Assembly: GCA_963767275.1 (NCBI GenBank)
Contig: CAVYDL010000005.1
Span: forward strand, 401,533 to 465,532
Direction of reading: 5' to 3'
DNA: 64,000 bases
From: an uncultured delta proteobacterium
Lineage (GTDB): Bacteria; Desulfobacterota; Binatia; UBA9968
In this document: positions 1-64,000 of the stretch, piece by piece
Layout of the letters: each line of letters begins with the position of its first letter
How positions within the stretch are numbered: the stretch's first letter is position 1
Notes under the pieces: model-generated
Seen by the model: the letters and a program-made list of their open reading frames with translations, nothing else
The model's database searches: none
Told to the model about the DNA's origin: nothing
Translations under genes and position numbers: made by a program

Positions 1-69
1 GTCGAGATCCCTCGCTGTGCTCGGGATGACAGGAACGGGATGTTCCGATCATCATCCTGAACTAATTCC

Positions 70-402
70 TTGATCAGGATCTTTGCCGTGGAAACAAAGA
101 ATCTATTCGCCAATCTCGCGAACGCGCAGAGCGGTGAAGAATTTCTGACGCTATTCGACAATGCCAACGTCAAGATCGAACGCATCGTTTCGCATGCCAA
201 TCCGAGCCCGGCGGGTTTCTGGTACGATCAGGACGAAGACGAGTGGGTCGTGGTCTTACGGGGCTCGGCGACTTTAGAATTCGCCGGCGGCGAGCAAGTG
301 GAACTGCAAGCAGGCGATTACCTAACGATTGGCCGCCATGTGCAGCATCGCGTCGCCCGCACTAGCGAAGAGACGGTCTGGCTGGCGGTTCATTTAAAAT
401 GA
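70..402 (+). CDS. cupin domain protein (TTG start in track)
   Basis: 110 aa; small beta-barrel cupin-like sequence with a conserved His/Glu pattern near GDYLTIGRHVQHRV; start codon uncertain. Confidence 0.55.
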   Translation: MIRIFAVETKNLFANLANAQSGEEFLTLFDNANVKIERIVSHANPSPAGFWYDQDEDEWVVVLRGSATLEFAGGEQVELQAGDYLTIGRHVQHRVARTSEETVWLAVHLK

Positions 403-404
403 AT

Positions 405-510
405 CGCGGTTCAAGGTTCAAACGTTCAAGAGTGCAACGTCGGATGAAGCGATGTGGTTGCAGATTCCGAATCGTTGAACGCGTTGAACCTTGAACTTTT
501 GAACGATGTT
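405..510. repeat. GTTCAA-hexamer cluster repeat, inverted pair (REP-like) between convergent cupin and MFS genes
   Basis: Left arm gttcaa-g-gttcaa-ac-gttcaa; right arm reads ttgaac-gcg-ttgaac-c-ttgaac-ttt-ttgaac; together they can form a long hairpin. Confidence 0.8.
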
Positions 511-1762
511 ATTGCGGCTTCGGCCTCACCCAAGGCTTTTCCAACAGGTTGTAGAAAATCCCGGCGAGAAAAAACATCACCATCAGTCCCCACAGCAACG
601 GCTCGTAGGTCTGCCAGCGGTCCCAGATGGCGCCGGCGACCACCGGGCCCGTGACGCTGCCCCAGACGTAAAACACGCTCATGTAACCGCGGATCTTGGC
701 GAAGTGCTTGCGGCCGAAGATGTCGCCGACCATCGCCCAGGCAACCGGATAGGTCGCTTCCACACTGGTGAACAGCAGCGTGAAGAGCAACAAAGGCGCC
801 ATCGATGCGCCGAAGATCGGCAGCAGGATCGAGCCGCCGGCGACGAAAAGGATCACTGAAATCATCCGCGGCTTGTTCATCGAGTCGGCGAGCCAGCCCA
901 ATAAAACCGTCGACGTGAAACCAAGGAAGGCGAAGGCGCTCAAGAGCAAGGTAGCCTGCTGCGGGCTCATGCCTTTCCAAATCATCATTGGAATGAAGTG
1001 GGTGGAGATCGCATGATAGGAGGCATTGCGCACGGCGGCGCCGAACACCAGGGCCCAGAAGGCGAACGAGCGCATCGCCTGGCGCGGCGTGATCGCGACT
1101 TCACTCACGGCGTGTTGCGCGTTGGTGCGATCGTGAAAAGCTTGTTGGCTTTCGCCGTCCGGCAATAATCCCATGCTTTCGGGAGAACGGCGGATGGTGA
1201 GACAAAGCGGGATGCCAAAAATCAGAAAGGACACTCCGGCGAAGGCCGCGCCCCAGCGCCACCCCCAGCTATGCACGATCATGCTCAAGATCGGCGCGAT
1301 CAGCACGCCGCCGAGCCCGTAGGCCGCGCTGTTGATGGTCATGGCGCGGGCGCGCCAACGGATGAACCAAGTATTGATCAAGGTCATCGGCGCGTGCATG
1401 AAGCCGCCCGAATGGGTGAGCGAGATCAGCACGGTATAAACCAGCACAAAACTCCAGTAACTCTCGACCTGCGACAATAACAGATAGCCGATGCCCATGA
1501 GCGTCACCGTGGCGATCATCACCGGCCGCGGCCCGTAGCGGTCGAGTAAATGGCCGACGATGGGCCCTTCGATGGCGCCCTCGGCGCGCGCCAAGGAAAA
1601 CGCGAACGATGTCGCGGTGCGGCTGAGGTTCAATTCTTGACTGAGCGGCAGAAAGAACACCGTGAAGCCGTAACTATGCAGGCCCGCGCCGAGCAAGCGC
1701 ACCGCCGCGGAAGCGCCGACCATATGCCAGCCGTAGAAAAGGCTGGGGAGCTTTTTGAACAT
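509..1762 (-). CDS. MFS transporter, OFA (oxalate/formate antiporter)-like
   Basis: 417 aa with 12 predicted TM helices; OFA-like motif GFTVFFLPLSQ...DRYGPR; paralog of 4555..5811. Confidence 0.75.
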   Translation of the reverse strand: MFKKLPSLFYGWHMVGASAAVRLLGAGLHSYGFTVFFLPLSQELNLSRTATSFAFSLARAEGAIEGPIVGHLLDRYGPRPVMIATVTLMGIGYLLLSQVESYWSFVLVYTVLISLTHSGGFMHAPMTLINTWFIRWRARAMTINSAAYGLGGVLIAPILSMIVHSWGWRWGAAFAGVSFLIFGIPLCLTIRRSPESMGLLPDGESQQAFHDRTNAQHAVSEVAITPRQAMRSFAFWALVFGAAVRNASYHAISTHFIPMMIWKGMSPQQATLLLSAFAFLGFTSTVLLGWLADSMNKPRMISVILFVAGGSILLPIFGASMAPLLLFTLLFTSVEATYPVAWAMVGDIFGRKHFAKIRGYMSVFYVWGSVTGPVVAGAIWDRWQTYEPLLWGLMVMFFLAGIFYNLLEKPWVRPKPQ

Positions 1763-1870
1763 CTGATCAAAAGAAGGACAAATTGAAAATGAAGAAAGGA
1801 GAATCGAGACTGGAAATTAAAACTTCAATGTCGGTGGCGGCAATCAATCATTATCAGGTTTCCATTGATT

Positions 1871-2950
1871 TCATTCCGACTCGCCGTTCTCCGCGGCTCT
1901 GAGGCGGCGTTGGCGCACGGCATCGGCAAAGTTTTCGATCAAGGCGCGGCTGTCTTCCCAGCCGACGCAGGCATCGGTGATGCTCTGGCCGTAGAGCAGC
2001 GCCTTGCCCGGGAGGAGATCTTGGCGGCCGGCTTTAAGATGGCTTTCGATCATGACGCCGAAGATGCGTGCGTCGCCGGCGGCGACCTGCCCGACGATAT
2101 CCTGACCGACGTCGATCTGCTTGGCCGGCTCCTTGCCGCTATTGCCGTGACTGCAGTCGATCATGATCCGGGCGGCGATGCCGGACGCCGCCAGGCTCTT
2201 GGCCGCGGCATCGACATTGGCGGCATCGTAGTTAGGCTGCTTACCGCCGCGCAGAATGATGTGGCAGTCTTCATTGCCTAGGGTCGAGACGATGGCGGAA
2301 TGGCCGTCCTTGGTTACCGACAGAAAGTGATGCGGTGCCTGTGCCGCGCGGATGGCGTCCATGGCGATGCGCACGTTGCCGTCGGTGCCGTTCTTGAAGC
2401 CGACGGGGCAGGACAGGCCGGAGGCGAGTTCGCGATGCACTTGACTTTCGGTGGTGCGCGCGCCGATGGCGCCCCAGGAGACCAGGTCGGCGGTGTACTG
2501 CGGCGTGATCATGTCGAGAAATTCGCAACCGGCGGGCATGCCCGATTGGTTCAACTCGTGGAGCAATTGCCTGCCGATGCGCAGTCCTTCGTTGATTTGA
2601 AAACTGCCGTCGAGATTGGGATCGTTGATCAAACCCTTCCAGCCCACCGTGGTACGCGGCTTTTCAAAATAGACGCGCATGACGATCAACAAATCGGCGG
2701 CGCAACGTGCTTTGACTTCCTTCAAACGCGCGCCATACTCCTGCGCCGCTTTGACGTCGTGGATTGAGCAGGGACCCATGATGACCAACAAGCGGTCGTC
2801 CGCGCCATGGAGAATACGGTGAATGTCGCGGCGGGCTTCGAACACGGTCTGCGCGGCTTTGTCGCCGATCGGGATGTCGGCCAGCAGCCGTCCCGGCGGA
2901 AGTAGTTCTTTGATCTCTTTGATTCGGAGATCGTCGGTTTGATATTTCAT
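1871..2950 (-). CDS. aroG: 3-deoxy-7-phosphoheptulonate (DAHP) synthase, class I
   Basis: Motifs KPRTTVGWKGLINDP, IGARTTESQVHRE and GFKNGTDG are typical of AroG/AroF; likely start is MKYQTDDLRI at 2950 (track ORF extends to 2965). Confidence 0.9.
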   Translation of the reverse strand: MKYQTDDLRIKEIKELLPPGRLLADIPIGDKAAQTVFEARRDIHRILHGADDRLLVIMGPCSIHDVKAAQEYGARLKEVKARCAADLLIVMRVYFEKPRTTVGWKGLINDPNLDGSFQINEGLRIGRQLLHELNQSGMPAGCEFLDMITPQYTADLVSWGAIGARTTESQVHRELASGLSCPVGFKNGTDGNVRIAMDAIRAAQAPHHFLSVTKDGHSAIVSTLGNEDCHIILRGGKQPNYDAANVDAAAKSLAASGIAARIMIDCSHGNSGKEPAKQIDVGQDIVGQVAAGDARIFGVMIESHLKAGRQDLLPGKALLYGQSITDACVGWEDSRALIENFADAVRQRRLRAAENGESE

Positions 2951-3154
2951 GGCGATACGTCTCAAGATTCGATCACGACATTATAGCCAAAAATCTTCGG
3001 AAATCTATCGACCGAATCGGCAGTGGGAGTTCGTTGGTGATCCGGTGACTCGAGCAAGAGAGATTTCTCGCTGCGCTCGAAATGACAGACTAAGACCGCT
3101 GTCATCCCGAACGGAGAGAGGGATCTCGCCAAATCGAATCACTGCCGCCGCAGG

Positions 3155-4441
3155 TTACTTTTCAAGGGTCTCGCGCGCCATGACGGCGAGCAGCAGCGCC
3201 GCGAGAATCAATAACGGCGCATAGGCGAGGAAGGGCACGCCCGGACTGAACTTATCGACCAAATAGCCGCCGATCAGCGGCGCGCTGACGCCGCCGATCT
3301 CGGCCAGAGTCCGGCGCAGCGCCTGTAAGCGGCCGCGGGCATGGAGCGGCACGACGTCGAAGGTCGAAGTGGCTAACGAACCGAGCGATAGCCCGTTGGC
3401 GATACCGAGAAACGACAGCAGAACTGCGAGCTGGAAAAAACTATCGGCGAAGGGAATCAATAGAAACGCGATAGCAGGTATCCCCGTACTTGGCACCGTG
3501 GCCCACTTGCGGCCGACTTTGTCGATGACGAAACCGGCGGGCAAGATCATTGCGAAGACCGAGAGACCGGAGATGGTAAACAGCAAGCCGATGTCCTTGG
3601 GCGTTAAGTGAAGGACCTCGCTGGCGAATACCGGCACGATGCTTTGGGTCGTCACCCGGTGGGCGAAACTGGTGAAGGTCGCGAGCACGAGGACGATGTA
3701 GGTGGCGCGCAGCTCGGGACGAATCTCGTGGAACAGCTCTCTGATGCCGCGCAGCCGTTGGCCGAACGCTTTGATACTCCACTCCATTGGTGCCGGCCGC
3801 GCGTGCGGTGGCGGAACGGAATGATGACTGGCTTCAAGCTGCCAACCGATCAGGGTCGATATCCCGGCGCAGGCGGCGTAGGCGATAAACACCGAGCGGA
3901 AGCCGATCTGCTCGGTGAGCAAACCACCGATCAGCGGCCCGAAGGCGAGGCCCAAATAGTTGATGCCGTGAAAGCCGCTCAAGACTCGGCCGCGCTGATC
4001 GGCGCGCACCAGATCGACTCCGGCGATTTCGCGGGCGATCACCCAAATACTGTCGGCGATGCCGATGAAAAATACCGGTATTAAAATTAACGTGAACCAA
4101 GGCATGAACGCGGCGAGGATCGCCGCTAGGCAGGCGATCAGCGGTCCGGCGATCAGCGCCGTACGCGCGCCGAAGCGGTCGAGAACAAAGCCGCTGATCG
4201 GCATGCCGGCGAAGCGGCCCACGGAAAGGGCGGTGATCACCTGCGCCGCGGTGCCGGGAGTGATGGCAAAATGTTTGGCGAGCACCGGAATCGTCGGCAC
4301 CACCATCGCCCACATGCCCGCCATCAGCGTGCTGGTGTAAAGCGTGATCAGTGCGCGAGTCGTCGGTGCGAGCGGCATGGGAGTCGTTGCCAGGAGTTGG
4401 TTGAAACAAACTGCAGTGCTTCGGTAGACATCATTTTCCAA
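3155..4441 (-). CDS. MFS transporter
   Basis: 428 aa; two 6-TM halves with DRFGAR and GRK motifs. Confidence 0.7.
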   Translation of the reverse strand: MENDVYRSTAVCFNQLLATTPMPLAPTTRALITLYTSTLMAGMWAMVVPTIPVLAKHFAITPGTAAQVITALSVGRFAGMPISGFVLDRFGARTALIAGPLIACLAAILAAFMPWFTLILIPVFFIGIADSIWVIAREIAGVDLVRADQRGRVLSGFHGINYLGLAFGPLIGGLLTEQIGFRSVFIAYAACAGISTLIGWQLEASHHSVPPPHARPAPMEWSIKAFGQRLRGIRELFHEIRPELRATYIVLVLATFTSFAHRVTTQSIVPVFASEVLHLTPKDIGLLFTISGLSVFAMILPAGFVIDKVGRKWATVPSTGIPAIAFLLIPFADSFFQLAVLLSFLGIANGLSLGSLATSTFDVVPLHARGRLQALRRTLAEIGGVSAPLIGGYLVDKFSPGVPFLAYAPLLILAALLLAVMARETLEK

Positions 4442-4554
4442 TACGGAGACACGAAATAGGCGCGAAAATTATTCGCGAGGGCATCGAAAGCTGCGGGTCT
4501 TTCGTGGCGATCGAATCCGCCGAGGGCACGACCGCTGTGGCAGCATGGCCATTG

Positions 4555-5811
4555 TCATTGCTTGCGCCCGGTGGCGCGCTGCCAGGAATGGGACAGACTG
4601 GCGAAGAAAATCCCGCCGCCGGCGAAGACCCCGACCAGTCCCCAGAGCAGCGGTTGGTAGGTTTGCCAGCGATCGAACACGGCGCCGGCCATCACCGGCC
4701 CCAAGACGCCGCCCCAGGTGTAAAATAGTCCCATATAGCCGCGAATCTTGGCGAAATGTTTGCGGCCGAACAGATCGCCGGCGATGGCCCAGCCCACGGT
4801 GTAGGTGGCTTCAACGGTGGCGAATAGCATGGTGAATAGCGCCATGAGCCAGAAGGAGCTGGTGTAGAGCGGCAGCACCATGGCGATGGCAGTGCCGAAT
4901 AAGATCATCGCGCACAGCCGCGGCTTGTGGGCATGGTCGGCGTACCAACCGAAGACTAACGTCGAGGCCATGCCGAGGAAAGCGAAGGCGCTGAGCAACC
5001 AGGCTGCTTCGTATTGGCTCAAGCCTTTCCAAACCATCAGCGGAATGAAATGCACGGACACTGCATGATAAGAGGCGTTGCGCACGCCGTTGGCGAGCAC
5101 CAAGCCCCAGAAGGCAAACGAGCGCAATGCTTCAGCGAGGGTGACTTCGACTTCAACGATTCTTCTTTGACCGCCGTCTCCCGCTGCGTCCGGTGGCGCG
5201 TCGCCATCGGGTAATAATCCCATGCTTTCGGGCGAGCGGCGGATGGCCGAACAGATCGGTATGCCGATGACGAGGAACGTGATGCCCGCCACCGCGGCGC
5301 CCCAGCGCCAGCCCCAGGCTTGAACCACGAGACTCAAGAGCGGTGCGATGAGCACGCCGCCCAGGCCGAACGCGGCGCTATTCAAGGTAATCGCCCGGGC
5401 TCGCTGGCGAATGAACCAGGTGTTGATCAGTATCATTGGCGCGTGCATGAAGCCGCCGGCATGGACCAATGATATGATGCCCAGATAGACCACTAAAAAA
5501 CTGGCGTAGCTGTCGACTTGGGAGAGGATCAAGTAACCGACACCCATGAGCAACGCCGCCGTCAGCATAATCGGCTTGGGACCGTAACGGTCGAGCAGAT
5601 GTCCGACGATCGGCCCCTCGATGGCACCCTCGGCGCGGGCCAGGGAAAATGCCAGAGAGGTCGCGGTGCGATTGATGTTCAAGTCTTGGCTGAGCGGTAA
5701 AAAGAAAACCGTGAAGCCGAAACTATGCAGCCCGGCGCCGAGCACGCGCAAGGCCGAGGCGACAGCGACCATGCGCCAGCCGTAGTAGAGCCCGGAAAAT
5801 TTAGCGAGCAA
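4555..5811 (-). CDS. MFS transporter, OFA-like (paralog of 509..1762)
   Basis: 418 aa, collinear and strongly similar to 509..1762 throughout. Confidence 0.75.
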   Translation of the reverse strand: MLAKFSGLYYGWRMVAVASALRVLGAGLHSFGFTVFFLPLSQDLNINRTATSLAFSLARAEGAIEGPIVGHLLDRYGPKPIMLTAALLMGVGYLILSQVDSYASFLVVYLGIISLVHAGGFMHAPMILINTWFIRQRARAITLNSAAFGLGGVLIAPLLSLVVQAWGWRWGAAVAGITFLVIGIPICSAIRRSPESMGLLPDGDAPPDAAGDGGQRRIVEVEVTLAEALRSFAFWGLVLANGVRNASYHAVSVHFIPLMVWKGLSQYEAAWLLSAFAFLGMASTLVFGWYADHAHKPRLCAMILFGTAIAMVLPLYTSSFWLMALFTMLFATVEATYTVGWAIAGDLFGRKHFAKIRGYMGLFYTWGGVLGPVMAGAVFDRWQTYQPLLWGLVGVFAGGGIFFASLSHSWQRATGRKQ

Positions 5812-5946
5812 GAAAATTGTCCTGTCTGGCGAATTGGCAAATCACGAATCATTCTGACTTAGCACGAGGTTGTCTAAAAAGGGAAGAACCAGACGAGGTG
5901 GAACGTCGGAAATTCGACTCAGACATTGAACTTTGAAGCCGCGGAA

Positions 5947-7389
5947 TTAAAACTCCGCGTTGCCCGGGGTGCGCGGGAAGGGGATAACGTCGCGAATGTT
6001 TTTCAGGCCGGTCAAGTACATCATCATGCGTTCGAGGCCGAGACCGAATCCGGCGTGGGGCACCGAGCCGTAACGGCGCAGGTCCAGGTACCACCAGTAG
6101 GGTTTTTCGTCCAACCCGCTAGCGCGCAGCCGTTCGGTCAAGACATCGTGGCGCTCTTCGCGCTGGCTGCCGCCGATTATCTCACCGACCCGCGGCACGA
6201 GCACGTCCATGGCGCGCACGGTTTTGTCATCGTCGTTGACGCGCATGTAAAAAGCTTTGATGTCTTTCGGGTAGTCGGTGACGATCACCGGTTTCTTGAA
6301 AATCTCTTCCGAAAGAAATCTTTCATGCTCGGTTTGTAAATCGCAGCCCCACTCGACGGGAAACTCCCAAGTCTTGCCCGATTTTTTAAGTTCGGCGACG
6401 GCGTCGGTATAAGTGATATGGCCGAAGTCGGACTGAGCGACATGCTCGAGGGTCGCCAGGACTGTCTTCTCGATGAACTGGTTGAAGAATTCCAGATCCT
6501 CTCGGCAATGTTCGAGGACGTAACGGATGGTGTACTTCAAGAACTCTTCGGCGAGCCGCATGTTGTCTTCAAGCTCGTAAAAGGCCATCTCCGGCTCGAC
6601 CATCCAGAACTCGGCTAGGTGGCGCGGCGTGTTGCTGTTCTCGGCGCGGAAGGTCGGGCCGAAGGTGTAGACTTTTGAGAACGCGGCCGCGAAAATTTCC
6701 CCTTCGAGCTGGCCGCTGACCGTGAGAAAAGCCGGCTTGCCAAAGAAGTCCTTCTGCCAATCTATTTTGCCGTCTTCGGTGCGCGGCGGCTGCTGCATGT
6801 TCAACGTCGAGACGGCGAACATCTGGCCGGCGCCCTCGCAATCCGAAGTGGTGACGATCGGCGTGTGCACATAAATGAACTCGCGCTCTTGGAAGAACCG
6901 ATGGATCGCGTGGGTCAAAGCGTTGCGCAGGCGGAACGCGGCGCCGAAAGTGTTGCTGCGAACTCTAAGATGGGAGATTTCGCGGAGGAACTCCAGGGTG
7001 TGGCCTTTTTTCTGCAGCGGATAGGTTTGCGGATCGGCGCCGCCGTAGAGATGAATCGAGGCTACTTTTAATTCCACGGCCTGTCCCTTGGACGGCGACT
7101 CGACCAGTGTTCCCGTCGCCGCCAGGCTGCTGCCGGTGGTGATCTGCTTCAAGGTCTCTTCTGGAATCGTTCCCGCGTCGACGACCAGTTGCATGCTTTT
7201 GAAGCGCGAGCCATCGTTCAACTCGACGAAAGTGACGCCCTTGGAGTCGCGCCGCGAGCGCGCCCAGCCGCGCAGGGTTAACTCGGTGCCGACGGCCAAA
7301 TTGTAAGCCTGTTTGACCGAAAAGAATTGCGGTGCCATAGAGTCGAAGTATCGGATAACCGTTCGAGTTGTCAACCGTGGAGTCGACAA
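5947..7389 (-). CDS. asnS: asparagine--tRNA ligase
   Basis: Class IIb aaRS motifs [19 protein letters not shown] and [13 protein letters not shown]; N-terminal OB fold; start may be M18 at 7338. Confidence 0.9.
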
Positions 7390-7598
7390 CTGTAGCTTTG
7401 AGCGAGGAGAGGGTTTGGAGAAGACTTGGAATAACCGGCGAGGGTTCTTACCCTGTCGAGGAGCCTAGCCTGGAGATATCACCGACCTGTAACTAATTAT
7501 ATGGCGCTGGCCTTTCGCCAGCAGGGCTCAGCCGGAAACCGCGTTGCGTCACTTGCTTGGCGCACGGTACCTGCAAGAGGATACGGCGGATTATCAAG

Positions 7599-7889
7599 TT
7601 AGCCTTTTTTCGCTTTCTTTGGCTTCGTGTTCTGGGATTTAGATATGGGCTGACATTGTTGCTGGATCAAGATTGCCAGGGCTTTGCCGAGTGGAAACTT
7701 CTGTACGACAGATTGGATAACATCTTGCAGCTGCTTTTCGCTACAAGTAAAGGCACGTTTTCCGTTGGAGACAGGAAGGGCGAGATCGAGTGCGTCGAAA
7801 CCGATCGAATGCCGAGGTAGACATTCTTTCAAAAGCCTGAATTCGTCAGTCGGCAGAATAAAAAAGAAGTCCCGAACCCGTTGAGTCAT
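7599..7889 (-). CDS. hypothetical small protein with basic C-terminal tail (in AT-rich segment)
   Basis: 96 aa ORF in a locally low-GC stretch; C-terminus is KPKKAKKG; no recognisable domain. Confidence 0.3.
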   Translation of the reverse strand: MTQRVRDFFFILPTDEFRLLKECLPRHSIGFDALDLALPVSNGKRAFTCSEKQLQDVIQSVVQKFPLGKALAILIQQQCQPISKSQNTKPKKAKKG

Positions 7890-8066
7890 TCTACCGGCGA
7901 GTTAATACCAAATCAGCAGAATAGCAAGTCCCCGCGCATGGGTCTGCCGTCCGACACGAGAAAAACGTTAGTTCTCCTCGAGACAAATTGCCATACTGCA
8001 GTCTCAGCCCAGCGTGCGGACGGACGCAGGCCATAGATGAGTTATCCCTCCAATGCGCTGACCGCA

Positions 8067-8684
8067 TCAGTTGCCGCCACTGTCACCGCCGCCGCGTCGC
8101 GCCGATTCGTCACGGCGGGCACGGTCGATCTCCTCGTCGAAGTCTTTGCCGATTTGTTGTGCCGCTATAACGAGCTGGTTGTTATCCGACTTGTTGGACA
8201 GGGCACTTTCGATGTCTCGACGTATCGACCTGCCGCTATCCCAGGCCAGGCCATGGATAGGGTCCGCCGCGATATATTCGATGGTTTCGTGGATGCTCTT
8301 GAGACCGGCTTCGATTTCTTTTGAACCGCGATCACTGTCGCCGGTGCGTAGCAAGGCCAAGCCCAGATAGAGATGGGCCAAAGCGTCGTCTTTGTTGATG
8401 CTCACGGCTTTTTCCAGGGTAGTCAGCGCTTCCTTGTCTCTGCCGGTCTCATAGTAGGCTCGGCCTAGATAGGTGAGGACACTTTCCCCGACCCTGGAGG
8501 GGATGCGATATGTAGGGTCGAGGTCAGCGGCGCGCATGAGATAACCCACCGCGTCGTTGGCGCGGCCGGTTTGCAGGGCCGTACGCCCGGACTGAACGTC
8601 GCTGCCGACTTGCCAGCTGGCACAGCTGGAAAAATAAATTAGCGCGGCCAAACAGCTCGGAACCAACAACATACCTGTCTTCAT
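8067..8684 (-). CDS. TPR-repeat lipoprotein
   Basis: Internal start MKTGMLLVPSC at 8684 preceded by a GGAGGA RBS; signal peptide and lipobox; TPR-like motifs AYYETG, LGLALLRTGD. Confidence 0.65.
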   Translation of the reverse strand: MKTGMLLVPSCLAALIYFSSCASWQVGSDVQSGRTALQTGRANDAVGYLMRAADLDPTYRIPSRVGESVLTYLGRAYYETGRDKEALTTLEKAVSINKDDALAHLYLGLALLRTGDSDRGSKEIEAGLKSIHETIEYIAADPIHGLAWDSGRSIRRDIESALSNKSDNNQLVIAAQQIGKDFDEEIDRARRDESARRGGGDSGGN

Positions 8685-8965
8685 GTGACATCCTCCTGGG
8701 TTTTTGGCTACCGCCTTCGGGACTCGTAGCCTGCCGGCGCGCCGCAGAAGATGCAGCGATCGGCAATCTCGTGATCGACAATAGGTGCCAACAATAGCTG
8801 AAGCAACAGTAGGCACCGAGTTCGTATTCATACTCGAGATGGACGCTTCGACGGTTGTGTCTCTTGGCACCAATGCGCCGGTGCAGGACCGCTGAGTTAT
8901 GCAGCTTTGGCGGTCCGACAAACCTCGGATCACGGTCATGAGACTTCCGGTAGAGCTTTTCAGCC

Positions 8966-9052
8966 CCGTTCAAAGCGTACAGACCGTCCGAATCCGATTA
9001 ACGATTTGAACGGAGCGCAGCGATTGAACGGCTTGAACGATTTGAACGAATC
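8966..9052. repeat. GTTCAA/TTGAAC hexamer-cluster repeat
   Basis: One gttcaa at 8968-8973 followed by ttgaac-...-ttgaac-ggc-ttgaac-gat-ttgaac overlapping the 3' end of msrQ. Confidence 0.75.
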
Positions 9053-9674
9053 AACTTTCCGACCGCACCGCGGCCGGCTTGCCGGAGAGTTTTTGTTTCA
9101 GAACCGGCGCCAGCTTGAATGCCAGACGAGAGCCCAATAACACCGTGAGTACGGCGCCATATTGCACCGGACGGCGTATGTCGGCTTTGACCAGCCAGTA
9201 GAAATGCAGTACGCCGAGGATCGCAATTCCATAAACTAGATAGTGCAGTTGCTGCCAGCGCTTGCCAAGGCGGCGGATCATTCCAGTCGTTGAGGTGACG
9301 GCCAGCGGAATCATCAGCACAAAAGCGCTGAAGCCCACAGTGATATACGGTCGCTTGAGAATATCTTTGGCGATAGCGGAGAAATCGAAAAATAAATCGA
9401 GCACCATATAAGTCGAGAAATGTAGCGCGGCGTAGCTGAATGCGAACAGGCCGAGCATGCGGCGCAGTTTGATCACTTCGTTCCAGCCGGTGAGGCGGCG
9501 CAGCGGCGTGACGGTCAGACTGGCAAGCAAAATAAATAACGACCACGAACCGGTGAAGCGGGTGATGTATTCGATCGGGTTGGCGGTCAGATCGTCCGAA
9601 TAATAACGGTAACCAAGCTGGCCCAGGGGAATCAGGCAGACAATGAATGCCGCGGGCTTTAGATAAACAAGCAT
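9051..9674 (-). CDS. msrQ: protein-methionine-sulfoxide reductase heme-binding subunit MsrQ (YedZ)
   Basis: Six-TM ferric-reductase-like protein starting MLVYLKPAAFIVCLIPL; lies downstream of msrP; track ORF 9051..10016 has a spurious N-terminal extension overlapping msrP. Confidence 0.8.
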   Translation of the reverse strand: MLVYLKPAAFIVCLIPLGQLGYRYYSDDLTANPIEYITRFTGSWSLFILLASLTVTPLRRLTGWNEVIKLRRMLGLFAFSYAALHFSTYMVLDLFFDFSAIAKDILKRPYITVGFSAFVLMIPLAVTSTTGMIRRLGKRWQQLHYLVYGIAILGVLHFYWLVKADIRRPVQYGAVLTVLLGSRLAFKLAPVLKQKLSGKPAAVRSES

Positions 9675-9751
9675 GGGAGATAAAAATATAAAATTAAATC
9701 GATAAAAATAGGACCAAGGAACGCCGGCGGATTGGCATTTTACACGTTTGC

Positions 9752-10714
9752 TCAATAATATTTCTTCAGATCCATTCCTTTGTACAAGCTTGCGACTTGC
9801 TCGCCGTAGCCGTTGAACATCAAGGTTTTGCGCCGGCGGAATTCGCCGATCCGCCGTTCGCTTGCCTGGGTCCAGCGCGGATGGTCGACTTCGGGATTGA
9901 CGTTGGAGTAAAAGCCATACTCCTGCGGCTGCATGATGTTCCAGGAGGCCGCCGGCTGTTTCTCGACGAAGCGAACCTTGACGATCGACTTGATGCTTTT
10001 GAAACCGTACTTCCACGGTACGACGAGACGGATGGGCGCGCCGTTTTGCGCCGGCAGGACTTCGCCGTAAAGACCCACGGAAAGAATCGTCAGCGGATGC
10101 AGCGCTTCATCCATGCGCAACCCTTCGACATAAGGCCATTCCAACGTCGGCAGCTTTTGTCCCGGCAGCCGCTTGGGGTCGTTGAGGGTGACGAACTGAA
10201 TGAACTTGGCGTTGCCGGTGGGTTCGGCGAGCTTGATCAATGCGCTCAGTGGAAAGCCGATCCACGGGATTACCATGGACCAGGCTTCGACGCAGCGCAG
10301 CCGATAAATCCGCTCTTCCAACGGTGCCAACTTGATCAGCTCCTCGATGTCGTAGGTCTTGGCTTTTTTGACTTCGCCTTCCACAGCGACCGACCATGGA
10401 CGGGTGGTTAGATATTTGGCATTCTCCGCCGGATCCTCTTTGTCGGGGCCGAGTTCGTAGAAATTATTGTAGCTGGTGATCTCCTTCAGCGTGTTGAGCT
10501 TTTCATTGGTGCTGAAATTACTTTTCTTGACGTTGGCGAGTTTCTCGGCGCCATAGGCGATGCTCGATTCTGTGGCCAGCTCCAAGCCGCCAAGCATGGC
10601 GCCGCTGCTGAGCGCCAGGGCCGTTGCCGAAACCATGAACTGGCGGCGGTTCAGGTAGTGCTCTTTAGGGGTGATCTCCCCTGTTTTGATATCGGCTGGC
10701 TTCTTGATGAGCAT
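9752..10714 (-). CDS. msrP: protein-methionine-sulfoxide reductase catalytic subunit MsrP (YedY), molybdopterin
   Basis: Tat signal [12 protein letters not shown]; YedY-type sulfite-oxidase-fold motifs; strong RBS GGAGGAG before the ATG at 10714. Confidence 0.85.
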
Positions 10715-10905
10715 GGATTCTCCTCCTCGATTTAGGCGCACGGATATTCGCCAAACAGTTGTTTGATCGTCGTCTCGGTTTTGCCGTAGGCGCCTTCGCC
10801 ACTATGGCTGTAGCGGATTGAGCCCTTTTTGTCGACCAGCATGCAGGTACTGAGATTTGCATTACAACGATGCTCTGTCAGGCAAAGTTCCCGCGAGCTG
10901 TCGCG

Positions 10906-10942
10906 GTGACAAAAGGCGCCGGGGTCCGTGGGACCCCGGCCG
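10906..10942 (-). terminator. rho-independent terminator after the small gene 10956..11168
   Basis: GC hairpin CCGGGGTCC-GTG-GGACCCCGG followed on the minus strand by TTTTGTC. Confidence 0.6.
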
Positions 10943-10955
10943 CGGTGGTAGGCAA

Positions 10956-11168
10956 CTAGTGGATGAGTTGGGAGAGCGGTGCAAGGATTTCTAATTCCTG
11001 ATCTAAATCGAGTGGCTGGCTGCGTTTCTTGATCATCTCCAACAGAGCCAGCTGGGCTAGATTGTAGGCGTCTTTATCGTTGTTGGAGTATTCGAATGCG
11101 ATTTCACTGGCGGCGGCGATCAAATCCCCCAAGCTGGTGTCGATTCTGCGGCTTATGGGTTTTTCCAT
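10956..11168 (-). CDS. hypothetical small protein
   Basis: 70 aa; AAAGGAG RBS 9 nt upstream; followed by a terminator hairpin. Confidence 0.5.
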   Translation of the reverse strand: MEKPISRRIDTSLGDLIAAASEIAFEYSNNDKDAYNLAQLALLEMIKKRSQPLDLDQELEILAPLSQLIH

Positions 11169-11282
11169 GGTTGGCGGCTCCTTTCTGCCTTGGTTAGTTA
11201 GACGATGGCAGCGAAAAAAGGATGTAGCTAATGGTTAAGCCAAATTTAATCTCCGCGGATGCTTGCGGCGGGCGCGCCAAGT

Positions 11283-12050
11283 TTACTCTGCCGGAGGCGG
11301 ATCGATTTCAGCCTCCTTAAGCTTACTGGCTGGCGCGAGCTTTTGGGCGTCGCGATTTTCGCTCTGGCTCAAGTAGCCGACACTGGCGAGGCGGCTCAAT
11401 ATGATATTGCGCCGGGCGGCCAAGCTGCGCTCCCTGGAGTTGCGCGGGCTCGGCAGCAGGGCGGCCAAAGTCGCGGCTTCGACCAGATCGACGGCGCCGG
11501 CGGATTTGCCGAAATAGTGGCGCGCCGCCGCTTCGACGCCGTAAATATTGTGGCCCAATTCGACGACATTCAAGTAAACCTCGAAAATGCGGCGCTTCGG
11601 CAGAGCATGTTCAAGCTGGTGAGCGATGATGATTTCCTTCAATTTGCGCAGAGGATTCTTTGACGGGCTGAGATAGAGGTTCTTGGCCAGCTGCATGGTG
11701 ATGGTGCTGCCGCCGCGACTAAAGCTCAGGGTTTCAAGATCCTTCTTGAATGCGGCCTTAAGCTCGTTGACGTCAACGCCTTTGTGACTGTAGAACCCGG
11801 CGTCCTCGCTGATCAGGACGGCTTTTTTAATATGCTCCGAGATCGCGCCGTAGGGCACCCAGATTTGTTGGCGCCGTCCCCGTGAGTTTTGCTTGTTGTA
11901 CTCTTGGTCGCGCAAGCGCATGAGCGCGGTGCTACTAGGATTCTTCTGCTTGAGCGCCGAAACGTCAGGCAACGAAAAGTAAAAATAGTAACCGGTGCCG
12001 ACCAGGAGAGTCGCGAATAGGGTGCTAACCAGGACTCTTTTCATGTTCAA
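11283..12050 (-). CDS. mtgA: monofunctional biosynthetic peptidoglycan transglycosylase
   Basis: GT51 motifs EDAGFYSHKGVD, GGSTITMQLAKN; N-terminal TM anchor. Confidence 0.85.
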   Translation of the reverse strand: MNMKRVLVSTLFATLLVGTGYYFYFSLPDVSALKQKNPSSTALMRLRDQEYNKQNSRGRRQQIWVPYGAISEHIKKAVLISEDAGFYSHKGVDVNELKAAFKKDLETLSFSRGGSTITMQLAKNLYLSPSKNPLRKLKEIIIAHQLEHALPKRRIFEVYLNVVELGHNIYGVEAAARHYFGKSAGAVDLVEAATLAALLPSPRNSRERSLAARRNIILSRLASVGYLSQSENRDAQKLAPASKLKEAEIDPPPAE

Positions 12051-13071
12051 TAAACAACTTGATAGCCTTGTCGGTCATCGACGAGGTGGGATAACGATGG
12101 AGTTGGGTCGGTACGATCCAACGCCAGCCGGGTGGCAGGCTTTGCTTCAGCGGCCAACGGTAGAGTAAGACCGGCGCATGAATGCGCCGATCGGTGATGC
12201 TATGGCGCAGTTCGCCCAAGCGCTGCGGCCGTAGACGGGTGACGGAAAGCGGTCTGAGTTGCTTGCGAATCGCCGCCTCTGGTGTTGCCGTCGCGGCGAT
12301 TTCGCCGCCGGGGAGTTCCCACAATTTAGCCAGCAAGCCGTCGGCTTGGCGGCGTCGCAGCAGTATCTTGCCGTGATAGTCGACGATCGCCAACGGCCAG
12401 GTGACGTTGCGAAAATAGGCTTTTGGCCGCGGTGCGGAATGTCGCAGCCGGTTTCGGCTCCGGCAGTCCAAAGTGAGCGGACAGTCGCCGCAGCGCGGCT
12501 CTTTCGGCGTACAGACCGTGGCGCCGAGCTCCATCAAGGCTTGGTTGAGATTTCCCGGTTGTGAGGTTTGCGCTAGTTTGCCGGCGGTCTCGCGCACCGC
12601 CGCTTCGGTGGTCGTGTTCAATAGCCGGTTAAAGACGCGCCGTACATTGCCGTCGACGGCGGGATATTTTTCGTCGAAGGCGATGCTGAGCAGCGCTCCG
12701 GCGGTGTAGTCGCCGATACCAGGGAGAGCTCGCAGCAGTTGATACTCACGCGGTAGATTGCCGCCATGGTGGGCAACGATCTGGCGCGCGGCTCTGTGTA
12801 AATTCTCGGCGCGCCGGTAGTAGCCCAGTCCTGACCACAAGCGCAGCACCCGCGGCAGCGGCGCGCCGGCGAGGGCTTGCACGGTCGGCAATGCGTCTAA
12901 GAAGCGCGCATAGTAGGGCAGCACGGTCTTTACTTGGGTTTGCTGCAGCATGGTCTCCGAGATCCAGATGGCGTAGGGATCACGCGAACGACGCCAGGGT
13001 AAATCTCGCTGATTTTTTCGATACCAGTTAAGCAGCCGGCGCCGCAGCAGAGAAAGATTTACTTCAGCCAT
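12025..13071 (-). CDS. mutY: A/G-specific adenine DNA glycosylase
   Basis: HhH-GPD fold (LPGIGDYTAG); 4Fe-4S cysteine cluster CTPKEPRCGDCPLTLDC; C-terminal NUDIX-like domain; overlaps mtgA by 26 nt. Confidence 0.85.
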   Translation of the reverse strand: MAEVNLSLLRRRLLNWYRKNQRDLPWRRSRDPYAIWISETMLQQTQVKTVLPYYARFLDALPTVQALAGAPLPRVLRLWSGLGYYRRAENLHRAARQIVAHHGGNLPREYQLLRALPGIGDYTAGALLSIAFDEKYPAVDGNVRRVFNRLLNTTTEAAVRETAGKLAQTSQPGNLNQALMELGATVCTPKEPRCGDCPLTLDCRSRNRLRHSAPRPKAYFRNVTWPLAIVDYHGKILLRRRQADGLLAKLWELPGGEIAATATPEAAIRKQLRPLSVTRLRPQRLGELRHSITDRRIHAPVLLYRWPLKQSLPPGWRWIVPTQLHRYPTSSMTDKAIKLFIEHEKSPG

Positions 13072-13146
13072 GAATGCAGTCGGGCGGGGTTTCAGTTATA
13101 ACGCACTGTAAATGAAATCAGCTTTGAAGGGAACTCGCTGCGCGCC

Positions 13147-14013
13147 GTGCTGCCAATTTTATTTGGGCTGTTAACTTCACTTTGCTTCGCGGTGGCGAGT
13201 TTGCTGGCGCAACGCGGCTATCATATCGGGCCGGCGCCCTGGGGCGCGTGGATCACCATCGCCGCCAACGCCGCGTTTCTCTTGGGCGGCCATTTACTGA
13301 TCGAGGGCGACACGCGAATTTTCATAGCCGACAACTTGATCTTCGTTGCCGTCGGTCTGTTCGTCCCGGGAGTCACCCGGGTGCTGAGCTTTCGCGGCAT
13401 CCGCACCATGGGCAGCTCGATCACCTCCACCATCGTCAATACCACGCCGATGTTTTCCACCGTATTGGCGATGCTCATACTTGGCGAGCGACCGAGCGCG
13501 TTGGTCCTCGGCGGTGTGCTGCTGACCGTCGGCGGATTGATCACCGTGTCCTGGGGCGGCGAGAAAGCGTCCTATTCAAAGATCGAACTGGTGTTTCCGT
13601 TTCTCTGCGCATTGTTGTTCGCGATGAAAGATATTTCGGTGCGCTGGGGCTTGAGCGGCGGCGGTGGCCAGCCGATCCTCGCCGCTGGAATCGCGGCGCT
13701 GACTTCTACCGTCGAAATTTTTCTGGTTACGCGTTATGGCCAGGGGGTGAAGTTCGCGCTGCCGCGCTTGCCGGTGTTGCGCTGGTTCGTCTGGTCGGGA
13801 ATTTTTACCGGTGGCGCGTTTTTATTCATGTACATCGCCTTCAGCCTGGAGCGGGTATCGATCGTCGCGCCGCTGGTGAACAGCTACACGGTCTTCGTTG
13901 CCATGCTCACACCGTTCATGGCGCGCCAGATCGAAAAGCTGACGCCGCGCAAACTGGCTGGCGCTGCTTTGGTGGTTGCCGGGATTTTTGCGGTGTCGCT
14001 CGGCAAGGATTAG
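13147..14013 (+). CDS. EamA/DMT family transporter
   Basis: 288 aa, 10 TM; two EamA-like halves. Confidence 0.7.
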   Translation: MLPILFGLLTSLCFAVASLLAQRGYHIGPAPWGAWITIAANAAFLLGGHLLIEGDTRIFIADNLIFVAVGLFVPGVTRVLSFRGIRTMGSSITSTIVNTTPMFSTVLAMLILGERPSALVLGGVLLTVGGLITVSWGGEKASYSKIELVFPFLCALLFAMKDISVRWGLSGGGGQPILAAGIAALTSTVEIFLVTRYGQGVKFALPRLPVLRWFVWSGIFTGGAFLFMYIAFSLERVSIVAPLVNSYTVFVAMLTPFMARQIEKLTPRKLAGAALVVAGIFAVSLGKD

Positions 14014-14068
14014 AGCGTCTAGGGTCGGCGATGGAATCTAGCGATCTTCCACCGACTATCGCCATTGT

Positions 14069-14473
14069 CTATTTACTTCCGACACCGCCGACAGTCATAG
14101 ATAGGACAGTGTCCGTGTCTTGCTTGCTGACGCCGATGAGCAGGGTCGTGCCCTCTTTGCTGTAGGCAAGCATGGCGCCGCCGCTAAGTAGCTTCAGGTT
14201 TTCCTGCCAGCCACGCGCCGGCAGTTCCTTTTTGTAAAACTCGACGAGTTCGGCGCTCTCCATGGTGCCATGAAAGGTCGCTTGGCCGGCGCCAAATCCT
14301 AGGATCGATACCTCCAAAGGTTTTTCCGCGCTCTTCTTCATGGCGCTCGGCACGGGAACGGTTATGCCGCCGATGGTTTCGTCCCGTGAGCCAGCGCAGG
14401 AGCTGGCCAATATGACCAGCAAGAGGACGGTATGTGAAAAACGGAACTGTGTGGAATTCAATCTCGAGCGCAT
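14069..14473 (-). CDS. hypothetical lipoprotein
   Basis: Signal peptide plus lipobox LASSC. Confidence 0.5.
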   Translation of the reverse strand: MRSRLNSTQFRFSHTVLLLVILASSCAGSRDETIGGITVPVPSAMKKSAEKPLEVSILGFGAGQATFHGTMESAELVEFYKKELPARGWQENLKLLSGGAMLAYSKEGTTLLIGVSKQDTDTVLSMTVGGVGSK

Positions 14474-14514
14474 CGGACCTCCGGAAACTCCAACTCAATC
14501 TGGCAAACCATGAT

Positions 14515-15696
14515 TTATGAATTGGCCTCCGGCGGCACCGGCAGGCCGACAAAAAACCACAGGATCAGCAAAGCAACGCCGACGAATTCGGGCAGCGCCG
14601 GCGAGATATGGGTCAATGCGCCGCCGAGCATGCCGCCGAGGGACGAGCCGATGAAACCGAAAGAGTTGTAAACGCCACTCGCGGTGCCCCGTCCGCCGGC
14701 GGGCACTTGATGGGTGAGAAACGTTGGTAGCATCGGCTGGTAGATGCTGTAGCCGAAGAAATACGCCGCGCCGCTGATATAAAGAAGCAGCTCGTATTGG
14801 GCATTGGCGCCGACCAAATAAATCGCGTAGCCCACCGTCGCCGCGAACCAGCCGATCATGATCGGCCGGCGAAAGCGTCCGGCTTTTTCGGCGCGGCGCA
14901 TATAGGGGAAGACTAACAAGACGCTGGGCAGAAAAATGATCGAATAGACCTGCCAAAGGTTGGCCTTTTCGAAACCGATTTCGGTCCAGCTTAACGGGTA
15001 GGTGAAGAAAAATAAATTCAAGGTAAAGGAAAGCACGAAAGCGGCCGTGAATATCGGACGCAATTTCTCTTGGGCGAGAACCGCTTTGAACGTAATCGGC
15101 GTTTCGGCGCTGGCGCCGCGCCGATCGGGGGGAAATGACGTAGCGGTCAGGATCATGGCGAGAAATCCCAGCCCCGCCAACAGGTAGAACAAACCGTTGA
15201 GGCCGATGGTAGCGGCGAGCAGCGGCCCGGCGAGCAGGCCGATCATGAACGACGCGCCGATGGCGATGCCGGTGATGGTGTAAGCTTGAGCGCGCACGCT
15301 TGGCCGAGTGAGATCGGCGAGCACCGCGAAGGCGACGGCGCCTACCGCGCCGGTGCCCTGGAGAGCGCGCGCTAAAATGAGACCATAGATGTCGGTTGCC
15401 CAGGCGCAGGCGATACTGCCGAGGCTAAAAAGCAGCAGGCCGACGAGGAGCACGGGTTTGCGTCCCCAACGGTCGCTTGCCCAACCGAGCGGAATCTGGA
15501 AGACACACTGAATCAGCGCGTATATGCCGAAGGCGACGCCGGCGAGGCCGGCCGATGCGCCCGGATAGCGCACCGCATAGGCACTGAAGATCGGCAGCAT
15601 GAGGAAAATCCCGAGCAAGCGCAGCGCCGAGATCAAGCTGACGGTAATAACCGGCGCGATCTCTTCGCGCGTGAAGGAGTGAGCACTATCAGCCAA
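14515..15696 (-). CDS. MFS transporter
   Basis: 393 aa, 12 TM; motif GWASDRWGRKP. Confidence 0.75.
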   Translation of the reverse strand: MADSAHSFTREEIAPVITVSLISALRLLGIFLMLPIFSAYAVRYPGASAGLAGVAFGIYALIQCVFQIPLGWASDRWGRKPVLLVGLLLFSLGSIACAWATDIYGLILARALQGTGAVGAVAFAVLADLTRPSVRAQAYTITGIAIGASFMIGLLAGPLLAATIGLNGLFYLLAGLGFLAMILTATSFPPDRRGASAETPITFKAVLAQEKLRPIFTAAFVLSFTLNLFFFTYPLSWTEIGFEKANLWQVYSIIFLPSVLLVFPYMRRAEKAGRFRRPIMIGWFAATVGYAIYLVGANAQYELLLYISGAAYFFGYSIYQPMLPTFLTHQVPAGGRGTASGVYNSFGFIGSSLGGMLGGALTHISPALPEFVGVALLILWFFVGLPVPPEANS

Positions 15697-16026
15697 TGTG
15701 AAGCGTGATCTCCGATGCCGTTGGGATAGACCGTTAAATTACATGCTTTGCCGGAAATAGGAAGAGGGCGTCGTTGGCGATGCCGTCAGATTAACGCTTT
15801 TTGCACCATGGCAATTATCTTCATTCGAACTCCATACTACGATCCGTGATAGTTTGCGTGGCTTGCGCAGTTACTCGATACGTTAAGAGGAGAGCGCGGG
15901 TTTTCAAGCCTGCCGCGATAACTGCCGATGCTTTTTTGCGCCTCTGCGTTCTTTGGCGATTGTTATTTTCGCTTGCGGCTTGCCGCGCTAGACTCTTCGT
16001 GCTCTCCCGGTGAATGCCTCGAAGAT

Positions 16027-16920
16027 TCATGCCGGCGTTGCCGGAACCGTGCCTTTGGTTGCGGCGCGGCGCGGCGCGTTGGCTAGTTCGACGCCTTCAC
16101 TGTCGAAGGCCTTCTTTAGGCGGCGGCGATATTCGCGGCCGATCGCATACTGCTGGGCGGGTTGGGTTTTGAACCGCGCCTTGATCGTTACGGCGGCCTC
16201 GGTGAAGCTGTCGACGCCGTAAATTTCGATGGGTTCGATCATCGCCCGGCCGTATTCCGGCTCTTTTCGCATGTCGTCCGCGACTCGCCGCATGATATCG
16301 ACGATGCGGTCGGTATCTTCGTTGTAGGAGACGGTGACGTCGATGACATACGCCGACCAGTCCATGGTGGCGTTGGCCAGGGTCGTGATCGAGCCGTTGG
16401 GAAAGACATAGACGACTCCCGATTGATCCCGTAAAGCGACGGTGCGGAAGGTAACTTCTTCGACCGTACCGCCGGTGCCGTTGACGATCGCGATATCGCC
16501 GACCCGAATCTGATTCTCGAGCAGGAGAAAAAAACCGCTGACCAGATCGCGCACCAGATGCTGGGCGCCGAAGCCGACGGCGAGGCCGACGACACCCGCC
16601 CCGGCAAGGATCGGGCCGATGTTGACGCCGATCTGGCTGAGCGTAATCAATACCACGACAAACCACAGCAGTCCGCTGCTGATGGTCCAGAGCACGCTCG
16701 ATAAAGTCTTGATGCGTTTGGCGGCGGCGCCCGGATAGATCTCGTCGTAACTGGTGGTGCGGATCAGGAATGCTTCAAATTGCCTTAAGGCAGCGCGCAG
16801 TAGTTTGACGACGACATAGGCGGCGGCCACGATCACCGCAATCCGGATGGTCCCTTGGACGGCGTTAACCCCGACGGCCATGATCCTCATGACGAAAGAC
16901 TCCCAGGCGATTGGCGACAT
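16027..16920 (-). CDS. mechanosensitive ion channel, MscS family
   Basis: Three TM helices then an MscS beta domain (LENQIRVGDIAIVNGTGGTVEEVTFRTVALRD); likely start MSPIAWESF at 16920. Confidence 0.8.
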   Translation of the reverse strand: MSPIAWESFVMRIMAVGVNAVQGTIRIAVIVAAAYVVVKLLRAALRQFEAFLIRTTSYDEIYPGAAAKRIKTLSSVLWTISSGLLWFVVVLITLSQIGVNIGPILAGAGVVGLAVGFGAQHLVRDLVSGFFLLLENQIRVGDIAIVNGTGGTVEEVTFRTVALRDQSGVVYVFPNGSITTLANATMDWSAYVIDVTVSYNEDTDRIVDIMRRVADDMRKEPEYGRAMIEPIEIYGVDSFTEAAVTIKARFKTQPAQQYAIGREYRRRLKKAFDSEGVELANAPRRAATKGTVPATPA

Positions 16921-17219
16921 GTTGGTTTCCCCCTTGAGCGATAGTGCTGGAACTTTTGTCGCAAGAAATCGGTGCGGATACCAGGCCGAGCGGCCAATCG
17001 GTCGGTGAAACATTTCTTGACTGGTAGTCAGCCTGGAAAAAGTTTGCTCGAATCCTCAAGTTGGCGGAGGGATTTCCGCCAGAAGCAATCGAGTGACAAA
17101 CCGTCGATGAGAGTTACCGATGTTCCGGCGCCAGAGGGGTTCTTGCGCTACGGGGAAACATAGGGATACGCTCGAATGCCTGACATGAGTTTCATGTTGG
17201 AGACCACGTAGAGATTAGC

Positions 17220-17621
17220 ATGCGTTCCCTGGTTCTGGCTTTCGTTCTCATCGCCGCGAGCGTTCTAAACTCACACGCGCAACCTCATCCGCTGGTCGGC
17301 ACTTGGCGATCCTCGGCGATTACTCAGGCCGGCGAGCAGCAAGTCGAAATCGTGATTCAAGCCAACGGAACCTATAGCCAACAGTGGCGCGGCCGGAACG
17401 TCTTGAACACCTACACCGGCCGGTGGCGAGTGTTGGACGGTGGGCTCGTCCGTTTCGATATTAACGACTGGCAGCCCAAAGAATGGTGCGGGCCTCTCGG
17501 CTGCACCAAGATCCTGCGCCCGCCAGGCACTACGGCTCGCATCCAATTTCAGGGAGCGAACCGCTTCCGAGCGACGCCCATGGATGGGAGCGCGAGTTTA
17601 GTCTATCAACGGGCGGGCTAG
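17220..17621 (+). CDS. secreted hypothetical protein
   Basis: Signal peptide MRSLVLAFVLIAASVLNSHA. Confidence 0.5.
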   Translation: MRSLVLAFVLIAASVLNSHAQPHPLVGTWRSSAITQAGEQQVEIVIQANGTYSQQWRGRNVLNTYTGRWRVLDGGLVRFDINDWQPKEWCGPLGCTKILRPPGTTARIQFQGANRFRATPMDGSASLVYQRAG

Positions 17622-17843
17622 ACGGCATTGGTTTGCGATGGGGCGGTATCGTACGCAGCGGTAGAATAGAGGTTCGGTCTCGTTTCATCGTCTTAGCAGG
17701 TGATCCACCATCTATCTCCTCCGAGCTGCGGTGCGACGGGTAGCGAAATAGTCGGCTGCTGGACGCGGCACTTTCGATGCAGCGCCGGCAGTTGGTTTTG
17801 CTTCCCGTCTCAGAGCCTCATAACCGGGCGACGCCGACAAGGC

Positions 17844-18647
17844 CTAAGGCGACTGCGGCGAATTCGACCGGCTGAGTAACGCATGGGCGCTTTCGAGCCC
17901 AGGATCGTTGGCGATAAGCCGGCAGAAATTGCTATGCACCAGCGATTCTATTTTCTCCGGATTCGTTTGACGCAATATCGCCAGCGCCTCGACGACGTCG
18001 TTGAGCGCTGCCGGCATGCCGACCTCATCGTTTTTCTTCAACCACCTGAGCGCGCCGGGATTATCCGTTTCGGTGAGCAATAAATGATCGGGCACCGCCT
18101 TGGCGATTTCTTTGATGTAGTCGGAATAAAGTACTTCGACGCCGATGGTAAAATAACAGCCGAAGTCGATCATCGCGGCTAGAACATCCATCGGTCCGGA
18201 GTACCAATGGACGATGGCGCGGCGGACGTCATACTTTTCCAATAGATCGAGAATTTCTTTTTCACCGGCTTTGGTGTGCAGATTGACAAACTTGTTTTGT
18301 TCGCCGGCGGCGGCGATGAAGTAGGCCAAGACTTTTCGCTGCGCCGGATAGGTCGTTGCGTCTTTCACCCAATGGAGATCCAGACCGATCTCGCCGATGG
18401 CAGGGCTTCTCTCTATATGACGGCTGAGGTCCGCTAAACAATCCGCGTATTCGGCAGCGCGCCGGGGATGGATGCCGAAGGTTGGCAGAACCAGCTCGGA
18501 GCGCTCACCGATCTTTTGCAGCTCCAAGTAGGACGGCACATCCATCGCCGTGGCGACGGTAAAGATTTGCTGTTCGGCGATCTGCTGTAGCGCGCGATCG
18601 AGTAGAGCGCCGTATTTATCCAAATGAACGTGGGCATCGATGAGCAT
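17844..18647 (-). CDS. TatD family hydrolase
   Basis: Starts MLIDAHVHLD; TatD metal-binding motifs (EIGLDLHW, HTK, TETD). Confidence 0.75.
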   Translation of the reverse strand: MLIDAHVHLDKYGALLDRALQQIAEQQIFTVATAMDVPSYLELQKIGERSELVLPTFGIHPRRAAEYADCLADLSRHIERSPAIGEIGLDLHWVKDATTYPAQRKVLAYFIAAAGEQNKFVNLHTKAGEKEILDLLEKYDVRRAIVHWYSGPMDVLAAMIDFGCYFTIGVEVLYSDYIKEIAKAVPDHLLLTETDNPGALRWLKKNDEVGMPAALNDVVEALAILRQTNPEKIESLVHSNFCRLIANDPGLESAHALLSRSNSPQSP

Positions 18648-18786
18648 GGTTGTTTCCGTGTTGGGTTGGCAATCGGCGGCGATCATAATTCCCGCCGCGG
18701 CTGTGCGCAAGCGTGTAGGTCAACGCCTTGAGCCGGTTTGACCCAGCGTGTATCATCCGGCGATGTTTGCCGTGTAAGGAATTAAC

Positions 18787-19746
18787 TTGATGAAGATTTT
18801 CGTTGTTTTGTTGCTTCTGCTCGCCGCCGCGGTGCCTTGCCAAGCGCGCAAGGTGTCGGTGGCTATTCCGGTCGTCGACGTGACCCAGAGTGCGCTTTAT
18901 GTCGCGCGCGACCGCGGCTACTTTCACAAGGAAGGGCTCGAAGTCGACTTCGTGTTGATGCGCGGCGGGCTGGCGAACCAGGCGTTGATCACCGGCAATG
19001 TCGATTTCACCACGGTGCCGACGGCGGCGCTGCAAGCGGGTCTGCAGGGCGCGCCGGTGAAGGTATTGCTCAGCACTTTTCACAAGCCGATGTTCTGGCT
19101 GTATGCGCGCCCGGCGATTCGCACGGCCAAGGATCTGAGCGGCAAAAAGGTCGCGGTGTCGAGCTTGGGCGCGGCGGGGGACTCGGCGCTACGCGAGTGG
19201 CTCAAGAATAACGGCATGGATGAAAATCGCGAAGTGGCGATCCTCGCCATCGGCACCACGGCGACGCGGCTTGCCTCTCTCGCCACCGGGGTCGTCGACG
19301 CCGCGATGATGACCTTTCCGCATAATATCACCGCCGCCGAGCAGGGCTTTCGCGAGCTGATATCGTTCATCGCCTCGGATATCATCCAGTTACAGGGCGC
19401 CATCGTGACCCATGACGGCCTGCTAAAATCGGATCCGAGCACGGTCGAGAAGTTTCTTCGCGCGACGATTCGCGGGCTGATTTACTACTCGACCAATCGT
19501 AGCGGCGCCGTGCCAATCCTGGCGCGCAACGCCAGGTCGTCGGAAGATCTGGCGGGCAAGGTTTATGATCTGGTCAAACCGGCGCTGACGCCGGACGGGA
19601 TTCTCAACGACGATTTGCAAAAGCGCGTCATGAGCCCGCTGTTGGAGCGGGTCGGGCGCAAGGATGTTGCTATCGCCAGGTTTTTTGATTTTGCTCTAGC
19701 GCGCAAGATCAATGCGGAGCTCAAGGCCGAGGGGTCAAAGCCTTAG
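18787..19746 (+). CDS. ABC-type substrate-binding protein, NMT1/THI5-like (SsuA/TauA/NitT family)
   Basis: Signal peptide; class II SBP fold similar to sulfonate/nitrate SBPs; no permease or ATPase adjacent. Confidence 0.7.
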   Translation: MMKIFVVLLLLLAAAVPCQARKVSVAIPVVDVTQSALYVARDRGYFHKEGLEVDFVLMRGGLANQALITGNVDFTTVPTAALQAGLQGAPVKVLLSTFHKPMFWLYARPAIRTAKDLSGKKVAVSSLGAAGDSALREWLKNNGMDENREVAILAIGTTATRLASLATGVVDAAMMTFPHNITAAEQGFRELISFIASDIIQLQGAIVTHDGLLKSDPSTVEKFLRATIRGLIYYSTNRSGAVPILARNARSSEDLAGKVYDLVKPALTPDGILNDDLQKRVMSPLLERVGRKDVAIARFFDFALARKINAELKAEGSKP

Positions 19747-19751
19747 GCCGA

Positions 19752-19797
19752 TCGTTCAAATCGTTAGATCGCTACGCTCCGTTCAAGCCGTTCACAA
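19752..19797. repeat. GTTCAA hexamer-cluster repeat (degenerate)
   Basis: gttcaa-atc-gttaga...gttcaa-gcc-gttcac between convergent SBP and Rieske genes. Confidence 0.6.
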
Positions 19798-19840
19798 GGT
19801 TTTCGCAGCGCCGGGCCGTAGCATTTTCCTGCACAGACAA

Positions 19841-21118
19841 TCAGCGCAGAACTTCGAGCCTGCTCTTCCAGTGCTCCTGCCAGTCGGCGCCGGGGGCGAG
19901 AACTTCGGACTCCACAGTGAGTTGCGGGAAGCGGTTGGCATCCGGCGCACGGATGACATGGGGCCCTTCGCGGCCGGCTTCGACGTCGCGGATCGCCCGC
20001 AAGAGCTGGCGGCGCGCGACGATGATGGCTTTGTCGCTAGGGCCTAGGAATTCCTTGCTGCGGTCGACGATCTCGCCGCAGCCTTCGACGATGGCGACAT
20101 CGTGCACATTGAAGATCCGTCCCATGCCGGAGAAGCTCCAGTTCTTCATCGCTTCGCGGTCCTGCAGGTAGCGGTTGCTTTTGTTGCGTTTAGGCCGGTA
20201 GCCGGGGCCGAGCTCGTCCAAGATTTCCCGATCGCGCTCGATGTCGCGCTGCTCCATGGGCGCGCTGCGGCGGAACACGAAGTCGTAGCGCCAATGGTGC
20301 GTGTCGTCGATGGGAACATGCCAGTAAAGATTATAACCGTCGCCCGACATCGGACCCGGGATCGTCGCCTTGTTGGGAAACACGTAGTTGGTGACGCGGA
20401 AAAAAGTCCGTCCGTCGACGTCGCGCAGGGAAAAGATGCGCACGCCGTAATCGGTTTCTTCGGCGTCGATGCGCGGCGCCATGTCGGCGTCATAGAGCGC
20501 TAGAGGCAGCTTGCCGTCGCTGCCGGTGACGGTGCGTTTCAAATTATCCGGCACGTTGGCTTGGCGGTGCAGATAGGAAACATGACTGGGGTCGAGATTT
20601 CCTTCGTTGGCCTGAAAGAAATTGCACTCATGATAGAACTTGGAGGCCAGCACATGGCCCGCCGGCGCCACCAGCGGTTCATAGTTGGGCAGGAGCGGCG
20701 GCTCGCCCGGTCCCAGGTAGGCGAAGACAGCGCCGGCGCGTTCCTGGCAGGGGTAGGCGGGATGGCGCACCTTCTCGCAAAAGCGCCGGTCCGGCGGTTC
20801 GCAGGGCTGTTCGATGCAGCGGCCTTGACGGTCGAACAACCAGCCGTGATACAGGCAGCGCAGGCCGCCGTCTTCCACACGGCCATAGCTCAAGTCGGCG
20901 CGTCGGTGCGAGCAGTATTGGCCGATCAAACCGAGCTGGCCGTCGTTGCCGCGAAACAGAACCAGATCTTCGCTCATGATCTTGACCGGCAGCGGCGCGC
21001 CGTCACGCGGCAGCTCCTCGACGAGGGCGACAGGGTGCCAATGGCGCCGCAATAAATTTCCTCCCGGCGTGCCGGGACCGGTGTGGGTGATTAGGTTGTT
21101 GTCTTCCTGGGAAAGCAT
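19841..21118 (-). CDS. Rieske [2Fe-2S] non-heme iron oxygenase, alpha subunit (phthalate-family, alpha-only type)
   Basis: Rieske motif CSHRRADLSYG...CLYHGW; C-terminal catalytic domain. Confidence 0.75.
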   Translation of the reverse strand: MLSQEDNNLITHTGPGTPGGNLLRRHWHPVALVEELPRDGAPLPVKIMSEDLVLFRGNDGQLGLIGQYCSHRRADLSYGRVEDGGLRCLYHGWLFDRQGRCIEQPCEPPDRRFCEKVRHPAYPCQERAGAVFAYLGPGEPPLLPNYEPLVAPAGHVLASKFYHECNFFQANEGNLDPSHVSYLHRQANVPDNLKRTVTGSDGKLPLALYDADMAPRIDAEETDYGVRIFSLRDVDGRTFFRVTNYVFPNKATIPGPMSGDGYNLYWHVPIDDTHHWRYDFVFRRSAPMEQRDIERDREILDELGPGYRPKRNKSNRYLQDREAMKNWSFSGMGRIFNVHDVAIVEGCGEIVDRSKEFLGPSDKAIIVARRQLLRAIRDVEAGREGPHVIRAPDANRFPQLTVESEVLAPGADWQEHWKSRLEVLR

Positions 21119-21317
21119 CTGGTCATTTCCGATTTTAGTCTGGGGCGCCGCTGTTCAATTATCGAAGTGGTTTTATCACCATTCCTGCATTGGTCGCAAT
21201 CATCGTTGGTCTGCCATTTTATCTGGCGGCGACTGGCGATCGTCTTTATAGCTAATCACGGAACAGGTTGCAGAGCGGTCTTCAATTCAATAGAAAAGTG
21301 ACGTGAAATAAACGGGG

Positions 21318-22034
21318 GTGACCATGGCTAACAATTGGGCAAATGCTCGAGTCGATAACAGCGACATGCCGATTTACGTGACTCTGCCGGCGAGCGATCG
21401 GACCGTGCCGGGTATCGTTGTCGTCCACGGACGCTCGGGTCTGGAAGATTTCATCAAGGATACGACGCGGATGTTTGCCCAGCTGGGTTATGCCGCGGTG
21501 GCGCCGAGTCTCTATCATCGCGATGGGCCGGATTGCAAAGACGACAACGAAGTGCGCAAGGCGCGCCTGCGCGATCCGTCGATCATTCGTGACATCGAAG
21601 GCGCGATCGGCTTTCTCAGAAATCACCCGCAGGTCGACGGTGGCAGGCTCGGCATCGTCGGCTTCTGCATGGGCGGGCGGTTAGTTTATTTGATGTCGGC
21701 GGCGAGCAAGGATTTGAAAGCCGGCGTGATGTTCTACGGCAGCAGCACCATGGAACCTTACGGTGAAGCCGGACCGACCCCGTTCGACCGCACGCGCGAC
21801 ATCAATTGTCCGATCCAAGGCCATTTCGGCGCCGACGATCAAAATCCCTCGCCGGAAGACATGCGCAAGCTCGACGCCGAGCTGAGCAAGTTCGGCAAGC
21901 CCCACGAATTTCACAGCTACGCCGGCGCGGCGCACGCGTTCGTCAATTCAGGCTCGGGAAATTATCGGCCCCATGCTGCGGCGCTATCCTGGCCCAAGGC
22001 GATGGAGTTTTTTGCCCGGCATTTGGTGGGGTAG
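21318..22034 (+). CDS. dienelactone hydrolase family protein
   Basis: Alpha/beta hydrolase with nucleophile motif GFCMGG. Confidence 0.7.
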   Translation: MTMANNWANARVDNSDMPIYVTLPASDRTVPGIVVVHGRSGLEDFIKDTTRMFAQLGYAAVAPSLYHRDGPDCKDDNEVRKARLRDPSIIRDIEGAIGFLRNHPQVDGGRLGIVGFCMGGRLVYLMSAASKDLKAGVMFYGSSTMEPYGEAGPTPFDRTRDINCPIQGHFGADDQNPSPEDMRKLDAELSKFGKPHEFHSYAGAAHAFVNSGSGNYRPHAAALSWPKAMEFFARHLVG

Positions 22035-22044
22035 CGGAGAGACG

Positions 22045-22080
22045 GCGTTCAAAACGTTCACGCCGTTCAAATCGTTGTTG
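22045..22080. repeat. GTTCAA hexamer-cluster repeat
   Basis: gttcaa-aac-gttcac-gcc-gttcaa-atc-gtt, followed by TTGCGAATTGCGAAC / ATTAATTGCGAAAAC motifs. Confidence 0.7.
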
Positions 22081-22490
22081 CGAATTGCGAACATAATCGC
22101 GATTAATTGCGAAAACTTTTGACGAGAATATTCTTAATTGTGCGCGACGCCGTTGAAACTAAAGAGTTGGACGCCTGTTTTCGACCTATGCTTTGATCTG
22201 TTCCTGACCCCACCGAAGAGCTGCTTGTTTGGTCTCTCCTCGGCTGTTGTGGCCTTCTAATTCGCCCATATCACACAGAGTTCTCTCGGGATTTGTAGTA
22301 TCGGACCTATCCAAAACGTTCGCCTTCCAGAGCCATTCTGCCGCGCTATGATGATGTCGATTGTGTAATCTCTGTATGCCTTCTTCATGTGGCTGCTACG
22401 TATCATCCGCTCCCACGTAATTAAAACCTAAGCGTACGGTTGCTTTCTCTCTGTGATGTGCGGTAAAAAAAGCTCCTTTGAGGGAGCGTT

Positions 22491-22715
22491 ATGCAACAAT
22501 TTTACAAAGGTCATACGATTAAAACCTCAGCCCAGCATTTACGCGACACGCAACAATGGCAACCCGTGCTTCAAATAATAATTTGGAATTACAACCAGAA
22601 CTTATTCAAACCTTTCAGCGCAACCGAATGTTTTTCAACACGGGAGCAAGCTGAAAGTGAAGGCCTAATAATCGCTAAAAAATGGATCGATGACGGCAAG
22701 CCCGGCGTCTCCTAA
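22491..22715 (+). CDS. hypothetical small protein (YKGHTI...AKKWIDDG)
   Basis: 74 aa; lies in the low-GC island. Confidence 0.4.
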   Translation: MQQFYKGHTIKTSAQHLRDTQQWQPVLQIIIWNYNQNLFKPFSATECFSTREQAESEGLIIAKKWIDDGKPGVS

Positions 22716-22999
22716 TCCGCTCTCGCCACGAGATCATCCGGCGGCCTCTCCGGCGTCAATTCTCCCGCCTTGAGTTATCTATGGCACGTGCTGTAAACGG
22801 TGCATGCCATACGCTATTCGGTTTACTCTTTTCCTACTTGCCGCGCTCTCTGTTACCGGGGTGCTCGGGTATCGTAGCGGTTTCGCCGGGTCTGGGCGGT
22901 CGTGCTCGTAATTTTGGTCATGATCCCGCTTATCATCGAATTCGGCGCGAGGTGTTGAAGCGGGACAGGCTATAGACTTCAACAAGCGCCGGCGGCAGG

Positions 23000-23290
23000 C
23001 TACTGTTTCATATTGTTAGTCACAAAATCGTTCCATTCGCTAGTCGCCTGACTCAGGACGCGTTGGTGATTTTTGATGGCTTCTTCCTGCTGACGGATAA
23101 ATCCCTCGATACATGATCTATACTTATTCACAGCGTCGTTAAATTTGTCTGCGTCTGGTTGGGTTTTAATCTCAGACGCCTTACCTGGACCATGACATGC
23201 GTGAGATGGGGCAGAAGCGTCAGCGTAGACGAGCGGAGTGGCAAGCATCAAAGATGCAAAAACCGACATATTGAAAAGGTTTACGATCAT
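23000..23290 (-). CDS. secreted hypothetical protein
   Basis: Signal peptide MSVFASLMLATPLVYA. Confidence 0.45.
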   Translation of the reverse strand: MIVNLFNMSVFASLMLATPLVYADASAPSHACHGPGKASEIKTQPDADKFNDAVNKYRSCIEGFIRQQEEAIKNHQRVLSQATSEWNDFVTNNMKQ

Positions 23291-23403
23291 GGCTCCTCCA
23301 GGAGATATGACTTTATCGCATGATATTCTGCTGCCTACTTGTCAACGGGACAACTCCGCGTTGCTTGGCAATACCATGCAAGTGGAAAGGAGCAGTGTGA
23401 GAT

Positions 23404-24381
23404 TTAAGGACGAAGCTTCCTGCGGAAGTTTTCGTAGAGATCATCGAATATCGCAGTGGCACGCGCAAGCCGCGCGTCGTCATCTCTATGTGCCATAGCG
23501 ATTCCGTCGATCAGTCGGGCTATGCCTATAGTTTCTTCCCGTTCAAACTTCGAGTCTTTCAGGTCGATGTCGTGGACAATTTCGGCGATCCTAACGAGGC
23601 CAGGATCACGAATCCCCGTTCGCATCATTAATACTTCCATTGAACAGCAGTCGTTCTCATGTGTGAACTCCGCCTCAAACATATCGAATCGGATTTCATC
23701 GTGTAGCGGCGTGTATCCTTTGGCGGGAACGAACTTGATGCGAGCTTCAGGATCGATGAAGCGCCGGACTACCCAGGCGGTAGCCATTCGATCGACATGG
23801 ATACCCGTTCGGGTTACCCAAGTCTTACCTCGTAAATCATTAATGTTTGTTTTGCCCTCGGATGTCGGGCCAGCTTTATTGTCGCGCAAGCGCGCCTCGA
23901 TGCCGGAGAGCAGCCCAGTTGCCGCCTCACGGCCGGGCGCGCCAAAGAAATCGATGGCAACCGCTTCATCCAGGTGGCGCTTTAGTCGCGCGAGGTCGAG
24001 TTCAAGCTGCGGCCGATTCTTTTTACCGAGCTTCCCTTGGGGACTGACAGTCTTGGCTATCCGGCGCGCACCCTCGGCGATCTGGTCGTAATCGGCCGTG
24101 CGAGATACTTGGAACAGTGCTTCGACTTCATCATCGTTAATCCCATCAACCAACCGCGCCTCACACAGCGTGCCGTCTCCGCCACCTTCGACGATCTCGC
24201 GCAATACCCATTGGAAGTCTTCTTGCGACTGATCGCTTTTAGGGAGGACGTATACGGAATTTTTGATAGCTACCGCGCCGAGCCGTTGCAGGCGGCGCCA
24301 AATTTTGACGCGTAGGTAACTCGGCTTTGGCGGGATCTGGTGAATCAATAATAACCAGCGGATGTCGTCGGATTCTTTCAT
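23404..24381 (-). CDS. chrB: chromate resistance protein ChrB
   Basis: N-terminal WLLLIHQIPPKPSYLRVKIWRRLQRLGAV...VYVLP; divergent from chrA. Confidence 0.8.
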   Translation of the reverse strand: MKESDDIRWLLLIHQIPPKPSYLRVKIWRRLQRLGAVAIKNSVYVLPKSDQSQEDFQWVLREIVEGGGDGTLCEARLVDGINDDEVEALFQVSRTADYDQIAEGARRIAKTVSPQGKLGKKNRPQLELDLARLKRHLDEAVAIDFFGAPGREAATGLLSGIEARLRDNKAGPTSEGKTNINDLRGKTWVTRTGIHVDRMATAWVVRRFIDPEARIKFVPAKGYTPLHDEIRFDMFEAEFTHENDCCSMEVLMMRTGIRDPGLVRIAEIVHDIDLKDSKFEREETIGIARLIDGIAMAHRDDDARLARATAIFDDLYENFRRKLRP

Positions 24382-24492
24382 TGATTTTCTTGACAGGAGA
24401 AACAGTTGTTATATACGTGATACATTCGTCCTATGCACCCATCGCTAGTTTATACTGTCTCGACCTTTAACTGAAACAGGGAATGTTCTGCG

Positions 24493-25731
24493 ATGGAACC
24501 TTTAGGCCGGCAAGCCCAAGTGGCAGGCAGCGCGGCTTTTATAGCGCCCGATCCGCGAATCCGCTTGTGGTCGCTCATCGGCTACTTCCTCAAACTAGGC
24601 ACTATTGGTTTTGGCGGACCAGTGGCATTGGTCGGTTTCATGTACCGTGACCTAGTCGAGCGTCGCGGTTGGATCACCGAGGATACCTACAAGCTTTCCC
24701 TCGCGCTGGCGCAGATAATGCCCGGGCCGCTGGCTGCACAGACGGCGATTGCGATCGGATATTTCGAGGGAGGCATTCTCGGCGCCACGCTGGTTGGTCT
24801 CGCGTTCATTATCCCGTCGTTCCTGATGGTCGTCGGGATTTCGCTTGCCTACGTCGCCTACGGCGGTCTTTGGTGGATGCAGGCGCTTTTCTATGCGATC
24901 GGCGCCACCGTGATTGCGATCATCGCCATTGCGGCCTACAAGCTCGCGCGCAGCACCAATAAACGCGAGCCGTTGCTTTGGGCCATTTTCGCCGTTCTGA
25001 CGGTTGTTACGGTATGGGCGCAGGCCGAGCTGGCGGAGTTCTTTATTGTTGCCGGTCTTGTCATGCTGCTCTCCCATGCGTGGCCTGGTTGGCGTGTTGG
25101 TTCGCTCATGACGTTGGGCGCGGCAACTCTGGCGGCTACGATTTGGCTGCTTGAGGCCTGGCTGCGTCAAGCCGGCACCACGGCCGGTTCCCAAGATTTA
25201 CTTGTGCAGATACTCTTATTCTTCACTAAAGCCGGCGCTTTTGTATTTGGCAGCGGGCTGGCAATCATTCCATTTTTGCAACAGGGTGTCGTACAGCAGT
25301 TCGGCTGGCTGAACCAGCACCAATTCCTCGACGCCGTCGCGGTCGCGATGATCACCCCCGGGCCAGTCGTCATCACCGTCGCTTTCATTGGATTTCTGGT
25401 AGCCGGCTTCGCAGGCGCGGTGATGGCCTCGATCGGTATTTTTCTGCCGGTATATGTCTTCACGATCGTGCCAGCTCCGTGGTTCAAACGACATCGCGAT
25501 AATCCGCAGCTCAAGGCCTTCGTCGATGGCGCCACGGCCGCTGCAACGGGAGCGATTACCGGCGCAGTCATTGTTCTCGCAATGCGCGCGATCACCGACT
25601 GGACAACGGCGACCATCGCACTTGTCAGTTTTGCTGTGCTCTGGCGCTACAAGATTTCCGAGCCGATTATCGTAACGATCTCAGGCGTGATCGGTTTGAT
25701 TCTTTGGCCACTGCTGCGCGGCGGGTCATAG
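24493..25731 (+). CDS. chrA: chromate ion transporter ChrA (CHR family)
   Basis: Two CHR half-domains with GTIGFGGPVA and AFVFGSGLAIIPFLQ; about 12 TM. Confidence 0.85.
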   Translation: MEPLGRQAQVAGSAAFIAPDPRIRLWSLIGYFLKLGTIGFGGPVALVGFMYRDLVERRGWITEDTYKLSLALAQIMPGPLAAQTAIAIGYFEGGILGATLVGLAFIIPSFLMVVGISLAYVAYGGLWWMQALFYAIGATVIAIIAIAAYKLARSTNKREPLLWAIFAVLTVVTVWAQAELAEFFIVAGLVMLLSHAWPGWRVGSLMTLGAATLAATIWLLEAWLRQAGTTAGSQDLLVQILLFFTKAGAFVFGSGLAIIPFLQQGVVQQFGWLNQHQFLDAVAVAMITPGPVVITVAFIGFLVAGFAGAVMASIGIFLPVYVFTIVPAPWFKRHRDNPQLKAFVDGATAAATGAITGAVIVLAMRAITDWTTATIALVSFAVLWRYKISEPIIVTISGVIGLILWPLLRGGS

Positions 25732-25740
25732 GCAGGAAGC

Positions 25741-26868
25741 ATGTCTCACGGAAAGAGAAACTCTATGGCACACGATGTCTGCGAACGCATTGCAGTTGTC
25801 TACCCTGGTGATTATGCGGAAAGAACGAAGGCAACAGCCGAAAATAACCGGTTCATAGACTTGTTCGGAGCCTTTGCCGCCCAAGGGATACATGCGGTAC
25901 CGGCGGTTTACCGTGATGATTTTAGCGCGGAAGTTCACGCTCAACTGATGCGCGTAGACGCCGTTCTCGTCTGGGTCAATCCTATTCAGGACGGGCGCAA
26001 TCGGTCTGTTCTCGATGCCATGCTTCGCGAGGTGGCCACTGCAGGAATTTTTGTCAGCGCGCATCCCGACATCATCCTGAAGCTGGGCACGAAGGAAATT
26101 CTATACCGAACGCGCAATATGGGGTGGGGGAGTGAGACTTATCTCTATAACAGCATGGAACAAGTGCGTCAGGAATTGCCCGCTCGCTTGGCAATCGGAA
26201 AAGCCCGCGTACTCAAACAATACCGCGGTAACGGCGGATCTGGCGTTTGGAAAGTGCAATTGCCGATGGGCGACTTTACGAGCGCTGAACAAGGTAGTGT
26301 CGGGCCTTTGCAGGCTGAAACGATCGTTCGCGTCCGCCATGCACAACGCGGCTGCAGTGAAGAAGAGATCATGTTAGGCGAATTCTTTGCACGATGTGAG
26401 GAATATTTTCTCGCGGACGGCCGGATGATTGACCAGGCGTATCAAGAACGGCTCCCCGACGGCATGATTCGCTGTTATCTCGTGCAGGAAAAGGTGGTCG
26501 GATTTGGCCACCAGGCTATCAACGCATTATTCCCCGCGCCTTCCGGCGCAGCGCCGACAGACGCCCCCCAACCTGGACCCCGCTTATACCATCCGCCCAC
26601 CAAGCCGGAATTCCAGGCTCTGAAACAGAAGTTAGAGCATGAGTGGTTACCGGCGCTGCAGCAGCTACTTGAAATCAACACCGAGAGCCTTCCCATTCTT
26701 TGGGATTGCGATTTTCTCCTCGGGCCGAAGGACGAATCCGGCGAAGACAGGTATGTGCTTTGCGAAATCAACGTCAGCAGTGTTGCGCCGTATCCTGAAT
26801 CTGCGGTGCACTACATCGTTGATGCGACGGTGGCTCGGGTACAATCGACGAGACAGAGACGCGTTTGA
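25741..26868 (+). CDS. ATP-grasp domain protein (RimK-like ligase fold), function unknown
   Basis: Motif VLKQYRGNGGSGVWKV and C-terminal LCEINVSSV resemble ATP-grasp signatures; 10 nt downstream of chrA. Confidence 0.45.
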   Translation: MSHGKRNSMAHDVCERIAVVYPGDYAERTKATAENNRFIDLFGAFAAQGIHAVPAVYRDDFSAEVHAQLMRVDAVLVWVNPIQDGRNRSVLDAMLREVATAGIFVSAHPDIILKLGTKEILYRTRNMGWGSETYLYNSMEQVRQELPARLAIGKARVLKQYRGNGGSGVWKVQLPMGDFTSAEQGSVGPLQAETIVRVRHAQRGCSEEEIMLGEFFARCEEYFLADGRMIDQAYQERLPDGMIRCYLVQEKVVGFGHQAINALFPAPSGAAPTDAPQPGPRLYHPPTKPEFQALKQKLEHEWLPALQQLLEINTESLPILWDCDFLLGPKDESGEDRYVLCEINVSSVAPYPESAVHYIVDATVARVQSTRQRRV

Positions 26869-27521
26869 ATGTCTAAAACCTCCGGGCAGGATATCGCTTC
26901 AAACGCGGCCTTCTCTTGGGCGCATTGATCGCCGTGTATCCGAGAAGATCAAAAGGATGGTGATTACTTGGTTGAAACGGTTTGCTAATTAACCAGACGC
27001 GAGCGCCGTCACTTTGGGCTCGGCGCCTTAAGGGTTTCATTGCTGCAATTTCGTCATCGCGCGCCTTGGCCTGTTGACGCGGTTGCGCAACACCTTTGTC
27101 TGTTCGTCGGCTATGACCATGCGGCCTGTTGCACCGGGCGCCTCGGTCTTGTACCGGACCGCAATATTCATGTCTCCGCTCGCCATGGATTGCACAGTTA
27201 TCGACTCAACCGATGGCTAAGTCTTTCCACTGTTAATCGGTGCTTCACTTCCGGCCCTCCCCGGTTTTTGTAGCTTTTAATTCGCGTTGATCGCGCAAAT
27301 CAATCTTACCCGGCTATAAGGTTTTACGAAGTCTCCGGGCGCGCATGCCCAATTTTCACCGGCATTTTAGGAGCCGCACTCACTATTCTGTGGCACACAT
27401 GCTGCGTTGACTTTCTTTAGTCAGCGCCCGGAGTTAGCTCGTCGTAAGTTCATCAACTTTTGGTTTTGGAGTCGGCATTCGCCGTGTATTAGTTAACAGC
27501 GAAAATGGAGTTATTATCACG

Positions 27522-28019
27522 ATGCAAGCCTGGTATGTCATTTATACAAAAGCGCAGAAGGAAGAGCTCGCGCAATTCCATTTGAAATTGAAGAATCTCG
27601 AATCGGTTTTTCCCAGACTCTTGCTACCGCTATTTTCGCGTAAGCAAAAGCGAATTGTTCCGCTATTCCCCAACTATCTTTTTGTTCGGATTGATTTCGA
27701 GAAAGAGTATGACTTTGTGCGTTGGTCGCCCGGTGTGAAGTGTTTCGTTAGTTTCAATGACAGGCCGCATCCTTTGGAAGACGGTGTGGTCGAATATCTT
27801 TTGGATCGGGCGGATAAGAACGGGATCATTGCCGCGCGGCCTAACCTAAAAAAAGGCCAAGAGGTACGAATTTGCGGTGGTCCTCTGGCTGGGCTAGATG
27901 GAATTATTCAAAATCCTCCTGATGCAAAAGGGCGAGTGACAGTGCTATTGAGCCTTTTTAACCGCAACGTCGAAGCAGGGGCGCGGTTAGAGCACATCGA
28001 GAGTAGTTGGCTGAAATAA
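27522..28019 (+). CDS. NusG-paralog transcription antiterminator (UpxY/LoaP/RfaH-like)
   Basis: NGN domain WYVIYTKAQKEELA...YLFV; KOW motif GQEVRICGGPLAGLDGII. Confidence 0.7.
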   Translation: MQAWYVIYTKAQKEELAQFHLKLKNLESVFPRLLLPLFSRKQKRIVPLFPNYLFVRIDFEKEYDFVRWSPGVKCFVSFNDRPHPLEDGVVEYLLDRADKNGIIAARPNLKKGQEVRICGGPLAGLDGIIQNPPDAKGRVTVLLSLFNRNVEAGARLEHIESSWLK

Positions 28020-28176
28020 GCTTTCTAAGTAGGTTTGTCGTTACCGGCGGCGTTTCTTTCGGGCTCGGCACCGTTTTATAAAGTTAAATAGACTAAATAT
28101 GCGACAAAAAACTGACAGGATAATGCCAAAGATACCCGCTACGAATCCTCAAAAATTCATCGGCGGACGCTAGCGT

Positions 28177-28365
28177 CTACGGATTGAGCGCAATGTCGTC
28201 TACATATCCGCACTCTGTGCATCGCGCTCGGAGACAGTCCTTCCAGACCGAAGGATCAAGCGGTGTAGTATTGGGTATTAACTTCATCACACCATTGCCG
28301 CACTTCGGACACGTACTATTTGGTTTGACCATATCGTCACACCTTTCTTGTTCGTGAATTTGCAT
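28177..28365 (-). CDS. zinc-ribbon small protein
   Basis: CPKCG...CTECG, two CxxC pairs. Confidence 0.45.
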   Translation of the reverse strand: MQIHEQERCDDMVKPNSTCPKCGNGVMKLIPNTTPLDPSVWKDCLRARCTECGYVDDIALNP

Positions 28366-28604
28366 GCGAAACGATGGCGTAATCAGGCATGCACGAGCCC
28401 TAGTCCCATTTACCGACTATGTCAAAGCCAATATCGGATGGGGTGTAGGCTCGACGCCCCCATTTGTTTCTGTACAGAAATGGGTGGGAGAGGTTGAAGG
28501 CGAACCGCCCAATTTATGATTTCTAAGTTGTGGGACGAGATTCGGATCGTTGCGTGGACGCGATGCTGCTTGGGGACGAAGCAAAAGCAGGAGGGCTATT
28601 CTGA

Positions 28605-28859
28605 CTAAAGGTCACCTAGCAAGCCGGCGTCTCTGAGCCCTTGACGGATCCGTTTTATTGCCTCGGGGCAATGCTCTCTGGCGATGGATAATAATTGGAA
28701 TGCATGATCTTCGTTGCAATGAATAGCGTTGGTAGGCCAACCGGTAGATTGAAGTTGGGATCCGGAGTTGAGCAGCATTATTCCGAGTGCGGAGCTGCGC
28801 TCAATGTGCCTGAGAAAACAGTCTACATCGGCTGAGGAAAGCTCAATGATAATCTCCAT
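28605..28859 (-). CDS. hypothetical protein
   Basis: 84 aa ORF in the island. Confidence 0.3.
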   Translation of the reverse strand: MEIIIELSSADVDCFLRHIERSSALGIMLLNSGSQLQSTGWPTNAIHCNEDHAFQLLSIAREHCPEAIKRIRQGLRDAGLLGDL

Positions 28860-29263
28860 CGTGCTGCCTCCGCGGCGCCCAAGATCATAGGGGCCACTCC
28901 GATATTAAGTATTAGTAGTTTCTGTGAGTTATCGCTGTCAGATAACAGACAACGTTCGTTTTTACCGATGTCAGGTCCGTGATGGATGGCTGCTCGCCGA
29001 ACGGAAACATCGTGACGCCGCGATCTTCGAGAGCCCAGGGGGGCGTGACGTTTTTCGGCTTGGCGGCCCGCCTTTTGATATTTCTCCGCTAGGGAAACAA
29101 CTGGCGCCAAAATTGGAATCTTTTGAGTTTATCTTTGTGCGGTAATAGTCCCATTAGGGTGAAACTATTTCATACTGTCCGGCCCATGGGACGAACGGCA
29201 ATCCTAGACAGGTTAATTCCCCATCACATTTTCGCGCATGGCGGATGCGCTCGCTCGAACCGT

Positions 29264-30322
29264 TCAGCGCGGCGGCAGCGGCCCGGCCCCGTTGATCTTT
29301 TTGAACAGATCGATGATTTCCGGGTCGCGCGGCAAATCTTTCACCAGCTTTTCCATCTCTTCCGGCAATATCGGCGTCGGTTCTTCGCCGACCATTTTTT
29401 TGTATTCCTTGTGAAACTCCGGGTCGTTGAAAGTTTTGCTAAAAGCTTGGCGCAGAACTTTTAACTGCTCGACGGAAGTTCCCGGCGGCAGAATATAGGG
29501 CGAGCCGACTTGCCTGAAGGCGCGAACCATTGACGTCAATCGCCGTTCGCGCGCCGTCTTGGCAAATTCATCGATCTCGGGCAGACGGTCGAAGCCGGAT
29601 TGTTTTAGTCCGCGCGGAACCTCCATGATCGCGTGAATGTCGATCATGCCTTTGGCGAGCATATCGGCGTTGCGCCGCACCAGAGTATCGGGATTGTTTA
29701 CGCGGCCGTCGATTTCTCCTCTGGCTAGAGCGATGTCTTGCTCATTTCCTGAATAGCCAACCAGCATTTTCGGCTCTTTGATGCCTATCAGCCAGGCAAA
29801 CAGGCGGCCGACGAAATAATTGGAATGGCCCACGGCCTGGGCGCCGATGCGTATGCCGGGCGCTTGGCGCAGCGCTTCCAAGGTGCCGAAGCCGGCGTCG
29901 CGGCGGGTGATAAAAACCCAGTGGTAGGTGCTGTGGGCGGAGCCCAGATAAATCAGTTTGTCGAGATCGTAAAGGACGCCGGCTTCTTTCAACGCGGCAT
30001 TGGCGACCAGGCCGCCGCCGATGCGGCCGATGGTGAGCCCGTCAGGTTTGGTGTTATGAAAGATATGGTTGGCGGCCTTGGTGCCGCCGCCTCCGGGCAT
30101 ATATTGGTATGCGATGGTCGGCTCGCCGGGAATATGCTTTCTCAAGACCGGGATCGTCGCCCGGACCATCGTATCGGAGGTGTCCCCGGGATCGGAGGAC
30201 TGAAGGATCGTCAGAGTCTTCCCCTGATAGAATGGCGCCTGCGACAGTGCGGGGAACGGCCACCACAGGCTTAGCAACGCTACCAGCATCAATCGTCGGA
30301 AGTCATAATTCGTTGGGAGCAT
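29264..30322 (-). CDS. Bug family (TctC-like) tripartite tricarboxylate transporter substrate-binding protein
   Basis: Signal peptide; Bug-family length; motifs PGGGGT, GYSGNEQD. Confidence 0.8.
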   Translation of the reverse strand: MLPTNYDFRRLMLVALLSLWWPFPALSQAPFYQGKTLTILQSSDPGDTSDTMVRATIPVLRKHIPGEPTIAYQYMPGGGGTKAANHIFHNTKPDGLTIGRIGGGLVANAALKEAGVLYDLDKLIYLGSAHSTYHWVFITRRDAGFGTLEALRQAPGIRIGAQAVGHSNYFVGRLFAWLIGIKEPKMLVGYSGNEQDIALARGEIDGRVNNPDTLVRRNADMLAKGMIDIHAIMEVPRGLKQSGFDRLPEIDEFAKTARERRLTSMVRAFRQVGSPYILPPGTSVEQLKVLRQAFSKTFNDPEFHKEYKKMVGEEPTPILPEEMEKLVKDLPRDPEIIDLFKKINGAGPLPPR

Positions 30323-30490
30323 TCAGCATCTCCTGCATCGACGCCCGTGTCAGTTCGCCGCTGGCGCGTAATATCGCGCAGCCGCGCAAGCGATGTCAAT
30401 GCGGATATGGTTATAATTGGTTTGCTGCCGGTCGGGGTTGACATTATCAAACCGCTTGGAGCAAATAGGCGATAACACAAGGAGGTCTTT

Positions 30491-30928
30491 ATGGGACTAT
30501 TAAAAATCGAAGGGGTGACGCATTGGTCGATTCCGGTCAACAGCTTGGACGAATCGGAGAAGTTTTATGGCGATCTGCTCGGACTGAAGCATCTTGGCCG
30601 CCTTGGTAATTCCGGTATGTCATGCTTCAACGTTGGCGATCACAACATTCTTCTCTGCGAGCGCTCGAAGGAAGTGGACAAGGCCCATGTCGAGGAGCGC
30701 AACGTCCATCATTCGTTTACGGTGGCGCCGGAGACGATTCCCCAGGCGTGCAAGATTTTCAAAGAGAAGAACGTAAAGATCGAGGAGCTGTACTACCGCA
30801 AAGGCGGCTACTTCCCGGGACGGGAGCTTTACTTCTTCGATCCCAGCGGCAATCGGTTGGAATTGCGCGATCCGACCTGGAAGGCGGGGATGCCGGAACC
30901 ATCCTTCGACGAAGTCGCCGGTCAATAA
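30491..30928 (+). CDS. VOC family (glyoxalase/bleomycin resistance/dioxygenase) protein
   Basis: Beta-alpha-beta-beta-beta modules with His/Glu metal ligands. Confidence 0.65.
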   Translation: MGLLKIEGVTHWSIPVNSLDESEKFYGDLLGLKHLGRLGNSGMSCFNVGDHNILLCERSKEVDKAHVEERNVHHSFTVAPETIPQACKIFKEKNVKIEELYYRKGGYFPGRELYFFDPSGNRLELRDPTWKAGMPEPSFDEVAGQ

Positions 30929-30938
30929 CCGGCGACTT

Positions 30939-30970
30939 CGGTTCAAGAGTTCAAAGGTTCAAGGTTCAAT
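30939..30970. repeat. GTTCAA hexamer-cluster repeat
   Basis: gttcaa-ga-gttcaa-ag-gttcaa-g-gttcaa. Confidence 0.75.
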
Positions 30971-31044
30971 TAGATAAGACATCGGCTCCGCCGGTTCTGA
31001 CCCAAACAGATACGGCTTGGATGATGCGAATTGCTCGCATCATC

Positions 31045-31160
31045 CAAGCCGTTTGTACTGCGCGATTCTGCTAGCTACTTCTTCGCCGCGATCGGCACTC
31101 CGGGCAGCTTGGTTTTCTCGTCGTAATACTCTTGAGAAAATTCCGGGGTTTGCGCCGTGC
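31045..31160. repeat. Direct repeat copy A; contains a 3' fragment of an enoyl-CoA hydratase gene
   Basis: About 115 nt, roughly 95% identical to 33836..33946; minus strand encodes PEFSQEYYDEKTKLPGVPIAAKK*; preceded by a perfect 16-bp-stem hairpin at 31021-31057. Confidence 0.85.
31076..31150 (-). pseudogene. enoyl-CoA hydratase 3'-terminal gene remnant (about 24 codons)
   Basis: Identical C-terminal peptide to the intact gene at 33865..34707, with no upstream reading frame. Confidence 0.7.
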
Positions 31161-31219
31161 CTAGATTTTCTGAACGGCCAATAATCCTGGCAGGGAGTTC
31201 GAGCCGAGATTGTTATTAT

Positions 31220-32782
31220 TCATTTGTTGTCGACCGATTTGCTCCCTGGAGTCGGTGCGGAGGTATTGTCTTGAGTCATATCGCCTAAGTATTGAGGTAA
31301 CTCAATACCGGCCATGGCGGCGACGTCGTGCAGCGGTGGCAAACTTTTGATCAGCCCGGCGAGGAAATTGGCTGTCGAACTGCCATCCTTTCCATTGCTG
31401 GTGCCGGAATCCCAAACCGTAACCTTATCGATTTTGATACCTTTAATCGCCTCCACCTGCAGGTGGACGATTTGTTCGATCTTTTCCGTCATTAACAGAG
31501 TTGCCGCGGCTTTCGCGTCGCCGTTGCAGCCACGAACGAGTTCCAGGTAGCCGGCTGCTTTGCTGTCGAGAACCTTGCGGATGCCTTCGGCTTCGGCGTC
31601 GTACTTTAGCAAGATGGCGTCAGCCACGCCCTTGGCTTCGCGCCGGGTCTTCTCGGCTTCGGCTTCGGCGGCAATCTCGATCTTGCGTTTCTCGATCTCC
31701 TGGGGCACTACCTCGGCCGCGGTCAGTCGTTCTTGCTCGGCCTTGGCCTGGGCCTTTTGAATCTCCGCTTCGGCTTCGCGCTTTGCCACCTCGCCACGCT
31801 GTAATGATTCGGCCTGCTTGACGGCTAGTTCGGCGTTGTAGGCGGCAATATTGGCCTTAGCCATGTTCTCACCCGCGATGGCTTGAGCTTCCTGTCCCTG
31901 GATAAAAACCCGCCGGTCGGCTTCCGCCTGTTTTTTGCCCTTTTCCGCTTCGGCGACATTTACCGCTACGCGAATTTCCTTTTCCCGATTGGCGGTGGAT
32001 TCGCCGATGGTTGCCGTTGTCTCTTGCTGCTGGACGAAAATTCGCTGGTCGGCTTCAGCGCTCTTTTTCCCTTTCTCCGATTCGGCGACGTTTTCGGCGA
32101 CACGGATGGTTTTCTCGCGGGTCGCTTCGGCCTCACCGATGGCGCCCTTCTTGTCCTGTTCGGCGACGTCGACCTTGGCCTGGTTGATCGCTTCCGACGC
32201 CGCTTTTTTGCCGATTGAATCGATGTAGCCCGACTCGTCGGTGATGTCCGTAATGTTGACGTTGATCAAGTAGAGACCGATTTTGTTTAGCTCCGGCGCG
32301 ACGTTTTTGCGGATCGACTCGAGGAACGATTCGCGATCCTGGTTGATCTGCTCGATGGTGAGCGAAGCGACGGTCAGGCGGAGCTGGCCAAAGATAATCT
32401 CGCGGGCCATCTCTTCGATCTGGTTTTGGGTCTGATTGAGCAAGCGCTCGGCGGCGGCGGTCATGATCGTCGGATCGGTGCTGATGCCGACGGTAAAAGT
32501 GGAGGGAACATTGATCCGAATATTCTGCAGTGATAACGCCTTCTGGAGTGGAATGGGAATGGTCATCGGCGTTAGGCTCATGTAAGCGTAATCTTGGATC
32601 AGCGGCCAAATCAACGTGCCGCCGCCGTGGATACAATTTGCCGATTGTCCTTGTCCGACCTTGCCGTAAACTACGAGAATCTTATCCGAGGGACACCGTT
32701 TGTAGCGGCTGGCGAGGAAACTGATGGTCGATATGACCAAGATGAGGAGAGCGCCGATGGGGAGAATCCAGAAGTCAAACAT
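31220..32782 (-). CDS. flotillin-like SPFH/band-7 protein (YqiK/FloT-like)
   Basis: N-terminal TM; SPFH domain; long Ala/Glu/Lys-rich coiled-coil with internal EA repeats. Confidence 0.8.
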   Translation of the reverse strand: MFDFWILPIGALLILVISTISFLASRYKRCPSDKILVVYGKVGQGQSANCIHGGGTLIWPLIQDYAYMSLTPMTIPIPLQKALSLQNIRINVPSTFTVGISTDPTIMTAAAERLLNQTQNQIEEMAREIIFGQLRLTVASLTIEQINQDRESFLESIRKNVAPELNKIGLYLINVNITDITDESGYIDSIGKKAASEAINQAKVDVAEQDKKGAIGEAEATREKTIRVAENVAESEKGKKSAEADQRIFVQQQETTATIGESTANREKEIRVAVNVAEAEKGKKQAEADRRVFIQGQEAQAIAGENMAKANIAAYNAELAVKQAESLQRGEVAKREAEAEIQKAQAKAEQERLTAAEVVPQEIEKRKIEIAAEAEAEKTRREAKGVADAILLKYDAEAEGIRKVLDSKAAGYLELVRGCNGDAKAAATLLMTEKIEQIVHLQVEAIKGIKIDKVTVWDSGTSNGKDGSSTANFLAGLIKSLPPLHDVAAMAGIELPQYLGDMTQDNTSAPTPGSKSVDNK

Positions 32783-32794
32783 AGAAATGCCTTT

Positions 32795-33391
32795 CTAGTT
32801 AATTCGCTCAACCACCATAATATTTGCATCGACTCGGACGACACGGATCGGCGTGCCAGTGCGCAGCTCTGACCCATTGCTTTCAATGGCGTCGAATTCC
32901 CGCAGATGGTTTCGGAAATCGATGTTGACGCGTCCGGTGCCGTTTGCCGGAATGGTGAGATAGACGATGCCGGTGCTGCCGACGGCGTCCGCCGTCTGGA
33001 GGTTGCCGCTCGCCTGGAGGCCAGCGGCCCATTGAAAAAGCTTGCCAATGATCCAGACGGCGACCATTCCGGCGATGGCGGCGCCAGCAATGGATAGTGC
33101 CAATCCAGAGCGGCTTTGTCGGTAGAGAGCAAGGCCAACCAGACCGAACATCATTAAAAAGGCGCTGAAGCCGTGCAGAGAAAGGAAGCGGAACCCTACG
33201 TCGGAGTCGACGTGCTGGCCATCGAAATCGATGTCAGTGTCGATGCTGGCGCCAAAATGGCCGCCCATGAATTGGAGGATCAGCTTGACCACGACAAAAA
33301 AGCCGCCGATGAGGGCACAGCCGAGAAACGTATACTCTAGTCCGTTAAAACTGGAAAAGGCGTTTTCCACTGTAGTTCTCCTAAGCAACAA
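32795..33391 (-). CDS. NfeD-like membrane protein (YqiJ-like flotillin partner)
   Basis: Multi-TM N-terminus plus C-terminal OB-fold segment (TGIVYLTIPANGTGRVNI); immediately upstream of the flotillin gene on the same strand. Confidence 0.65.
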   Translation of the reverse strand: MLLRRTTVENAFSSFNGLEYTFLGCALIGGFFVVVKLILQFMGGHFGASIDTDIDFDGQHVDSDVGFRFLSLHGFSAFLMMFGLVGLALYRQSRSGLALSIAGAAIAGMVAVWIIGKLFQWAAGLQASGNLQTADAVGSTGIVYLTIPANGTGRVNIDFRNHLREFDAIESNGSELRTGTPIRVVRVDANIMVVERIN

Positions 33392-33835
33392 TTTCTGAAA
33401 TCACGAGCATGCCGCTTTCGGAATGAGCATTCGTCGACTGCCGAAGCCCTTGTGGCCGCGAGTTTGGGCGCGGATGATCCCTGACCTTATCGCCGCTTAA
33501 CCAGACACGTTTCGCGATTGTACCTGCTTGCAGCTTGGATTGTCTACGGACGAGATGGTAACTGTGTGGCTGCGAAAATAGATAAGGCGGGAAATCAATT
33601 GGAGATCCACTCAAGCGGGTAAGCCATGATTGAGAGCGTGTCTGCGTCTGGCTATCGCCGCAATGCTGACAGCTTATGGGTGATTGGACCGGCATTCCCG
33701 CGATCGGGTGAACCCCGGTAATTGTCCACGGGGAAGTGATCCAACGATTAGGGTGGCAACGGGCGAGGAGGAATCTGCTAGTAACGGATTGAAACGCACA
33801 GAATCGGCTTGAACGATCTGACCAGTCAAATCGTT

Positions 33836-33946
33836 CAAGCCGTTTGCACTCGCGATTCCGCTAGCTACTTCTTGGCCGCGATCGGCACTCCGGGCAGCTT
33901 GGTTTTCTCGTCGTAATACTCTTGAGAAAATTCCGGTTTGCGCCGT
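33836..33946. repeat. Direct repeat copy B (3' end of the intact enoyl-CoA hydratase gene)
   Basis: Matches 31045..31160; preceded by a hairpin ggcttgaacgat...atcgttcaagcc of the GTTCAA family. Confidence 0.85.
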
Positions 33947-34707
33947 TCGGAAAATGCGGCTGAACCTTCGTCGTAGTCTTTGCTGCTGCGCAGGTGGGCG
34001 TAGAATTCCCGGTGCACTTCGAAGCCCTTTTCCCATCCCTGGATCTCGTAGAGAAACTTGTCTTCGATGAACTCGATGGTGTGCTGGGCGATCAGCCGGC
34101 CGTTGCGGTTGATCGTCGTGGCCAGCTCGATGCAGTCGTCCAACAGCTTTTCCGGTTCGCAGATCTTCTGGACCAGACCTAAACGGAACGCCGTGTCGGC
34201 GTCGATCATTTGGCCGCTGAGGGCGAACCAGTAGGCCCAACCGCTGGGCAGCTGGGCGACATAGCTCGGCCACGCCGCCAAATGCGACCAGCGCACCTCG
34301 GAGCAACCGAACTTGGATGCGGGCACGCAATAGCGGATATGGCACGACAACGCCAAGCTAAAGCCGCCGCCGACCGCGTAGCCGTTGATGGCGGCGATGA
34401 TCGGTTTGTGCATCTGCAGCGGGCGCAGACTGGAGTAGCCGCGCGGGCCGGAGCGCGGTCCGGTCATTTCACCTCTGGCGAAGGCGATGTTTTCTTTCAA
34501 ATCGCCGCCGACGCAAAAAGCATCGGCAGTGCCGGTCAGGATAATCGACCAGACATCGTCGTCGGATTTAGCTTTTTGCCAACATTCGTCGAGCGCCCAG
34601 TAGAGGTCGCGGCTGATGGCATTTTTTTTCTCCGGGCGATTGAGCTTGATGATCGCGATATGGGGATCGCGCTTCTCGTAAATACATAGGGGTCCTGCTT
34701 CGGCCAT
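33865..34707 (-). CDS. enoyl-CoA hydratase/isomerase (crotonase family)
   Basis: Motifs AFCVGGDLKE, INGYAVGGG; start MAEAGPL at 34707 with GAGGAGGAA RBS. Confidence 0.85.
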   Translation of the reverse strand: MAEAGPLCIYEKRDPHIAIIKLNRPEKKNAISRDLYWALDECWQKAKSDDDVWSIILTGTADAFCVGGDLKENIAFARGEMTGPRSGPRGYSSLRPLQMHKPIIAAINGYAVGGGFSLALSCHIRYCVPASKFGCSEVRWSHLAAWPSYVAQLPSGWAYWFALSGQMIDADTAFRLGLVQKICEPEKLLDDCIELATTINRNGRLIAQHTIEFIEDKFLYEIQGWEKGFEVHREFYAHLRSSKDYDEGSAAFSERRKPEFSQEYYDEKTKLPGVPIAAKK

Positions 34708-34817
34708 GTGTTCCTCCTCTTGGAAGTGGAAAATTGACAATGGAAAATTGAAAATGTCGGAGCGGTGCTAAGCTTAAGCGGATTCGTTTTCAATTCTCAA
34801 TTTTTAATTTTCAATTG

Positions 34818-36026
34818 TTAATAGAGCACCTTCTCTTCGTCCAATTTTTTGATTTGGTCGTCGCTGAGACCGAGCAAGTTACGAGCGATCTCGTGGGTAT
34901 GCTCGCCCATGAGCGGGGCGACACCGCGGACTTTTCCCGGCGTCAACGACAGGCGCATCGGGACGTTTTCAGTGACGACATCGCCGGCCTCGGGCTCGGT
35001 CATGTTGACGAGAAAACCGGTGGCGGCGTATTGCTTGTCGTTCTTGAACTGGTCTTCGACATCCTGCACCACGGCGGCACAGACGTCGACGCCTTGGACC
35101 AGTTCCATTACTTCGTAGGGATCGTGCTGCAGCGTCCAGTCGGTCACCCACTTGTCGAGCTCGTCTTTGTGGCGCACCCGTTGCCAGTGGGTGGCGAAAT
35201 TGGCGCTGCGCTTGAGCCCTGATTTTTCCACCAGGCCGGCAAAGCGTTCCCACTCGTCCTGCGTATAGGCGGCGATCACGCACCAGCGATCATTGCCTTT
35301 GCATTGGTAGGGTCCGTAGGGCGAGGCGACGAGACTGCGGTTGCCTTCGGGCTGGGGCTCGCGCTTGTTGACGGTGTATTCGAGATAACGCGGTCCGAGC
35401 AGGGCGGCACCGATCTCCTGCTGGGCGTTGTCGATCCACTGGCCGCGGCCGGTCTTTTTTCTTTCCATCAGGGCTAGGACGACGCCGAAGGCGCCGGTGA
35501 CGCCGCCCATGAAGTCGGGATGCTGGGTGCGCGGTTCGGCGGTGGCCGTGGTCGCGCCGGGGTAGTTCCACAAATAAGTCGTCGCCATGGTGTTGCCGAC
35601 GTTGGGACCGTAGGTGAGATCGGTGGCGTGGGGCCCGGAGCAGCCCATGCCTTTGACGCGGATCAAGATCATGCGCGGATTGATCATTTGAAGGTCGGGC
35701 CAATTGAGGCCCCACTTTTCCAAGATGCCCAGCCCGAAATTTTCCACCAGCACGTCGGACTTTTTCACCAACTCTTTGACTAGATCGCGGCCCTTGGCAG
35801 TCTGCATGTTGACCGTGAAAGATTTCTTGCCCCGTTGCAGCTTCATGAAGTCGGGCTTCTTGTTCCACAGCTTGGGATCTTCGCCGCGATGGCCATCGCC
35901 GCGCAGACGGGTCTCGCAGCGGATCACCTCCGCGCCAAATTCACAGAGCACCCGCGCGACAGTGGGGCCGGCGGCGCCGGTGGTAAGTTCGATAACGCGA
36001 ATGCCTTCAAGGGGTAATTGGCTCAT
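34818..36026 (-). CDS. CoA-transferase family III (CaiB/BaiF) protein
   Basis: N-terminal GIRVIELTTGAAGP Rossmann-like motif; interlocked family III architecture. Confidence 0.85.
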   Translation of the reverse strand: MSQLPLEGIRVIELTTGAAGPTVARVLCEFGAEVIRCETRLRGDGHRGEDPKLWNKKPDFMKLQRGKKSFTVNMQTAKGRDLVKELVKKSDVLVENFGLGILEKWGLNWPDLQMINPRMILIRVKGMGCSGPHATDLTYGPNVGNTMATTYLWNYPGATTATAEPRTQHPDFMGGVTGAFGVVLALMERKKTGRGQWIDNAQQEIGAALLGPRYLEYTVNKREPQPEGNRSLVASPYGPYQCKGNDRWCVIAAYTQDEWERFAGLVEKSGLKRSANFATHWQRVRHKDELDKWVTDWTLQHDPYEVMELVQGVDVCAAVVQDVEDQFKNDKQYAATGFLVNMTEPEAGDVVTENVPMRLSLTPGKVRGVAPLMGEHTHEIARNLLGLSDDQIKKLDEEKVLY

Positions 36027-36143
36027 AAAATATTCACCTGCTGGTTAAATGGTTGGAGTGATGGAGTGGTGGATAATGGAGTGTTGGTCGGAACTGGAAC
36101 CCATCACTCCGATACTTCAGTCCTCCAGCTCTCCAATTCTTTT

Positions 36144-37349
36144 TCAGATCACTCCCTCGGCTTGCAGGGCGACCAGGTCGTCCGTGGTCATGCCGAGATC
36201 GCCGATGTAGATGTCCCGGTTATGCTCGCCCAAGAGCGGCGCGGGGCGGAAGATGCCGCCGGGTGTTTCCATCAGCAGCGGCACCGGGCCGAATTGTTTA
36301 TATTTGCCGACTACCGGATGCTCCATGTCGACAAACAAGCCGCGCGCCTTGGTCTGTTCCATCTCGACGAATTCGCCGGCGGTATTGATCGGGGTAACGG
36401 CGATGCGGCGCTTTTGGCCTTCTTCGTAAAGTTCTTCCTTGGTATAGCGCGCGCAGAACTCGGCGACGGCGCCGACGACGATTTCCGGGTGTTTACGCCG
36501 GTACGCCATCTTTTCGAATTCCGGGCCGGAGATCGACGGCGGGCTGCCCATCCACTCGACCAGGCGGCGCCATTGTTCGACGGGTATGATAAAAATGCGC
36601 GCGTAGCCGTTCTTGGTTTTGTAAGGATCGTAGAGGTCGGTCTCTTCGCCCTTGCGCGACGCGCGCGCCGGTTTGTCGCCGGTGTAACCGTAGTTGGGAA
36701 TAAAATAGCCGGCGATATGGCCGCCGCATTCATGCATCGATACGTCGATATGCTGGCCCTTGCCGCTGTCGAGGCGGTGGTACAGCGCCACGGCGATGCC
36801 GAAGGCGCCATAGGTCGACGCCATGCCGTAAGCGATCTCACCCGGCGGCTGCAGCGGCGGCTCTCCCGGTTCGCCGGCGAGATAGAGCAAGTTGCCCAGC
36901 GCGATGCCGGCCATGTCGTTGGCTTTGTAGTCTTTCCATGGGCCGTTTTGGCCGAAGGGCGTGATCGAAGCGACGATCAATGCCGGATTGACCGCGCTCA
37001 GATCCTGATAAGTCAGCGCCAATTCCTTGGCGCGCGCCGGCCGATAGGTTTCGATGATCACATCGGCTTTTTTGCACAGTTCCAGCAGTATCGCCCGGCC
37101 GTCGGGTTTTTCGACGTCGAGGGTAATGCCGCGTTTGTTGGTGTTGAAGTGAAGAAAGTACAGACTCTTTTCCGGATGCGCCTGATCGTCTTTGAACGGC
37201 GGCACGCGGCGCGATTCGTCGCCGCCAGGCGCTTCGATTTTGATCACATCGGCGCCCATGTCGGCCAAGAGCTTGGTGCAGTGCAGACTGAGCGGCCCGC
37301 CTAGGTCGAGCACGCGGTAACCGGTCAACGGTCCTGTTGGTGTTGCCAT
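36144..37349 (-). CDS. CoA-transferase family III (CaiB/BaiF) protein
   Basis: GYRVLDLGGPLS...; tandem paralog of the previous gene. Confidence 0.85.
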   Translation of the reverse strand: MATPTGPLTGYRVLDLGGPLSLHCTKLLADMGADVIKIEAPGGDESRRVPPFKDDQAHPEKSLYFLHFNTNKRGITLDVEKPDGRAILLELCKKADVIIETYRPARAKELALTYQDLSAVNPALIVASITPFGQNGPWKDYKANDMAGIALGNLLYLAGEPGEPPLQPPGEIAYGMASTYGAFGIAVALYHRLDSGKGQHIDVSMHECGGHIAGYFIPNYGYTGDKPARASRKGEETDLYDPYKTKNGYARIFIIPVEQWRRLVEWMGSPPSISGPEFEKMAYRRKHPEIVVGAVAEFCARYTKEELYEEGQKRRIAVTPINTAGEFVEMEQTKARGLFVDMEHPVVGKYKQFGPVPLLMETPGGIFRPAPLLGEHNRDIYIGDLGMTTDDLVALQAEGVI

Positions 37350-37767
37350 GAAGTTCCTCGGAGCGAAATTAAACTTGATTTGCCGAGATTCTTACTTGGA
37401 TGAAAGTAGGGTGTCAAGGCGGCGACCTCGAAGTCTCCGGTTTTGCGTTGCAAGTTTTAGCAATTTTGCTGAAATTTGAATTCATCCAGAGGCATGGCGC
37501 GCGCAAAAACTAATTTGTAAATGCTCTCGGCGCGCTCTGTATTACCACAGTGATAGTTTGCGCGGCGTGGCAGATTTCGCCAATGGTGAGAAGGCCGGTT
37601 TGAACCCGCTCCTTCAACTGTCGAATGTTTCTTGCGCCCCTTGCGTTCTTTGCGGCCATTGTTCTTTTCAGTCGCGGCTTCGGCAGGTTCTGTTCTTCGC
37701 GGTGAAATCTTTTAGGTTTACAAATCGTCGCCGGCTTGATTAGTATCGCAATCATGGAGAGTGAACC

Positions 37768-38775
37768 ATGATCCGTTGTGTCATCGCTTTGGTGTCCTTG
37801 ATTGCAGTTTCATTGCCGGCTTCGGCCCAGACGCTGGCGCAGATCGTCGAAGGGGCCAAAACGGAAAAGGAACTGCTCACCTACGCGACCACCCAGGCGC
37901 CGGTGATGAATCGCTTGGTGCAGGGGTTCAATAAAAAATATCCGTTTGTCAAAGTCGAGTACTATCGCGCCGGCGCGGAAAAGATCGCCCAGCGTTTCGA
38001 CACCGAGGCTGCCGCGGGACGCCACGTTGTCGATGTCGTCAACTTGAGCGGCTCGGAGATGTACTGGACGGCCAAGAAAGGCAACTTCGCGGTTTACGAT
38101 TCGCCGGAAAGAAAAGCGATTCGCCCAAGTTATAAAGACAAGCAGGGTTTGTGGACGGCGCAGTACTCGACCATCGCGGTGATCGGCTACAACCGCAAGC
38201 TGGTGGCGGCGGCCGACGTGCCGAAATCCTATGACGATCTGCTCCTGGCAAAATGGAAAGGCCACATCGGGTTGGATCAAACCGACGACGATTGGTACAT
38301 GGTGCTGGTGCATGTGATGGGCGAGAAGAAAGCGGCGGAGTTCATCCGCGCTTTGGCCAAGCAAAATGTCGAATTTCGCCGCGGCCGCCAGCTGGCGGCG
38401 GAGCTCCTCGCCGCCGGCGAGTGGGCGATGGCGCCGACCATGCGCATCGCCGCCGGCGAAGAGATTCGCCGGAAAGGCGCGCCGGTGGATTGGGTCGCCA
38501 TGGAACCGCTTTTCCCCAATCCGCCCAACGCGCTGGCGCTGGCGCGCCGGGCGCCCCATCCCAACGCCGGCAAGCTGTGGATCGATTACATTCTTTCGAA
38601 AGAAGTTCAGGATTATTACGCCAACGAAGTCGGCGTCAGCGTCGGCCGCGCCGACATAACTCTAGCCAACGAACGGCTGCGCAAGCTGCGCTACGGCGAG
38701 ATCGACTGGCCGGTGTATCTGGAAAAGCTGCAGCACTATCAGAACGAGTGGCGCAAAGTCATGAAGCCTTATTAA
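37768..38775 (+). CDS. ABC-type Fe3+/solute-binding protein family 1 (FbpA/AfuA-like) SBP
   Basis: Signal peptide; motifs YYRAGAEK, HPNAGKLWIDYILSKE. Confidence 0.7.
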   Translation: MIRCVIALVSLIAVSLPASAQTLAQIVEGAKTEKELLTYATTQAPVMNRLVQGFNKKYPFVKVEYYRAGAEKIAQRFDTEAAAGRHVVDVVNLSGSEMYWTAKKGNFAVYDSPERKAIRPSYKDKQGLWTAQYSTIAVIGYNRKLVAAADVPKSYDDLLLAKWKGHIGLDQTDDDWYMVLVHVMGEKKAAEFIRALAKQNVEFRRGRQLAAELLAAGEWAMAPTMRIAAGEEIRRKGAPVDWVAMEPLFPNPPNALALARRAPHPNAGKLWIDYILSKEVQDYYANEVGVSVGRADITLANERLRKLRYGEIDWPVYLEKLQHYQNEWRKVMKPY

Positions 38776-38794
38776 CCTAGTCGGATCATCCACG

Positions 38795-39778
38795 ATGAAA
38801 ACAAAAATTTTGATATTGACCGCTATCGCATTATTTTGCGCCGCGGAATTGGCGCTTGCCGCCGATAAGCTGCGGGTCGCCTACGTCAGTCCGAGCGTCT
38901 CGCAGTCCCTGCCTTGGATTGCCAAGGAGCTGGGCATTCTCGCCAAGCACGATTTGGCCGTGGAAAATCTGTTGATCACCGGCAGCCCGCGTTTGGTCCA
39001 GGCGCTGATCGCCGGCGATGTCGATGTGATTTTCGCCGGCGTGACGGCGATGACCCGCGCGCGCATGCGCGGCGCGGACGTGGCGATACTCGGCGCTTCG
39101 GCGAATCTTTCCAGTCAAAAACTGATGGTGAGCCGCACATCGAAAATTCGCCGCCTCGAAGAAGTTAAGGGCGCGGTCATAGGCGTCTCGCAGTACGGTT
39201 CCGAGGCGGACACCTTCGCGCGCAACGCTCTGGCCAAAGTAAGCTTGAAGCCGGACAAAGACGTGACGATCATTCAGCTCGGCGGCCACCCCCAGGTCGC
39301 CGCCGCCTTGGCGGCGGGGAAACTCGAGGCGGGAATACTCGGCGGTTTGGCAATTCTCACCGCTGAGAGGTCGGGCGCGCGCTTCATCACCAGCGCCGCC
39401 GATCTGAAAATCCTCTCGCCCTCGGGCACCTTCGCCACCACGCGCGGCTATATTCAGCGCAAGCGCAGCGTCGTCGAGCGGCTGACCCGCTCCTTTGTCG
39501 AGGCGATTCACTATTTGAAGACCAATCGCAGCGGCGCGATTGTCTTGCTGCAACGATATCTTGGCGGCTTGAGCGCCGACGAGGCGAGTTATCTCTATGA
39601 CGAACAGGTCGAGTTTTTGGAGCGCATTCCCGGCCCCAATGAGAAAGCGCTCGCCGCGGTGCTCGAACGGGAGAGCGATCCCAAGATCAAGAGCCTGGCC
39701 ATCGGGGATTTTATCGACCCAAGTTTTTTTCGCGAGATTGAAAAGAGCGGATTGATCGAGCAACTGTATCGGAAGTAG
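38795..39778 (+). CDS. NMT1/THI5-like (SsuA/TauA-type) substrate-binding protein
   Basis: Signal peptide; paralog of 41114..42211. Confidence 0.75.
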   Translation: MKTKILILTAIALFCAAELALAADKLRVAYVSPSVSQSLPWIAKELGILAKHDLAVENLLITGSPRLVQALIAGDVDVIFAGVTAMTRARMRGADVAILGASANLSSQKLMVSRTSKIRRLEEVKGAVIGVSQYGSEADTFARNALAKVSLKPDKDVTIIQLGGHPQVAAALAAGKLEAGILGGLAILTAERSGARFITSAADLKILSPSGTFATTRGYIQRKRSVVERLTRSFVEAIHYLKTNRSGAIVLLQRYLGGLSADEASYLYDEQVEFLERIPGPNEKALAAVLERESDPKIKSLAIGDFIDPSFFREIEKSGLIEQLYRK

Positions 39779-39862
39779 GTTTGTCGATCTGGAGAAGTTG
39801 CGGGTCTGTCGGCACAGGGACACAGGACAAGCCGTCGCATTACCGAATGGAGCCGATGATTT

Positions 39863-40918
39863 ATGACTCTACGCAGCTGGAAACTTTCGCAGGGGATTGC
39901 GGCCTTGCTTCTGCTGGTCTGCTGCGATGTTAGCTGGGTCGCCGCACAAGCGCCGTTCTTCGACGGCAAGACGATCCGCTTGCTCGTCGGTTATCCCGCC
40001 GGCACCACCCATGACATCTGGGCCCGAACGGTCACACCCTACCTGAAAAAATATCTCCCCGGCAATCCCGATTTCATCGTTCAGTCGATGGCCGGCGCGG
40101 GCTCCATGGTGGCGGTGAATTATCTCAACGGCGTCGCTAAGCCGGATGGCCTGACGCTGGCGACTTTTAACGCCGCGCTCTATTTCGAACAGTTGATCGG
40201 CCGCAAGGAAGTACAGTTCGACTGGCCCAAGCTCGCCTGGATCGGCAGTTCGACGCCGGCAACACGGCTTTTCTATATCCGCGCCGATCATCCCTTCGCC
40301 ACCATCGCCGATCTGCGCCGGGCCGGCGAGCCGGCGAAATGCGGCACGGCGGGGCGCGGCAACAGCGGCTATATCTTGCCCAAGCTGTTCGAGGAAACTC
40401 TCGGCCTCAAGCTGGCGATCGTTACCGGCTATCCGGGCGGCGGCGAGGTCGACCTGGCGATCGAAAAGGGCGAAGTACAATGCAACTCGACCTCGCTGTC
40501 GGTCTTCTTTGGCCGCGAACCGTTTCACAGCTGGCGCAAAAAAAATTTCGTCCGCGTGTTGATTCAGACCGGCAACAAGCGCGACCCGCGACTCGCCGAC
40601 GTGCCGACGATTTACGAACTCATGGAACAGTATAAGACGCCGGAGGCGAGCCGGCGTTTGACCACGGTATTTCTCGACGCCGGACGCTTTGGTTCCTGGC
40701 CCATCGCCGGGCCGCCGGGGCTTCCGGCCGAACGGATGAAAATGCTGCGCGAGGCTTTTGTCAAAGCGCTGAACGATCCGGCTCTGCTCGCGGAAGCCGC
40801 GAAGAAACAACTGGAGGTCGAAACGATACGCGGCGAGGAGCTTGAGAGCCTGGCCAAGGAAGTGATGGCTCAGCCCCGTGAGGTGGTCGAGCGCTTGAAG
40901 GACTTGCTGCAAAACTGA
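39863..40918 (+). CDS. Bug family (TctC-like) substrate-binding protein
   Basis: Signal peptide; Bug-family fold. Confidence 0.8.
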   Translation: MTLRSWKLSQGIAALLLLVCCDVSWVAAQAPFFDGKTIRLLVGYPAGTTHDIWARTVTPYLKKYLPGNPDFIVQSMAGAGSMVAVNYLNGVAKPDGLTLATFNAALYFEQLIGRKEVQFDWPKLAWIGSSTPATRLFYIRADHPFATIADLRRAGEPAKCGTAGRGNSGYILPKLFEETLGLKLAIVTGYPGGGEVDLAIEKGEVQCNSTSLSVFFGREPFHSWRKKNFVRVLIQTGNKRDPRLADVPTIYELMEQYKTPEASRRLTTVFLDAGRFGSWPIAGPPGLPAERMKMLREAFVKALNDPALLAEAAKKQLEVETIRGEELESLAKEVMAQPREVVERLKDLLQN

Positions 40919-41113
40919 CGGGCGAAGAATTGGCCGCAAAAGCGCAAACGGCGCAAAAAGGAATTCCAAATTGTCAGGGCGAGTTTACAACTGCCATCTT
41001 GGATTGTCCTTGCTGAAGATTCAGTACCACTTGTGCAAGCAGCCGATCTGTTCATGGAGGGTGAGTAAAGCGCGAACGGGTAATTTCTTACTGATGATTT
41101 CGGGACGTCGCCA

Positions 41114-42211
41114 ATGAGAAATACGGTGTTGATTATTGCCTTTCTGGTTTTCGTTTCATTTGCCACACCTGCGGTTGCCGCCGACAAGCTGCGCGTCGCC
41201 TTCGTCAGCCCGAGCGTCGCCCTGTCGCTGCCTTGGGTGGCCAAGGAGCTGGGAATTTTGGCCAAGCATGATTTGAGCGCCGAGATTTTGCTGATTACCG
41301 GCAGCCCGCGCCTGGTCCAATCGCTGATCGCCGGCGACGTCGACGTCGTATTTGCCGGCGTCACGGCGCTTACTCGGGCCCGTCTGCGCGGCGCGGAGGT
41401 GGCGATACTCGGCGCTTCGGCCAACCTTTCGAGCCAGAAGTTGATGGTCATTCGCAGCTCGAAGGTGCGCCGGCTCGAAGACTTGAAAGGCGCGACCATC
41501 GGCGTGTCGCAGTTCGGTTCCGAAGCCGACACCTTTACGCGCAACGCGCTGGCGACGGTGGGACTTCGGCCGGAACGCGATGTGACGATACTGCAGCTCG
41601 GCGGCCATCAGCAGGTTGCGGCCGCCATGGCGGCGGGAAAATTGGAAGCCGGCGGTTTGGGCGGTCTCGCGGCGCTCACTGCGGAGCGCGCCGGGGCGCG
41701 GCTTCTCAGCAGTGCTGCGGAGCTAAAGATTCTTTCGCCTGCCGGCACATTCGCCACCACCCGTGGATATATTCAGCGCAAGCGCAGCGTCGTCGAGCGC
41801 TTGATGCGCTCGTTCGTCGAAGCGATTCACTATCTGAAAACCAATCGCAGCGGCTCCATCGCGTTGCTGCAAAAGTATCTGGGCGGATTGAGCGCCGAGG
41901 AGGCAGCTTATCTTTACGACGAGCAGGCCGATCTGTTGGAACGTCTGCCGGCGCCCAACGAAAAGGCGCTTCAGGCCGTGCTCGGGCGCGAGAACGATGC
42001 TAAGTTGAAAACGATGTCGCCGGCGGATTTCATCGACGCGAGCTTTTTTAGAGAGATTGAAAAGAGCGGCTTGGTCGAGCAGTTGTACCGGAAATGGATT
42101 TTAGCAAATTGGCGGCGTAACGTGCCACCAGAAGATGTCTCGCGCAACGGGCGCCAAGGACGCAAAGGTAATGACTTCAGAGAAGCTAGATCACGGGGAA
42201 TCCGGATGTAG
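41114..42211 (+). CDS. NMT1/THI5-like substrate-binding protein with about 40-aa C-terminal extension from stop-codon loss
   Basis: Collinear with 38795..39778 to ...EQLYRK; the TAG in the paralog is TGG here. Confidence 0.75.
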   Translation: MRNTVLIIAFLVFVSFATPAVAADKLRVAFVSPSVALSLPWVAKELGILAKHDLSAEILLITGSPRLVQSLIAGDVDVVFAGVTALTRARLRGAEVAILGASANLSSQKLMVIRSSKVRRLEDLKGATIGVSQFGSEADTFTRNALATVGLRPERDVTILQLGGHQQVAAAMAAGKLEAGGLGGLAALTAERAGARLLSSAAELKILSPAGTFATTRGYIQRKRSVVERLMRSFVEAIHYLKTNRSGSIALLQKYLGGLSAEEAAYLYDEQADLLERLPAPNEKALQAVLGRENDAKLKTMSPADFIDASFFREIEKSGLVEQLYRKWILANWRRNVPPEDVSRNGRQGRKGNDFREARSRGIRM

Positions 42212-42320
42212 CGGCAGGATTTCCGAAACCTGCCCTCTTAGAATCGTCGCAAATGCAAAGCTGATTCGAAGTTGACGAAGGAATATTAACCCGGCCTCCA
42301 AAACATGAAGGGAGAATAAC

Positions 42321-42683
42321 ATGGCACGCATAGGGCATATCGCATTACTGACGAAGGACACCGAAAAACTCGCCGAGTTTTACAGGACCTCTTTCGGTCT
42401 CAACGAGGTCGCGCGCAGCGGCGAAGCCAGCGAACATGGCAAAGCGATCTATCTCTCCGACGGCCATATCAATTTGGCGATCCTTCCCGCGCGTAACCGC
42501 CGCGAGGGGATCTATCATTTCGGCATGCAAGTCGAAGACGTCAAGGGCGCCACGCAAACCGCGCTGGCCGCCGGCGCCACCGGCGGCACGGCGAATCTCC
42601 CCAAGGATGGCCGTTTTGCCGAAACCTTCGTGCTCGATCCGGTGGGCACGCGAGTGGATTTGTCGCCGGGTTGGAAAGTGTGA
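42321..42683 (+). CDS. VOC family protein
   Basis: Glyoxalase-like fold. Confidence 0.65.
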   Translation: MARIGHIALLTKDTEKLAEFYRTSFGLNEVARSGEASEHGKAIYLSDGHINLAILPARNRREGIYHFGMQVEDVKGATQTALAAGATGGTANLPKDGRFAETFVLDPVGTRVDLSPGWKV

Positions 42684-42784
42684 CCTAACGGTACATAGAG
42701 TGTTAGGATTTTGGCCTTCGACTGCCGCAGTTGATTGAATGAGCGATGTGATTCATCGTTCGTTAGCTTCTCGGTTTAGGTAGA

Positions 42785-43804
42785 ATGATTGAGCAGGTTA
42801 TGCGAACGAACAATTTCATCAAGCTCTGCTTGTTCACAGCTCTCGGTTTATTGGTTGCGCGTGCACAACTCCATGCACAGCCGGCGCTCGAGCGAATCAA
42901 CGCGATTTATGCATCGCTGGCCGGCGATCACGCCGCGCTTTACGTGGCGCAGGAGATGGGCTTGTTCCGTAAGTACGGTCTCGATGTCAATCTCAGCTAC
43001 ACCGCCGGAGCGGCGCAAGTGATCCAGACCATGATGGCCGGCGAAAATCAGATCGCGACGGCTGGCGGCAGCGGCGTGGTCGACGCCGATATCGCCGGGG
43101 CGGATCTGGTCGCGGTGGCGGGCATGGTGAATATGCCGGCCTTCTATATCGTCGTCCAACCGGAGATTAAGTCGATTCAAGATTTGCGCGGCAAACCGGT
43201 AGGTGTCACTCGCTTCGGCTCGTCCACCGATTTCACCATGCGCTATATCTTGAAGAAGGCCGGCCTCGAGCCCGACAAAGATGTGCCATTGCTACAAATG
43301 GGCGGCCAGCCGGAACTCGCGGCGGGGATCGAAACACGGCGGATATTTGCCGCGCCGATGACGCCGCCGGCGCTACAGAAGACGCTCAAAGCGGGAGCGC
43401 GAATCCAGATCCCGCCGAAAACCATCGGTCTTAGTTTCCCTCATGTCGGCATCGTCGTGCGCAAGACTTATCTAGCCGCGCACCGTCAGGTGGTGAAGAA
43501 TTTCATCGCCGGCTATTCCGAAGGCGTCGCCATGCTGCAAAGGGACAAAGAAGGCAGCAAGAAAGCGATCGCCAAGTTTCTCCAGACCGCCGACCCCGAG
43601 GTTCTCGAAGCGAGTTGGCAGTTCGGCGTCGATGTGATCGAACGCATCCCCAATCTCGATCCCGAAATGTTCAAACTCGTCCTCGAAGAGCGCGCCCAAA
43701 CCCGTCCCGAAGTCAAGAAATTTAAACCGGAACAGTTTTTTGACGACAGCGTGGTGAAGGAACTGGAAAAGGAAGGGTTTTTCAAGAAGCTTTTTGCGCG
43801 GTAA
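42785..43804 (+). CDS. NMT1/THI5-like substrate-binding protein
   Basis: Signal peptide; SsuA-like. Confidence 0.7.
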   Translation: MIEQVMRTNNFIKLCLFTALGLLVARAQLHAQPALERINAIYASLAGDHAALYVAQEMGLFRKYGLDVNLSYTAGAAQVIQTMMAGENQIATAGGSGVVDADIAGADLVAVAGMVNMPAFYIVVQPEIKSIQDLRGKPVGVTRFGSSTDFTMRYILKKAGLEPDKDVPLLQMGGQPELAAGIETRRIFAAPMTPPALQKTLKAGARIQIPPKTIGLSFPHVGIVVRKTYLAAHRQVVKNFIAGYSEGVAMLQRDKEGSKKAIAKFLQTADPEVLEASWQFGVDVIERIPNLDPEMFKLVLEERAQTRPEVKKFKPEQFFDDSVVKELEKEGFFKKLFAR

Positions 43805-43982
43805 GACGTTGCGGTGACGGGGCGGCAGTAAATCTACGAAAGATCCCTGCGCCAATAACAGCGCATGAATTCCATTCGAATATCGCTACAGAGTGACTGT
43901 AGGATCAGGTCATGCGATCGCCTCTTTTCAGAGTGCGACCGCATGAGCCGCCTGATAACCGAACTCACTCATGAGTTCAGTT

Positions 43983-44273
43983 CTATTTTACTTCGTAACG
44001 CTTGACGGTGGCGCGTCCGCCTTGCAAACCGCGTGAATGTTTTTGAATTTCCGTATGGGCGTCGCTTTTGCGGTACTTGTCGATATTCGCCTGATTGTCC
44101 CACTCGGAATAGGAGATAAACTCGCCGGGTGCATCGGCGCATTCCAATAGTTTCTCGGACAGACATCCCGGCTGCTTGATCATGAGCGGAGCGCAGTGGT
44201 TTTTCCAAAGACTGATTGCCTGCGAAACCTGATCCGGCTTTACGGTAACGAAAATCATTCTGACAATCGACAT
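43983..44273 (-). CDS. antibiotic-biosynthesis-monooxygenase (ABM/Dabb) family protein
   Basis: About 96 aa ferredoxin-like fold; start MSIVRMIF at 44273 with AGGAGG RBS. Confidence 0.6.
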   Translation of the reverse strand: MSIVRMIFVTVKPDQVSQAISLWKNHCAPLMIKQPGCLSEKLLECADAPGEFISYSEWDNQANIDKYRKSDAHTEIQKHSRGLQGGRATVKRYEVK

Positions 44274-44744
44274 AATAACCTCCTTGTTAAATAATCGAAG
44301 CAAACTCGCATCCGGTAGATTGTGCCGCGAAATATCAAACTGCTTCTGTCCCTCCTTTCGCATGCAGTCGTTGAACAACCTCTAGCACCAGACTAGCAAA
44401 TAAAATTTTTCATTTCACCAGCGATTCTGAAGTTTCGCTGGGGAATTTTTACCGGCGATAATTCGACGATTCATAATCGTTCCGCAACCGCATCGGGGTT
44501 GAAACGCCGGGCGTCGATCGATCCGGCACAACGCTGGCGATGATGACTAGCGATAACTTGATTGCCTGCAGAATTTAGGGATAAATCGCTCAGCGTTCAG
44601 TTTGCGACATTCGAAGGTAGTTTTACGTGCGCAGCGATATTCAAAACGAACAAGCACTTTACCGGTCGCTCGTTCCGACTGTGATCGGTTACCGCTTGAT
44701 GGTTCGGTATCCAGGCCATCTTTGGCGCCTTTTTACTCGGGGCG

Positions 44745-45209
44745 ATGATTCCCCGCGACAGCGCCCTGGGACGAGCCCTCGTCAGTCAGCTCGATAAGGT
44801 TGTCACCATCCTGCTTCTCCCGGCGTTCTTCGCATTGACGGGCATGGGGACGCGAATCGACTTGCTATATGAGCCGTGGCAGTGGCTGATTTGTGCCGTC
44901 ATCATTGTGACAGCCGTGGGCGGGAAGTTTGGTGGCACACTGGTTGCCGCACGCCTGACCGGGTTGCGCTGGCGCGACGCGGCGATTCTCGGCACGATGA
45001 TGAACACCCGGGGGCTGATGGAATTGATCGTTCTAAACGTCGGGCTGGACTTGCAGGTCATAACGCCCACGCTCTTTGCAATGATGGTATTGATGGCCCT
45101 GGTAACCGCTATGATGACAGCGCCGGTGGTGCGGTTGCTAGATCCGCGGCCCGCCCTCGAAGAGGAGCCGGAGACGATAATGGAACATGGGCTACGAAAC
45201 CTGCGATAG
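44745..45209 (+). pseudogene. C-terminal fragment of a cation:proton antiporter (CPA/KefB/NhaP-like)
   Basis: Frame continues upstream (GIQAIFGAFLLGAMIPRD) to an in-frame TGA; no N-terminal part in any frame. Confidence 0.65.
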
Positions 45210-45248
45210 GTTGGTGACTAGATTCGCACTTCCTGTCAGCGTTGGCTA

Positions 45249-46034
45249 TTACCGCCGGGAGTCGTTAGCCGGCTCGCCTTCATCGATCGGGTAGATGTGC
45301 GGCGTAAAGTAGCGACCCACGGGCTGCTGCCCGATGAAGTTTTCGAAGTACTCGTGCCAGCGCATCGCAGCGACCCAGATCGCCTCCGGACACGAGGCGC
45401 GTGACTCGAGGCCGGGCGTTAGATCAAACTTGGCTGCTGCGCAAGCGATCTCGAGCATGCAGGCGCTCGGCAGCCCAATTCCATCAGTGAGCGGATTGGG
45501 AGTTCGCGCGGCCCCCCAGGCGAAAGCCAGCCAGCGCAGTATGTGCTCAAGGGCGTCGAGCGTCCCGCGCGAGCGCTTGAAGGTTTCAACTTTTTCCAGG
45601 ATCTGTGTCTGCGCTATGGGCAGAGCGATCAGCGCAATGTTGGGCCAGTGGTCCGGGTCGGCGAAGTCGCGCATGGGCCGGTCGACGACGCCGTTGGTGC
45701 GGGTGGCAAACACGCCCTGCGCCGGCTGCAGAAGCGGCACGTGCAGTGCCCGGGCGCGCGCCACTCTTTCGCCGCGCAGGCGGGCGAGAACGGCTTCCGA
45801 CCAGTACGAGGGCAGCATGTCACTACGCAAATGCGACTGCGCAACGCGCAGGCGGAAGGACAGTGTATCGTTCCCGCCGAGCAGCACGACGTAGGTCCAA
45901 CCGTCGGACCCGCCCGTGCCCATATCGGCGACAGCGCGCGTTCCCCATTGCAAGTTGTCTTCGTTCTTGAGCCGCGTCAGCGGCTTGAGCAACTGGTTCT
46001 TGGTTTTGCTCGTAGATTGAAGTTGACGCAGCAT
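45249..46034 (-). CDS. hypothetical protein (third gene of lipase-PhoD operon)
   Basis: Start MLRQLQ at 46034 with GGAGA RBS, 19 nt after the PhoD-like stop. Confidence 0.5.
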   Translation of the reverse strand: MLRQLQSTSKTKNQLLKPLTRLKNEDNLQWGTRAVADMGTGGSDGWTYVVLLGGNDTLSFRLRVAQSHLRSDMLPSYWSEAVLARLRGERVARARALHVPLLQPAQGVFATRTNGVVDRPMRDFADPDHWPNIALIALPIAQTQILEKVETFKRSRGTLDALEHILRWLAFAWGAARTPNPLTDGIGLPSACMLEIACAAAKFDLTPGLESRASCPEAIWVAAMRWHEYFENFIGQQPVGRYFTPHIYPIDEGEPANDSRR

Positions 46035-46053
46035 TGGTTGGGTCTCCGTGGGG

Positions 46054-47526
46054 TTAATAGGGTAACAGCGGGAACGGTCCGGCGGTCTCCGGTTGCGCAA
46101 CCTCCGGGTCGGCGTGAATCGCGTGATAACTCACCTGCATTTCGAGCCCGCGCCCGGCGCGACTGAACTGCACAAGGGCCACCTGATCGCCGCGACGGTG
46201 GAACACTTTGATCGGAGTAAACTGCCGCCCGCGACCAAAGCGACTCGGCGGGTTCGGCGGTTCGGGGTGTCGCGGCCAAGTCTCAGCGCGGCCAAAAATG
46301 CCGCGCAGGCTGTTCCCGACTAGCGCTAATTGATCCGTGCCGGGCGTGTCGATCAGGCGCGATGGCGAACAGATCACCTCGTACAGCATTGCGCGGCCGC
46401 TGGGCATGTGCACGGCCTCGGCGATGCGGCCCCAATGCACGTCACCGGTGAGAAAGATCACCGGCACGCCCGCGGTCGCCAGGCGCTCAAGCGCGCCCTC
46501 CACTCGATCGAACTCCTCGTAGTTGGCAAGCTCCGCGTCCTTCCAGCGAGCCGCGCTATCCTCGGGCAGATCCACAAACAGCGCCTGCCCTGCCGCAAGC
46601 AGGCCGATCACAGGCTTGCCTGCCGCGAGCGCCGCGGCCAGATCGGTTTCCCAAGCGAGGAGCGCCGCTTTGGCTTCGGACGCCATCAGTCCAGCCGCGG
46701 CAGCGAAGTCGCCGCCCCTGCGGCAGCGAGTGTCCAGTATCAGCATGCGCAGCGGGTCGATGTCGATACGCCAACTCGACGCAGCGCTGCCGGGAGGACC
46801 TCCTTGCTGGTAGTCCTCGTACAGCGACTGGGCAGCCGCACACCAGCGGGTGCGACCGTCCTCGGCCCACGTGCCCGGTAGCTGTGCCTGCTTGAACGGG
46901 TAATTGTTCCAGAACTCGTGGTCGTCGGGGATGCACAGCGCAGGTGCTCGGGTGAGCAGCGCATGCAGCCCTGCGATCCCAAGTGTTTCCGACAGCCAGT
47001 TGCGCCGGTACTTGTCGCCGAGAAACTGCGACAGCGCGGGTTCGCTCTCGGGCAGGTCTTCGAAGAGCGGCAGGTCCAGGTAAACCTGATCGCCGGCCAG
47101 CAGCGTCATGTGCGGGCGAATTGGCAATTGCGCGACAATGTTGCCGAGCATGCCGCCGCTGTCTTCGGGCTGAAAGTAGCACGACGCGAGCAACAGATTG
47201 AAAGTTCCATCAAGCTTGGCGGGCACAGCGGATGGCAGCGAATGGACGATTCGCTCGATACGGTCGCCGCCTGCGCGCACAGCGACAAGGTGGGGTCGAT
47301 CGGGACCCCGCGCGGCAAGGCGGAACACGCCCTGGTGATTGAGTGGCAAGCCGCGTGGGCCTGTCTGACGGTCTCGAATCGGGTTGAGCTGCGGCGTACC
47401 GATGGGCAGCGCCGCTTGGCCGCCGATCTCGAAGGTCGGCATAGGCGGCTGCTCGCTACCGAAGATACCGATCCAGAGCTGGAGCTCATCCGCGGCGCCG
47501 ACCTGAGGCCATGCGGCGAGCATCAT
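46054..47526 (-). CDS. PhoD-like phosphatase / metallophosphoesterase
   Basis: Motifs LLAGDQVYLD and IPDDHEFWNNYP; start MMLAAWPQ overlaps the upstream stop (ATGA); track ORF has an Arg-rich spurious extension. Confidence 0.55.
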   Translation of the reverse strand: MMLAAWPQVGAADELQLWIGIFGSEQPPMPTFEIGGQAALPIGTPQLNPIRDRQTGPRGLPLNHQGVFRLAARGPDRPHLVAVRAGGDRIERIVHSLPSAVPAKLDGTFNLLLASCYFQPEDSGGMLGNIVAQLPIRPHMTLLAGDQVYLDLPLFEDLPESEPALSQFLGDKYRRNWLSETLGIAGLHALLTRAPALCIPDDHEFWNNYPFKQAQLPGTWAEDGRTRWCAAAQSLYEDYQQGGPPGSAASSWRIDIDPLRMLILDTRCRRGGDFAAAAGLMASEAKAALLAWETDLAAALAAGKPVIGLLAAGQALFVDLPEDSAARWKDAELANYEEFDRVEGALERLATAGVPVIFLTGDVHWGRIAEAVHMPSGRAMLYEVICSPSRLIDTPGTDQLALVGNSLRGIFGRAETWPRHPEPPNPPSRFGRGRQFTPIKVFHRRGDQVALVQFSRAGRGLEMQVSYHAIHADPEVAQPETAGPFPLLPY

Positions 47527-48380
47527 GGCCAGAAGGCTCGCACGTAGTTGACCGGCGCGTGGTCGGCGAGGTCGCGCGAGAGCACGGTGCCGAAGCGGAA
47601 CGCATGCTGCGCGAGGTAATCGATCCGGGCCTGAAGCCGGTCGGCATTGATGAATTCCGTCGCCGCGTCGGCGGCGACGCCGCCATTGCGATCGATGTAA
47701 GTCAGTCGGCCGGCATGCTCGAAGCCGGCCTGCGTCGGCGGAATCTCGGTAACCACATCGCAACAGTCTACGATGCGCGTCACTTCGAGCCCCAGTGTAG
47801 CCGTGATGCCGGCTGCAAAAGTCGCGTCCCCGACCCGAGGGGAGCCGATCGTGATCAGATGAGTAGCCTGGGCCGGCCGCGCCAGTAGTGTGGCGATGGC
47901 AGCGCCCAAGCTGTGGCCGCAGACCATCAATCCTTGGCGTCGCCGCGCGGGTCCATCGAGCCAGGCATTTACTTCGGGCCACAGGCTCAGCGCCGTTCCG
48001 CGAAAGCCTGCATGCACCTGACCGGCACCGTGGTCCAAAGGGCTGAACACGAAGCCGAGGTCAGTGGCGAGATCGCCAAGTCGGTCGGGTTGAGTGCCGC
48101 GGAAGACGAGCAAGCCGAAGCCGTCGGTTCGAAGTGCGCCATAGCCCTGGCCGTCAGTGGCCGGATCGTTAAAGAGAGCGGGCGGGTCGAAGCCGGCCAA
48201 CGCCAACGCCGCGGCCAAGCGGTCACGCTCGGCCTGTGACTCTTCCACACGCAAGTAGGCGAGCCTTGCAGCTTCAGCCGCGAGCGCTTCGGCACTCGCC
48301 GGCGGGCCATCTCGGAACACGGTGTCGCGGCGTTCCGGCTGTAACAGTGCGATCCGGCTTGGATCGTAGGCGATAGGCAT
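47523..48380 (-). CDS. class 3 lipase family alpha/beta hydrolase
   Basis: Nucleophile elbow VCGHSLGAAIATL; no signal peptide. Confidence 0.65.
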   Translation of the reverse strand: MPIAYDPSRIALLQPERRDTVFRDGPPASAEALAAEAARLAYLRVEESQAERDRLAAALALAGFDPPALFNDPATDGQGYGALRTDGFGLLVFRGTQPDRLGDLATDLGFVFSPLDHGAGQVHAGFRGTALSLWPEVNAWLDGPARRRQGLMVCGHSLGAAIATLLARPAQATHLITIGSPRVGDATFAAGITATLGLEVTRIVDCCDVVTEIPPTQAGFEHAGRLTYIDRNGGVAADAATEFINADRLQARIDYLAQHAFRFGTVLSRDLADHAPVNYVRAFWP

Positions 48381-48503
48381 TGCAAATTGTTTTACTCGAA
48401 AACGCGAATTCGGTAAATATGTCGGAGCCGTAGTTTGGCACCATTGTCCTAGCAGACAACGATTTGCATTCGTGGTAAATGAGCCGGTGGAGGAACAGTC
48501 GAA

Positions 48504-49514
48504 ATGAATAAACCGCAGTTGATGGCGGCCTGGGCGTTTATCTTAGGATGCGCATGCATATGCCCTTGGACTTCATTCGCCGCCGAGTGGAAGGACAAAG
48601 CCGAGGCGGAGGGAAGGTTGGTTTTCTACACCACCGCCAACACGGCGGATACGAAAGCCCTCACCGACAGCTTCAAGAAACTCTATCCGAAGGTCGATGT
48701 GCAGTTCGACCGCACCACCGACTCCCAGATGATGGAGAAGATACTGATCGAAGCGCGGGCCGGAAGATCGCAGTGGGATGTGGTTTCGACGACGGGGTTT
48801 TATGGATACCTGCTAAAAAAACGCGGACTCCTGGCCGCCTACGATTCCCCGGAACGAAAATACTTCCGCGTTGGTTTCAAAGATCCCCAGGGATTTTGGA
48901 CTTCGAACTATACCACCTACGGAGTTTTTGGTTTCAATACCAAACTCGTGTCAAAGGCAAACGTTCCGCGATCCCATGAAGATCTGCTCAAGCCCGCCTG
49001 GAAAGGCCAGGTCGGCATCGAAAGCCGGGCCTATGAATGGTTTACCGCGACGATCAGCGGCATGGGACGAGAAAAAGGACTGAGCTTCATGCGTGCGCTC
49101 GCGGCTCAACAGCCCAGCCTGCGCAGCGGCAGAACCCTATTGGCCCAGTTGGTTGCCGCCGGCGAGTTCAACGGCGCACTGACTTCCTATATGCACAACT
49201 TCGATACGTTGAAGGCCGGCGGCGCGCCGGTGGATTGGGTCCCGCTGGCACCGTCCTTCGCTAACCTTCATCCGGTGGGACTTTCCGCGAAAGCGCCCCA
49301 TCCAAACGCGGGCAGGCTGTTTATCGATTTCATGCTTTCCCAGAGGGGACAGGAAGTCGTGCGTGCTCTTAAACGCATTCCGGATCGCCGCGATACGCCG
49401 CCGGACCCGCCGACTTTGCTGCAAGGAGTGACGCCGGCGTTTACCGCACCCGAGATGTATGACGACTTCGATCGCTACATCAAGCTCTATCAAGAGATAT
49501 TCGGCGTCAAGTGA
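48504..49514 (+). CDS. ABC-type Fe3+/solute-binding family 1 SBP
   Basis: Signal peptide; paralog of 37768 and 56364. Confidence 0.7.
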   Translation: MNKPQLMAAWAFILGCACICPWTSFAAEWKDKAEAEGRLVFYTTANTADTKALTDSFKKLYPKVDVQFDRTTDSQMMEKILIEARAGRSQWDVVSTTGFYGYLLKKRGLLAAYDSPERKYFRVGFKDPQGFWTSNYTTYGVFGFNTKLVSKANVPRSHEDLLKPAWKGQVGIESRAYEWFTATISGMGREKGLSFMRALAAQQPSLRSGRTLLAQLVAAGEFNGALTSYMHNFDTLKAGGAPVDWVPLAPSFANLHPVGLSAKAPHPNAGRLFIDFMLSQRGQEVVRALKRIPDRRDTPPDPPTLLQGVTPAFTAPEMYDDFDRYIKLYQEIFGVK

Positions 49515-49578
49515 AATAATGGTTGGGCTGGCGATGGGTTTTTCTCACAGAGCGATCAGCGTCGTTTGTCAGCGGGCG

Positions 49579-49652
49579 AATCGATCATTGAATCGATCTT
49601 GCAATCGATCTTGCAATCGATCTTAGAATCGGTCTTGGAATCGGTCTTGGAG
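49579..49652. repeat. 12-nt tandem repeat (AATCGATCTTGC x about 6, degenerating)
   Basis: Sits directly upstream of the VOC gene start. Confidence 0.85.
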
Positions 49653-49657
49653 GGATT

Positions 49658-50023
49658 ATGTCGATCAAGCTGAATCACACGATTGTGCCGGCTAAAGACA
49701 AAGACGCCGCGGCGCGATTGTTCGCGAAGATTTTTGGCCTCACCTACGATGGACCGATGGGCCATTTTGCCCCGGTGCGGATTAACGACGAGCTGACACT
49801 GGACTTCGATAATGCCGATTCCTTCGAGCCGCATCATTACGCCTTTCATGTCAGCGACGAGGAATTCGATGCGATCTTTCGGCGCATCCAAGATACCGGC
49901 CTGACCTGGGGCAGCGAGCCGCGGAGTCCCACCAACGGTCAATTGAATACTCGAAAGGGCGGCCGCGGCATATACTTTCATGGACCCGACGGCCATTTGC
50001 TCGAGCTGCTCACACGGCCGTGA
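49658..50023 (+). CDS. VOC family protein
   Basis: Glyoxalase-like fold. Confidence 0.65.
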   Translation: MSIKLNHTIVPAKDKDAAARLFAKIFGLTYDGPMGHFAPVRINDELTLDFDNADSFEPHHYAFHVSDEEFDAIFRRIQDTGLTWGSEPRSPTNGQLNTRKGGRGIYFHGPDGHLLELLTRP

Positions 50024-50169
50024 GTGAGTGGGAAATCACCGCATTCCTGCCAGCTCATATTGAGCAGTGATTGCCCAACTCTGCGTGGTGCTCGACATCA
50101 CAGCGGGTTTTCATGTTATATGAAAAGCGAATTGCCAGTTTTGAAAGGAAAACCGGAGCTAAAATAATC

Positions 50170-51168
50170 ATGATTTACCGGAACATTGCTTGTTATTGCT
50201 TCACCTTGGCGTTGTTGTTTTCGGGAGTCGGGTTCGCCCAGGAGAAAAAACTCGACCGCCTGCGCGTCGGCGGCGGTTCGGCGTCGGCGGCGCAGATGGC
50301 GATCTGGTTCGCTAAAGAAGGCGGGTTCTATGAGAAGCATGGGCTCAATGTCGAGGTGATCAGCATTCCGGGCAGTTCGCTGGCGATACAAGCCATGTTG
50401 TCGGGGGAGTTGCCGATCATTCAAGCCGGCGGCGCCGGCCCGATTCAAGTTGCCCTGTCGGGCACCGACACGGTGATTCTCGCGACCATCGTGAAAAAAT
50501 TTAACTGGTGGATTTTCGGCCAACCGAATATTGCGCGAGTGGAGGACTTGAAGGGGAAGATTTTTGGCGTCACCCGCTTCGGCACGCAGTCCGATTTGGC
50601 GTCGCGCATTGCGCTGCGCAAGGCCGGACTCGAGCCCGAGCGGGATGTCACGATGATTCAAACCGGTGGACCGGCGGAAACCGTCACCGCCATGGCTGCG
50701 GGCCGGGTCAACGCGGCGGCGATCAGCCCGCCGGCGACGCTGCAAGCGAAGCGATTGAAGCTCAAGGATTTGATGGATCTGACCACCCTCGATGTCGAAT
50801 ATCACGTCAACGGCGTGGTCACGACCCGGCGCTATTTGAAGTCCAACGAAGACATCGTCCGGCGCTTTCTGCGCGCCTATACCGAAGGCGCGGTGCGCGG
50901 CATGAAAGACAAGGCCTTCGCGATCAAGACCATGGGAAAATATTTTCGCACCGACGACAAAGAGGTGCTCGACGAAACCTACGAGCTCAGCATCAAGACC
51001 GGCTTCACCGTGCCGCCGTACCCGGCGGGCATTGCCGGTCTGTTGCAAGACTTGGAAAAAACCACGCCTAAAGCCAAAACCGCCAAGCCCGAGGAGTTCA
51101 TCGACAATCGCCTGGTGCGTGAAATGGATCAGAGCGGCTTCGTGAAGTCGCTGCTGGCGGCGAAATGA
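50170..51168 (+). CDS. NMT1/THI5-like substrate-binding protein
   Basis: Start MIYRNIACYCFTLALLFSGVGFA (signal peptide) after a GGAG RBS. Confidence 0.7.
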   Translation: MIYRNIACYCFTLALLFSGVGFAQEKKLDRLRVGGGSASAAQMAIWFAKEGGFYEKHGLNVEVISIPGSSLAIQAMLSGELPIIQAGGAGPIQVALSGTDTVILATIVKKFNWWIFGQPNIARVEDLKGKIFGVTRFGTQSDLASRIALRKAGLEPERDVTMIQTGGPAETVTAMAAGRVNAAAISPPATLQAKRLKLKDLMDLTTLDVEYHVNGVVTTRRYLKSNEDIVRRFLRAYTEGAVRGMKDKAFAIKTMGKYFRTDDKEVLDETYELSIKTGFTVPPYPAGIAGLLQDLEKTTPKAKTAKPEEFIDNRLVREMDQSGFVKSLLAAK

Positions 51169-51295
51169 GCCGACGATAGTAAACGCCCAAGACTCACGAC
51201 GAAGACGCCAAGGCCACCGAGGGTTTTGAAAAATTTGATGCTTAAGTTTCTCCCACTTGATTGCCTTGCTGGTGAAACGGAGTTCGCTGTAGGAG

Positions 51296-52195
51296 TTGTC
51301 GGTGGCGCAATCGACTGACGATAAATTTCGCGTGACGCTGCTCGGCACCGGTGCGCCGCCGCCGCGCTTGGATCGATTTGGGCCTAGCACATTGGTCGAA
51401 GTCGGCCAGCAGAAATTTATTTTCGACGCCGGCCGCGGTGCGATGCAGCGGCTGCATCAATTGGCCATTCCGTTCAGCGATATCACCGGCCTTTTTCTCA
51501 CCCATCATCACTCGGATCATGTCGTCGGCTTTCCCGATCTCTGGCTCACCGGATGGATCGGCCGGCCCTGGGGACAGCGTGCGCAGCCGTTGCCGGTGTA
51601 CGGTCCAGTTGGAACGCGGCAGATGATGGAGCATCTGCCGCTGGCTTTCCACGTCGATATCCGCGTGCGCAGCCGCGTTTATCCGCCGGACGGCGTCAAA
51701 TTGGACGCCTGCGAGATTAGCCAAGGCGTGGTGTTCGATCATGCTGGGGTCAGGGTCAGTGCGTTCGAGGTCGACCATGGCGGCGAGGAATTGCCGGCCT
51801 ATGGTTACCGCATTGATTATCAAGGGCGCTCGGCGGTGCTTTCCGGCGATACCACCTTCAATGAGAATTTGATCGATCATGCCCAGGGTGCCGATTTACT
51901 GGTGCATGAGGTCACGGCGCTCGCCGGCAGCGCGGCCGAAGATCCGCAACAATTGAAAAGAATCGGCGCCAACCACACCACGCCGGAGCAGGCCGGTGAG
52001 GTGTTCGCGCGGGTGCGGCCGAAGCTGGCGGTGTTTAATCACCTACTGCTGTTCGGCAGCGCGCAGCCCAGGGACTTGATACCGGCGACGCGAAAAAATT
52101 ATGACGGGCCCTTGATCGTCGGTGAGGACTTGACGCAAATAGAAATCGGCAGCGAGATTCGCACCCTACCGTTCCAGCCCAAGCTGGGTCAGTGA
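51296..52195 (+). CDS. MBL-fold metallo-hydrolase
   Basis: HxHxDH motif LTHHHSDHVVGF. Confidence 0.7.
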   Translation: MSVAQSTDDKFRVTLLGTGAPPPRLDRFGPSTLVEVGQQKFIFDAGRGAMQRLHQLAIPFSDITGLFLTHHHSDHVVGFPDLWLTGWIGRPWGQRAQPLPVYGPVGTRQMMEHLPLAFHVDIRVRSRVYPPDGVKLDACEISQGVVFDHAGVRVSAFEVDHGGEELPAYGYRIDYQGRSAVLSGDTTFNENLIDHAQGADLLVHEVTALAGSAAEDPQQLKRIGANHTTPEQAGEVFARVRPKLAVFNHLLLFGSAQPRDLIPATRKNYDGPLIVGEDLTQIEIGSEIRTLPFQPKLGQ

Positions 52196-52349
52196 CTAGG
52201 GTAGCGCAGCTCGTTGTTCGGCGCCGCAAGCCCACCTGCGGGTTGGAATTTATCGCGACGGTGAGCGCAGGAAATGCTGGATATCGGCTCAAAGCTGTTG
52301 ACGAGCGGTGAGTCGCTGGGATAACCCAATCTAAGGAACTATCTTTTCA

Positions 52350-53345
52350 ATGAGAATAATTTTTATATGGCTATTGTGCTGCGGCTGGCTCGGGCTCACG
52401 CCGGTCGCTTTTTCGGCTGCACTCGAGCCGGTCACCATCGGTTACTCGACGTTTGCCGGCGCCTATCTGCCACTCTGGATTGCCATCGAAGAACGATTGG
52501 GGAGCAAATACGGTCTCGATCTGCGCGCGATCTATGCCGGCCGCATCAGACCGCAACAGCTTCTGGCGAGTAACGAAGTGCCGTTTGTCATGGCTTCAGG
52601 CACCGGCGCGATCACTTCACATATTCTCGGTATCAAGGACCAAGCGATTATCTTGGTCACGATCAACAAGGTTAATTCGGCGATATTCAGCAAGCCGGAG
52701 ATCAAACGGGCCGAGGATCTACGCGGTAAAACCATTGCCACCGGCCGCCCCGGCGCCTTCGGCGATACCATGGTGCGCTACGTCTTGCGCGCTAAGCTTG
52801 GGCTCGTGCCGGACCGCGATGTGAAGATGTTGCCGATCGGCGAAGCGCAGCTCGCTTTCCCGGCGCTCGAGCGCGGCGTCGTCCAGGCGGCGTCGTTGAC
52901 CCTTCCTTTTACTTTGATCGCCAAAAAAATGGGCTATCGGGAGTTGATCGATTACGACCAGGCAGGCGTCGTATATCCGTACAATACCGTTACCGCGCTG
53001 CGCCAGACGGTGGTGAAGCATCCCGATCTCACCGAGCGGGTCTTAAAGACGCTCATCGAAGGCAGTCATATCGCCACGACCGATCGGGAAAAAAGTTTGA
53101 CGGTGATGAAAAAATACCTGCGCGGAACCAGCGACGATATCCTGGACGAAACCTATCGCTACACCAAGAGCGTCACCGAAGAGGTGCCGACGCCGTCGCT
53201 GGAAATCACCAAGGCAGCGCTGGAAATTCTCTCCTATGAATACCCCAAAGCGAAAGACACCGACGCCAACCTGATCATCGATACGACGATCATGAAACGC
53301 ATAGAACAGAGCGGCTTCATCAAAGCCTTGTATAAAAATAAATGA
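52350..53345 (+). CDS. NMT1/THI5-like substrate-binding protein
   Basis: Signal peptide; tandem paralog of the next gene. Confidence 0.75.
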   Translation: MRIIFIWLLCCGWLGLTPVAFSAALEPVTIGYSTFAGAYLPLWIAIEERLGSKYGLDLRAIYAGRIRPQQLLASNEVPFVMASGTGAITSHILGIKDQAIILVTINKVNSAIFSKPEIKRAEDLRGKTIATGRPGAFGDTMVRYVLRAKLGLVPDRDVKMLPIGEAQLAFPALERGVVQAASLTLPFTLIAKKMGYRELIDYDQAGVVYPYNTVTALRQTVVKHPDLTERVLKTLIEGSHIATTDREKSLTVMKKYLRGTSDDILDETYRYTKSVTEEVPTPSLEITKAALEILSYEYPKAKDTDANLIIDTTIMKRIEQSGFIKALYKNK

Positions 53346-54409
53346 CGAGAGCATACACAATGGCCGGGTCACGGTGTAGACGGCGGTGTCGGGTCAAACC
53401 AAAAAACCGACTTCGCTGGGTCGCAACCGCCATCGCACTGTTGCCGCTATGGATGGCCGCCGCCTCGACGGTCTCGGCGGCGGCCAAGTTAGAAACCCTC
53501 ACCGTCGGTTATTCCAATTTTACCGGCACCTATGCGCCGCTCTGGGTGGCCGTCGAAGAGAATCTTGGCGCTAAGTATGGATTGGATTTGAAAGCGATCT
53601 ACGCCGGGCGGATCCGGCCGCAGCAGTTGCTCGCTATCGGTGAAGTGCCGATCGTGCTCGCCACCGCCACCGGGACGATTACCTCGCATATTCTCGGCGT
53701 GAAAGATCATGTGTTGGTGGCGACGATCACCAACAAAGTCGGCACGTCGATATTCGCCCGCGGCGATATCAAAAGCGTCGAAGATCTCAAAGGCAAGACC
53801 ATCGCCACCGGCCGGCCCGGAGCGTTCTTGGACGCGACCGTGCGCTACGTGCTGCGGAGCAAATTCAACCTGATGCCGGACCGCGATGTAAAACTATTGC
53901 CCACCGGCGAGCCGTCCCTCGGTTTGCAGGCCCTGGAACGGGGCGTTGTCGAAGCGGCGGCGATGTCGAGCCCGCATATGTTTGTCGCGCGCAAAGCGGG
54001 ATTCAGGGAGTTGGCCAGCTTCGACAAGTTGGGCGTCGAATATCCTTACACCAGTGTCGTGGTGCTGCGTCAAACGGTGGTGAAGAGCCCGGACTTGATC
54101 GAGCGCTTCCTAAAGACCATCGTCGAGGGAATTTATGTCTTCAAGACTAATAAGGCGAAGACCTTGGCGGCGTTCAAGCGCTACATGAAAGGCGCCGACG
54201 ATGAGATCCTCGAAGCAACCTACCAGCATAGCCGCGCGACGTTGGAAGATGCGCCCCATCCGACCCTCCAGTCGGTGAAGGTGGCGTTGGAAATGTTGGC
54301 GCTGCAATACCCGCAAGCGAAGCAGACCGACCCGAATCTCATCGTCGAGCCGATGTTTATGAAAAAGATCGAAGACAGCGGTTTCATCCGCGCGCTGCAC
54401 AAGAAATAA
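53342..54409 (+). CDS. NMT1/THI5-like substrate-binding protein (tandem duplicate)
   Basis: Collinear similarity to 52350..53345; start uncertain. Confidence 0.7.
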   Translation: MTRAYTMAGSRCRRRCRVKPKNRLRWVATAIALLPLWMAAASTVSAAAKLETLTVGYSNFTGTYAPLWVAVEENLGAKYGLDLKAIYAGRIRPQQLLAIGEVPIVLATATGTITSHILGVKDHVLVATITNKVGTSIFARGDIKSVEDLKGKTIATGRPGAFLDATVRYVLRSKFNLMPDRDVKLLPTGEPSLGLQALERGVVEAAAMSSPHMFVARKAGFRELASFDKLGVEYPYTSVVVLRQTVVKSPDLIERFLKTIVEGIYVFKTNKAKTLAAFKRYMKGADDEILEATYQHSRATLEDAPHPTLQSVKVALEMLALQYPQAKQTDPNLIVEPMFMKKIEDSGFIRALHKK

Positions 54410-54414
54410 ACACC

Positions 54415-55293
54415 ATGGCCGACAGCGACGAGATTCTCTATGACAAGCAACGTCAGGGCGTGCTGATCACGCTCAATCGTCCGGCGGCGATGAACGCGGC
54501 GACCCGGCCGATGTTGCACAAGCTCGGCGCGGCGCTCGACGATGCCGTCGCCGATCCGCAAGTGCGCGCCATTGTCCTGACCGGCTCGGGACGGGGCTTT
54601 TCCACCGGCATGGACCAGGGCGGCGGCGCGGCGCACCGGCGCGACATGGACTGGCCCTACGGCGTGCGCGCCGGTGAGAACGCGGCGGACTTTATCGACA
54701 ACTACCGCGGCCATGAGGCGATCTTCATGCGCATCTTCGAATGCTCCAAGCCGGTCATTGGTGCGATCAACGGTTGGGCCATGGGCGTGGGCTCATGGAT
54801 GTCGTTGTTCACCCATATCACCATCGCCTCGGAGCAGGCGGTGTTCGCCCAGCCGGAAGTGCGTCACGGCTCCAACACCGGATTTATCTGGACACTGCTC
54901 GCCGGCTTCAAAGACGGCCTGCGTTACTCCCTCACCGGCGACCATATCGACGCCCAGGAGGCGTTGCGCATCGGCCTGGTCAACCAAGTCGTGCCCGGCG
55001 ACCGGCTGCTCGACGAGTGTTTTGCGATTGTCGAACGGATCGCCATGGTGCCGCCGGAAACGGTCAAGCTCAATCTCCAACTGGCCACCATGGGCATGCA
55101 GATGATGGGCTTCAAAGACGCCTGGACGATGGATGGACAATTGTCGGCGGCGGCGCACACGCTGCTGCGCGAAGAGTTGCGCCGTCCGCTCGATGAAAAA
55201 CGAAAGTCCGAAGGAACCAAAGCTTACTTGCAGATGCGCGATGGGCCGTTTCAACCGGAGCCGTTTGGGCCGCGGGCGAAGCGGCGCGATTAA
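54415..55293 (+). CDS. enoyl-CoA hydratase/isomerase family protein
   Basis: Crotonase fold; motifs VLTGSGRGFSTGMD, INGWAMGVG. Confidence 0.8.
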   Translation: MADSDEILYDKQRQGVLITLNRPAAMNAATRPMLHKLGAALDDAVADPQVRAIVLTGSGRGFSTGMDQGGGAAHRRDMDWPYGVRAGENAADFIDNYRGHEAIFMRIFECSKPVIGAINGWAMGVGSWMSLFTHITIASEQAVFAQPEVRHGSNTGFIWTLLAGFKDGLRYSLTGDHIDAQEALRIGLVNQVVPGDRLLDECFAIVERIAMVPPETVKLNLQLATMGMQMMGFKDAWTMDGQLSAAAHTLLREELRRPLDEKRKSEGTKAYLQMRDGPFQPEPFGPRAKRRD

Positions 55294-55302
55294 GCGCGCC
55301 GC

Positions 55303-55410
55303 TGGTTCAAAACGTTCAAGCCGTTCAAATCGTTCAAAATGTCGGAGAAGCGGGCTCCGATAACCTCCGAGACGACTTGAACGATTTGAACTTTTTGAAC
55401 GGCTTGAACT
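55303..55410. repeat. GTTCAA/TTGAAC hexamer-cluster inverted repeat (best copy)
   Basis: gttcaa-aac-gttcaa-gcc-gttcaa-atc-gttcaa, about 45 nt spacer, then ttgaac-gat-ttgaac-ttt-ttgaac-ggc-ttgaac. Confidence 0.85.
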
Positions 55411-55434
55411 CCGGGAGAATGAAAGAAAACGATT

Positions 55435-56298
55435 GTGGCCAACTTCGAAACGATTCTGTTCGAAAAACAGCGCTGCGGCGTATTGATCACCTTCAATCGG
55501 CCGGCGCTGCGCAATGCGCTCAACCAGCGCTTGAAAGACGAGTTGCGGGCGGCCTTGGAGCTGGCGCGCGATGATGAAGCGATTCGTGCCGTGGTGCTGA
55601 CCGGCGCGGGCGGGGTGTTTTCCAGCGGCGACGATATGAACGAGTCAGTAGCCGGCAAGCCGGCGTGGCCCTATGCCATCGCCGAGGGCAGCGCCCTGGC
55701 GGATGTTTATAATCGGCTGCGCGACCGGGCCCGGCAGGAAAAGATCGACGAACAGCTTTATCGCTGGCAGTTTCCCAAGCCGATCATCGCGGCGGTCAGC
55801 GGTTGGTGTCTCGGTTCGGCTTCGTGGCTGGCGTTGTCGTCTCATCTGACGATTGCCGCCGATGACGCCGTCTTCGGTCAGCCGCAGGTGCGCCATAGCG
55901 ATGGCGCGGATTTTATCTGGACCGTTTTGGGCAAGTTCAAGAACGCTCTGCGCTATGGCCTCACCGGTGATCCTGTCGACGCCAAGGAAGCGTTGCGCTT
56001 GCGCCTGGTCAACAAAGTTGTGGCGAAAGACCGGCTGCTCGACGAATGTTTCCAGCTGGTCGAGCGTATTGCCCTGGTGCCGCCGGAGACCGTAAAGATC
56101 AATTTGCAAAAAGCCACTTCCGGGTACGAGATGATGGGTCTCGGCAAGGCCTGGTCGCTCAATGCCGAACTGTCGGCGATGGCACAGTTGTCGCGCCGGG
56201 AGGAGTTTTATCAGCCGTTGGAAGCGGCGCGCGAGCACGGCGGTTGGAAAGCTTTTTTTGCCGCCCGCGATGCGCCGTTTCGCGATCAAAAGAAATAA
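55435..56298 (+). CDS. enoyl-CoA hydratase/isomerase family protein (tandem paralog)
   Basis: Motifs VLTGAGGVFSSGDD, VSGWCLGSASW. Confidence 0.8.
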   Translation: MANFETILFEKQRCGVLITFNRPALRNALNQRLKDELRAALELARDDEAIRAVVLTGAGGVFSSGDDMNESVAGKPAWPYAIAEGSALADVYNRLRDRARQEKIDEQLYRWQFPKPIIAAVSGWCLGSASWLALSSHLTIAADDAVFGQPQVRHSDGADFIWTVLGKFKNALRYGLTGDPVDAKEALRLRLVNKVVAKDRLLDECFQLVERIALVPPETVKINLQKATSGYEMMGLGKAWSLNAELSAMAQLSRREEFYQPLEAAREHGGWKAFFAARDAPFRDQKK

Positions 56299-56363
56299 GC
56301 AGGATTGGTTCAAGTCGGTCAAATACTTGAAAACGTTAAGATCGTTTCGCATCGAGAAAGGAG

Positions 56364-57398
56364 ATGCTGATGGGATACTTGAAGTTTCGTTGCCTGCTGG
56401 CGGTTACTCTGTGGTTCATCTCCTTTGAGAACTATTGTCAGGCGCAGGCGAGCGATCCCAAGATCGTCGAGGCGGCGAAGAAGGAAGGCGGCGAGATCGA
56501 GGCTTACGTCACCCTGCGCACCGATACGGCGCAATATATTTGGAAGATGTTCGAAGCCAAATATCCGTTCGTAAAAGTGAAGCAGTACAAGGCTGACAGC
56601 GACAAGATGCTGCAACGCTTGGCCACGGAATATCGCGCAAAGAAGTATCTCGTCGATGTGCTCAATTTTGGCGGCGGCTTTCACACTCAGGTATTGATCG
56701 AGCATGGCATCGCCGGGGCTTACCTGTCGCCGGAGACGAAACACTTTGCGCCGGCGTTCAAAGAGAAGAACGGTCTGTGGACGACGCTCTATTACAACCC
56801 GCTGACGATCGTTTACAATACCAAAATACTAGCGCCGCAAGAACGGCCCAAAGAGTGGTTCGATCTCTTGCATCCGCGCTTCAAAGGCCGCTTGGCCATC
56901 GAGCAGGAGCAGGTCACTTGGTACGCCGGTATGTTGAAACGCTACGGCGTGGAGAAGGGCAAACAGTTCATGCAGGGACTGGCCAAACACGATCCGCGTC
57001 CCGAGCAGTCGTCGCGCGGCAATGCGCTGCTCGCCGCCGGCGAGTTTGCCGCCTACATCGGCCGCGGCCATGTGGCGGAGATGTTCAAGAAAAAAGGCGC
57101 GCCGGTGGACTGGATCAAAAATCCCGATCCGCTGGTCGTCCAGCCGGCGACGGTGCAGATCGCCAAGCACGCGCCCCATCCAAACTCAGCCAAACTTTTG
57201 ATCGACTTCATGTTATCGGAACAAGTTGGCGAACTCTTGGCCAAAGAGCAGCGTTTGCCGGGGCGCAGCAATGCCGCCGGCCTCGATCCGGCTTTTAAAG
57301 AGATCAACGCCGATAAAATTTTGCCTTTATCGATGGAAGAGGTGCAGGCGAACTTTCGAAAATATTTGGAAGAGTATAGAACATATTTCGGCAAGTAA
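56364..57398 (+). CDS. ABC-type Fe3+/solute-binding family 1 SBP
   Basis: Signal peptide; motifs YKADSDKM, HPNSAKLLIDFMLSEQ. Confidence 0.7.
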   Translation: MLMGYLKFRCLLAVTLWFISFENYCQAQASDPKIVEAAKKEGGEIEAYVTLRTDTAQYIWKMFEAKYPFVKVKQYKADSDKMLQRLATEYRAKKYLVDVLNFGGGFHTQVLIEHGIAGAYLSPETKHFAPAFKEKNGLWTTLYYNPLTIVYNTKILAPQERPKEWFDLLHPRFKGRLAIEQEQVTWYAGMLKRYGVEKGKQFMQGLAKHDPRPEQSSRGNALLAAGEFAAYIGRGHVAEMFKKKGAPVDWIKNPDPLVVQPATVQIAKHAPHPNSAKLLIDFMLSEQVGELLAKEQRLPGRSNAAGLDPAFKEINADKILPLSMEEVQANFRKYLEEYRTYFGK

Positions 57399-57413
57399 CC
57401 GAGCGGGTGGAAA

Positions 57414-57797
57414 ATGGGCAAGGCAACGGAAAGAGCAAAAACCGGTAATGTGACGATCGCCACGGTGCGACGGTCCGACGAAGCGCGCCAGGTCGCGGCG
57501 CGGCTGGAAGCCGCGGGTATCGAATGGGGCATCGTCGAAGAACGGCGGACGGTGCTCGCCAGCGGCGGCGGGTACCGCGCCGGCGGCATCAAAGTGCAGG
57601 TCGACCGCAACGACGCCAAGCGGGCCGTCGAGCTGTTGCGTGAACGGCGCGACGCGGCGCCAGCGCCGGAGGATCGCACGTTCCATGTCGGCGCCAAGCG
57701 TCAAGTGCGGGCGGTTAGATGGTGGCGCACGGCTCTCGAAGCGGGCGCAATTCTTGCCTTGGCGTCGTTGTTGGCGCTAGGGTTTTTTGTCGATTAA
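57414..57797 (+). CDS. DUF2007-like small protein with C-terminal TM helix
   Basis: 127 aa; C-terminal hydrophobic ILALASLLALGFFV. Confidence 0.4.
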   Translation: MGKATERAKTGNVTIATVRRSDEARQVAARLEAAGIEWGIVEERRTVLASGGGYRAGGIKVQVDRNDAKRAVELLRERRDAAPAPEDRTFHVGAKRQVRAVRWWRTALEAGAILALASLLALGFFVD

Positions 57798-57828
57798 ATT
57801 TTTTTATTTATAGGAAGAGAGACATTCA

Positions 57829-58869
57829 ATGCTCGATGGAAAGCTGCGCATTGCGCCGACCTGTTACCATGTGCTGCATCAAGTGCCGGTGATGACGGCC
57901 CATGAATTGAACTTTTTCTACGACGAGGGCCTTAAGACCGCCGACGGTTCCCTCGGCTACGAAATCCTCACCGACGCGATGGTGCCGTTCGGCTTGGAAA
58001 AGCTCGGCATCTCCCAGGCGATGAAGGAAAAATCGGTGGACATCGCCCTCGACGTGCAGTCGCGTACGGTGTTTTACCAGCGCGCCCGGGGGGCGGATCT
58101 CTACGTCATCTCCGGCTGGCGCAACCAGCATACCAACGTCTGGGTCGCGCCGCCGCATATTAAGTCCCTCAAGGAATTGAAGGGCAAGCGGGTTGGCATC
58201 AGCGATTTCAACAGCATTCGCCACTGGGCGATTCAGATTCAATTGAAAAAGGCCGGCCTCGATTTGGACAAGGACATCGAGTGGGTGCGCATCGGCGTCA
58301 ACTCGCGGCTGCATCTAGACGCGATCCGCAGCGGTCGAGTCGAATGCGCGCCGGTGCCGCCCTGGTATGCCAAAGAGTTGCAGGCCGAGGGATGTAATGC
58401 GCTGGTGTCGCCGGCGGATCAGTACCCCGACGGCCGGCCCGAGCGCATCATCGCCGCCACCGGCCGGATCCTCGAAGAGCGGCCCGACTTGGTCAAGGGG
58501 TTTCTTAAAGCGATGATCCGCTCCTATTGGTTCGTGCGCGATATGCCGAAGAACTACGAGTATATTTCCAACCTGGAAAAACGGCTGCGCTTGCGCAGCC
58601 CCGATCCCGAAGAACGTATCGTCAAACATATGCGTTCGGCTCAGGATTTAGAAGCGATGCCATTCCCATTGGACGGACGCGCCACCGGCTTTGAAGACAT
58701 GCTCAAGGAAGAAGAGCGGCTGGGCGAGCTTAATTACGAGGTCCCGGCAATCGGCGATGTAGTGGCCCAGGACTTGGTCGATGAGGCCTATCGCGAGCTG
58801 CGCGGGCGCAAGGATTTGGATGAGGAGTTTGAACGTTTAAAGGTGATTGAAAAACGCTGGGGATATTAG
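57829..58869 (+). CDS. NMT1/THI5-like domain protein lacking a signal peptide (cytoplasmic)
   Basis: SBP-like class II fold; N-terminus MLDGKLRIAPTCYHV has no hydrophobic leader. Confidence 0.55.
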   Translation: MLDGKLRIAPTCYHVLHQVPVMTAHELNFFYDEGLKTADGSLGYEILTDAMVPFGLEKLGISQAMKEKSVDIALDVQSRTVFYQRARGADLYVISGWRNQHTNVWVAPPHIKSLKELKGKRVGISDFNSIRHWAIQIQLKKAGLDLDKDIEWVRIGVNSRLHLDAIRSGRVECAPVPPWYAKELQAEGCNALVSPADQYPDGRPERIIAATGRILEERPDLVKGFLKAMIRSYWFVRDMPKNYEYISNLEKRLRLRSPDPEERIVKHMRSAQDLEAMPFPLDGRATGFEDMLKEEERLGELNYEVPAIGDVVAQDLVDEAYRELRGRKDLDEEFERLKVIEKRWGY

Positions 58870-58964
58870 CTATTAGCGTGTTTATTTAATGTGTTCCATG
58901 TATAATTTTTAAAGCGTTTTCACCTGGTTTCCTTAACCGCAGTTAATAAACGAAAGAGAGTCTA

Positions 58965-60008
58965 ATGAGAGCAAGGCCTTATAAATATTTTCAAATTCTA
59001 TCGGTGTTATTCCTGTGCAGTGGGAATATTTCTGCCGTCCACGCGCAGAACGCGAAAAGCTTTCTTGACGGTAAAACCATTACTTTTCTGGTCGGCTCGT
59101 CGGCCGGCGGCGGCACGGATGTGACGGCGCGGTTGATCGCGCGCCACATCGAACGCCATTTACCAGGCAAGCCGCGTATCGATGTCGCCAACAAACCGGG
59201 GGCGGGCGGCATGATCGCGGCCAATGAGCTTTACAATTTGAAGAAGCCCGACGGTTTGAGCATCAGCACGCTCAACACCGGCGCGCTGTTCGCGACCGCC
59301 ACAGCCAACGACGCGATCAAGTTCGATCTGCAAAGGTTTCTCTGGGTCGGCCAAGCCTTCGATGACGCTCAGGTGCTGTATCTCAAGACTTCGACGCCCT
59401 ACACCAGCTTCGATTTGATCAAAAAAGCCAATCGCGAAGGCAAGCAGCCCAAGATGGGCGCGCAGGCTCTCGATCACACCAGCAATGTCGTGGTAAAAAT
59501 CGCCGAGCAAATTTTCGGCTTGGACTTCACGGTGATACCGGGCTATCCCGGCACGCCGCAGATTCTCCTCGACATCGAGCGCGGCGCTCTCGATGGCCGC
59601 GCCCAGGGCATCGGCTCCCTGATGTCGACCCGGCGCGAGTGGATCAAAAGCGGCTATATTAAAATCTTGGCCACCTCCAAGCGGCGCCGCGACTCGCGCG
59701 TCCCGGATGTCGCTGCCATGGAAGAGATCGCGCCGGCAGGCAGCAAAGGGCTGCTCAACGCGCTATACGCCGGACAAAACCTCGCCCGCTCAGTGGTCTT
59801 GCCGCCGGGCGTGCCGGCGGATCGGCTGAAAATCTGGCGCGATGCTTTCGCCGCCATGACCAAAGACGAGGCCTTCAACAAAGAGGCCGAGAAACTCGGC
59901 CTCGAAGTCGAATTGATCCGCGGCGAAGAGATGAATCGCGACATCGAAAGCACGCTCCGGGATAAGCGGCTGATGGATCTCTACCGCATGATCGCCTCGG
60001 CGAAATAA
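58965..60008 (+). CDS. Bug family (TctC-like) substrate-binding protein
   Basis: Signal peptide; Bug-family fold. Confidence 0.8.
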   Translation: MRARPYKYFQILSVLFLCSGNISAVHAQNAKSFLDGKTITFLVGSSAGGGTDVTARLIARHIERHLPGKPRIDVANKPGAGGMIAANELYNLKKPDGLSISTLNTGALFATATANDAIKFDLQRFLWVGQAFDDAQVLYLKTSTPYTSFDLIKKANREGKQPKMGAQALDHTSNVVVKIAEQIFGLDFTVIPGYPGTPQILLDIERGALDGRAQGIGSLMSTRREWIKSGYIKILATSKRRRDSRVPDVAAMEEIAPAGSKGLLNALYAGQNLARSVVLPPGVPADRLKIWRDAFAAMTKDEAFNKEAEKLGLEVELIRGEEMNRDIESTLRDKRLMDLYRMIASAK

Positions 60009-60039
60009 GCCAAGCAAAGGGAAAGAACAAAAGTATAAA

Positions 60040-60075
60040 TGCATAAACAGGCTCGTAAGCGGGGCAAATGTTTTG
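60040..60075 (+). terminator. weak rho-independent terminator
   Basis: GGGGCAAA-TGT-TTTGC followed by TTTTTC. Confidence 0.4.
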
Positions 60076-60103
60076 CTTTTTCACTTTTACCTTTTGACCT
60101 GCT

Positions 60104-61540
60104 TTGAAATCTCCCGCCCTTCTCATCGATTTCGGCAGCACGTTTACCAAAGTCAGCGCGGTGGATCTGGTCAATGCCGAGCTGCTGGGGCGCAGCCAAT
60201 CGCCTTCCACGGTGCTCACCGACGTGCGCGAGGGACTGTTGCGCGCGCTGGTTTCCCTGCACGAGCGTTATCGGCTCTTCGATAAAGTCCCGCGGGATTT
60301 ATCTATTCTCAACGATAGATTCGTTTTGGCGTCGAGCAGCGCCGCCGGCGGATTGCGTATCATCGTCGTCGGCAACGTTCCCGGCTTGACCGTCGAAGCG
60401 GCCAACCAGGCGGCCCTCGGTGCCGGCGCCAAAGTCGTGGGCGCGGCGGCATTCAAGTTGACCGCGACCAAGCTGGCCGAGCTCGCGCTGCTGCGCCCCG
60501 ACATGATTTTGCTGACCGGCGGTGTCGATGGCGGCGATGGGGCGACGATTCTGCACAATGCGGCTCTCCTAGCGCAGTCATCCCTGGCGGTGCCGATCGT
60601 GGTTGCCGGCAATCGCGCGGCGGCGGAGGTCGTCACCGATCTACTGCGGCGCGGCGCCAAGGAAGCGCTCTGCGTCGCCAACGTCATGCCCCGCGCCGGC
60701 AAGCTCGACGTCGAGCCGGCGCGCGAGGCGATCCGGCAAATCTTCATGGCGCGGATCACCCAAGCCAAGGGACTCGACGGTTTGTCGGGCATCGTGCCGG
60801 TGGTGTTGCCGACACCGATGGCGGTGCTGGAGGGAGTGCGCCTCGGTGCCGAAGGCGCTGCGGCTGAACCCGGTTGGGGCGATATGCTGGTGGTGGATGT
60901 TGGCGGAGCGACCACCGATGTTCACTCCATCGGTTACGGCAATGCCGGCGGCGAGAACGTGATCGTTCAAAGCATGGCCGAAGCCTATGCCAAGCGCACC
61001 GTCGAAGGCGACTTGGGCATCCGCTACAACGCCGGCACGATTTTCGAACGGGTCGGTGCGGCAACGCTACTGGATGATTTACAGCGCGGCTTCGGTTACA
61101 GCGCGGTGACCGGCGCAATGCTGCGCGGCTACGTCGACCAAATCGGCCATGACACGAGCACGCTGCCGCAAGCCGACTGGCATGGCGCCGCCGATGCGGT
61201 GCTGGCCCGCGCCGCGGTGGATATCGCGATTGCGCGTCATGTCGGCCGGCGCGAACGGATCGTCGCCCGCGAAGGCGAGGCCTGGCTGCATTACGGCAAA
61301 GACATGCGCGATACGCACACGCTGATCGGCACCGGCGGTGTGTTTGTTCATAACCCGAGCGCGGCCTTCGTTCTTGCGCAGCGCGAGCAGTCGGATGACC
61401 GTGTGCAGGCGCTGCGGCCGCGCCAACCAAGAATCTATCTGGACACCTCTTATCTGCTCTATGCCGTGGGTTTGCTCGCCCAGGACTATCCGTCGGTTGG
61501 ACTGCGGCTGTTTCAGCAGCATATGCAACAGATTGGCTGA
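60104..61540 (+). CDS. GlmL/MutL-like ASKHA-superfamily protein (mutase accessory/reactivase-like); TTG start
   Basis: Motifs LLIDFGSTFTKV, SSSAAGGLR, VDVGGATTDVHSI, AKRTVEGDLG, IGTGGV. Confidence 0.55.
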   Translation: MKSPALLIDFGSTFTKVSAVDLVNAELLGRSQSPSTVLTDVREGLLRALVSLHERYRLFDKVPRDLSILNDRFVLASSSAAGGLRIIVVGNVPGLTVEAANQAALGAGAKVVGAAAFKLTATKLAELALLRPDMILLTGGVDGGDGATILHNAALLAQSSLAVPIVVAGNRAAAEVVTDLLRRGAKEALCVANVMPRAGKLDVEPAREAIRQIFMARITQAKGLDGLSGIVPVVLPTPMAVLEGVRLGAEGAAAEPGWGDMLVVDVGGATTDVHSIGYGNAGGENVIVQSMAEAYAKRTVEGDLGIRYNAGTIFERVGAATLLDDLQRGFGYSAVTGAMLRGYVDQIGHDTSTLPQADWHGAADAVLARAAVDIAIARHVGRRERIVAREGEAWLHYGKDMRDTHTLIGTGGVFVHNPSAAFVLAQREQSDDRVQALRPRQPRIYLDTSYLLYAVGLLAQDYPSVGLRLFQQHMQQIG

Positions 61541-61544
61541 TTTG

Positions 61545-61580
61545 CGTTCAGGCGGTTTCCGCTCAAAGCCGCTTTGAACG
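61545..61580. repeat. GTTCAA-family palindromic repeat
   Basis: cgttcaggcggtttccgctcaaagccgctttgaacg between convergent genes. Confidence 0.65.
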
Positions 61581-61783
61581 TGTTTTGTTTACTACAGTTT
61601 TAGACCCCCGCGTCGTTGCCGTGACAACGAAAATCCGGGGCGAACATCCTTCGGCTCACTCAGGACAGGCTCCGGTCCGTTTGGACGGGGAGACCTGGAT
61701 TCCCGCGTACGCGAGAATGACGGCAGTCGGAATCTTCTCACGTTCGATAAACCCAGGACCAGATAGTTCGAGCCAACCGTTGG

Positions 61784-62659
61784 TTATTTGAACTTCGCCG
61801 CGATTTCGGCGAGCCGATCCATCTGGTCCAAGTCTTCGGCGCACGGGCGCAGGATGAATTCGTCGACGCCCATGTCGGCCTGGCGCTGGATCGCCGTGCG
61901 CACGGCTTCATGGGAGGCGGGTAGAGTGCGCAATCGTTTGGCGGCGAGCTCGGGATTATAACCGTAATTGTGGTTTATGTAGTGATTCGCGTGATCCTGA
62001 GCTTTGGGCCCGAGGGCGAAATAGCTGGCGCCGACCCAACGCGGCCGGCCTTGACGCTTATGCTCTTGCCACGCTTGTAAAATATTTTGCCAGGTCTTGA
62101 GCAGCGCTTCCGGCTCGCCGCCGCCGGGGGCCATGTAGCCGTCGCCCCAGCGAGCGATGCGTTGGACGATCGCCGGCACATAACCGCCGACCAGCAGCTC
62201 CGGACCGCCGGCGCGTACCGCCGGCGGTCCAATCGGGCCGGTGTCGGCGGACAAATCCGCGCCGGACCAAAGTTTGCGGAGCAGTTCGTATTGTCTCTCC
62301 GAACTGCGTCCGCGCCGGTGAAAGTCGGTGGCGCTGGCGAGATAATCGTTTTTGCGCACACCGATGCCGACACCGAGTATCAAGCGGCCGCCGGACAGGG
62401 TGTCGATAGTCGCGGCCTGGCGCGCTAACAAAGTTGTCTCGCGGGTCGGGCCGATGACTACGCTGGTCATCAGGCCTATGCGTTTGGTCGCGCCCGCCGC
62501 CATGGCGAGCACAGCGAGCGGCTCCAGCGCCTGCGAAACGACTCGATCGGTTACCGCCACACTCGAGAACGGTCCGGCGTCGGCGCGGCTGATCCATTCC
62601 AACATCATCTCGCCCGATGCCGAGGTGACCCGGCTGGGTAATCCTAGTGCGATATGCAT
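61784..62659 (-). CDS. LLM-class (luciferase-like) flavin-dependent oxidoreductase
   Basis: TIM-barrel LLM motifs; start MHIALGLP at 62659 with GGAG RBS. Confidence 0.7.
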   Translation of the reverse strand: MHIALGLPSRVTSASGEMMLEWISRADAGPFSSVAVTDRVVSQALEPLAVLAMAAGATKRIGLMTSVVIGPTRETTLLARQAATIDTLSGGRLILGVGIGVRKNDYLASATDFHRRGRSSERQYELLRKLWSGADLSADTGPIGPPAVRAGGPELLVGGYVPAIVQRIARWGDGYMAPGGGEPEALLKTWQNILQAWQEHKRQGRPRWVGASYFALGPKAQDHANHYINHNYGYNPELAAKRLRTLPASHEAVRTAIQRQADMGVDEFILRPCAEDLDQMDRLAEIAAKFK

Positions 62660-62809
62660 AGAATCTCCGTTAAAGCTTTTCCTCACGATGCCCAGCTGAG
62701 CGCGCTTAAGTCAAACTATTTCACCGGCAATTTTTAGTAACTCCGCCGGCCATGCTATTCTGGAATTGGTGAACTCATTGCCGCCATCGATCATGTCCGG
62801 GGCCACTCG

Positions 62810-64000
62810 ATGAAGGGTCTGCTACAGCAATTCAACGAGCTGCGCTATTCGTTCGTGCACACGCCGCAGGCGATTCGCTTTGTCTGGCGCGGCAATCGTT
62901 GGGGCATCGTCGGCTTGGGGGCGCTCACTTTGGCCGGCGCATTGTTGCCGGCGGCGCAGGCTTGGGTCGGCAAGCTGATCGTCGACGGCGTGGTGGCGGC
63001 GATCCAGCATGGCCAGGCGCATGAGCAGGCTAAATCGGTTTTTTACTATCTGCTTGTCGAACTCGTACTGATTCTTTTCAGCACCGGGGTGATCCAGGCG
63101 CGCCGGCTGATTCAGCAGCTCACCCAGCTCAAGCTCGCCAACCAGATTCGCGGGGAAATCATCGCCAAGGCGCTGACCCTGGACTTGGCGTTTTTCGAGC
63201 ACCCGGAGTATTACGACAAGCTGCAAAACGCCCGGCGCGAGGGCGGTTACAAACCGGTGGAGCTGATCAACGATACCTTTCAGATCGTCCAGAATGCCAT
63301 CACCCTGGCGTCCTTCGCGGTGCTGCTCCTGCGTTTCAGTCCGTGGCTGGTGGCGATTCTGGTTTTGACCAGCATCCCGGCGTTCATCGCCGAGACCCGC
63401 TTCTCGGGCCAAGGCTTTCGCCTGTTGAGCCGGCGCGCGCCCGAGAGCCGGCAGATCAACTATTTGTCCCGGCTGTTGACCGAAGACTCCTCGGCCAAGG
63501 AGATCAAACTTTTCAACTTGGGCGGCACGCTGTTGACGCGCTACCTGACGCTGTTCGAGAAGTTTTTCCACGAGGATAAGGCGCTCGCCCGCCGGCGCGC
63601 CGTTACTGGTTTCAGCCTCGGGTTGGTGGCGACTCTCGGCTTCTATGGCTCCTACGCCTGGATCGTCTGGCATACGGTGCAGCATAGGATCTCTCTCGGC
63701 GACATGACGCTCTATCTGGCGATCTTTCGCCAGGGCCAGACGACCTTTCAAACGATTCTCTACGCCGTCGGCAGTATTTATGAGAACAATCTATTCATGT
63801 CGAACTTCTTCGAGTTTCTCGATATGACGCCGCAATTGGCGATCGCCGCACAGCCCAAAGTATTGCCGGCGACATTGCGCGAAGGCATCGAGTTTCGCGA
63901 TGTCGGTTATCGTTATGCCGACAACGACGCATGGGCGCTGCGCGGCATCAATCTGATTATCCGGCCAGGCGAGAAGGTCGCCCTGGTCGGCCACAACGGC
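62810..64000 (+). CDS. ABC transporter, fused permease/ATP-binding (type I exporter), 3'-partial
   Basis: My own + strand translation from ATG 62810 gives about 6 TM then ...RPGEKVALVGHNG (Walker A start); open to the window end; not in the ORF track. Confidence 0.75.
   Translation, partial: MKGLLQQFNELRYSFVHTPQAIRFVWRGNRWGIVGLGALTLAGALLPAAQAWVGKLIVDGVVAAIQHGQAHEQAKSVFYYLLVELVLILFSTGVIQARRLIQQLTQLKLANQIRGEIIAKALTLDLAFFEHPEYYDKLQNARREGGYKPVELINDTFQIVQNAITLASFAVLLLRFSPWLVAILVLTSIPAFIAETRFSGQGFRLLSRRAPESRQINYLSRLLTEDSSAKEIKLFNLGGTLLTRYLTLFEKFFHEDKALARRRAVTGFSLGLVATLGFYGSYAWIVWHTVQHRISLGDMTLYLAIFRQGQTTFQTILYAVGSIYENNLFMSNFFEFLDMTPQLAIAAQPKVLPATLREGIEFRDVGYRYADNDAWALRGINLIIRPGEKVALVGHNG

Follow-up and report, generated by a model that had tools for sequence, protein, structure and literature searches.

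Among the permuted NlpC/P60 enzymes a lipid-acting role has been recognised recently, in T6SS toxins and in lipoprotein N-acyltransferases, and to our knowledge most of the bacterial members have no known role. BcPPNE (PDB 3kw0) and Escherichia coli YiiX (PDB 2if6) belong to the YaeF/YiiX-like type (Pfam PF05708, Peptidase_C92); the T6SS effectors Tox-Act1 and TseH and the LRAT/PLAAT group are other enzymes of this kind that act on phospholipid acyl groups. The pockets of members that have been solved or assayed are hydrophobic, and the bonds attacked are fatty-acyl linkages; the YiiX structure contained a bound fatty acid, Tox-Act1 and TseH are active as phospholipases, and some enzymes of the LRAT/PLAAT group are acyltransferases (PMC3142127, PMC12994826). 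The crystal structure of BcPPNE has a lysine bound, and cleavage of fatty-acid–amino-acid amides has been proposed for it (PMC3142127).

Two types of metallophosphoesterase are relevant for comparison, Bacillus subtilis PhoD (PDB 2yeq) with the plant purple acid phosphatases, and PlcP. Secreted PhoD enzymes are classic members of the Pho regulon. The small PF00149 enzyme PlcP is induced by phosphate stress and has a glycosyltransferase gene next to its own, and in the PlcP-Agt lipid remodelling of SAR11, Sinorhizobium and Pseudomonas it attacks phospholipid head groups, likewise as a cytoplasm-facing enzyme. Here we describe a three-gene operon encoding signal-less hydrolases, located in a 64-kb window (the whole stretch of DNA analysed), the conserved core of which is a previously undescribed pair of genes for a PhoD-like protein and its obligate partner, a new and distant relative of lipid-acting cysteine hydrolases.

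Organization of the operon

The original prediction of a three-gene operon between 45249 and 48380 stands with all coordinates checked (Table 1); the first two genes overlap, and 19 nt separate the PhoD-like stop codon from gene 3. The first junction had been given as ATGATGA, and although this literal string is missing the 4-nt ATGA overlap is real and is compatible with translational coupling of the lipase and PhoD-like genes. A 642-aa GTG-started open reading frame listed for the PhoD-like gene is an over-extension; its homologues begin at the MML/MxL position. The lipase–PhoD–gene 3 order is found again in at least ten other genomes and a 4-nt overlap (ATGA or GTGA) is kept in 8/10 of the other same-strand lipase-bearing loci, and the arrangement is therefore not a product of chance. 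We presume that the divergent intergenic region contains the promoter; neither a sigma-70-like site nor a Pho box was detected in it, and an inverted repeat with 5-bp arms (TTGTC-N6-GACAA, 48444-48459) was dismissed as too short to be meaningful.

Table 1. Coordinates of the operon, its junctions and its divergent neighbour.
Feature	Coordinates	Strand	Description
Lipase gene	47523..48380	minus	Cytoplasmic alpha/beta-hydrolase of class 3 (Lipase_3), 285 aa; accessory gene at the head of the operon
PhoD-like gene	46054..47526	minus	Metallophosphoesterase, 490 aa; N-terminal beta-sandwich and calcineurin-like core, without Tat or Sec signal
Gene 3	45249..46034	minus	261 aa, of a new family; fold of the circularly permuted NlpC/P60 (YaeF/YiiX-like) type; putative nucleophile C215
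ATGA overlap	47523..47526	minus	Lipase stop TGA and PhoD-like start ATG; read from the sequence ccATGATGctc
GGAG ribosome-binding site	46044..46047	minus	9 nt 5' of the gene 3 ATG; read directly from the sequence
Divergent intergenic region	48381..48503	none	123 bp between the operon and the solute-binding-protein gene; presumed promoter region
Solute-binding-protein gene	48504-49514	plus	Divergent neighbour of the operon (ORF map)

Signal peptides and membrane segments are absent from all three proteins (maximum Kyte-Doolittle 19-residue mean <1.6, N-termini not hydrophobic). This agrees with the earlier statement that the lipase and the PhoD-like protein carry no Sec or Tat signal, and it holds on the correct N-termini.

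The PhoD-like phosphoesterase and the lipase

Profile, motifs and fold all identify the second gene product as a metallophosphoesterase of the PhoD/purple-acid-phosphatase type. The match to Pfam PhoD (PF09423) is a marginal pass (29.8 bits, cut-off 27), and precomputed PF09423 matches are carried by most of its homologues. Its N-terminal beta-sandwich and metallophosphoesterase core are arranged as in B. subtilis PhoD, from which, as from the plant purple acid phosphatases, it has diverged to 15% identity. The predicted motifs are both present (AGDQVYLD and PDDHEFWNN), and in alignments of 26-71 sequences no variation is seen at the residues of the metal-ligand motifs (Cys, GDxxY, DDHE and GDxH), C116, D146/Y149, D202/H203 and D362/H364; which metal each of them holds we take to be as in the PhoD structure. 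A single-sequence search found no relative in the PDB, and the family profile reaches only 9uya (E=0.0018), to which the DDHE and GDVH stretches align. The protein differs from B. subtilis PhoD in having no Tat signal and no Pho-regulon context. There is neither a twin-arginine motif nor a hydrophobic N-terminus that would serve Tat-dependent export, and the AF2 model has a confident beta-strand from residue 2; with no Tat signal the protein is therefore cytoplasmic.

The first gene product is a class-3 lipase, as had been proposed, and matches Lipase_3 (PF01764) with 68.8 bits (cut-off 22, E=5.8e-19). The GHSLGAA elbow is found at residue 155 and the triad of S157 (in GHSLG), D208 and H274 is intact, each residue being at least 97% conserved among 120 homologues. 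The nearest solved relatives are the fungal class-3 lipases of Rhizopus niveus (1lgy, the closest, E=1.8e-11) and Thermomyces lanuginosus (1dt3) and feruloyl esterase A (E=1.8e-11 to 1e-8 for the set), which share the GHSLG elbow, the Asp and the His; the elbow and Asp region align to 1lgy. These enzymes are secreted, whereas the window protein is a signal-less bacterial lipase. A PHROGs search returned a match for the lipase only, to a generic esterase/lipase family. The lipase family exceeds 1,300 sequences, most of which Burkholderiales and Pseudomonas supply, and it is found in several genomic contexts; the near relatives of the window lipase (61-62% identity) are stand-alone genes adjoining an intracellular PHB depolymerase gene. 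In Polaromonas (locus L089) another lipase homologue adjoins a different PhoD-like gene, and in Pseudomonas (L087) a lipase is kept with a remnant of the PhoD N-terminal domain.

Gene 3 and its pairing with the PhoD-like gene

Two methods assign gene 3 to the BcPPNE/YiiX fold (permuted NlpC/P60, papain-like), with a model of moderate quality (pLDDT 73, and below 50 for residues 158-187). There is no detectable sequence similarity to BcPPNE or YiiX: the window protein matched no Pfam family at E<=1, nor did ten relatives at E<=10, and the family profile found no sequence match in the PDB. Gene 3 is also ~70 residues longer than either, with an extra helical region (142-235), and unlike them it is always paired with a PhoD-like gene. 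It is structurally less similar to Tox-Act1/TseH and LRAT/PLAAT than to YiiX, and has no secretion-system context, immunity gene or toxin-type fusion. The putative nucleophile, C215, precedes a helix (216-225) near the C-terminus, a placement shared with the YaeF/YiiX-like enzymes, and is kept in 61/63 sequences; it corresponds to Cys154 of BcPPNE by motif order and spacing rather than by residue-level superposition. Two divergent relatives have TSPE, with Ser replacing the Cys.

The canonical catalytic His (in S-H, on the strand ~24 residues after the GD motif) is absent from the window protein, which has S79-E80 and H98, whereas the other subclade, about half of the family, has S79-H80 and E98. 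The window's subclade thus has Glu or Gln at the canonical His position and, on the neighbouring strand, a His at the position that is acidic in BcPPNE and YiiX, and its catalytic His may have moved to that strand. Because the canonical His is missing, the window protein could be catalytically altered or inactive. H68 and H246 are family-wide and present in the window protein; C192 and H164 were rejected as family-wide catalytic residues, being Ala and Leu in the other subclade. A profile search of 1.84 billion representatives recovered 394 relatives, almost all of them stand-alone proteins of 240-300 aa, and the sole 1158-aa relative, which might have hinted at function through domain fusion, has no Pfam domain in its extension. 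Gene 3 is a previously unclassified, distant relative of the lipid-acting cysteine hydrolases and represents a new sequence family.

The PhoD-like gene and gene 3 are adjacent and on the same strand at 79/79 related loci that have upstream DNA, with a median gap of 20 nt, and are co-inherited, their pairwise distance matrices correlating with r=0.96. The paired loci come from at least eight phyla, and carriers include Alpha-, Beta- and Gammaproteobacteria, Acidobacteriota, Chloroflexota, Bacteroidota, Verrucomicrobiota, Nitrospirota and Gemmatimonadota, among others. The distribution is rare, patchy and HGT-like, the flanking genes differ from lineage to lineage, and no neighbour family recurs overall among 139 immediate neighbours. 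The lipase, in contrast, is present at about a dozen loci only, all but one within one subclade (the exception, L047, is a weak and distant match), and its distances correlate weakly with those of the pair (r=0.48 to 0.61); because of this absence from most loci and the weak correlation, we regard it as an optional add-on that evolves semi-independently of the pair. The operon had been framed as a lipase acting with a phosphodiesterase, a description that does not fit a unit whose invariant members are the PhoD-like gene and gene 3. What emerges is a whole new permuted NlpC/P60 sequence family, missed by Pfam, NCBIfam and PADLOC, whose genes are partnered one to one, across hundreds of genomes, by genes for a cytoplasmic PhoD-type phosphoesterase, and the pairing provides a testable two-enzyme hypothesis for two orphan families.

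Predicted function and alternative explanations

We tentatively propose, by family analogy, that the operon encodes an accessory set of cytoplasmic enzymes for dismantling or remodelling a phosphodiester compound that carries acyl groups, with a phospholipid as the most probable candidate. Breakdown or remodelling would be stepwise and take place at the cytoplasmic face of the membrane, with a glycerophospholipid or a close relative (a lyso-, N-acyl- or sphingo-phospholipid) as the likeliest substrate. The PhoD-like enzyme would cleave the head group at its phosphodiester or phosphomonoester, gene 3 would take off an acyl chain or transfer it by means of Cys215, and the lipase would hydrolyse the remaining glycerol esters; the substrate class, the order of these steps and any physical complex of the proteins are what we infer. 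The Polaromonas and Pseudomonas loci described above favour this reading; the absence of the lipase from most loci, the PHB depolymerase context of its near relatives, the missing canonical His and the moderate gene 3 model weigh against it. Intracellular lipid turnover was part of the original prediction, and a lipid-directed function is now better supported because gene 3 has a YiiX-like fold, whose characterised members act on lipid acyl groups (PMC3142127, PMC12994826); the accompanying phosphate-limitation scenario finds no support. A bolder version, which we consider unlikely, is that the pair is an obligate two-enzyme system, spread by HGT over at least eight phyla, that works from within the cytoplasm on the phospholipids of the cell's own membrane and consists of a metallophosphodiesterase and a new branch of permuted NlpC/P60 acyl-hydrolases or transferases, with the catalytic His re-wired to the adjacent strand in the window's subclade. 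If true, this would be a bacterial counterpart of the eukaryotic logic of PLAAT plus phosphodiesterase (plus a class-3 diacylglycerol-lipase-like enzyme), making or removing N-acyl and lyso lipids.

At three loci, L058 of Chromatiales, L066 of Bacteroidota and L067 of Verrucomicrobia, the pair forms the end of a series of genes that share one orientation and are separated by short gaps; an ALO/FAD_binding_4 oxidase, a Gluconate_2-dh3 small subunit and a GMC oxidoreductase precede it in this order. At L010 a GFO/IDH/MocA oxidoreductase gene lies directly upstream. In three other phyla, then, the partners are sugar/polyol-type flavoprotein oxidoreductases and not a lipase, and a polar substrate fits at least as well. 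These loci suggest a non-lipid catabolic module, in which the PhoD-like enzyme would act on a soluble phosphodiester or phosphomonoester and free its polyol, sugar or amino-alcohol part, the YiiX-like protein would serve as amidase or esterase for this molecule and the lipase as a carboxylesterase for it; teichoic-acid-like polymer fragments, glycerophospho-compounds and phosphorylated N-acyl amino compounds are examples. The solubility of all three proteins, with no membrane anchor, is consistent with such a role, as are the lysine in BcPPNE and the amide cleavage proposed for it (PMC3142127). However, the oxidoreductases are neighbours at few loci, all of the other subclade, the characterised permuted NlpC/P60 enzymes prefer hydrophobic acyl substrates, and the accessory gene in the window's subclade is a lipase, and we find this explanation somewhat doubtful.

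The scenario originally put forward, Pho-regulated stripping of phosphate from membrane phospholipids under phosphate limitation as an alternative to PlcP, is quite improbable. The enzyme set could in principle free phosphate from phospholipids, secreted PhoD enzymes classically belong to the Pho regulon, and two of the 139 immediate neighbours are canonical PhoD genes, but nothing links the operon to phosphate starvation. A search with the E. coli consensus, which may miss the sites of other phyla, gave three matches with <=3 mismatches in 64 kb (2.9 expected by chance), none within 10 kb of the operon, and the best matches upstream of 74 related loci average 5.0 mismatches against 5.5 in controls, none having <=2. 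No pst, phoU, phoBR or glycosyltransferase (Agt-like) partner recurs among the 139 neighbours, and the rarity and patchiness of the module do not suit a core stress response. The operon also departs from PlcP-Agt in its enzymes, with a PhoD-type phosphoesterase rather than a PF00149 phospholipase C, an NlpC/P60-like partner and no linked glycolipid glycosyltransferase. In metagenomics, genes of this PhoD-like subfamily carry the annotation 'alkaline phosphatase D' and can enter counts meant to gauge the extracellular mineralisation of organic phosphorus; given that we see no export signal and no link to the Pho regulon, such counting would be wrong.

A conflict system, whether anti-phage abortive infection or an antibacterial toxin set with membrane-destroying effectors, is very improbable. 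The patchy, HGT-like distribution with lineage-specific flanks would suit one, TseH and Tox-Act1 are toxins of the same fold (PMC12994826), some lipase homologues lie beside SIR2_2 (L090) or Gabija-like genes (L087), and on a Roseibium plasmid the pair is situated between a DEAD-box helicase gene and a type II CBASS. The Roseibium neighbours are found at no other locus, however, and defence-type matches are only a handful, about background, among the 139 immediate and 143 more distant non-redundant neighbours. No PADLOC-DB v2 model matches any of the three proteins, no T6SS/PAAR/VgrG, immunity-like or sensor (NTPase, helicase) partner recurs, and the module has no phage copies and is carried by 2/72,556 plasmids. 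That the three genes are neighbours without shared function is extremely unlikely: the lipase is dispensable at most loci and only loosely correlated with the pair, but the overlap is kept where the lipase occurs on the same strand and the pair itself is invariably adjacent and strongly correlated.

The 64-kb window contains no tRNA, and no direct or inverted repeats above chance-level short matches flank the cassette as mobile-element scars. We do not take composition as a sign of recent transfer: the cassette has a GC content of 0.64-0.66 against 0.59 +/- 0.024 for its neighbours, its GC3 is 0.73-0.78 against 0.725 +/- 0.05 for theirs, and the excess therefore sits in codon positions 1 and 2.

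Operon anatomy and conservation of the gene 2–gene 3 pair

The three minus-strand genes follow one another as the original prediction had placed them (Table), with a GHSLGAA elbow in a lipase that matches Pfam Lipase_3 and, in the second product, the expected GDQVY and DDHEFWNN motifs together with a Pfam PhoD score just over threshold. The predicted overlap of lipase stop and PhoD start is real, in that the gene 2 ATG at 47526 overlaps the lipase TGA in a 4-nt ATGA, but the literal 'ATGATGA' is absent and the junction reads ccATGATGctc. A 642-aa GTG-initiated ORF for gene 2 was rejected as an over-extension into the lipase gene; the homologues all start at the MxL position. The proteins also lack signals, as had been proposed for the first two: no membrane-spanning segment or hydrophobic N-terminus was found in any of the three (maximum 19-residue Kyte-Doolittle mean <1.6), and in the high-confidence model of gene 2 the first beta-strand begins at residue 2.

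A profile scan for gene 3 across 185,579 species, each represented by a single genome, gave 124 loci that were confirmed, and 80 of them were retained. Their record titles place them in Alpha-, Beta- and Gammaproteobacteria, Blastocatellia, Pyrinomonadaceae, Kouleothrix, Bacteroidota, Verrucomicrobiae, Nitrospira, Gemmatimonadota and others. A PhoD-like gene lies directly upstream of gene 3 on the same strand at all 79 loci with upstream DNA (two loci without the pairing are cut by contig ends), with a median gap of 20 nt (range -4 to 115, plus one aberrant case). Pairwise distances for the two proteins are closely correlated (r=0.96, 59 loci), and the pair is therefore inherited as one unit. 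The flanking genes vary by lineage, and no Pfam family turns up more than five times among 139 non-redundant immediate neighbours. The real unit is thus the pair and not the triplet: a module of two enzymes that is strictly conserved and had not been described before, in which the gene 3 sequence family and the obligate pairing are new and the enzyme superfamilies are known ones.

The lipase is present at only about a dozen of the pair loci. It is adjacent and on the same strand at ten, eight of them with the identical 4-nt ATGA/GTGA overlap, divergent at locus L033, and represented by a weak match 3 kb away at L047. Its distances correlate loosely with those of the pair (r=0.48 to 0.61), and it is essentially restricted to one gene 3 subclade (type B, below). 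The family is large (1,303 matches) and occurs outside the cassette too; S157, D208 and H274 are each at least 97% conserved among 120 homologues, and the solved structures that come closest are those of secreted fungal class-3 lipases and of feruloyl esterase A. The gene after P0264, a homologue with 71% identity, again overlaps it and runs off the end of the contig; in Polaromonas the lipase gene is divergent from a distinct PhoD-like gene (328 aa). The homologue of Pseudomonas sp. GM55 precedes what is left of a PhoD-like N-terminal domain (43% identity over residues 1-108), indicating a decayed cassette, and this locus adjoins a UvrD-helicase and OLD-TOPRIM/AAA_15 pair, Gabija-like in appearance. 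The recurrence of PhoD-type neighbours supports a functional connection. Elsewhere, one homologue sits 5' of a SIR2_2 gene, and two stand-alone homologues (61-62% identity) converge on a gene for an intracellular PHB depolymerase (PHB_depo_C), with a PHA-granule protein gene (PHA_gran_rgn) nearby, a context conserved in both, so some family members may be tied to storage-granule metabolism. These other contexts mark the lipase as a movable accessory.

Coordinates of the features discussed, in the window and at related loci
Sequence	Coordinates	Strand	Feature
Window	45249-48380	-	Three-gene operon
Window	47523-48380	-	Gene 1, lipase, 285 aa; Pfam Lipase_3 E=5.8e-19
Window	46054-47526	-	Gene 2, PhoD-like, 490 aa; AGDQVYLD, PDDHEFWNN; Pfam PhoD 29.8 bits (threshold 27)
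Window	45249-46034	-	Gene 3, 261 aa; 19 nt after gene 2; GGAG 9 nt 5' of ATG
Window	44745-45209	+	154-aa ORF, C-terminal part only of Na+/H+ exchanger (PF00999)
Window	~37768-60008		Solute-binding-protein genes, both sides of operon
Window	51296-52195	+	Metallo-beta-lactamase-fold protein; precomputed Pfam PF23023 (Anti-Pycsar Apyc1), Lactamase_B, Lactamase_B_2
Window	31220-32782	-	Flotillin homologue
Window	22001-30000		GC 0.50-0.52 (0.55-0.60 in rest of window)
Window	19841-21118	-	Rieske-type (phthalate-dioxygenase-like) oxygenase
L087 (Pseudomonas sp. GM55)	5001-6220, 7972-10861		Lipase homologue, PhoD-like remnant, Gabija-like pair
L091	6001-8164		Stand-alone lipase homologue
L092	6001-8131		Stand-alone lipase homologue
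L058 (Chromatiales MAG)	1395-7183		Oxidoreductase run with pair
L066 (Bacteroidota MAG)	6514-10738		Oxidoreductase run with pair
L067 (Verrucomicrobiae MAG)	5052-10004		Oxidoreductase run with pair
L067	10001-10717		Gene 3 match
L093 (NZ_CP114790.1)	2115-14688		Pair on plasmid

Gene 3 and its PhoD-like partner

Gene 3 has no match in Pfam, NCBIfam, PADLOC or PHROGs, and its family is compact (a profile run against 1.84 billion representatives finds 394 proteins, nearly all stand-alone and of 240-300 aa). An AlphaFold2 model built from a 33-sequence alignment is of moderate quality (pLDDT 73, pTM 0.76; residues 158-187 unreliable) and matches 3kw0 (BcPPNE, score 11.4), 2if6 (E. coli YiiX, 10.4), 6v98 (T6SS effector TseH, 7.0), 5xn7 (MARTX RID acyltransferase domain, 5.7) and 7zot (PLAAT4, 4.3); in an independent Foldseek search 3kw0 was the sole match (probability 0.99). 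All of these matches are NlpC/P60 enzymes of the circularly permuted kind. The motifs of BcPPNE comprise GD (D25), S48-H49, E64, Y127 and C154, and YiiX was solved with a fatty acid in its hydrophobic S1 pocket (PMC3142127); Tox-Act1 and TseH have phospholipase activity (PMC12994826). In gene 3, GG-x-D56 is followed 24 residues later by S79 and residue 80, the spacing seen in BcPPNE, residue 98 ends the next strand of an 80-87/90-98 hairpin, and C215 (in SCPEAIW) directly precedes helix 216-225. Motif order and spacing fit the BcPPNE pattern, the putative residue correspondence being drawn from motif order and modelled secondary structure.

Key positions tabulated over 63 gene 3 sequences separate two subclades. 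Type A (Nitrosospira, Roseibium/Stappia/Hoeflea, Blastocatellia, Kouleothrix, Bacteroidota and Verrucomicrobia) has the canonical S79-H80, E98 and C215, with L164 and A192. Type B (the window, Burkholderiales, Methylobacillus, Pseudomonas and Janthinobacterium) has E/Q at position 80 (rarely H/T), so that the window protein lacks a strict 'S-H', has H at 98 (some Y/S), and has gained H164 and C192; Q80 and S98 occur together in a small group from Paraburkholderia. Both conserve Q66, H68, R63, R70, D72, S76, W78, N114, D160, E210, R212, E217 and H246. H and E trade places in a covarying manner on the two sides of one hairpin, which suggests that the base may have been relocated, not lost. C215 is retained in 61 of the 63 sequences, and two divergent relatives have TSPE with Ser in its place, a pattern that would be expected of a nucleophile position.

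C215 is missing from two Cellvibrio fontiphilus copies (L049 and L052), in which it is Ala, E210 and R212 are lost (Asn) and E195 is Asn; both keep the PhoD-like partner and are probably inactive. Many Burkholderiales homologues carry variable Lys/Arg/Pro/Ala-rich C-terminal tails (e.g. PKPKKARPKGPKKSKA and KPKAAKPAVKSAAKAAKAAPKKGR; alignment A1, columns about 270-351), which could help the protein to bind anionic membranes or polymers; the window protein has no such tail.

Gene 2 found no relative in a single-sequence search of the PDB, and its family profile found only 9uya (E=0.0018), a secreted PhoD-type alkaline phosphatase, with the DDHE and GDVH stretches aligned. S115-C116, G145-D146-Q-x-Y149-x-D151, D201-D202-H203-E204-x-W-N207-N208, G313-Q314, T360-G-D362-V-H364, E383 and S387-P388 are invariant in the family. 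Structural matches include 6ofd (purple acid phosphatase, score 25.8), 2yeq (B. subtilis PhoD, 25.3; 389 residues aligned, 15% identity), 2dxl (glycerophosphodiesterase GpdQ, 17.4) and 5jg8 (acid sphingomyelinase, 14.5). From motifs, profile and fold, gene 2 is therefore a divergent, cytoplasmic and apparently active metallophosphoesterase of the PhoD/PAP branch.

Candidate substrates and roles

Gene 3, formerly 'unknown', is the most informative of the three. In the most economical mechanism the enzymes would hydrolyse or remodel an acylated phosphodiester compound step by step, either at the inner leaflet or in the cytoplasm, and we tentatively favour a phospholipid-like substrate because of the known acyl specificity of the gene 3 fold, the lipase accessory and the lipid-directed relatives of the phosphoesterase. 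The main rival, a soluble, non-lipid substrate, is possible if somewhat doubtful. At L058, L066 and L067, which belong to three phyla, the pair comes last in a co-oriented series, after an ALO/FAD_binding_4 oxidase (not seen in L066), a Gluconate_2-dh3-like small subunit and a GMC oxidoreductase. This accessory set differs from the lipase of the window and gives a hint that the substrate in their subclade contains a polyol or sugar.

The original prediction offered membrane-lipid remodelling under phosphate limitation as one example of a role, which now appears unlikely: with the enterobacterial consensus no Pho-box-like site was found near the operon, nor, ahead of 74 related operons, any with at most two mismatches, and there are no Pho-regulon or glycosyltransferase neighbours. 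A conflict role (defence or toxin) is more doubtful still, for although on the mobilizable 89 kb plasmid of Roseibium sp. Sym1 (L093) the pair has for neighbours a 1,100-aa DEAD/DEAH helicase, a type II CBASS (nucleotidyltransferase, ThiF, JAB/MPN and SAVED) and a hypothetical protein of 623 aa, these neighbours recur at no other locus, PADLOC gives no match, neighbours are at background for defence models in two samples (139 and 143 ORFs), and the gene is on no phage and only 2 of 72,556 plasmids.

Genomic setting

Where proteins of the window have cluster-mates at 90% identity or more, these mostly carry the label Candidatus Binatia, with one MAG labelled Candidatus Limnocylindria; the flotillin homologue and the Rieske-type oxygenase (Table) served to infer the Candidatus Binatia lineage. 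Outside this lineage the nearest relatives of all three proteins are in Betaproteobacteria (Burkholderiales) and Pseudomonas, which makes transfer across phyla likely. Base composition gives no proof of it: cassette GC is 0.64-0.66 against 0.59 in the neighbours, and GC3 is not raised. Repeats and tRNA genes were sought at the cassette borders and none was found. The exchanger ORF, convergent with gene 3 and ending 40 nt from its stop, has the appearance of a truncated remnant, and a past rearrangement or insertion there would account for it.

The operon is surrounded by an unusually dense set of at least ten orphan periplasmic solute-binding-protein genes (NMT1/NMT1_2, TctC and SBP_bac_1), mostly without an adjoining permease or ATPase and interspersed with small glyoxalase-fold genes. 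The low-GC segment elsewhere in the window may be a foreign island. The flotillin and Rieske-type oxygenase names are taken from cluster-mates, and the metallo-beta-lactamase-fold product could be a plain hydrolase or a cyclic-nucleotide phosphodiesterase.

Follow-up and report, generated by a model that had tools for sequence, protein, structure and literature searches.

Intergenic repeats such as the REP, BIME, STRR and TAACTGA elements are abundant, and the workings of most of them are poorly understood. Rows of short words also occur in the TRAP (G/U)AG arrays in RNA and, in DNA, in the omega (pSM19035) heptads and the MetJ metboxes, where words of 3-8 nt follow one another at a constant short interval and the spacers between them are not conserved. 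Orientation matters, as omega binds heptads in direct and in convergent order. Each genome has few of these arrays, and they are located in regulatory 5' regions. TAACTGA heptamers form intergenic arrays of 2-6 copies in Beggiatoaceae, Cyanobacteria and Bacteroidetes (MacGregor, 2015, PMC4679880); they are placed just upstream of start codons, in 169 direct sets vs one indirect set (PMC4679880). Heptanucleotide repeats are, as Mrazek (2007) is cited in that paper, the commonest class of long prokaryotic simple sequence repeats (SSRs).

The 64-kb window of a soil bacterium analyzed here (that is, the whole stretch of DNA) contains a dispersed intergenic family of GTTCAA arrays, which is real and appears undescribed. 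Its members differ from the TAACTGA arrays in that they come just after stop codons, as a rule face an inverted array, contain spacers that vary and show purifying selection. A literature search on the arrayed sequences (GTTCAAAGTTCAA and similar) returned incidental primer matches only. Rfam gave no matches at the gathering score for the window and 10 element-rich loci; at the E-value threshold, only sub-threshold generic long-hairpin miRNA-precursor matches were obtained at element E7. With its 6-nt word, strict period, fixed polarity and measurable pairing constraint and selection, the family offers a clean handle on intergenic repeats.

Arrays in the window and their placement

On both strands of the window GTTCAA/TTGAAC was matched 70 times, vs 30.4 +/- 5.8 in dinucleotide shuffles, none of which reached 70. 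The excess is wholly clustered, since the isolated matches (30) equal the expected number. Same-strand neighbors spaced at 7-9 nt form 16 pairs (nine at 9 nt, four at 8 nt and three at 7 nt), while unrelated hexamers form at most four each at this spacing. A degenerate scan (four units, at least 19/24 matches) detected eight array arms in the window and none in 10 Markov shuffles, and Tandem Repeats Finder assigned the array loci periods of 7, 9, and 18. The recurrent clusters claimed by the initial annotation are therefore borne out. The 9-nt period given there holds for most neighbor pairs but not for the elements at 405 and 30939, where it is 7-8 nt. Among the loci listed there, 405-510, 8966-9052, 22045-22080, 30939-30970, and 55303-55410 stand, 19752-19797 is weak, and 61545-61580 has to be removed, as its stem base merely happens to read GTTCAg/TTGAAC. 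Two further elements, absent from that list, were found at 56306-56340 (degenerate array) and 33802-33845 (1+1-unit hairpin). In total there are ~10 elements in 64 kb, or roughly one per 6-8 kb. The elements and related features are as follows.

E1, left arm, 409..429, + strand: three GTTCAA units at 7-8-nt spacing, starting 7 nt past the stop of a cupin gene (70-402, +)
E1, right arm, 475..504, - strand: four TTGAAC units, ending 4 nt short of the stop of a convergent MFS gene (509-1762, -)
E2, 8966..9055, - strand: in transcribed-strand order, 4-5 GTTCAA units (9006-9055) followed by an inverted partner of degenerate sequence (8967-8987); downstream of an MsrQ-like ferric-reductase gene ending at 9051
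E3, 19752..19797, + strand: weak, two exact GTTCAA plus GTTAGA and GTTCAC units; convergent gap between an NMT1 gene and a Rieske gene
E4, 22045..22079, + strand: lone 9-nt-period array GTTCAA AAC GTTCAC GCC GTTCAA ATC GTT, starting 11 nt past the stop of a dienelactone hydrolase gene
E5, 30939..30970, + strand: lone array of four GTTCAA units at 7-8 nt, starting 11 nt past the stop of a glyoxalase gene
E6, 33802..33845, - strand: minimal 1+1-unit hairpin (CGGCTTGAACGATCTGAC / GTCAAATCGTTCAAGCCG), after an ECH gene (33865-34740, -)
Word-variant relative, 34727..34822, no strand assigned: heptad arrays (A)TTGAAA(A) plus inverted TTTTCAA, between a CoA-transferase gene and an ECH gene
E7, left arm, 55303..55337, + strand: four units, GTTCAA AAC GTTCAA GCC GTTCAA ATC GTTCAA, starting 11 nt past the stop of ECH1 (55293)
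E7, loop, 55338..55376, + strand: inner inverted core GTCGGAG...CTCCGA
E7, right arm, 55377..55409, - strand: four TTGAAC units with spacers GAT, TTT, and GGC; 25 nt separate its end from the ECH2 start codon, GTG (55435)
E8, 56306..56340, + strand: degenerate lone 9-nt array GTTCAA GTC GGTCAA ATA CTTGAA AAC GTTAAG, starting 7 nt past the stop of ECH2
Non-member, 61545..61580, + strand: GC-rich hairpin followed by a U-run (terminator-like)

E1 fills the entire 106-nt gap between the cupin and MFS genes. E1, E2 and the 34727 element have loops with cores related to that of E7, and the last of these also has a 12-mer, AAAATGTCGGAG, in common with the array/loop junction of E7. Downstream of E5 there is a distinct perfect 18-bp hairpin (31012-31052), followed by the short U-rich TTTGT.

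The siting at gene 3' ends described earlier is confirmed: each window array sits behind a Pfam-supported gene and starts ~5-15 nt past its stop codon. The median distance from stop to first word is 15 nt. By gap type, arrays occupy none of 11 divergent (promoter) gaps, 4 of 11 convergent ones and about 6 of 30 co-directional ones. Numerous elements lie inside a single apparent operon, between close-packed co-directional genes, with 25 nt left to the next start. The window contains neither tRNA nor tmRNA genes. Two other readings of the arrays were rejected. First, a coding origin does not agree with their location after the stops of Pfam-supported genes or with the occurrence of 7- and 8-nt periods, and the variable unit position 8 has semi-variable neighbors, unlike a codon pattern. 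Second, TTGAAC is not a promoter -35 box, as there is neither a -10 box nor space for one ahead of the next start.

Unit design, conservation and occurrence elsewhere

Recurrence outside the window, on which the initial annotation had made its family claim depend, was found: 437 kb of DNA from this lineage contains 69 distinct arrays of 2-5 units. The unit there is a word plus a free spacer with the consensus GTTC[A/C]A-R-N-C (9 nt), while its counterpart in other phyla is R-GTTCAA (7 nt). In a profile of 262 units, C occupies position 9 in 73%, and position 5 holds A or C, with G in no more than 2%; elements of the A type and of the C type are found together in the same contigs. The words are ~99% conserved, and spacer position 8 is nearly random (~0.2 bits). 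At their ends the arrays grade into degenerate units.

An element consists either of a lone sense array just past the stop or of an array, a 15-60-nt loop and an inverted array. Lone arrays, of which 12 are sense-after-stop and 3 antisense, are common and persist without a partner in orthologues. In paired elements of the lineage the word array comes first and the inverted array second, with a ratio of 31:0. Integron attC sites (RYYYAAC...GTTRRRY) were considered and rejected, their polarity being the opposite and the neighbors of the arrays being ordinary metabolic operons. Flanks of 12-15 nt around the window arrays and 31 lineage elements contain no conserved motif, and palindromy ends exactly at the array edges, with no stem extension in 26 of the 31 elements.

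In 125 unit pairs both arms have the same word variant at position 5, as against five discordant pairs. The test for compensatory spacers was negative: left and right spacers are complementary at a level of 0.39 vs 0.42 +/- 0.03 for unrelated elements (the null); therefore, maximal stem stability is not the target of selection. Arm concordance combined with non-complementary spacers points to putative 6-bp helices between internal loops. Array elements rank as the window's top inverted repeats, and they can pair in several registers because the arms are repetitive. The proposal that inverted pairs form stable hairpins was upheld by the fold of E7 RNA, at -53.9 kcal/mol (z = -5.6).

In a comparison of E7 with its orthologues at 85% amino acid identity, the words were conserved at 136/138 positions (99%), the spacers at 44/54 (81%) and the loop at 87/117 (74%), vs 0.59-0.61 for third codon positions. 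At 97% amino acid identity, the element is 95% identical, vs 0.75 at third codon positions. Judging from these alignments, E7 is under purifying selection, being conserved far above synonymous sites. Among copies within the window the loops differ except for a short GTCGGAG core, but among orthologues they are conserved, which indicates vertical descent.

Elements also change at their sites. Unit number varies between 97%-identical strains (contig L126 differs from L125 by an 18-nt, two-unit deletion), and the E6 orthologue in a related MAG (83-85% amino acid identity over two genes) has three units within the same outer ends. In relatives of 93-95% identity the same orthologous site is occupied by other word families; the unrelated words that relatives use there are TGGAGT (8 nt), AGGCA (7 nt), and GGGGTAA. 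GTTCAA is one of several word families with a common architecture and common sites, and such replacements in close relatives are natural swaps for comparison. At 80 orthologous loci no clean empty site was seen, the place being taken by other word families or a short spacer. The suggestion that these are recombination hot spots gained support, in that the sites are hot spots of turnover, with unit-number differences and word-family replacement. Two contigs (L122 and L123) terminate within or beside an element; in practical terms, the elements break short-read assemblies and could be used by annotation pipelines as markers of cistron ends.

Among the matches listed, convergent GTTCAA pairs occur at 15 of 120 genome loci, from at least six phyla, and at 14 of 120 viral loci, while the listed loci of three control words (AACTTG, GTACTA, and TGGAGT) yielded one such pair each. 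The word array precedes the inverted one in a ratio of 15:2 in the listed genome loci and 14:2 in the viral ones, vs about 1:1 for the control words. The paired architecture is present in Acidobacteriota, Binatia, Desulfobacterota, Verrucomicrobiota, Bacteroidota, Latescibacterota and viral contigs; given this range, one explanation could cover a feature of many uncultured soil genomes. Locus counts were discarded as a sign of specialness, since GTTCAA and the control words alike reach at least 120 loci and the paired architecture alone is informative. Moreover, many viral 9-nt GTTCAA arrays are collagen-like G-V/I-Q coding repeats and hence false positives, and control-hexamer arrays are likewise common in viral contigs.

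Candidate explanations of the arrays

By analogy with known repeats, we tentatively favor a REP/BIME-like family of array-built palindromes that would act as hairpins at cistron 3' ends. The arm words would pair into 6-bp helices between unpaired spacers, giving a long interrupted hairpin, alike on both strands, which most likely acts in the transcript, as enterobacterial REP/BIME do. Located behind a cistron, often intra-operon and close enough to the stop for ribosomes to reach it, such a stable stem-loop could keep out 3' exonucleases, make adjacent cistrons differ in expression, or insulate against read-through and antisense transcription. Unit number would shift by slippage, and whole elements may be replaced by copies from elsewhere, through ectopic conversion or an unknown mobilizing activity. 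Copying between loci is supported by E4 and the left arm of E7 (22047-22076 vs 55305-55334), which are identical at 29 of 30 positions, spacer order included. The hairpin model gives no account of the lone arrays, and the fixed polarity (31:0, 15:2, and 14:2 in the three samples) is not predicted from hairpin stability.

A DNA-level element, although a possible alternative, seems to us rather doubtful. In this case a hairpin or cruciform in single-stranded or supercoiled DNA, or head-to-head duplex sites, would be recognized by a protein, candidates being a RAYT-type or other HUH enzyme, a recombinase, gyrase or a nucleoid protein; the elements could spread as REPIN- or foldback-like selfish DNA tolerated at 3' ends alone. 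The fixed arm polarity, similar to that of terminal inverted repeats, is consistent with this, as are the conserved word with a free spacer and a strict period per word. The test for G-U asymmetry, expected of a hairpin in sense RNA, gave no support: the antisense fold is more stable in 20 of 27 oriented elements. With no sense-strand G-U advantage, a DNA-level or strand-neutral role fits at least as well. The unrelated-locus copies with a common spacer order, the whole-element replacement in close relatives and the presence of elements in viral contigs also favor it, as do copies in contigs L053 and L286, which remain alike for 25-50 nt of interior beyond the arrays and, in L053, flank a 450-nt interior. 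Against it, scanning ~58 window genes revealed no Y1_Tnp/RAYT or other transposase domain, so that the RAYT-like transposase proposed initially finds no counterpart among them, and no gene family recurs beside the arrays at 240 loci. Permuted flank pairs contain direct repeats at least as long as those at the element edges, i.e., target-site duplication is not above the null, and the flank is not conserved. The loops point to vertical descent, and strong purifying selection over the whole element is unusual for purely selfish DNA.

It is unlikely that the sense array is a multivalent platform, a row of sites to which an oligomeric RNA-binding factor (TRAP-like, CsrA-like or Rho-loading) would attach, with the inverted arm as an anti-array masking the sites. 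A word with a variable spacer recalls the TRAP (G/U)AG arrays, lone sense arrays lie directly behind stop codons, the left arm is rut-like (C 0.25 over G 0.16, with 1-2 YC dinucleotides per unit), and a universal partner would account for one word in many phyla. On the other hand, base pairing with the opposite arm is predicted for the words, and the unrelated words TGGAGT, AGGCA, and GGGGTAA at the orthologous site make the function look generic. In the most specific form of the platform proposal, the 9-nt unit GUUCNANNC mimics the tRNA T-loop recognized by TruB/TrmA: G-U-U-C-[A/C]-A-R-N-C matches the T-loop consensus at each position (PMC13492117, PMC5340967). The unit indeed agrees with the sequence consensus G-U-U-C-N-A-N-N-C, but a T-arm-like stem is lacking: adjacent units allow only a shared 2-bp C-G/G-C closure, so that the closing stem is at most 2 bp per unit, while TruB requires a T-arm-like stem-loop. 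In addition, position 57 of bacterial T-loops is mostly a purine and commonly G, unlike position 5 of the unit, which is almost never G, and the closing C is missing from the 7-nt unit of other phyla.

Still less probable, and already disfavored, is a neutral by-product, by which the arrays would be functionless long SSRs of 5-11-nt units produced by replication slippage and template switching in non-essential spacers. The heptanucleotide class being, as cited in PMC4679880, the commonest of the long prokaryotic SSRs, the unit-number polymorphism of exactly two units, the degenerate units at array ends and the richness of viral contigs in control-hexamer arrays agree with this origin. However, conservation is far above that of synonymous sites; the units are non-identical, and the combination of words ~99% conserved with a near-random position 8 is beyond slippage alone. 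Furthermore, polarity is fixed, the paired architecture is specific to GTTCAA in comparison with the control words, and array length stays at 2-5 units in the lineage.

We consider it very improbable that the arrays represent an unrecognized cross-phylum class of cis-elements with one binding site per unit, read by a conserved factor and masked by the inverted arm; in its sharpest form, T-loop-like rows after stops may recruit or titrate the T-loop-binding enzymes TruB and TrmA, or else a different universal protein that binds RNA or DNA, at mRNA 3' ends. If true, it would account for the cross-phylum word, the lone sense arrays and the near-invariant words, but position 5 is almost never G and the word families are interchangeable, both of which count against it.

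Finally, canonical intrinsic (Rho-independent) terminators, which stable hairpins at gene 3' ends might suggest, have hardly any likelihood left. In the 7-nt type the moderately U-rich 3' arm (YTTGAAC)n could account for the polarity of that word, but no U-tract follows any window array, the consensus scan, itself not above shuffles, places no site on the arrays, many elements are intra-operon between co-directional genes, 25 nt ahead of the next start, ordinary U-run hairpins exist elsewhere (61545-61590, and 31012-31052 with TTTGT), and the TGGAGT family has the same polarity without being U-rich.

Comparison with described repeat systems

MITEs and the eukaryotic foldback transposons resemble the GTTCAA elements in having arms made of inverted sub-repeat arrays with fixed polarity and an interior of variable length (15-500 nt in L053). 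Unlike these transposons, the window copies have no common interior and no associated transposase among the ~58 genes scanned, and orthologues are vertically inherited and under selection. Long SSRs and STRRs also consist of head-to-tail 5-11-nt units extending beyond chance length, but the GTTCAA units are not near-identical neutral copies, their words being invariant and position 8 carrying ~0.2 bits. In contrast to the TRAP, omega and MetJ arrays, the concordance of the arms points to base pairing. With the TAACTGA heptamers and the cyanobacterial STRR heptamers, the family shares the presence of the same word in distant phyla without an evident transfer mechanism, and the absence of arrays of related words.

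The likeness to REP/BIME put forward in the initial annotation is valid for the dispersed siting at 3' ends and within operons, but not for unit structure, nor is there a flanking tetranucleotide. Like REP/BIME (including REPIN), the elements are abundant and strictly extragenic, occur behind genes and between the members of operons, often within ~15 nt of the stop, and have an inverted arrangement giving a stable hairpin; differences at the same site between close relatives and broken short-read assemblies are further shared features. A REP unit, however, is an imperfect palindrome of 20-40 nt with a conserved 5' GTAG-type motif and is tied to a RAYT gene, whereas the GTTCAA unit is a non-palindromic word plus spacer of 7-9 nt in arrays without a conserved flank, and its hairpin arises only through two opposed arrays. 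REPs are lineage-specific, while the GTTCAA word is found across phyla.

GTTCAA arrays at gene 3' ends

The window contains 70 occurrences of the hexamers GTTCAA/TTGAAC, while dinucleotide-preserving shuffles give 30.4 ± 5.8; as isolated matches (about 30) equal expectation, the excess lies wholly in clusters. Sixteen neighbouring GTTCAA pairs lie 7-9 nt apart on the same strand (at most 4 for each of the unrelated hexamers), and when degenerate units were allowed (four units, at least 19 of 24 matches), eight array arms were found in the window and none in ten Markov shuffles. The clustering claimed in the initial annotation is borne out by these counts, and the sequences are as given there at 405-510, 8966-9052, 22045-22080, 30939-30970 and 55303-55410. 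The locus at 19752-19797 is a weak, decayed array, while 61545-61580, also proposed as a family locus, is a GC-rich hairpin with a U-run, its stem base GTTCAg/TTGAAC being coincidental. Two loci, E6 and E8, had been missed. The 9-nt period holds for the elements starting at 55303, 8966, 22045 and 19752, but not for those at 405 and 30939 (7-8 nt).

Array elements of the window (GTTCAA on the sense strand of the preceding gene)
E1, 405-510: the entire gap between convergent cupin and MFS genes
E2, 8966-9055: downstream of an MsrQ-like gene
E3, 19752-19797: decayed array
E4, 22045-22079: downstream of a dienelactone hydrolase gene
E5, 30939-30970: downstream of a glyoxalase gene
E6, 33802-33845: 1+1-unit hairpin after another hydratase gene
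E7, 55303-55409: two arms and a loop, after the stop codon (55293) of the enoyl-CoA hydratase gene ECH1
E8, 56306-56340: degenerate array after the next enoyl-CoA hydratase gene, ECH2, in the same co-directional cluster

According to a GC3-based gene map, checked by Pfam and the gene calls of the 2.35-Mb soil-metagenome contig of which it is part, the window encodes ordinary metabolic and transport functions. Every array in it starts 5-15 nt past a stop codon, in agreement with the siting at gene 3' ends proposed earlier; none of the 11 divergent gaps has an array, whereas 4 of 11 convergent gaps and about 6 of 30 co-directional ones do. A RAYT-like transposase had been suggested as a partner, but no Y1 or transposase domain was found among the window genes scanned. 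Two short contigs from other samples (L122 and L123) terminate within or beside E7, about 114 and 40 nt past the ECH1 stop, as a dispersed repeat would lead one to expect.

Several other features were observed in the window. Within 31012-31146 and 33802-33936 lie the copies of an 86-nt direct repeat (98% identical), a duplication of the 3' end of the ECH gene 33865-34740. The 2.8 kb that they enclose, with a flotillin/SPFH gene (31220-32782) and one other gene, looks like an insertion. Left of each copy is a hairpin with the common outer stem CGGCTTG...CAAGCCG and a wholly different, self-complementary interior (GGATGATGCGA vs AACGATCTGAC). The region 22035-30490 has low GC (0.50-0.52 vs about 0.58) and long non-coding gaps (965, 653, 585 and 404 nt). 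It contains ChrB/chromate transporter genes as well as a NusG-family paralogue standing alone (27522-28019; 165 aa, NusG N-terminal domain, E = 1e-15), and may be an acquired island equipped with an antitermination factor of its own. Six tandem 12-nt units GAATCGATCTTG (49578-49651, 88% matches), unrelated to GTTCAA, lie 5' rather than 3' of a gene, just before the ATG at 49658.

Repeat unit and word pairing

The lineage sample, chosen without regard to the word, comprised the window and 80 orthologous ECH1 loci from metagenomes (67-97% amino acid identity; 437 kb in all). The closest labelled relative, L015, is a MAG labelled 'uncultured delta proteobacterium' (83-85% amino acid identity over two syntenic genes). 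The family recurs beyond the window: the sample contains 69 distinct GTTC[A/C]A arrays, all strictly periodic at 9 nt. Their units have the consensus G-T-T-C-[A/C]-A-R-N-C, with C at position 9 in 73% of units; since position 8 is nearly random, the unit combines a conserved word with a spacer that is largely free to vary, and so is not an identical copy made by slippage.

In paired elements the word array is followed by a loop of 15-60 nt (median about 35) and an inverted array. This polarity is without exception on either strand (31:0 for GTTC[A/C]A, 19:0 for TGGA[A/G]T), and in 26 of the 31 paired elements palindromic symmetry ends precisely where the arrays end. No target-site duplication above the null was detected at element edges, no conserved flank at paired elements, and no U-tract after array elements. 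That inverted pairs fold as hairpins is supported by the predicted fold of E7 (-53.9 kcal/mol, z = -5.6), in which the words form three to four helices with internal loops of 2-3 nt between them; several pairing registers are possible between the arms.

In mirrored unit pairs of the two arms, the position-5 variant (A or C) agrees in 125 cases and disagrees in 5, while about 40% disagreement is expected for independent arms; A-type and C-type elements are found together on single contigs (e.g., L189, L128). Spacer complementarity between arms shows no excess (0.39 vs 0.42 ± 0.03 for unrelated elements). As the arms are concordant in word variant yet not complementary in spacers, what is maintained is word pairing, in any register, rather than maximal stem stability. 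No G-U signal favouring the sense transcript was found, the antisense RNA fold being more stable in 20 of 27 cases; therefore these folds do not separate an RNA from a DNA site of the paired form.

Among E7 orthologues at 85% amino acid identity, 136 of 138 word positions, 44 of 54 spacer positions, 87 of 117 loop positions and about 70% of the flanks are conserved; third codon positions of the adjoining gene are 0.59-0.61 identical. At 97% amino acid identity the element is 95% identical, against 75% for third positions. This conservation is due to purifying selection or else to very recent homogenisation.

Turnover, other words and other phyla

At the E7 site, the relatives L126 and L125 differ by a clean two-unit (18-nt) deletion. 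Two relatives at 94% amino acid identity (L128, L133) have the same architecture built from GTTCCA/TGGAAC, with every spacer and the loop different, and two others (L129, L130; 93-95%) have GAGGCNN and ACTCCANN arrays there. In relatives at greater distance the site has TGGAGT/TGGAAT 8-nt arrays with inverted ACTCCA arrays, TAGGCA arrays of 7-nt period, arrays of GGGGTAA, a single GTTCAA array, or no array. Replacement of the whole element by another copy is a simpler reading than slippage, which cannot write a new word and new spacers in both arms. E4 matches the left arm of E7 at 29 of 30 positions, spacer order included, and E2 matches at 23 of 24, which indicates copying between loci within the window. 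A core GTCGGAG...CTCCGA is common to the loops of E7, E1, E2 and the element at 34727.

The lineage sample also contains 50 TGGAGT/TGGAAT arrays (8-nt period), 15 AGGCA arrays (7-nt) and others, each word family having its own period. In the window, two such hairpins lie between genes of one CoA-transferase/hydratase cluster. The first (36040-36140, between two paralogous CoA-transferase III genes, - strand) consists of 8-nt-period TGGAGTGA arrays with an inverted ACTCCA-type arm, and arrays of its word family take up the ECH1-ECH2 gap of many relatives (L154, L159, L166, L171, L177). TGGAGT, which contains an SD-like GGAG with an anti-SD-like complement, precedes the inverted arm every time (19:0). 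The second (34727-34822, between CoA-transferase and ECH genes) has a heptad period, TTGAAAA arrays facing TTTTCAA, and shares AAAATGTCGGAG with the array/loop junction of E7; the syntenic locus in L015 (6040-6150, 85% identical relative) has the same architecture with another heptad, GGTCAGA/GATCAAA. Short 9-nt-period arrays of other words follow upstream genes' stops at 40935-40958 (GCGCAAA(A/G)) and 51190-51220 (CACGAAG-like), and these words are likewise arrayed in the relatives L142 and L172.

A pattern scan of one genome per species yielded GTTCAA array loci from many phyla among the matches listed. The raw locus count was rejected as evidence, as about 150 chance matches are expected, the scan gave at least 120 loci, and control words likewise gave at least 120 in viral contigs. 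Among the matches listed, 15 of the 120 genome loci and 14 of the 120 viral loci have a convergent pair, and each set has just 2 divergent pairs; three control words gave 1/1, 1/1 and 1/0 convergent/divergent pairs. The paired convergent architecture is specific to GTTCAA relative to these words. Genome loci with convergent pairs, among the matches listed, belong to Acidobacteriota/Pyrinomonadaceae, Binatia, Desulfobacterota, Verrucomicrobiota, Bacteroidota, Latescibacterota and a betaproteobacterium; most units there are R-GTTCAA (7 nt), so that the stems are almost perfect.

In two of the matching loci, L053 and L286, 25-50 nt beyond the arrays are common to copies. In L053, a Desulfobacterales MAG (1100-1655 and 3530-3758), (GTTCAAR)4 arrays, together with some 25 adjoining nt that the copies share, make up perfect inverted termini of 55 nt, enclosing 170-450 nt of non-coding DNA, once inside a divergent promoter gap; these are more MITE-like than any element in the window. 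The IMG/VR viral contig L286 (1-2792) carries at least five convergent GTTCAA heptad elements in 2.3 kb, one after each small gene, with a conserved loop GTTGAAACCGCCCTCTTTCCCAAAC in common. This contig may be a vehicle for between-host spread. Among the viral matches listed, GTTCAA arrays of 9-nt period are mostly coding: they belong to very long ORFs with collagen-like Gly-Val/Ile-Gln repeats (GGT GTT CAA; L207, L220, L270 and other IMG/VR loci), and are a source of false positives for genome-wide counts.

Possible function and known relatives

The GTTCAA elements are palindromes built from arrays; they form a dispersed family that is maintained by selection at the 3' ends of cistrons and is characterized by word pairing, fixed polarity, unit-number slippage and whole-element replacement. 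Functions described for REP elements include protection and punctuation of operon mRNA and insulation against read-through. A REP/BIME-like role of the folded transcript is tentatively favoured, at somewhat less than even probability, because of placement, stability, pairing selection and the fact that different word families can replace one another at a given site. On this reading a 3' stem-loop, near enough to the stop codon for ribosomes to reach, would protect or punctuate operon mRNA, or insulate against read-through from either side.

A REPIN- or foldback-like element acting at the DNA level and recognised by some protein could account for the fixed polarity, strand-neutral folds and copying; it is rated less likely and is weakened by three negative results: no transposase domain among the window genes scanned, no target-site duplication above the null, and no recurrent gene beside arrays in 240 loci. 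It is improbable that the arrays are multivalent protein-binding sites in RNA: the 9-nt unit matches the T-loop consensus GUUCNANNC, but position 5 is almost never G, and both a 7-nt type and other word families exist. Neutral simple sequence repeats are quite improbable, being contradicted by element conservation, and canonical terminators are very improbable, as no U-tract follows the arrays.

Searches of Rfam and of the accessible literature found no family and no paper describing GTTCAA arrays. The comparison with REP/BIME elements made in the initial annotation holds for niche and hairpin logic; unit structure is different, and two defining REP features tested were absent. TAACTGA heptamer arrays of Beggiatoaceae, Cyanobacteria and Bacteroidetes (PMC4679880) and cyanobacterial STRRs are similar in array type and in their puzzling cross-phylum occurrence; unlike GTTCAA arrays, they precede start codons and are hardly ever inverted. 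Protein-binding repeat arrays (TRAP, omega, MetJ) and foldback transposons are also among the closest known things to these arrays.
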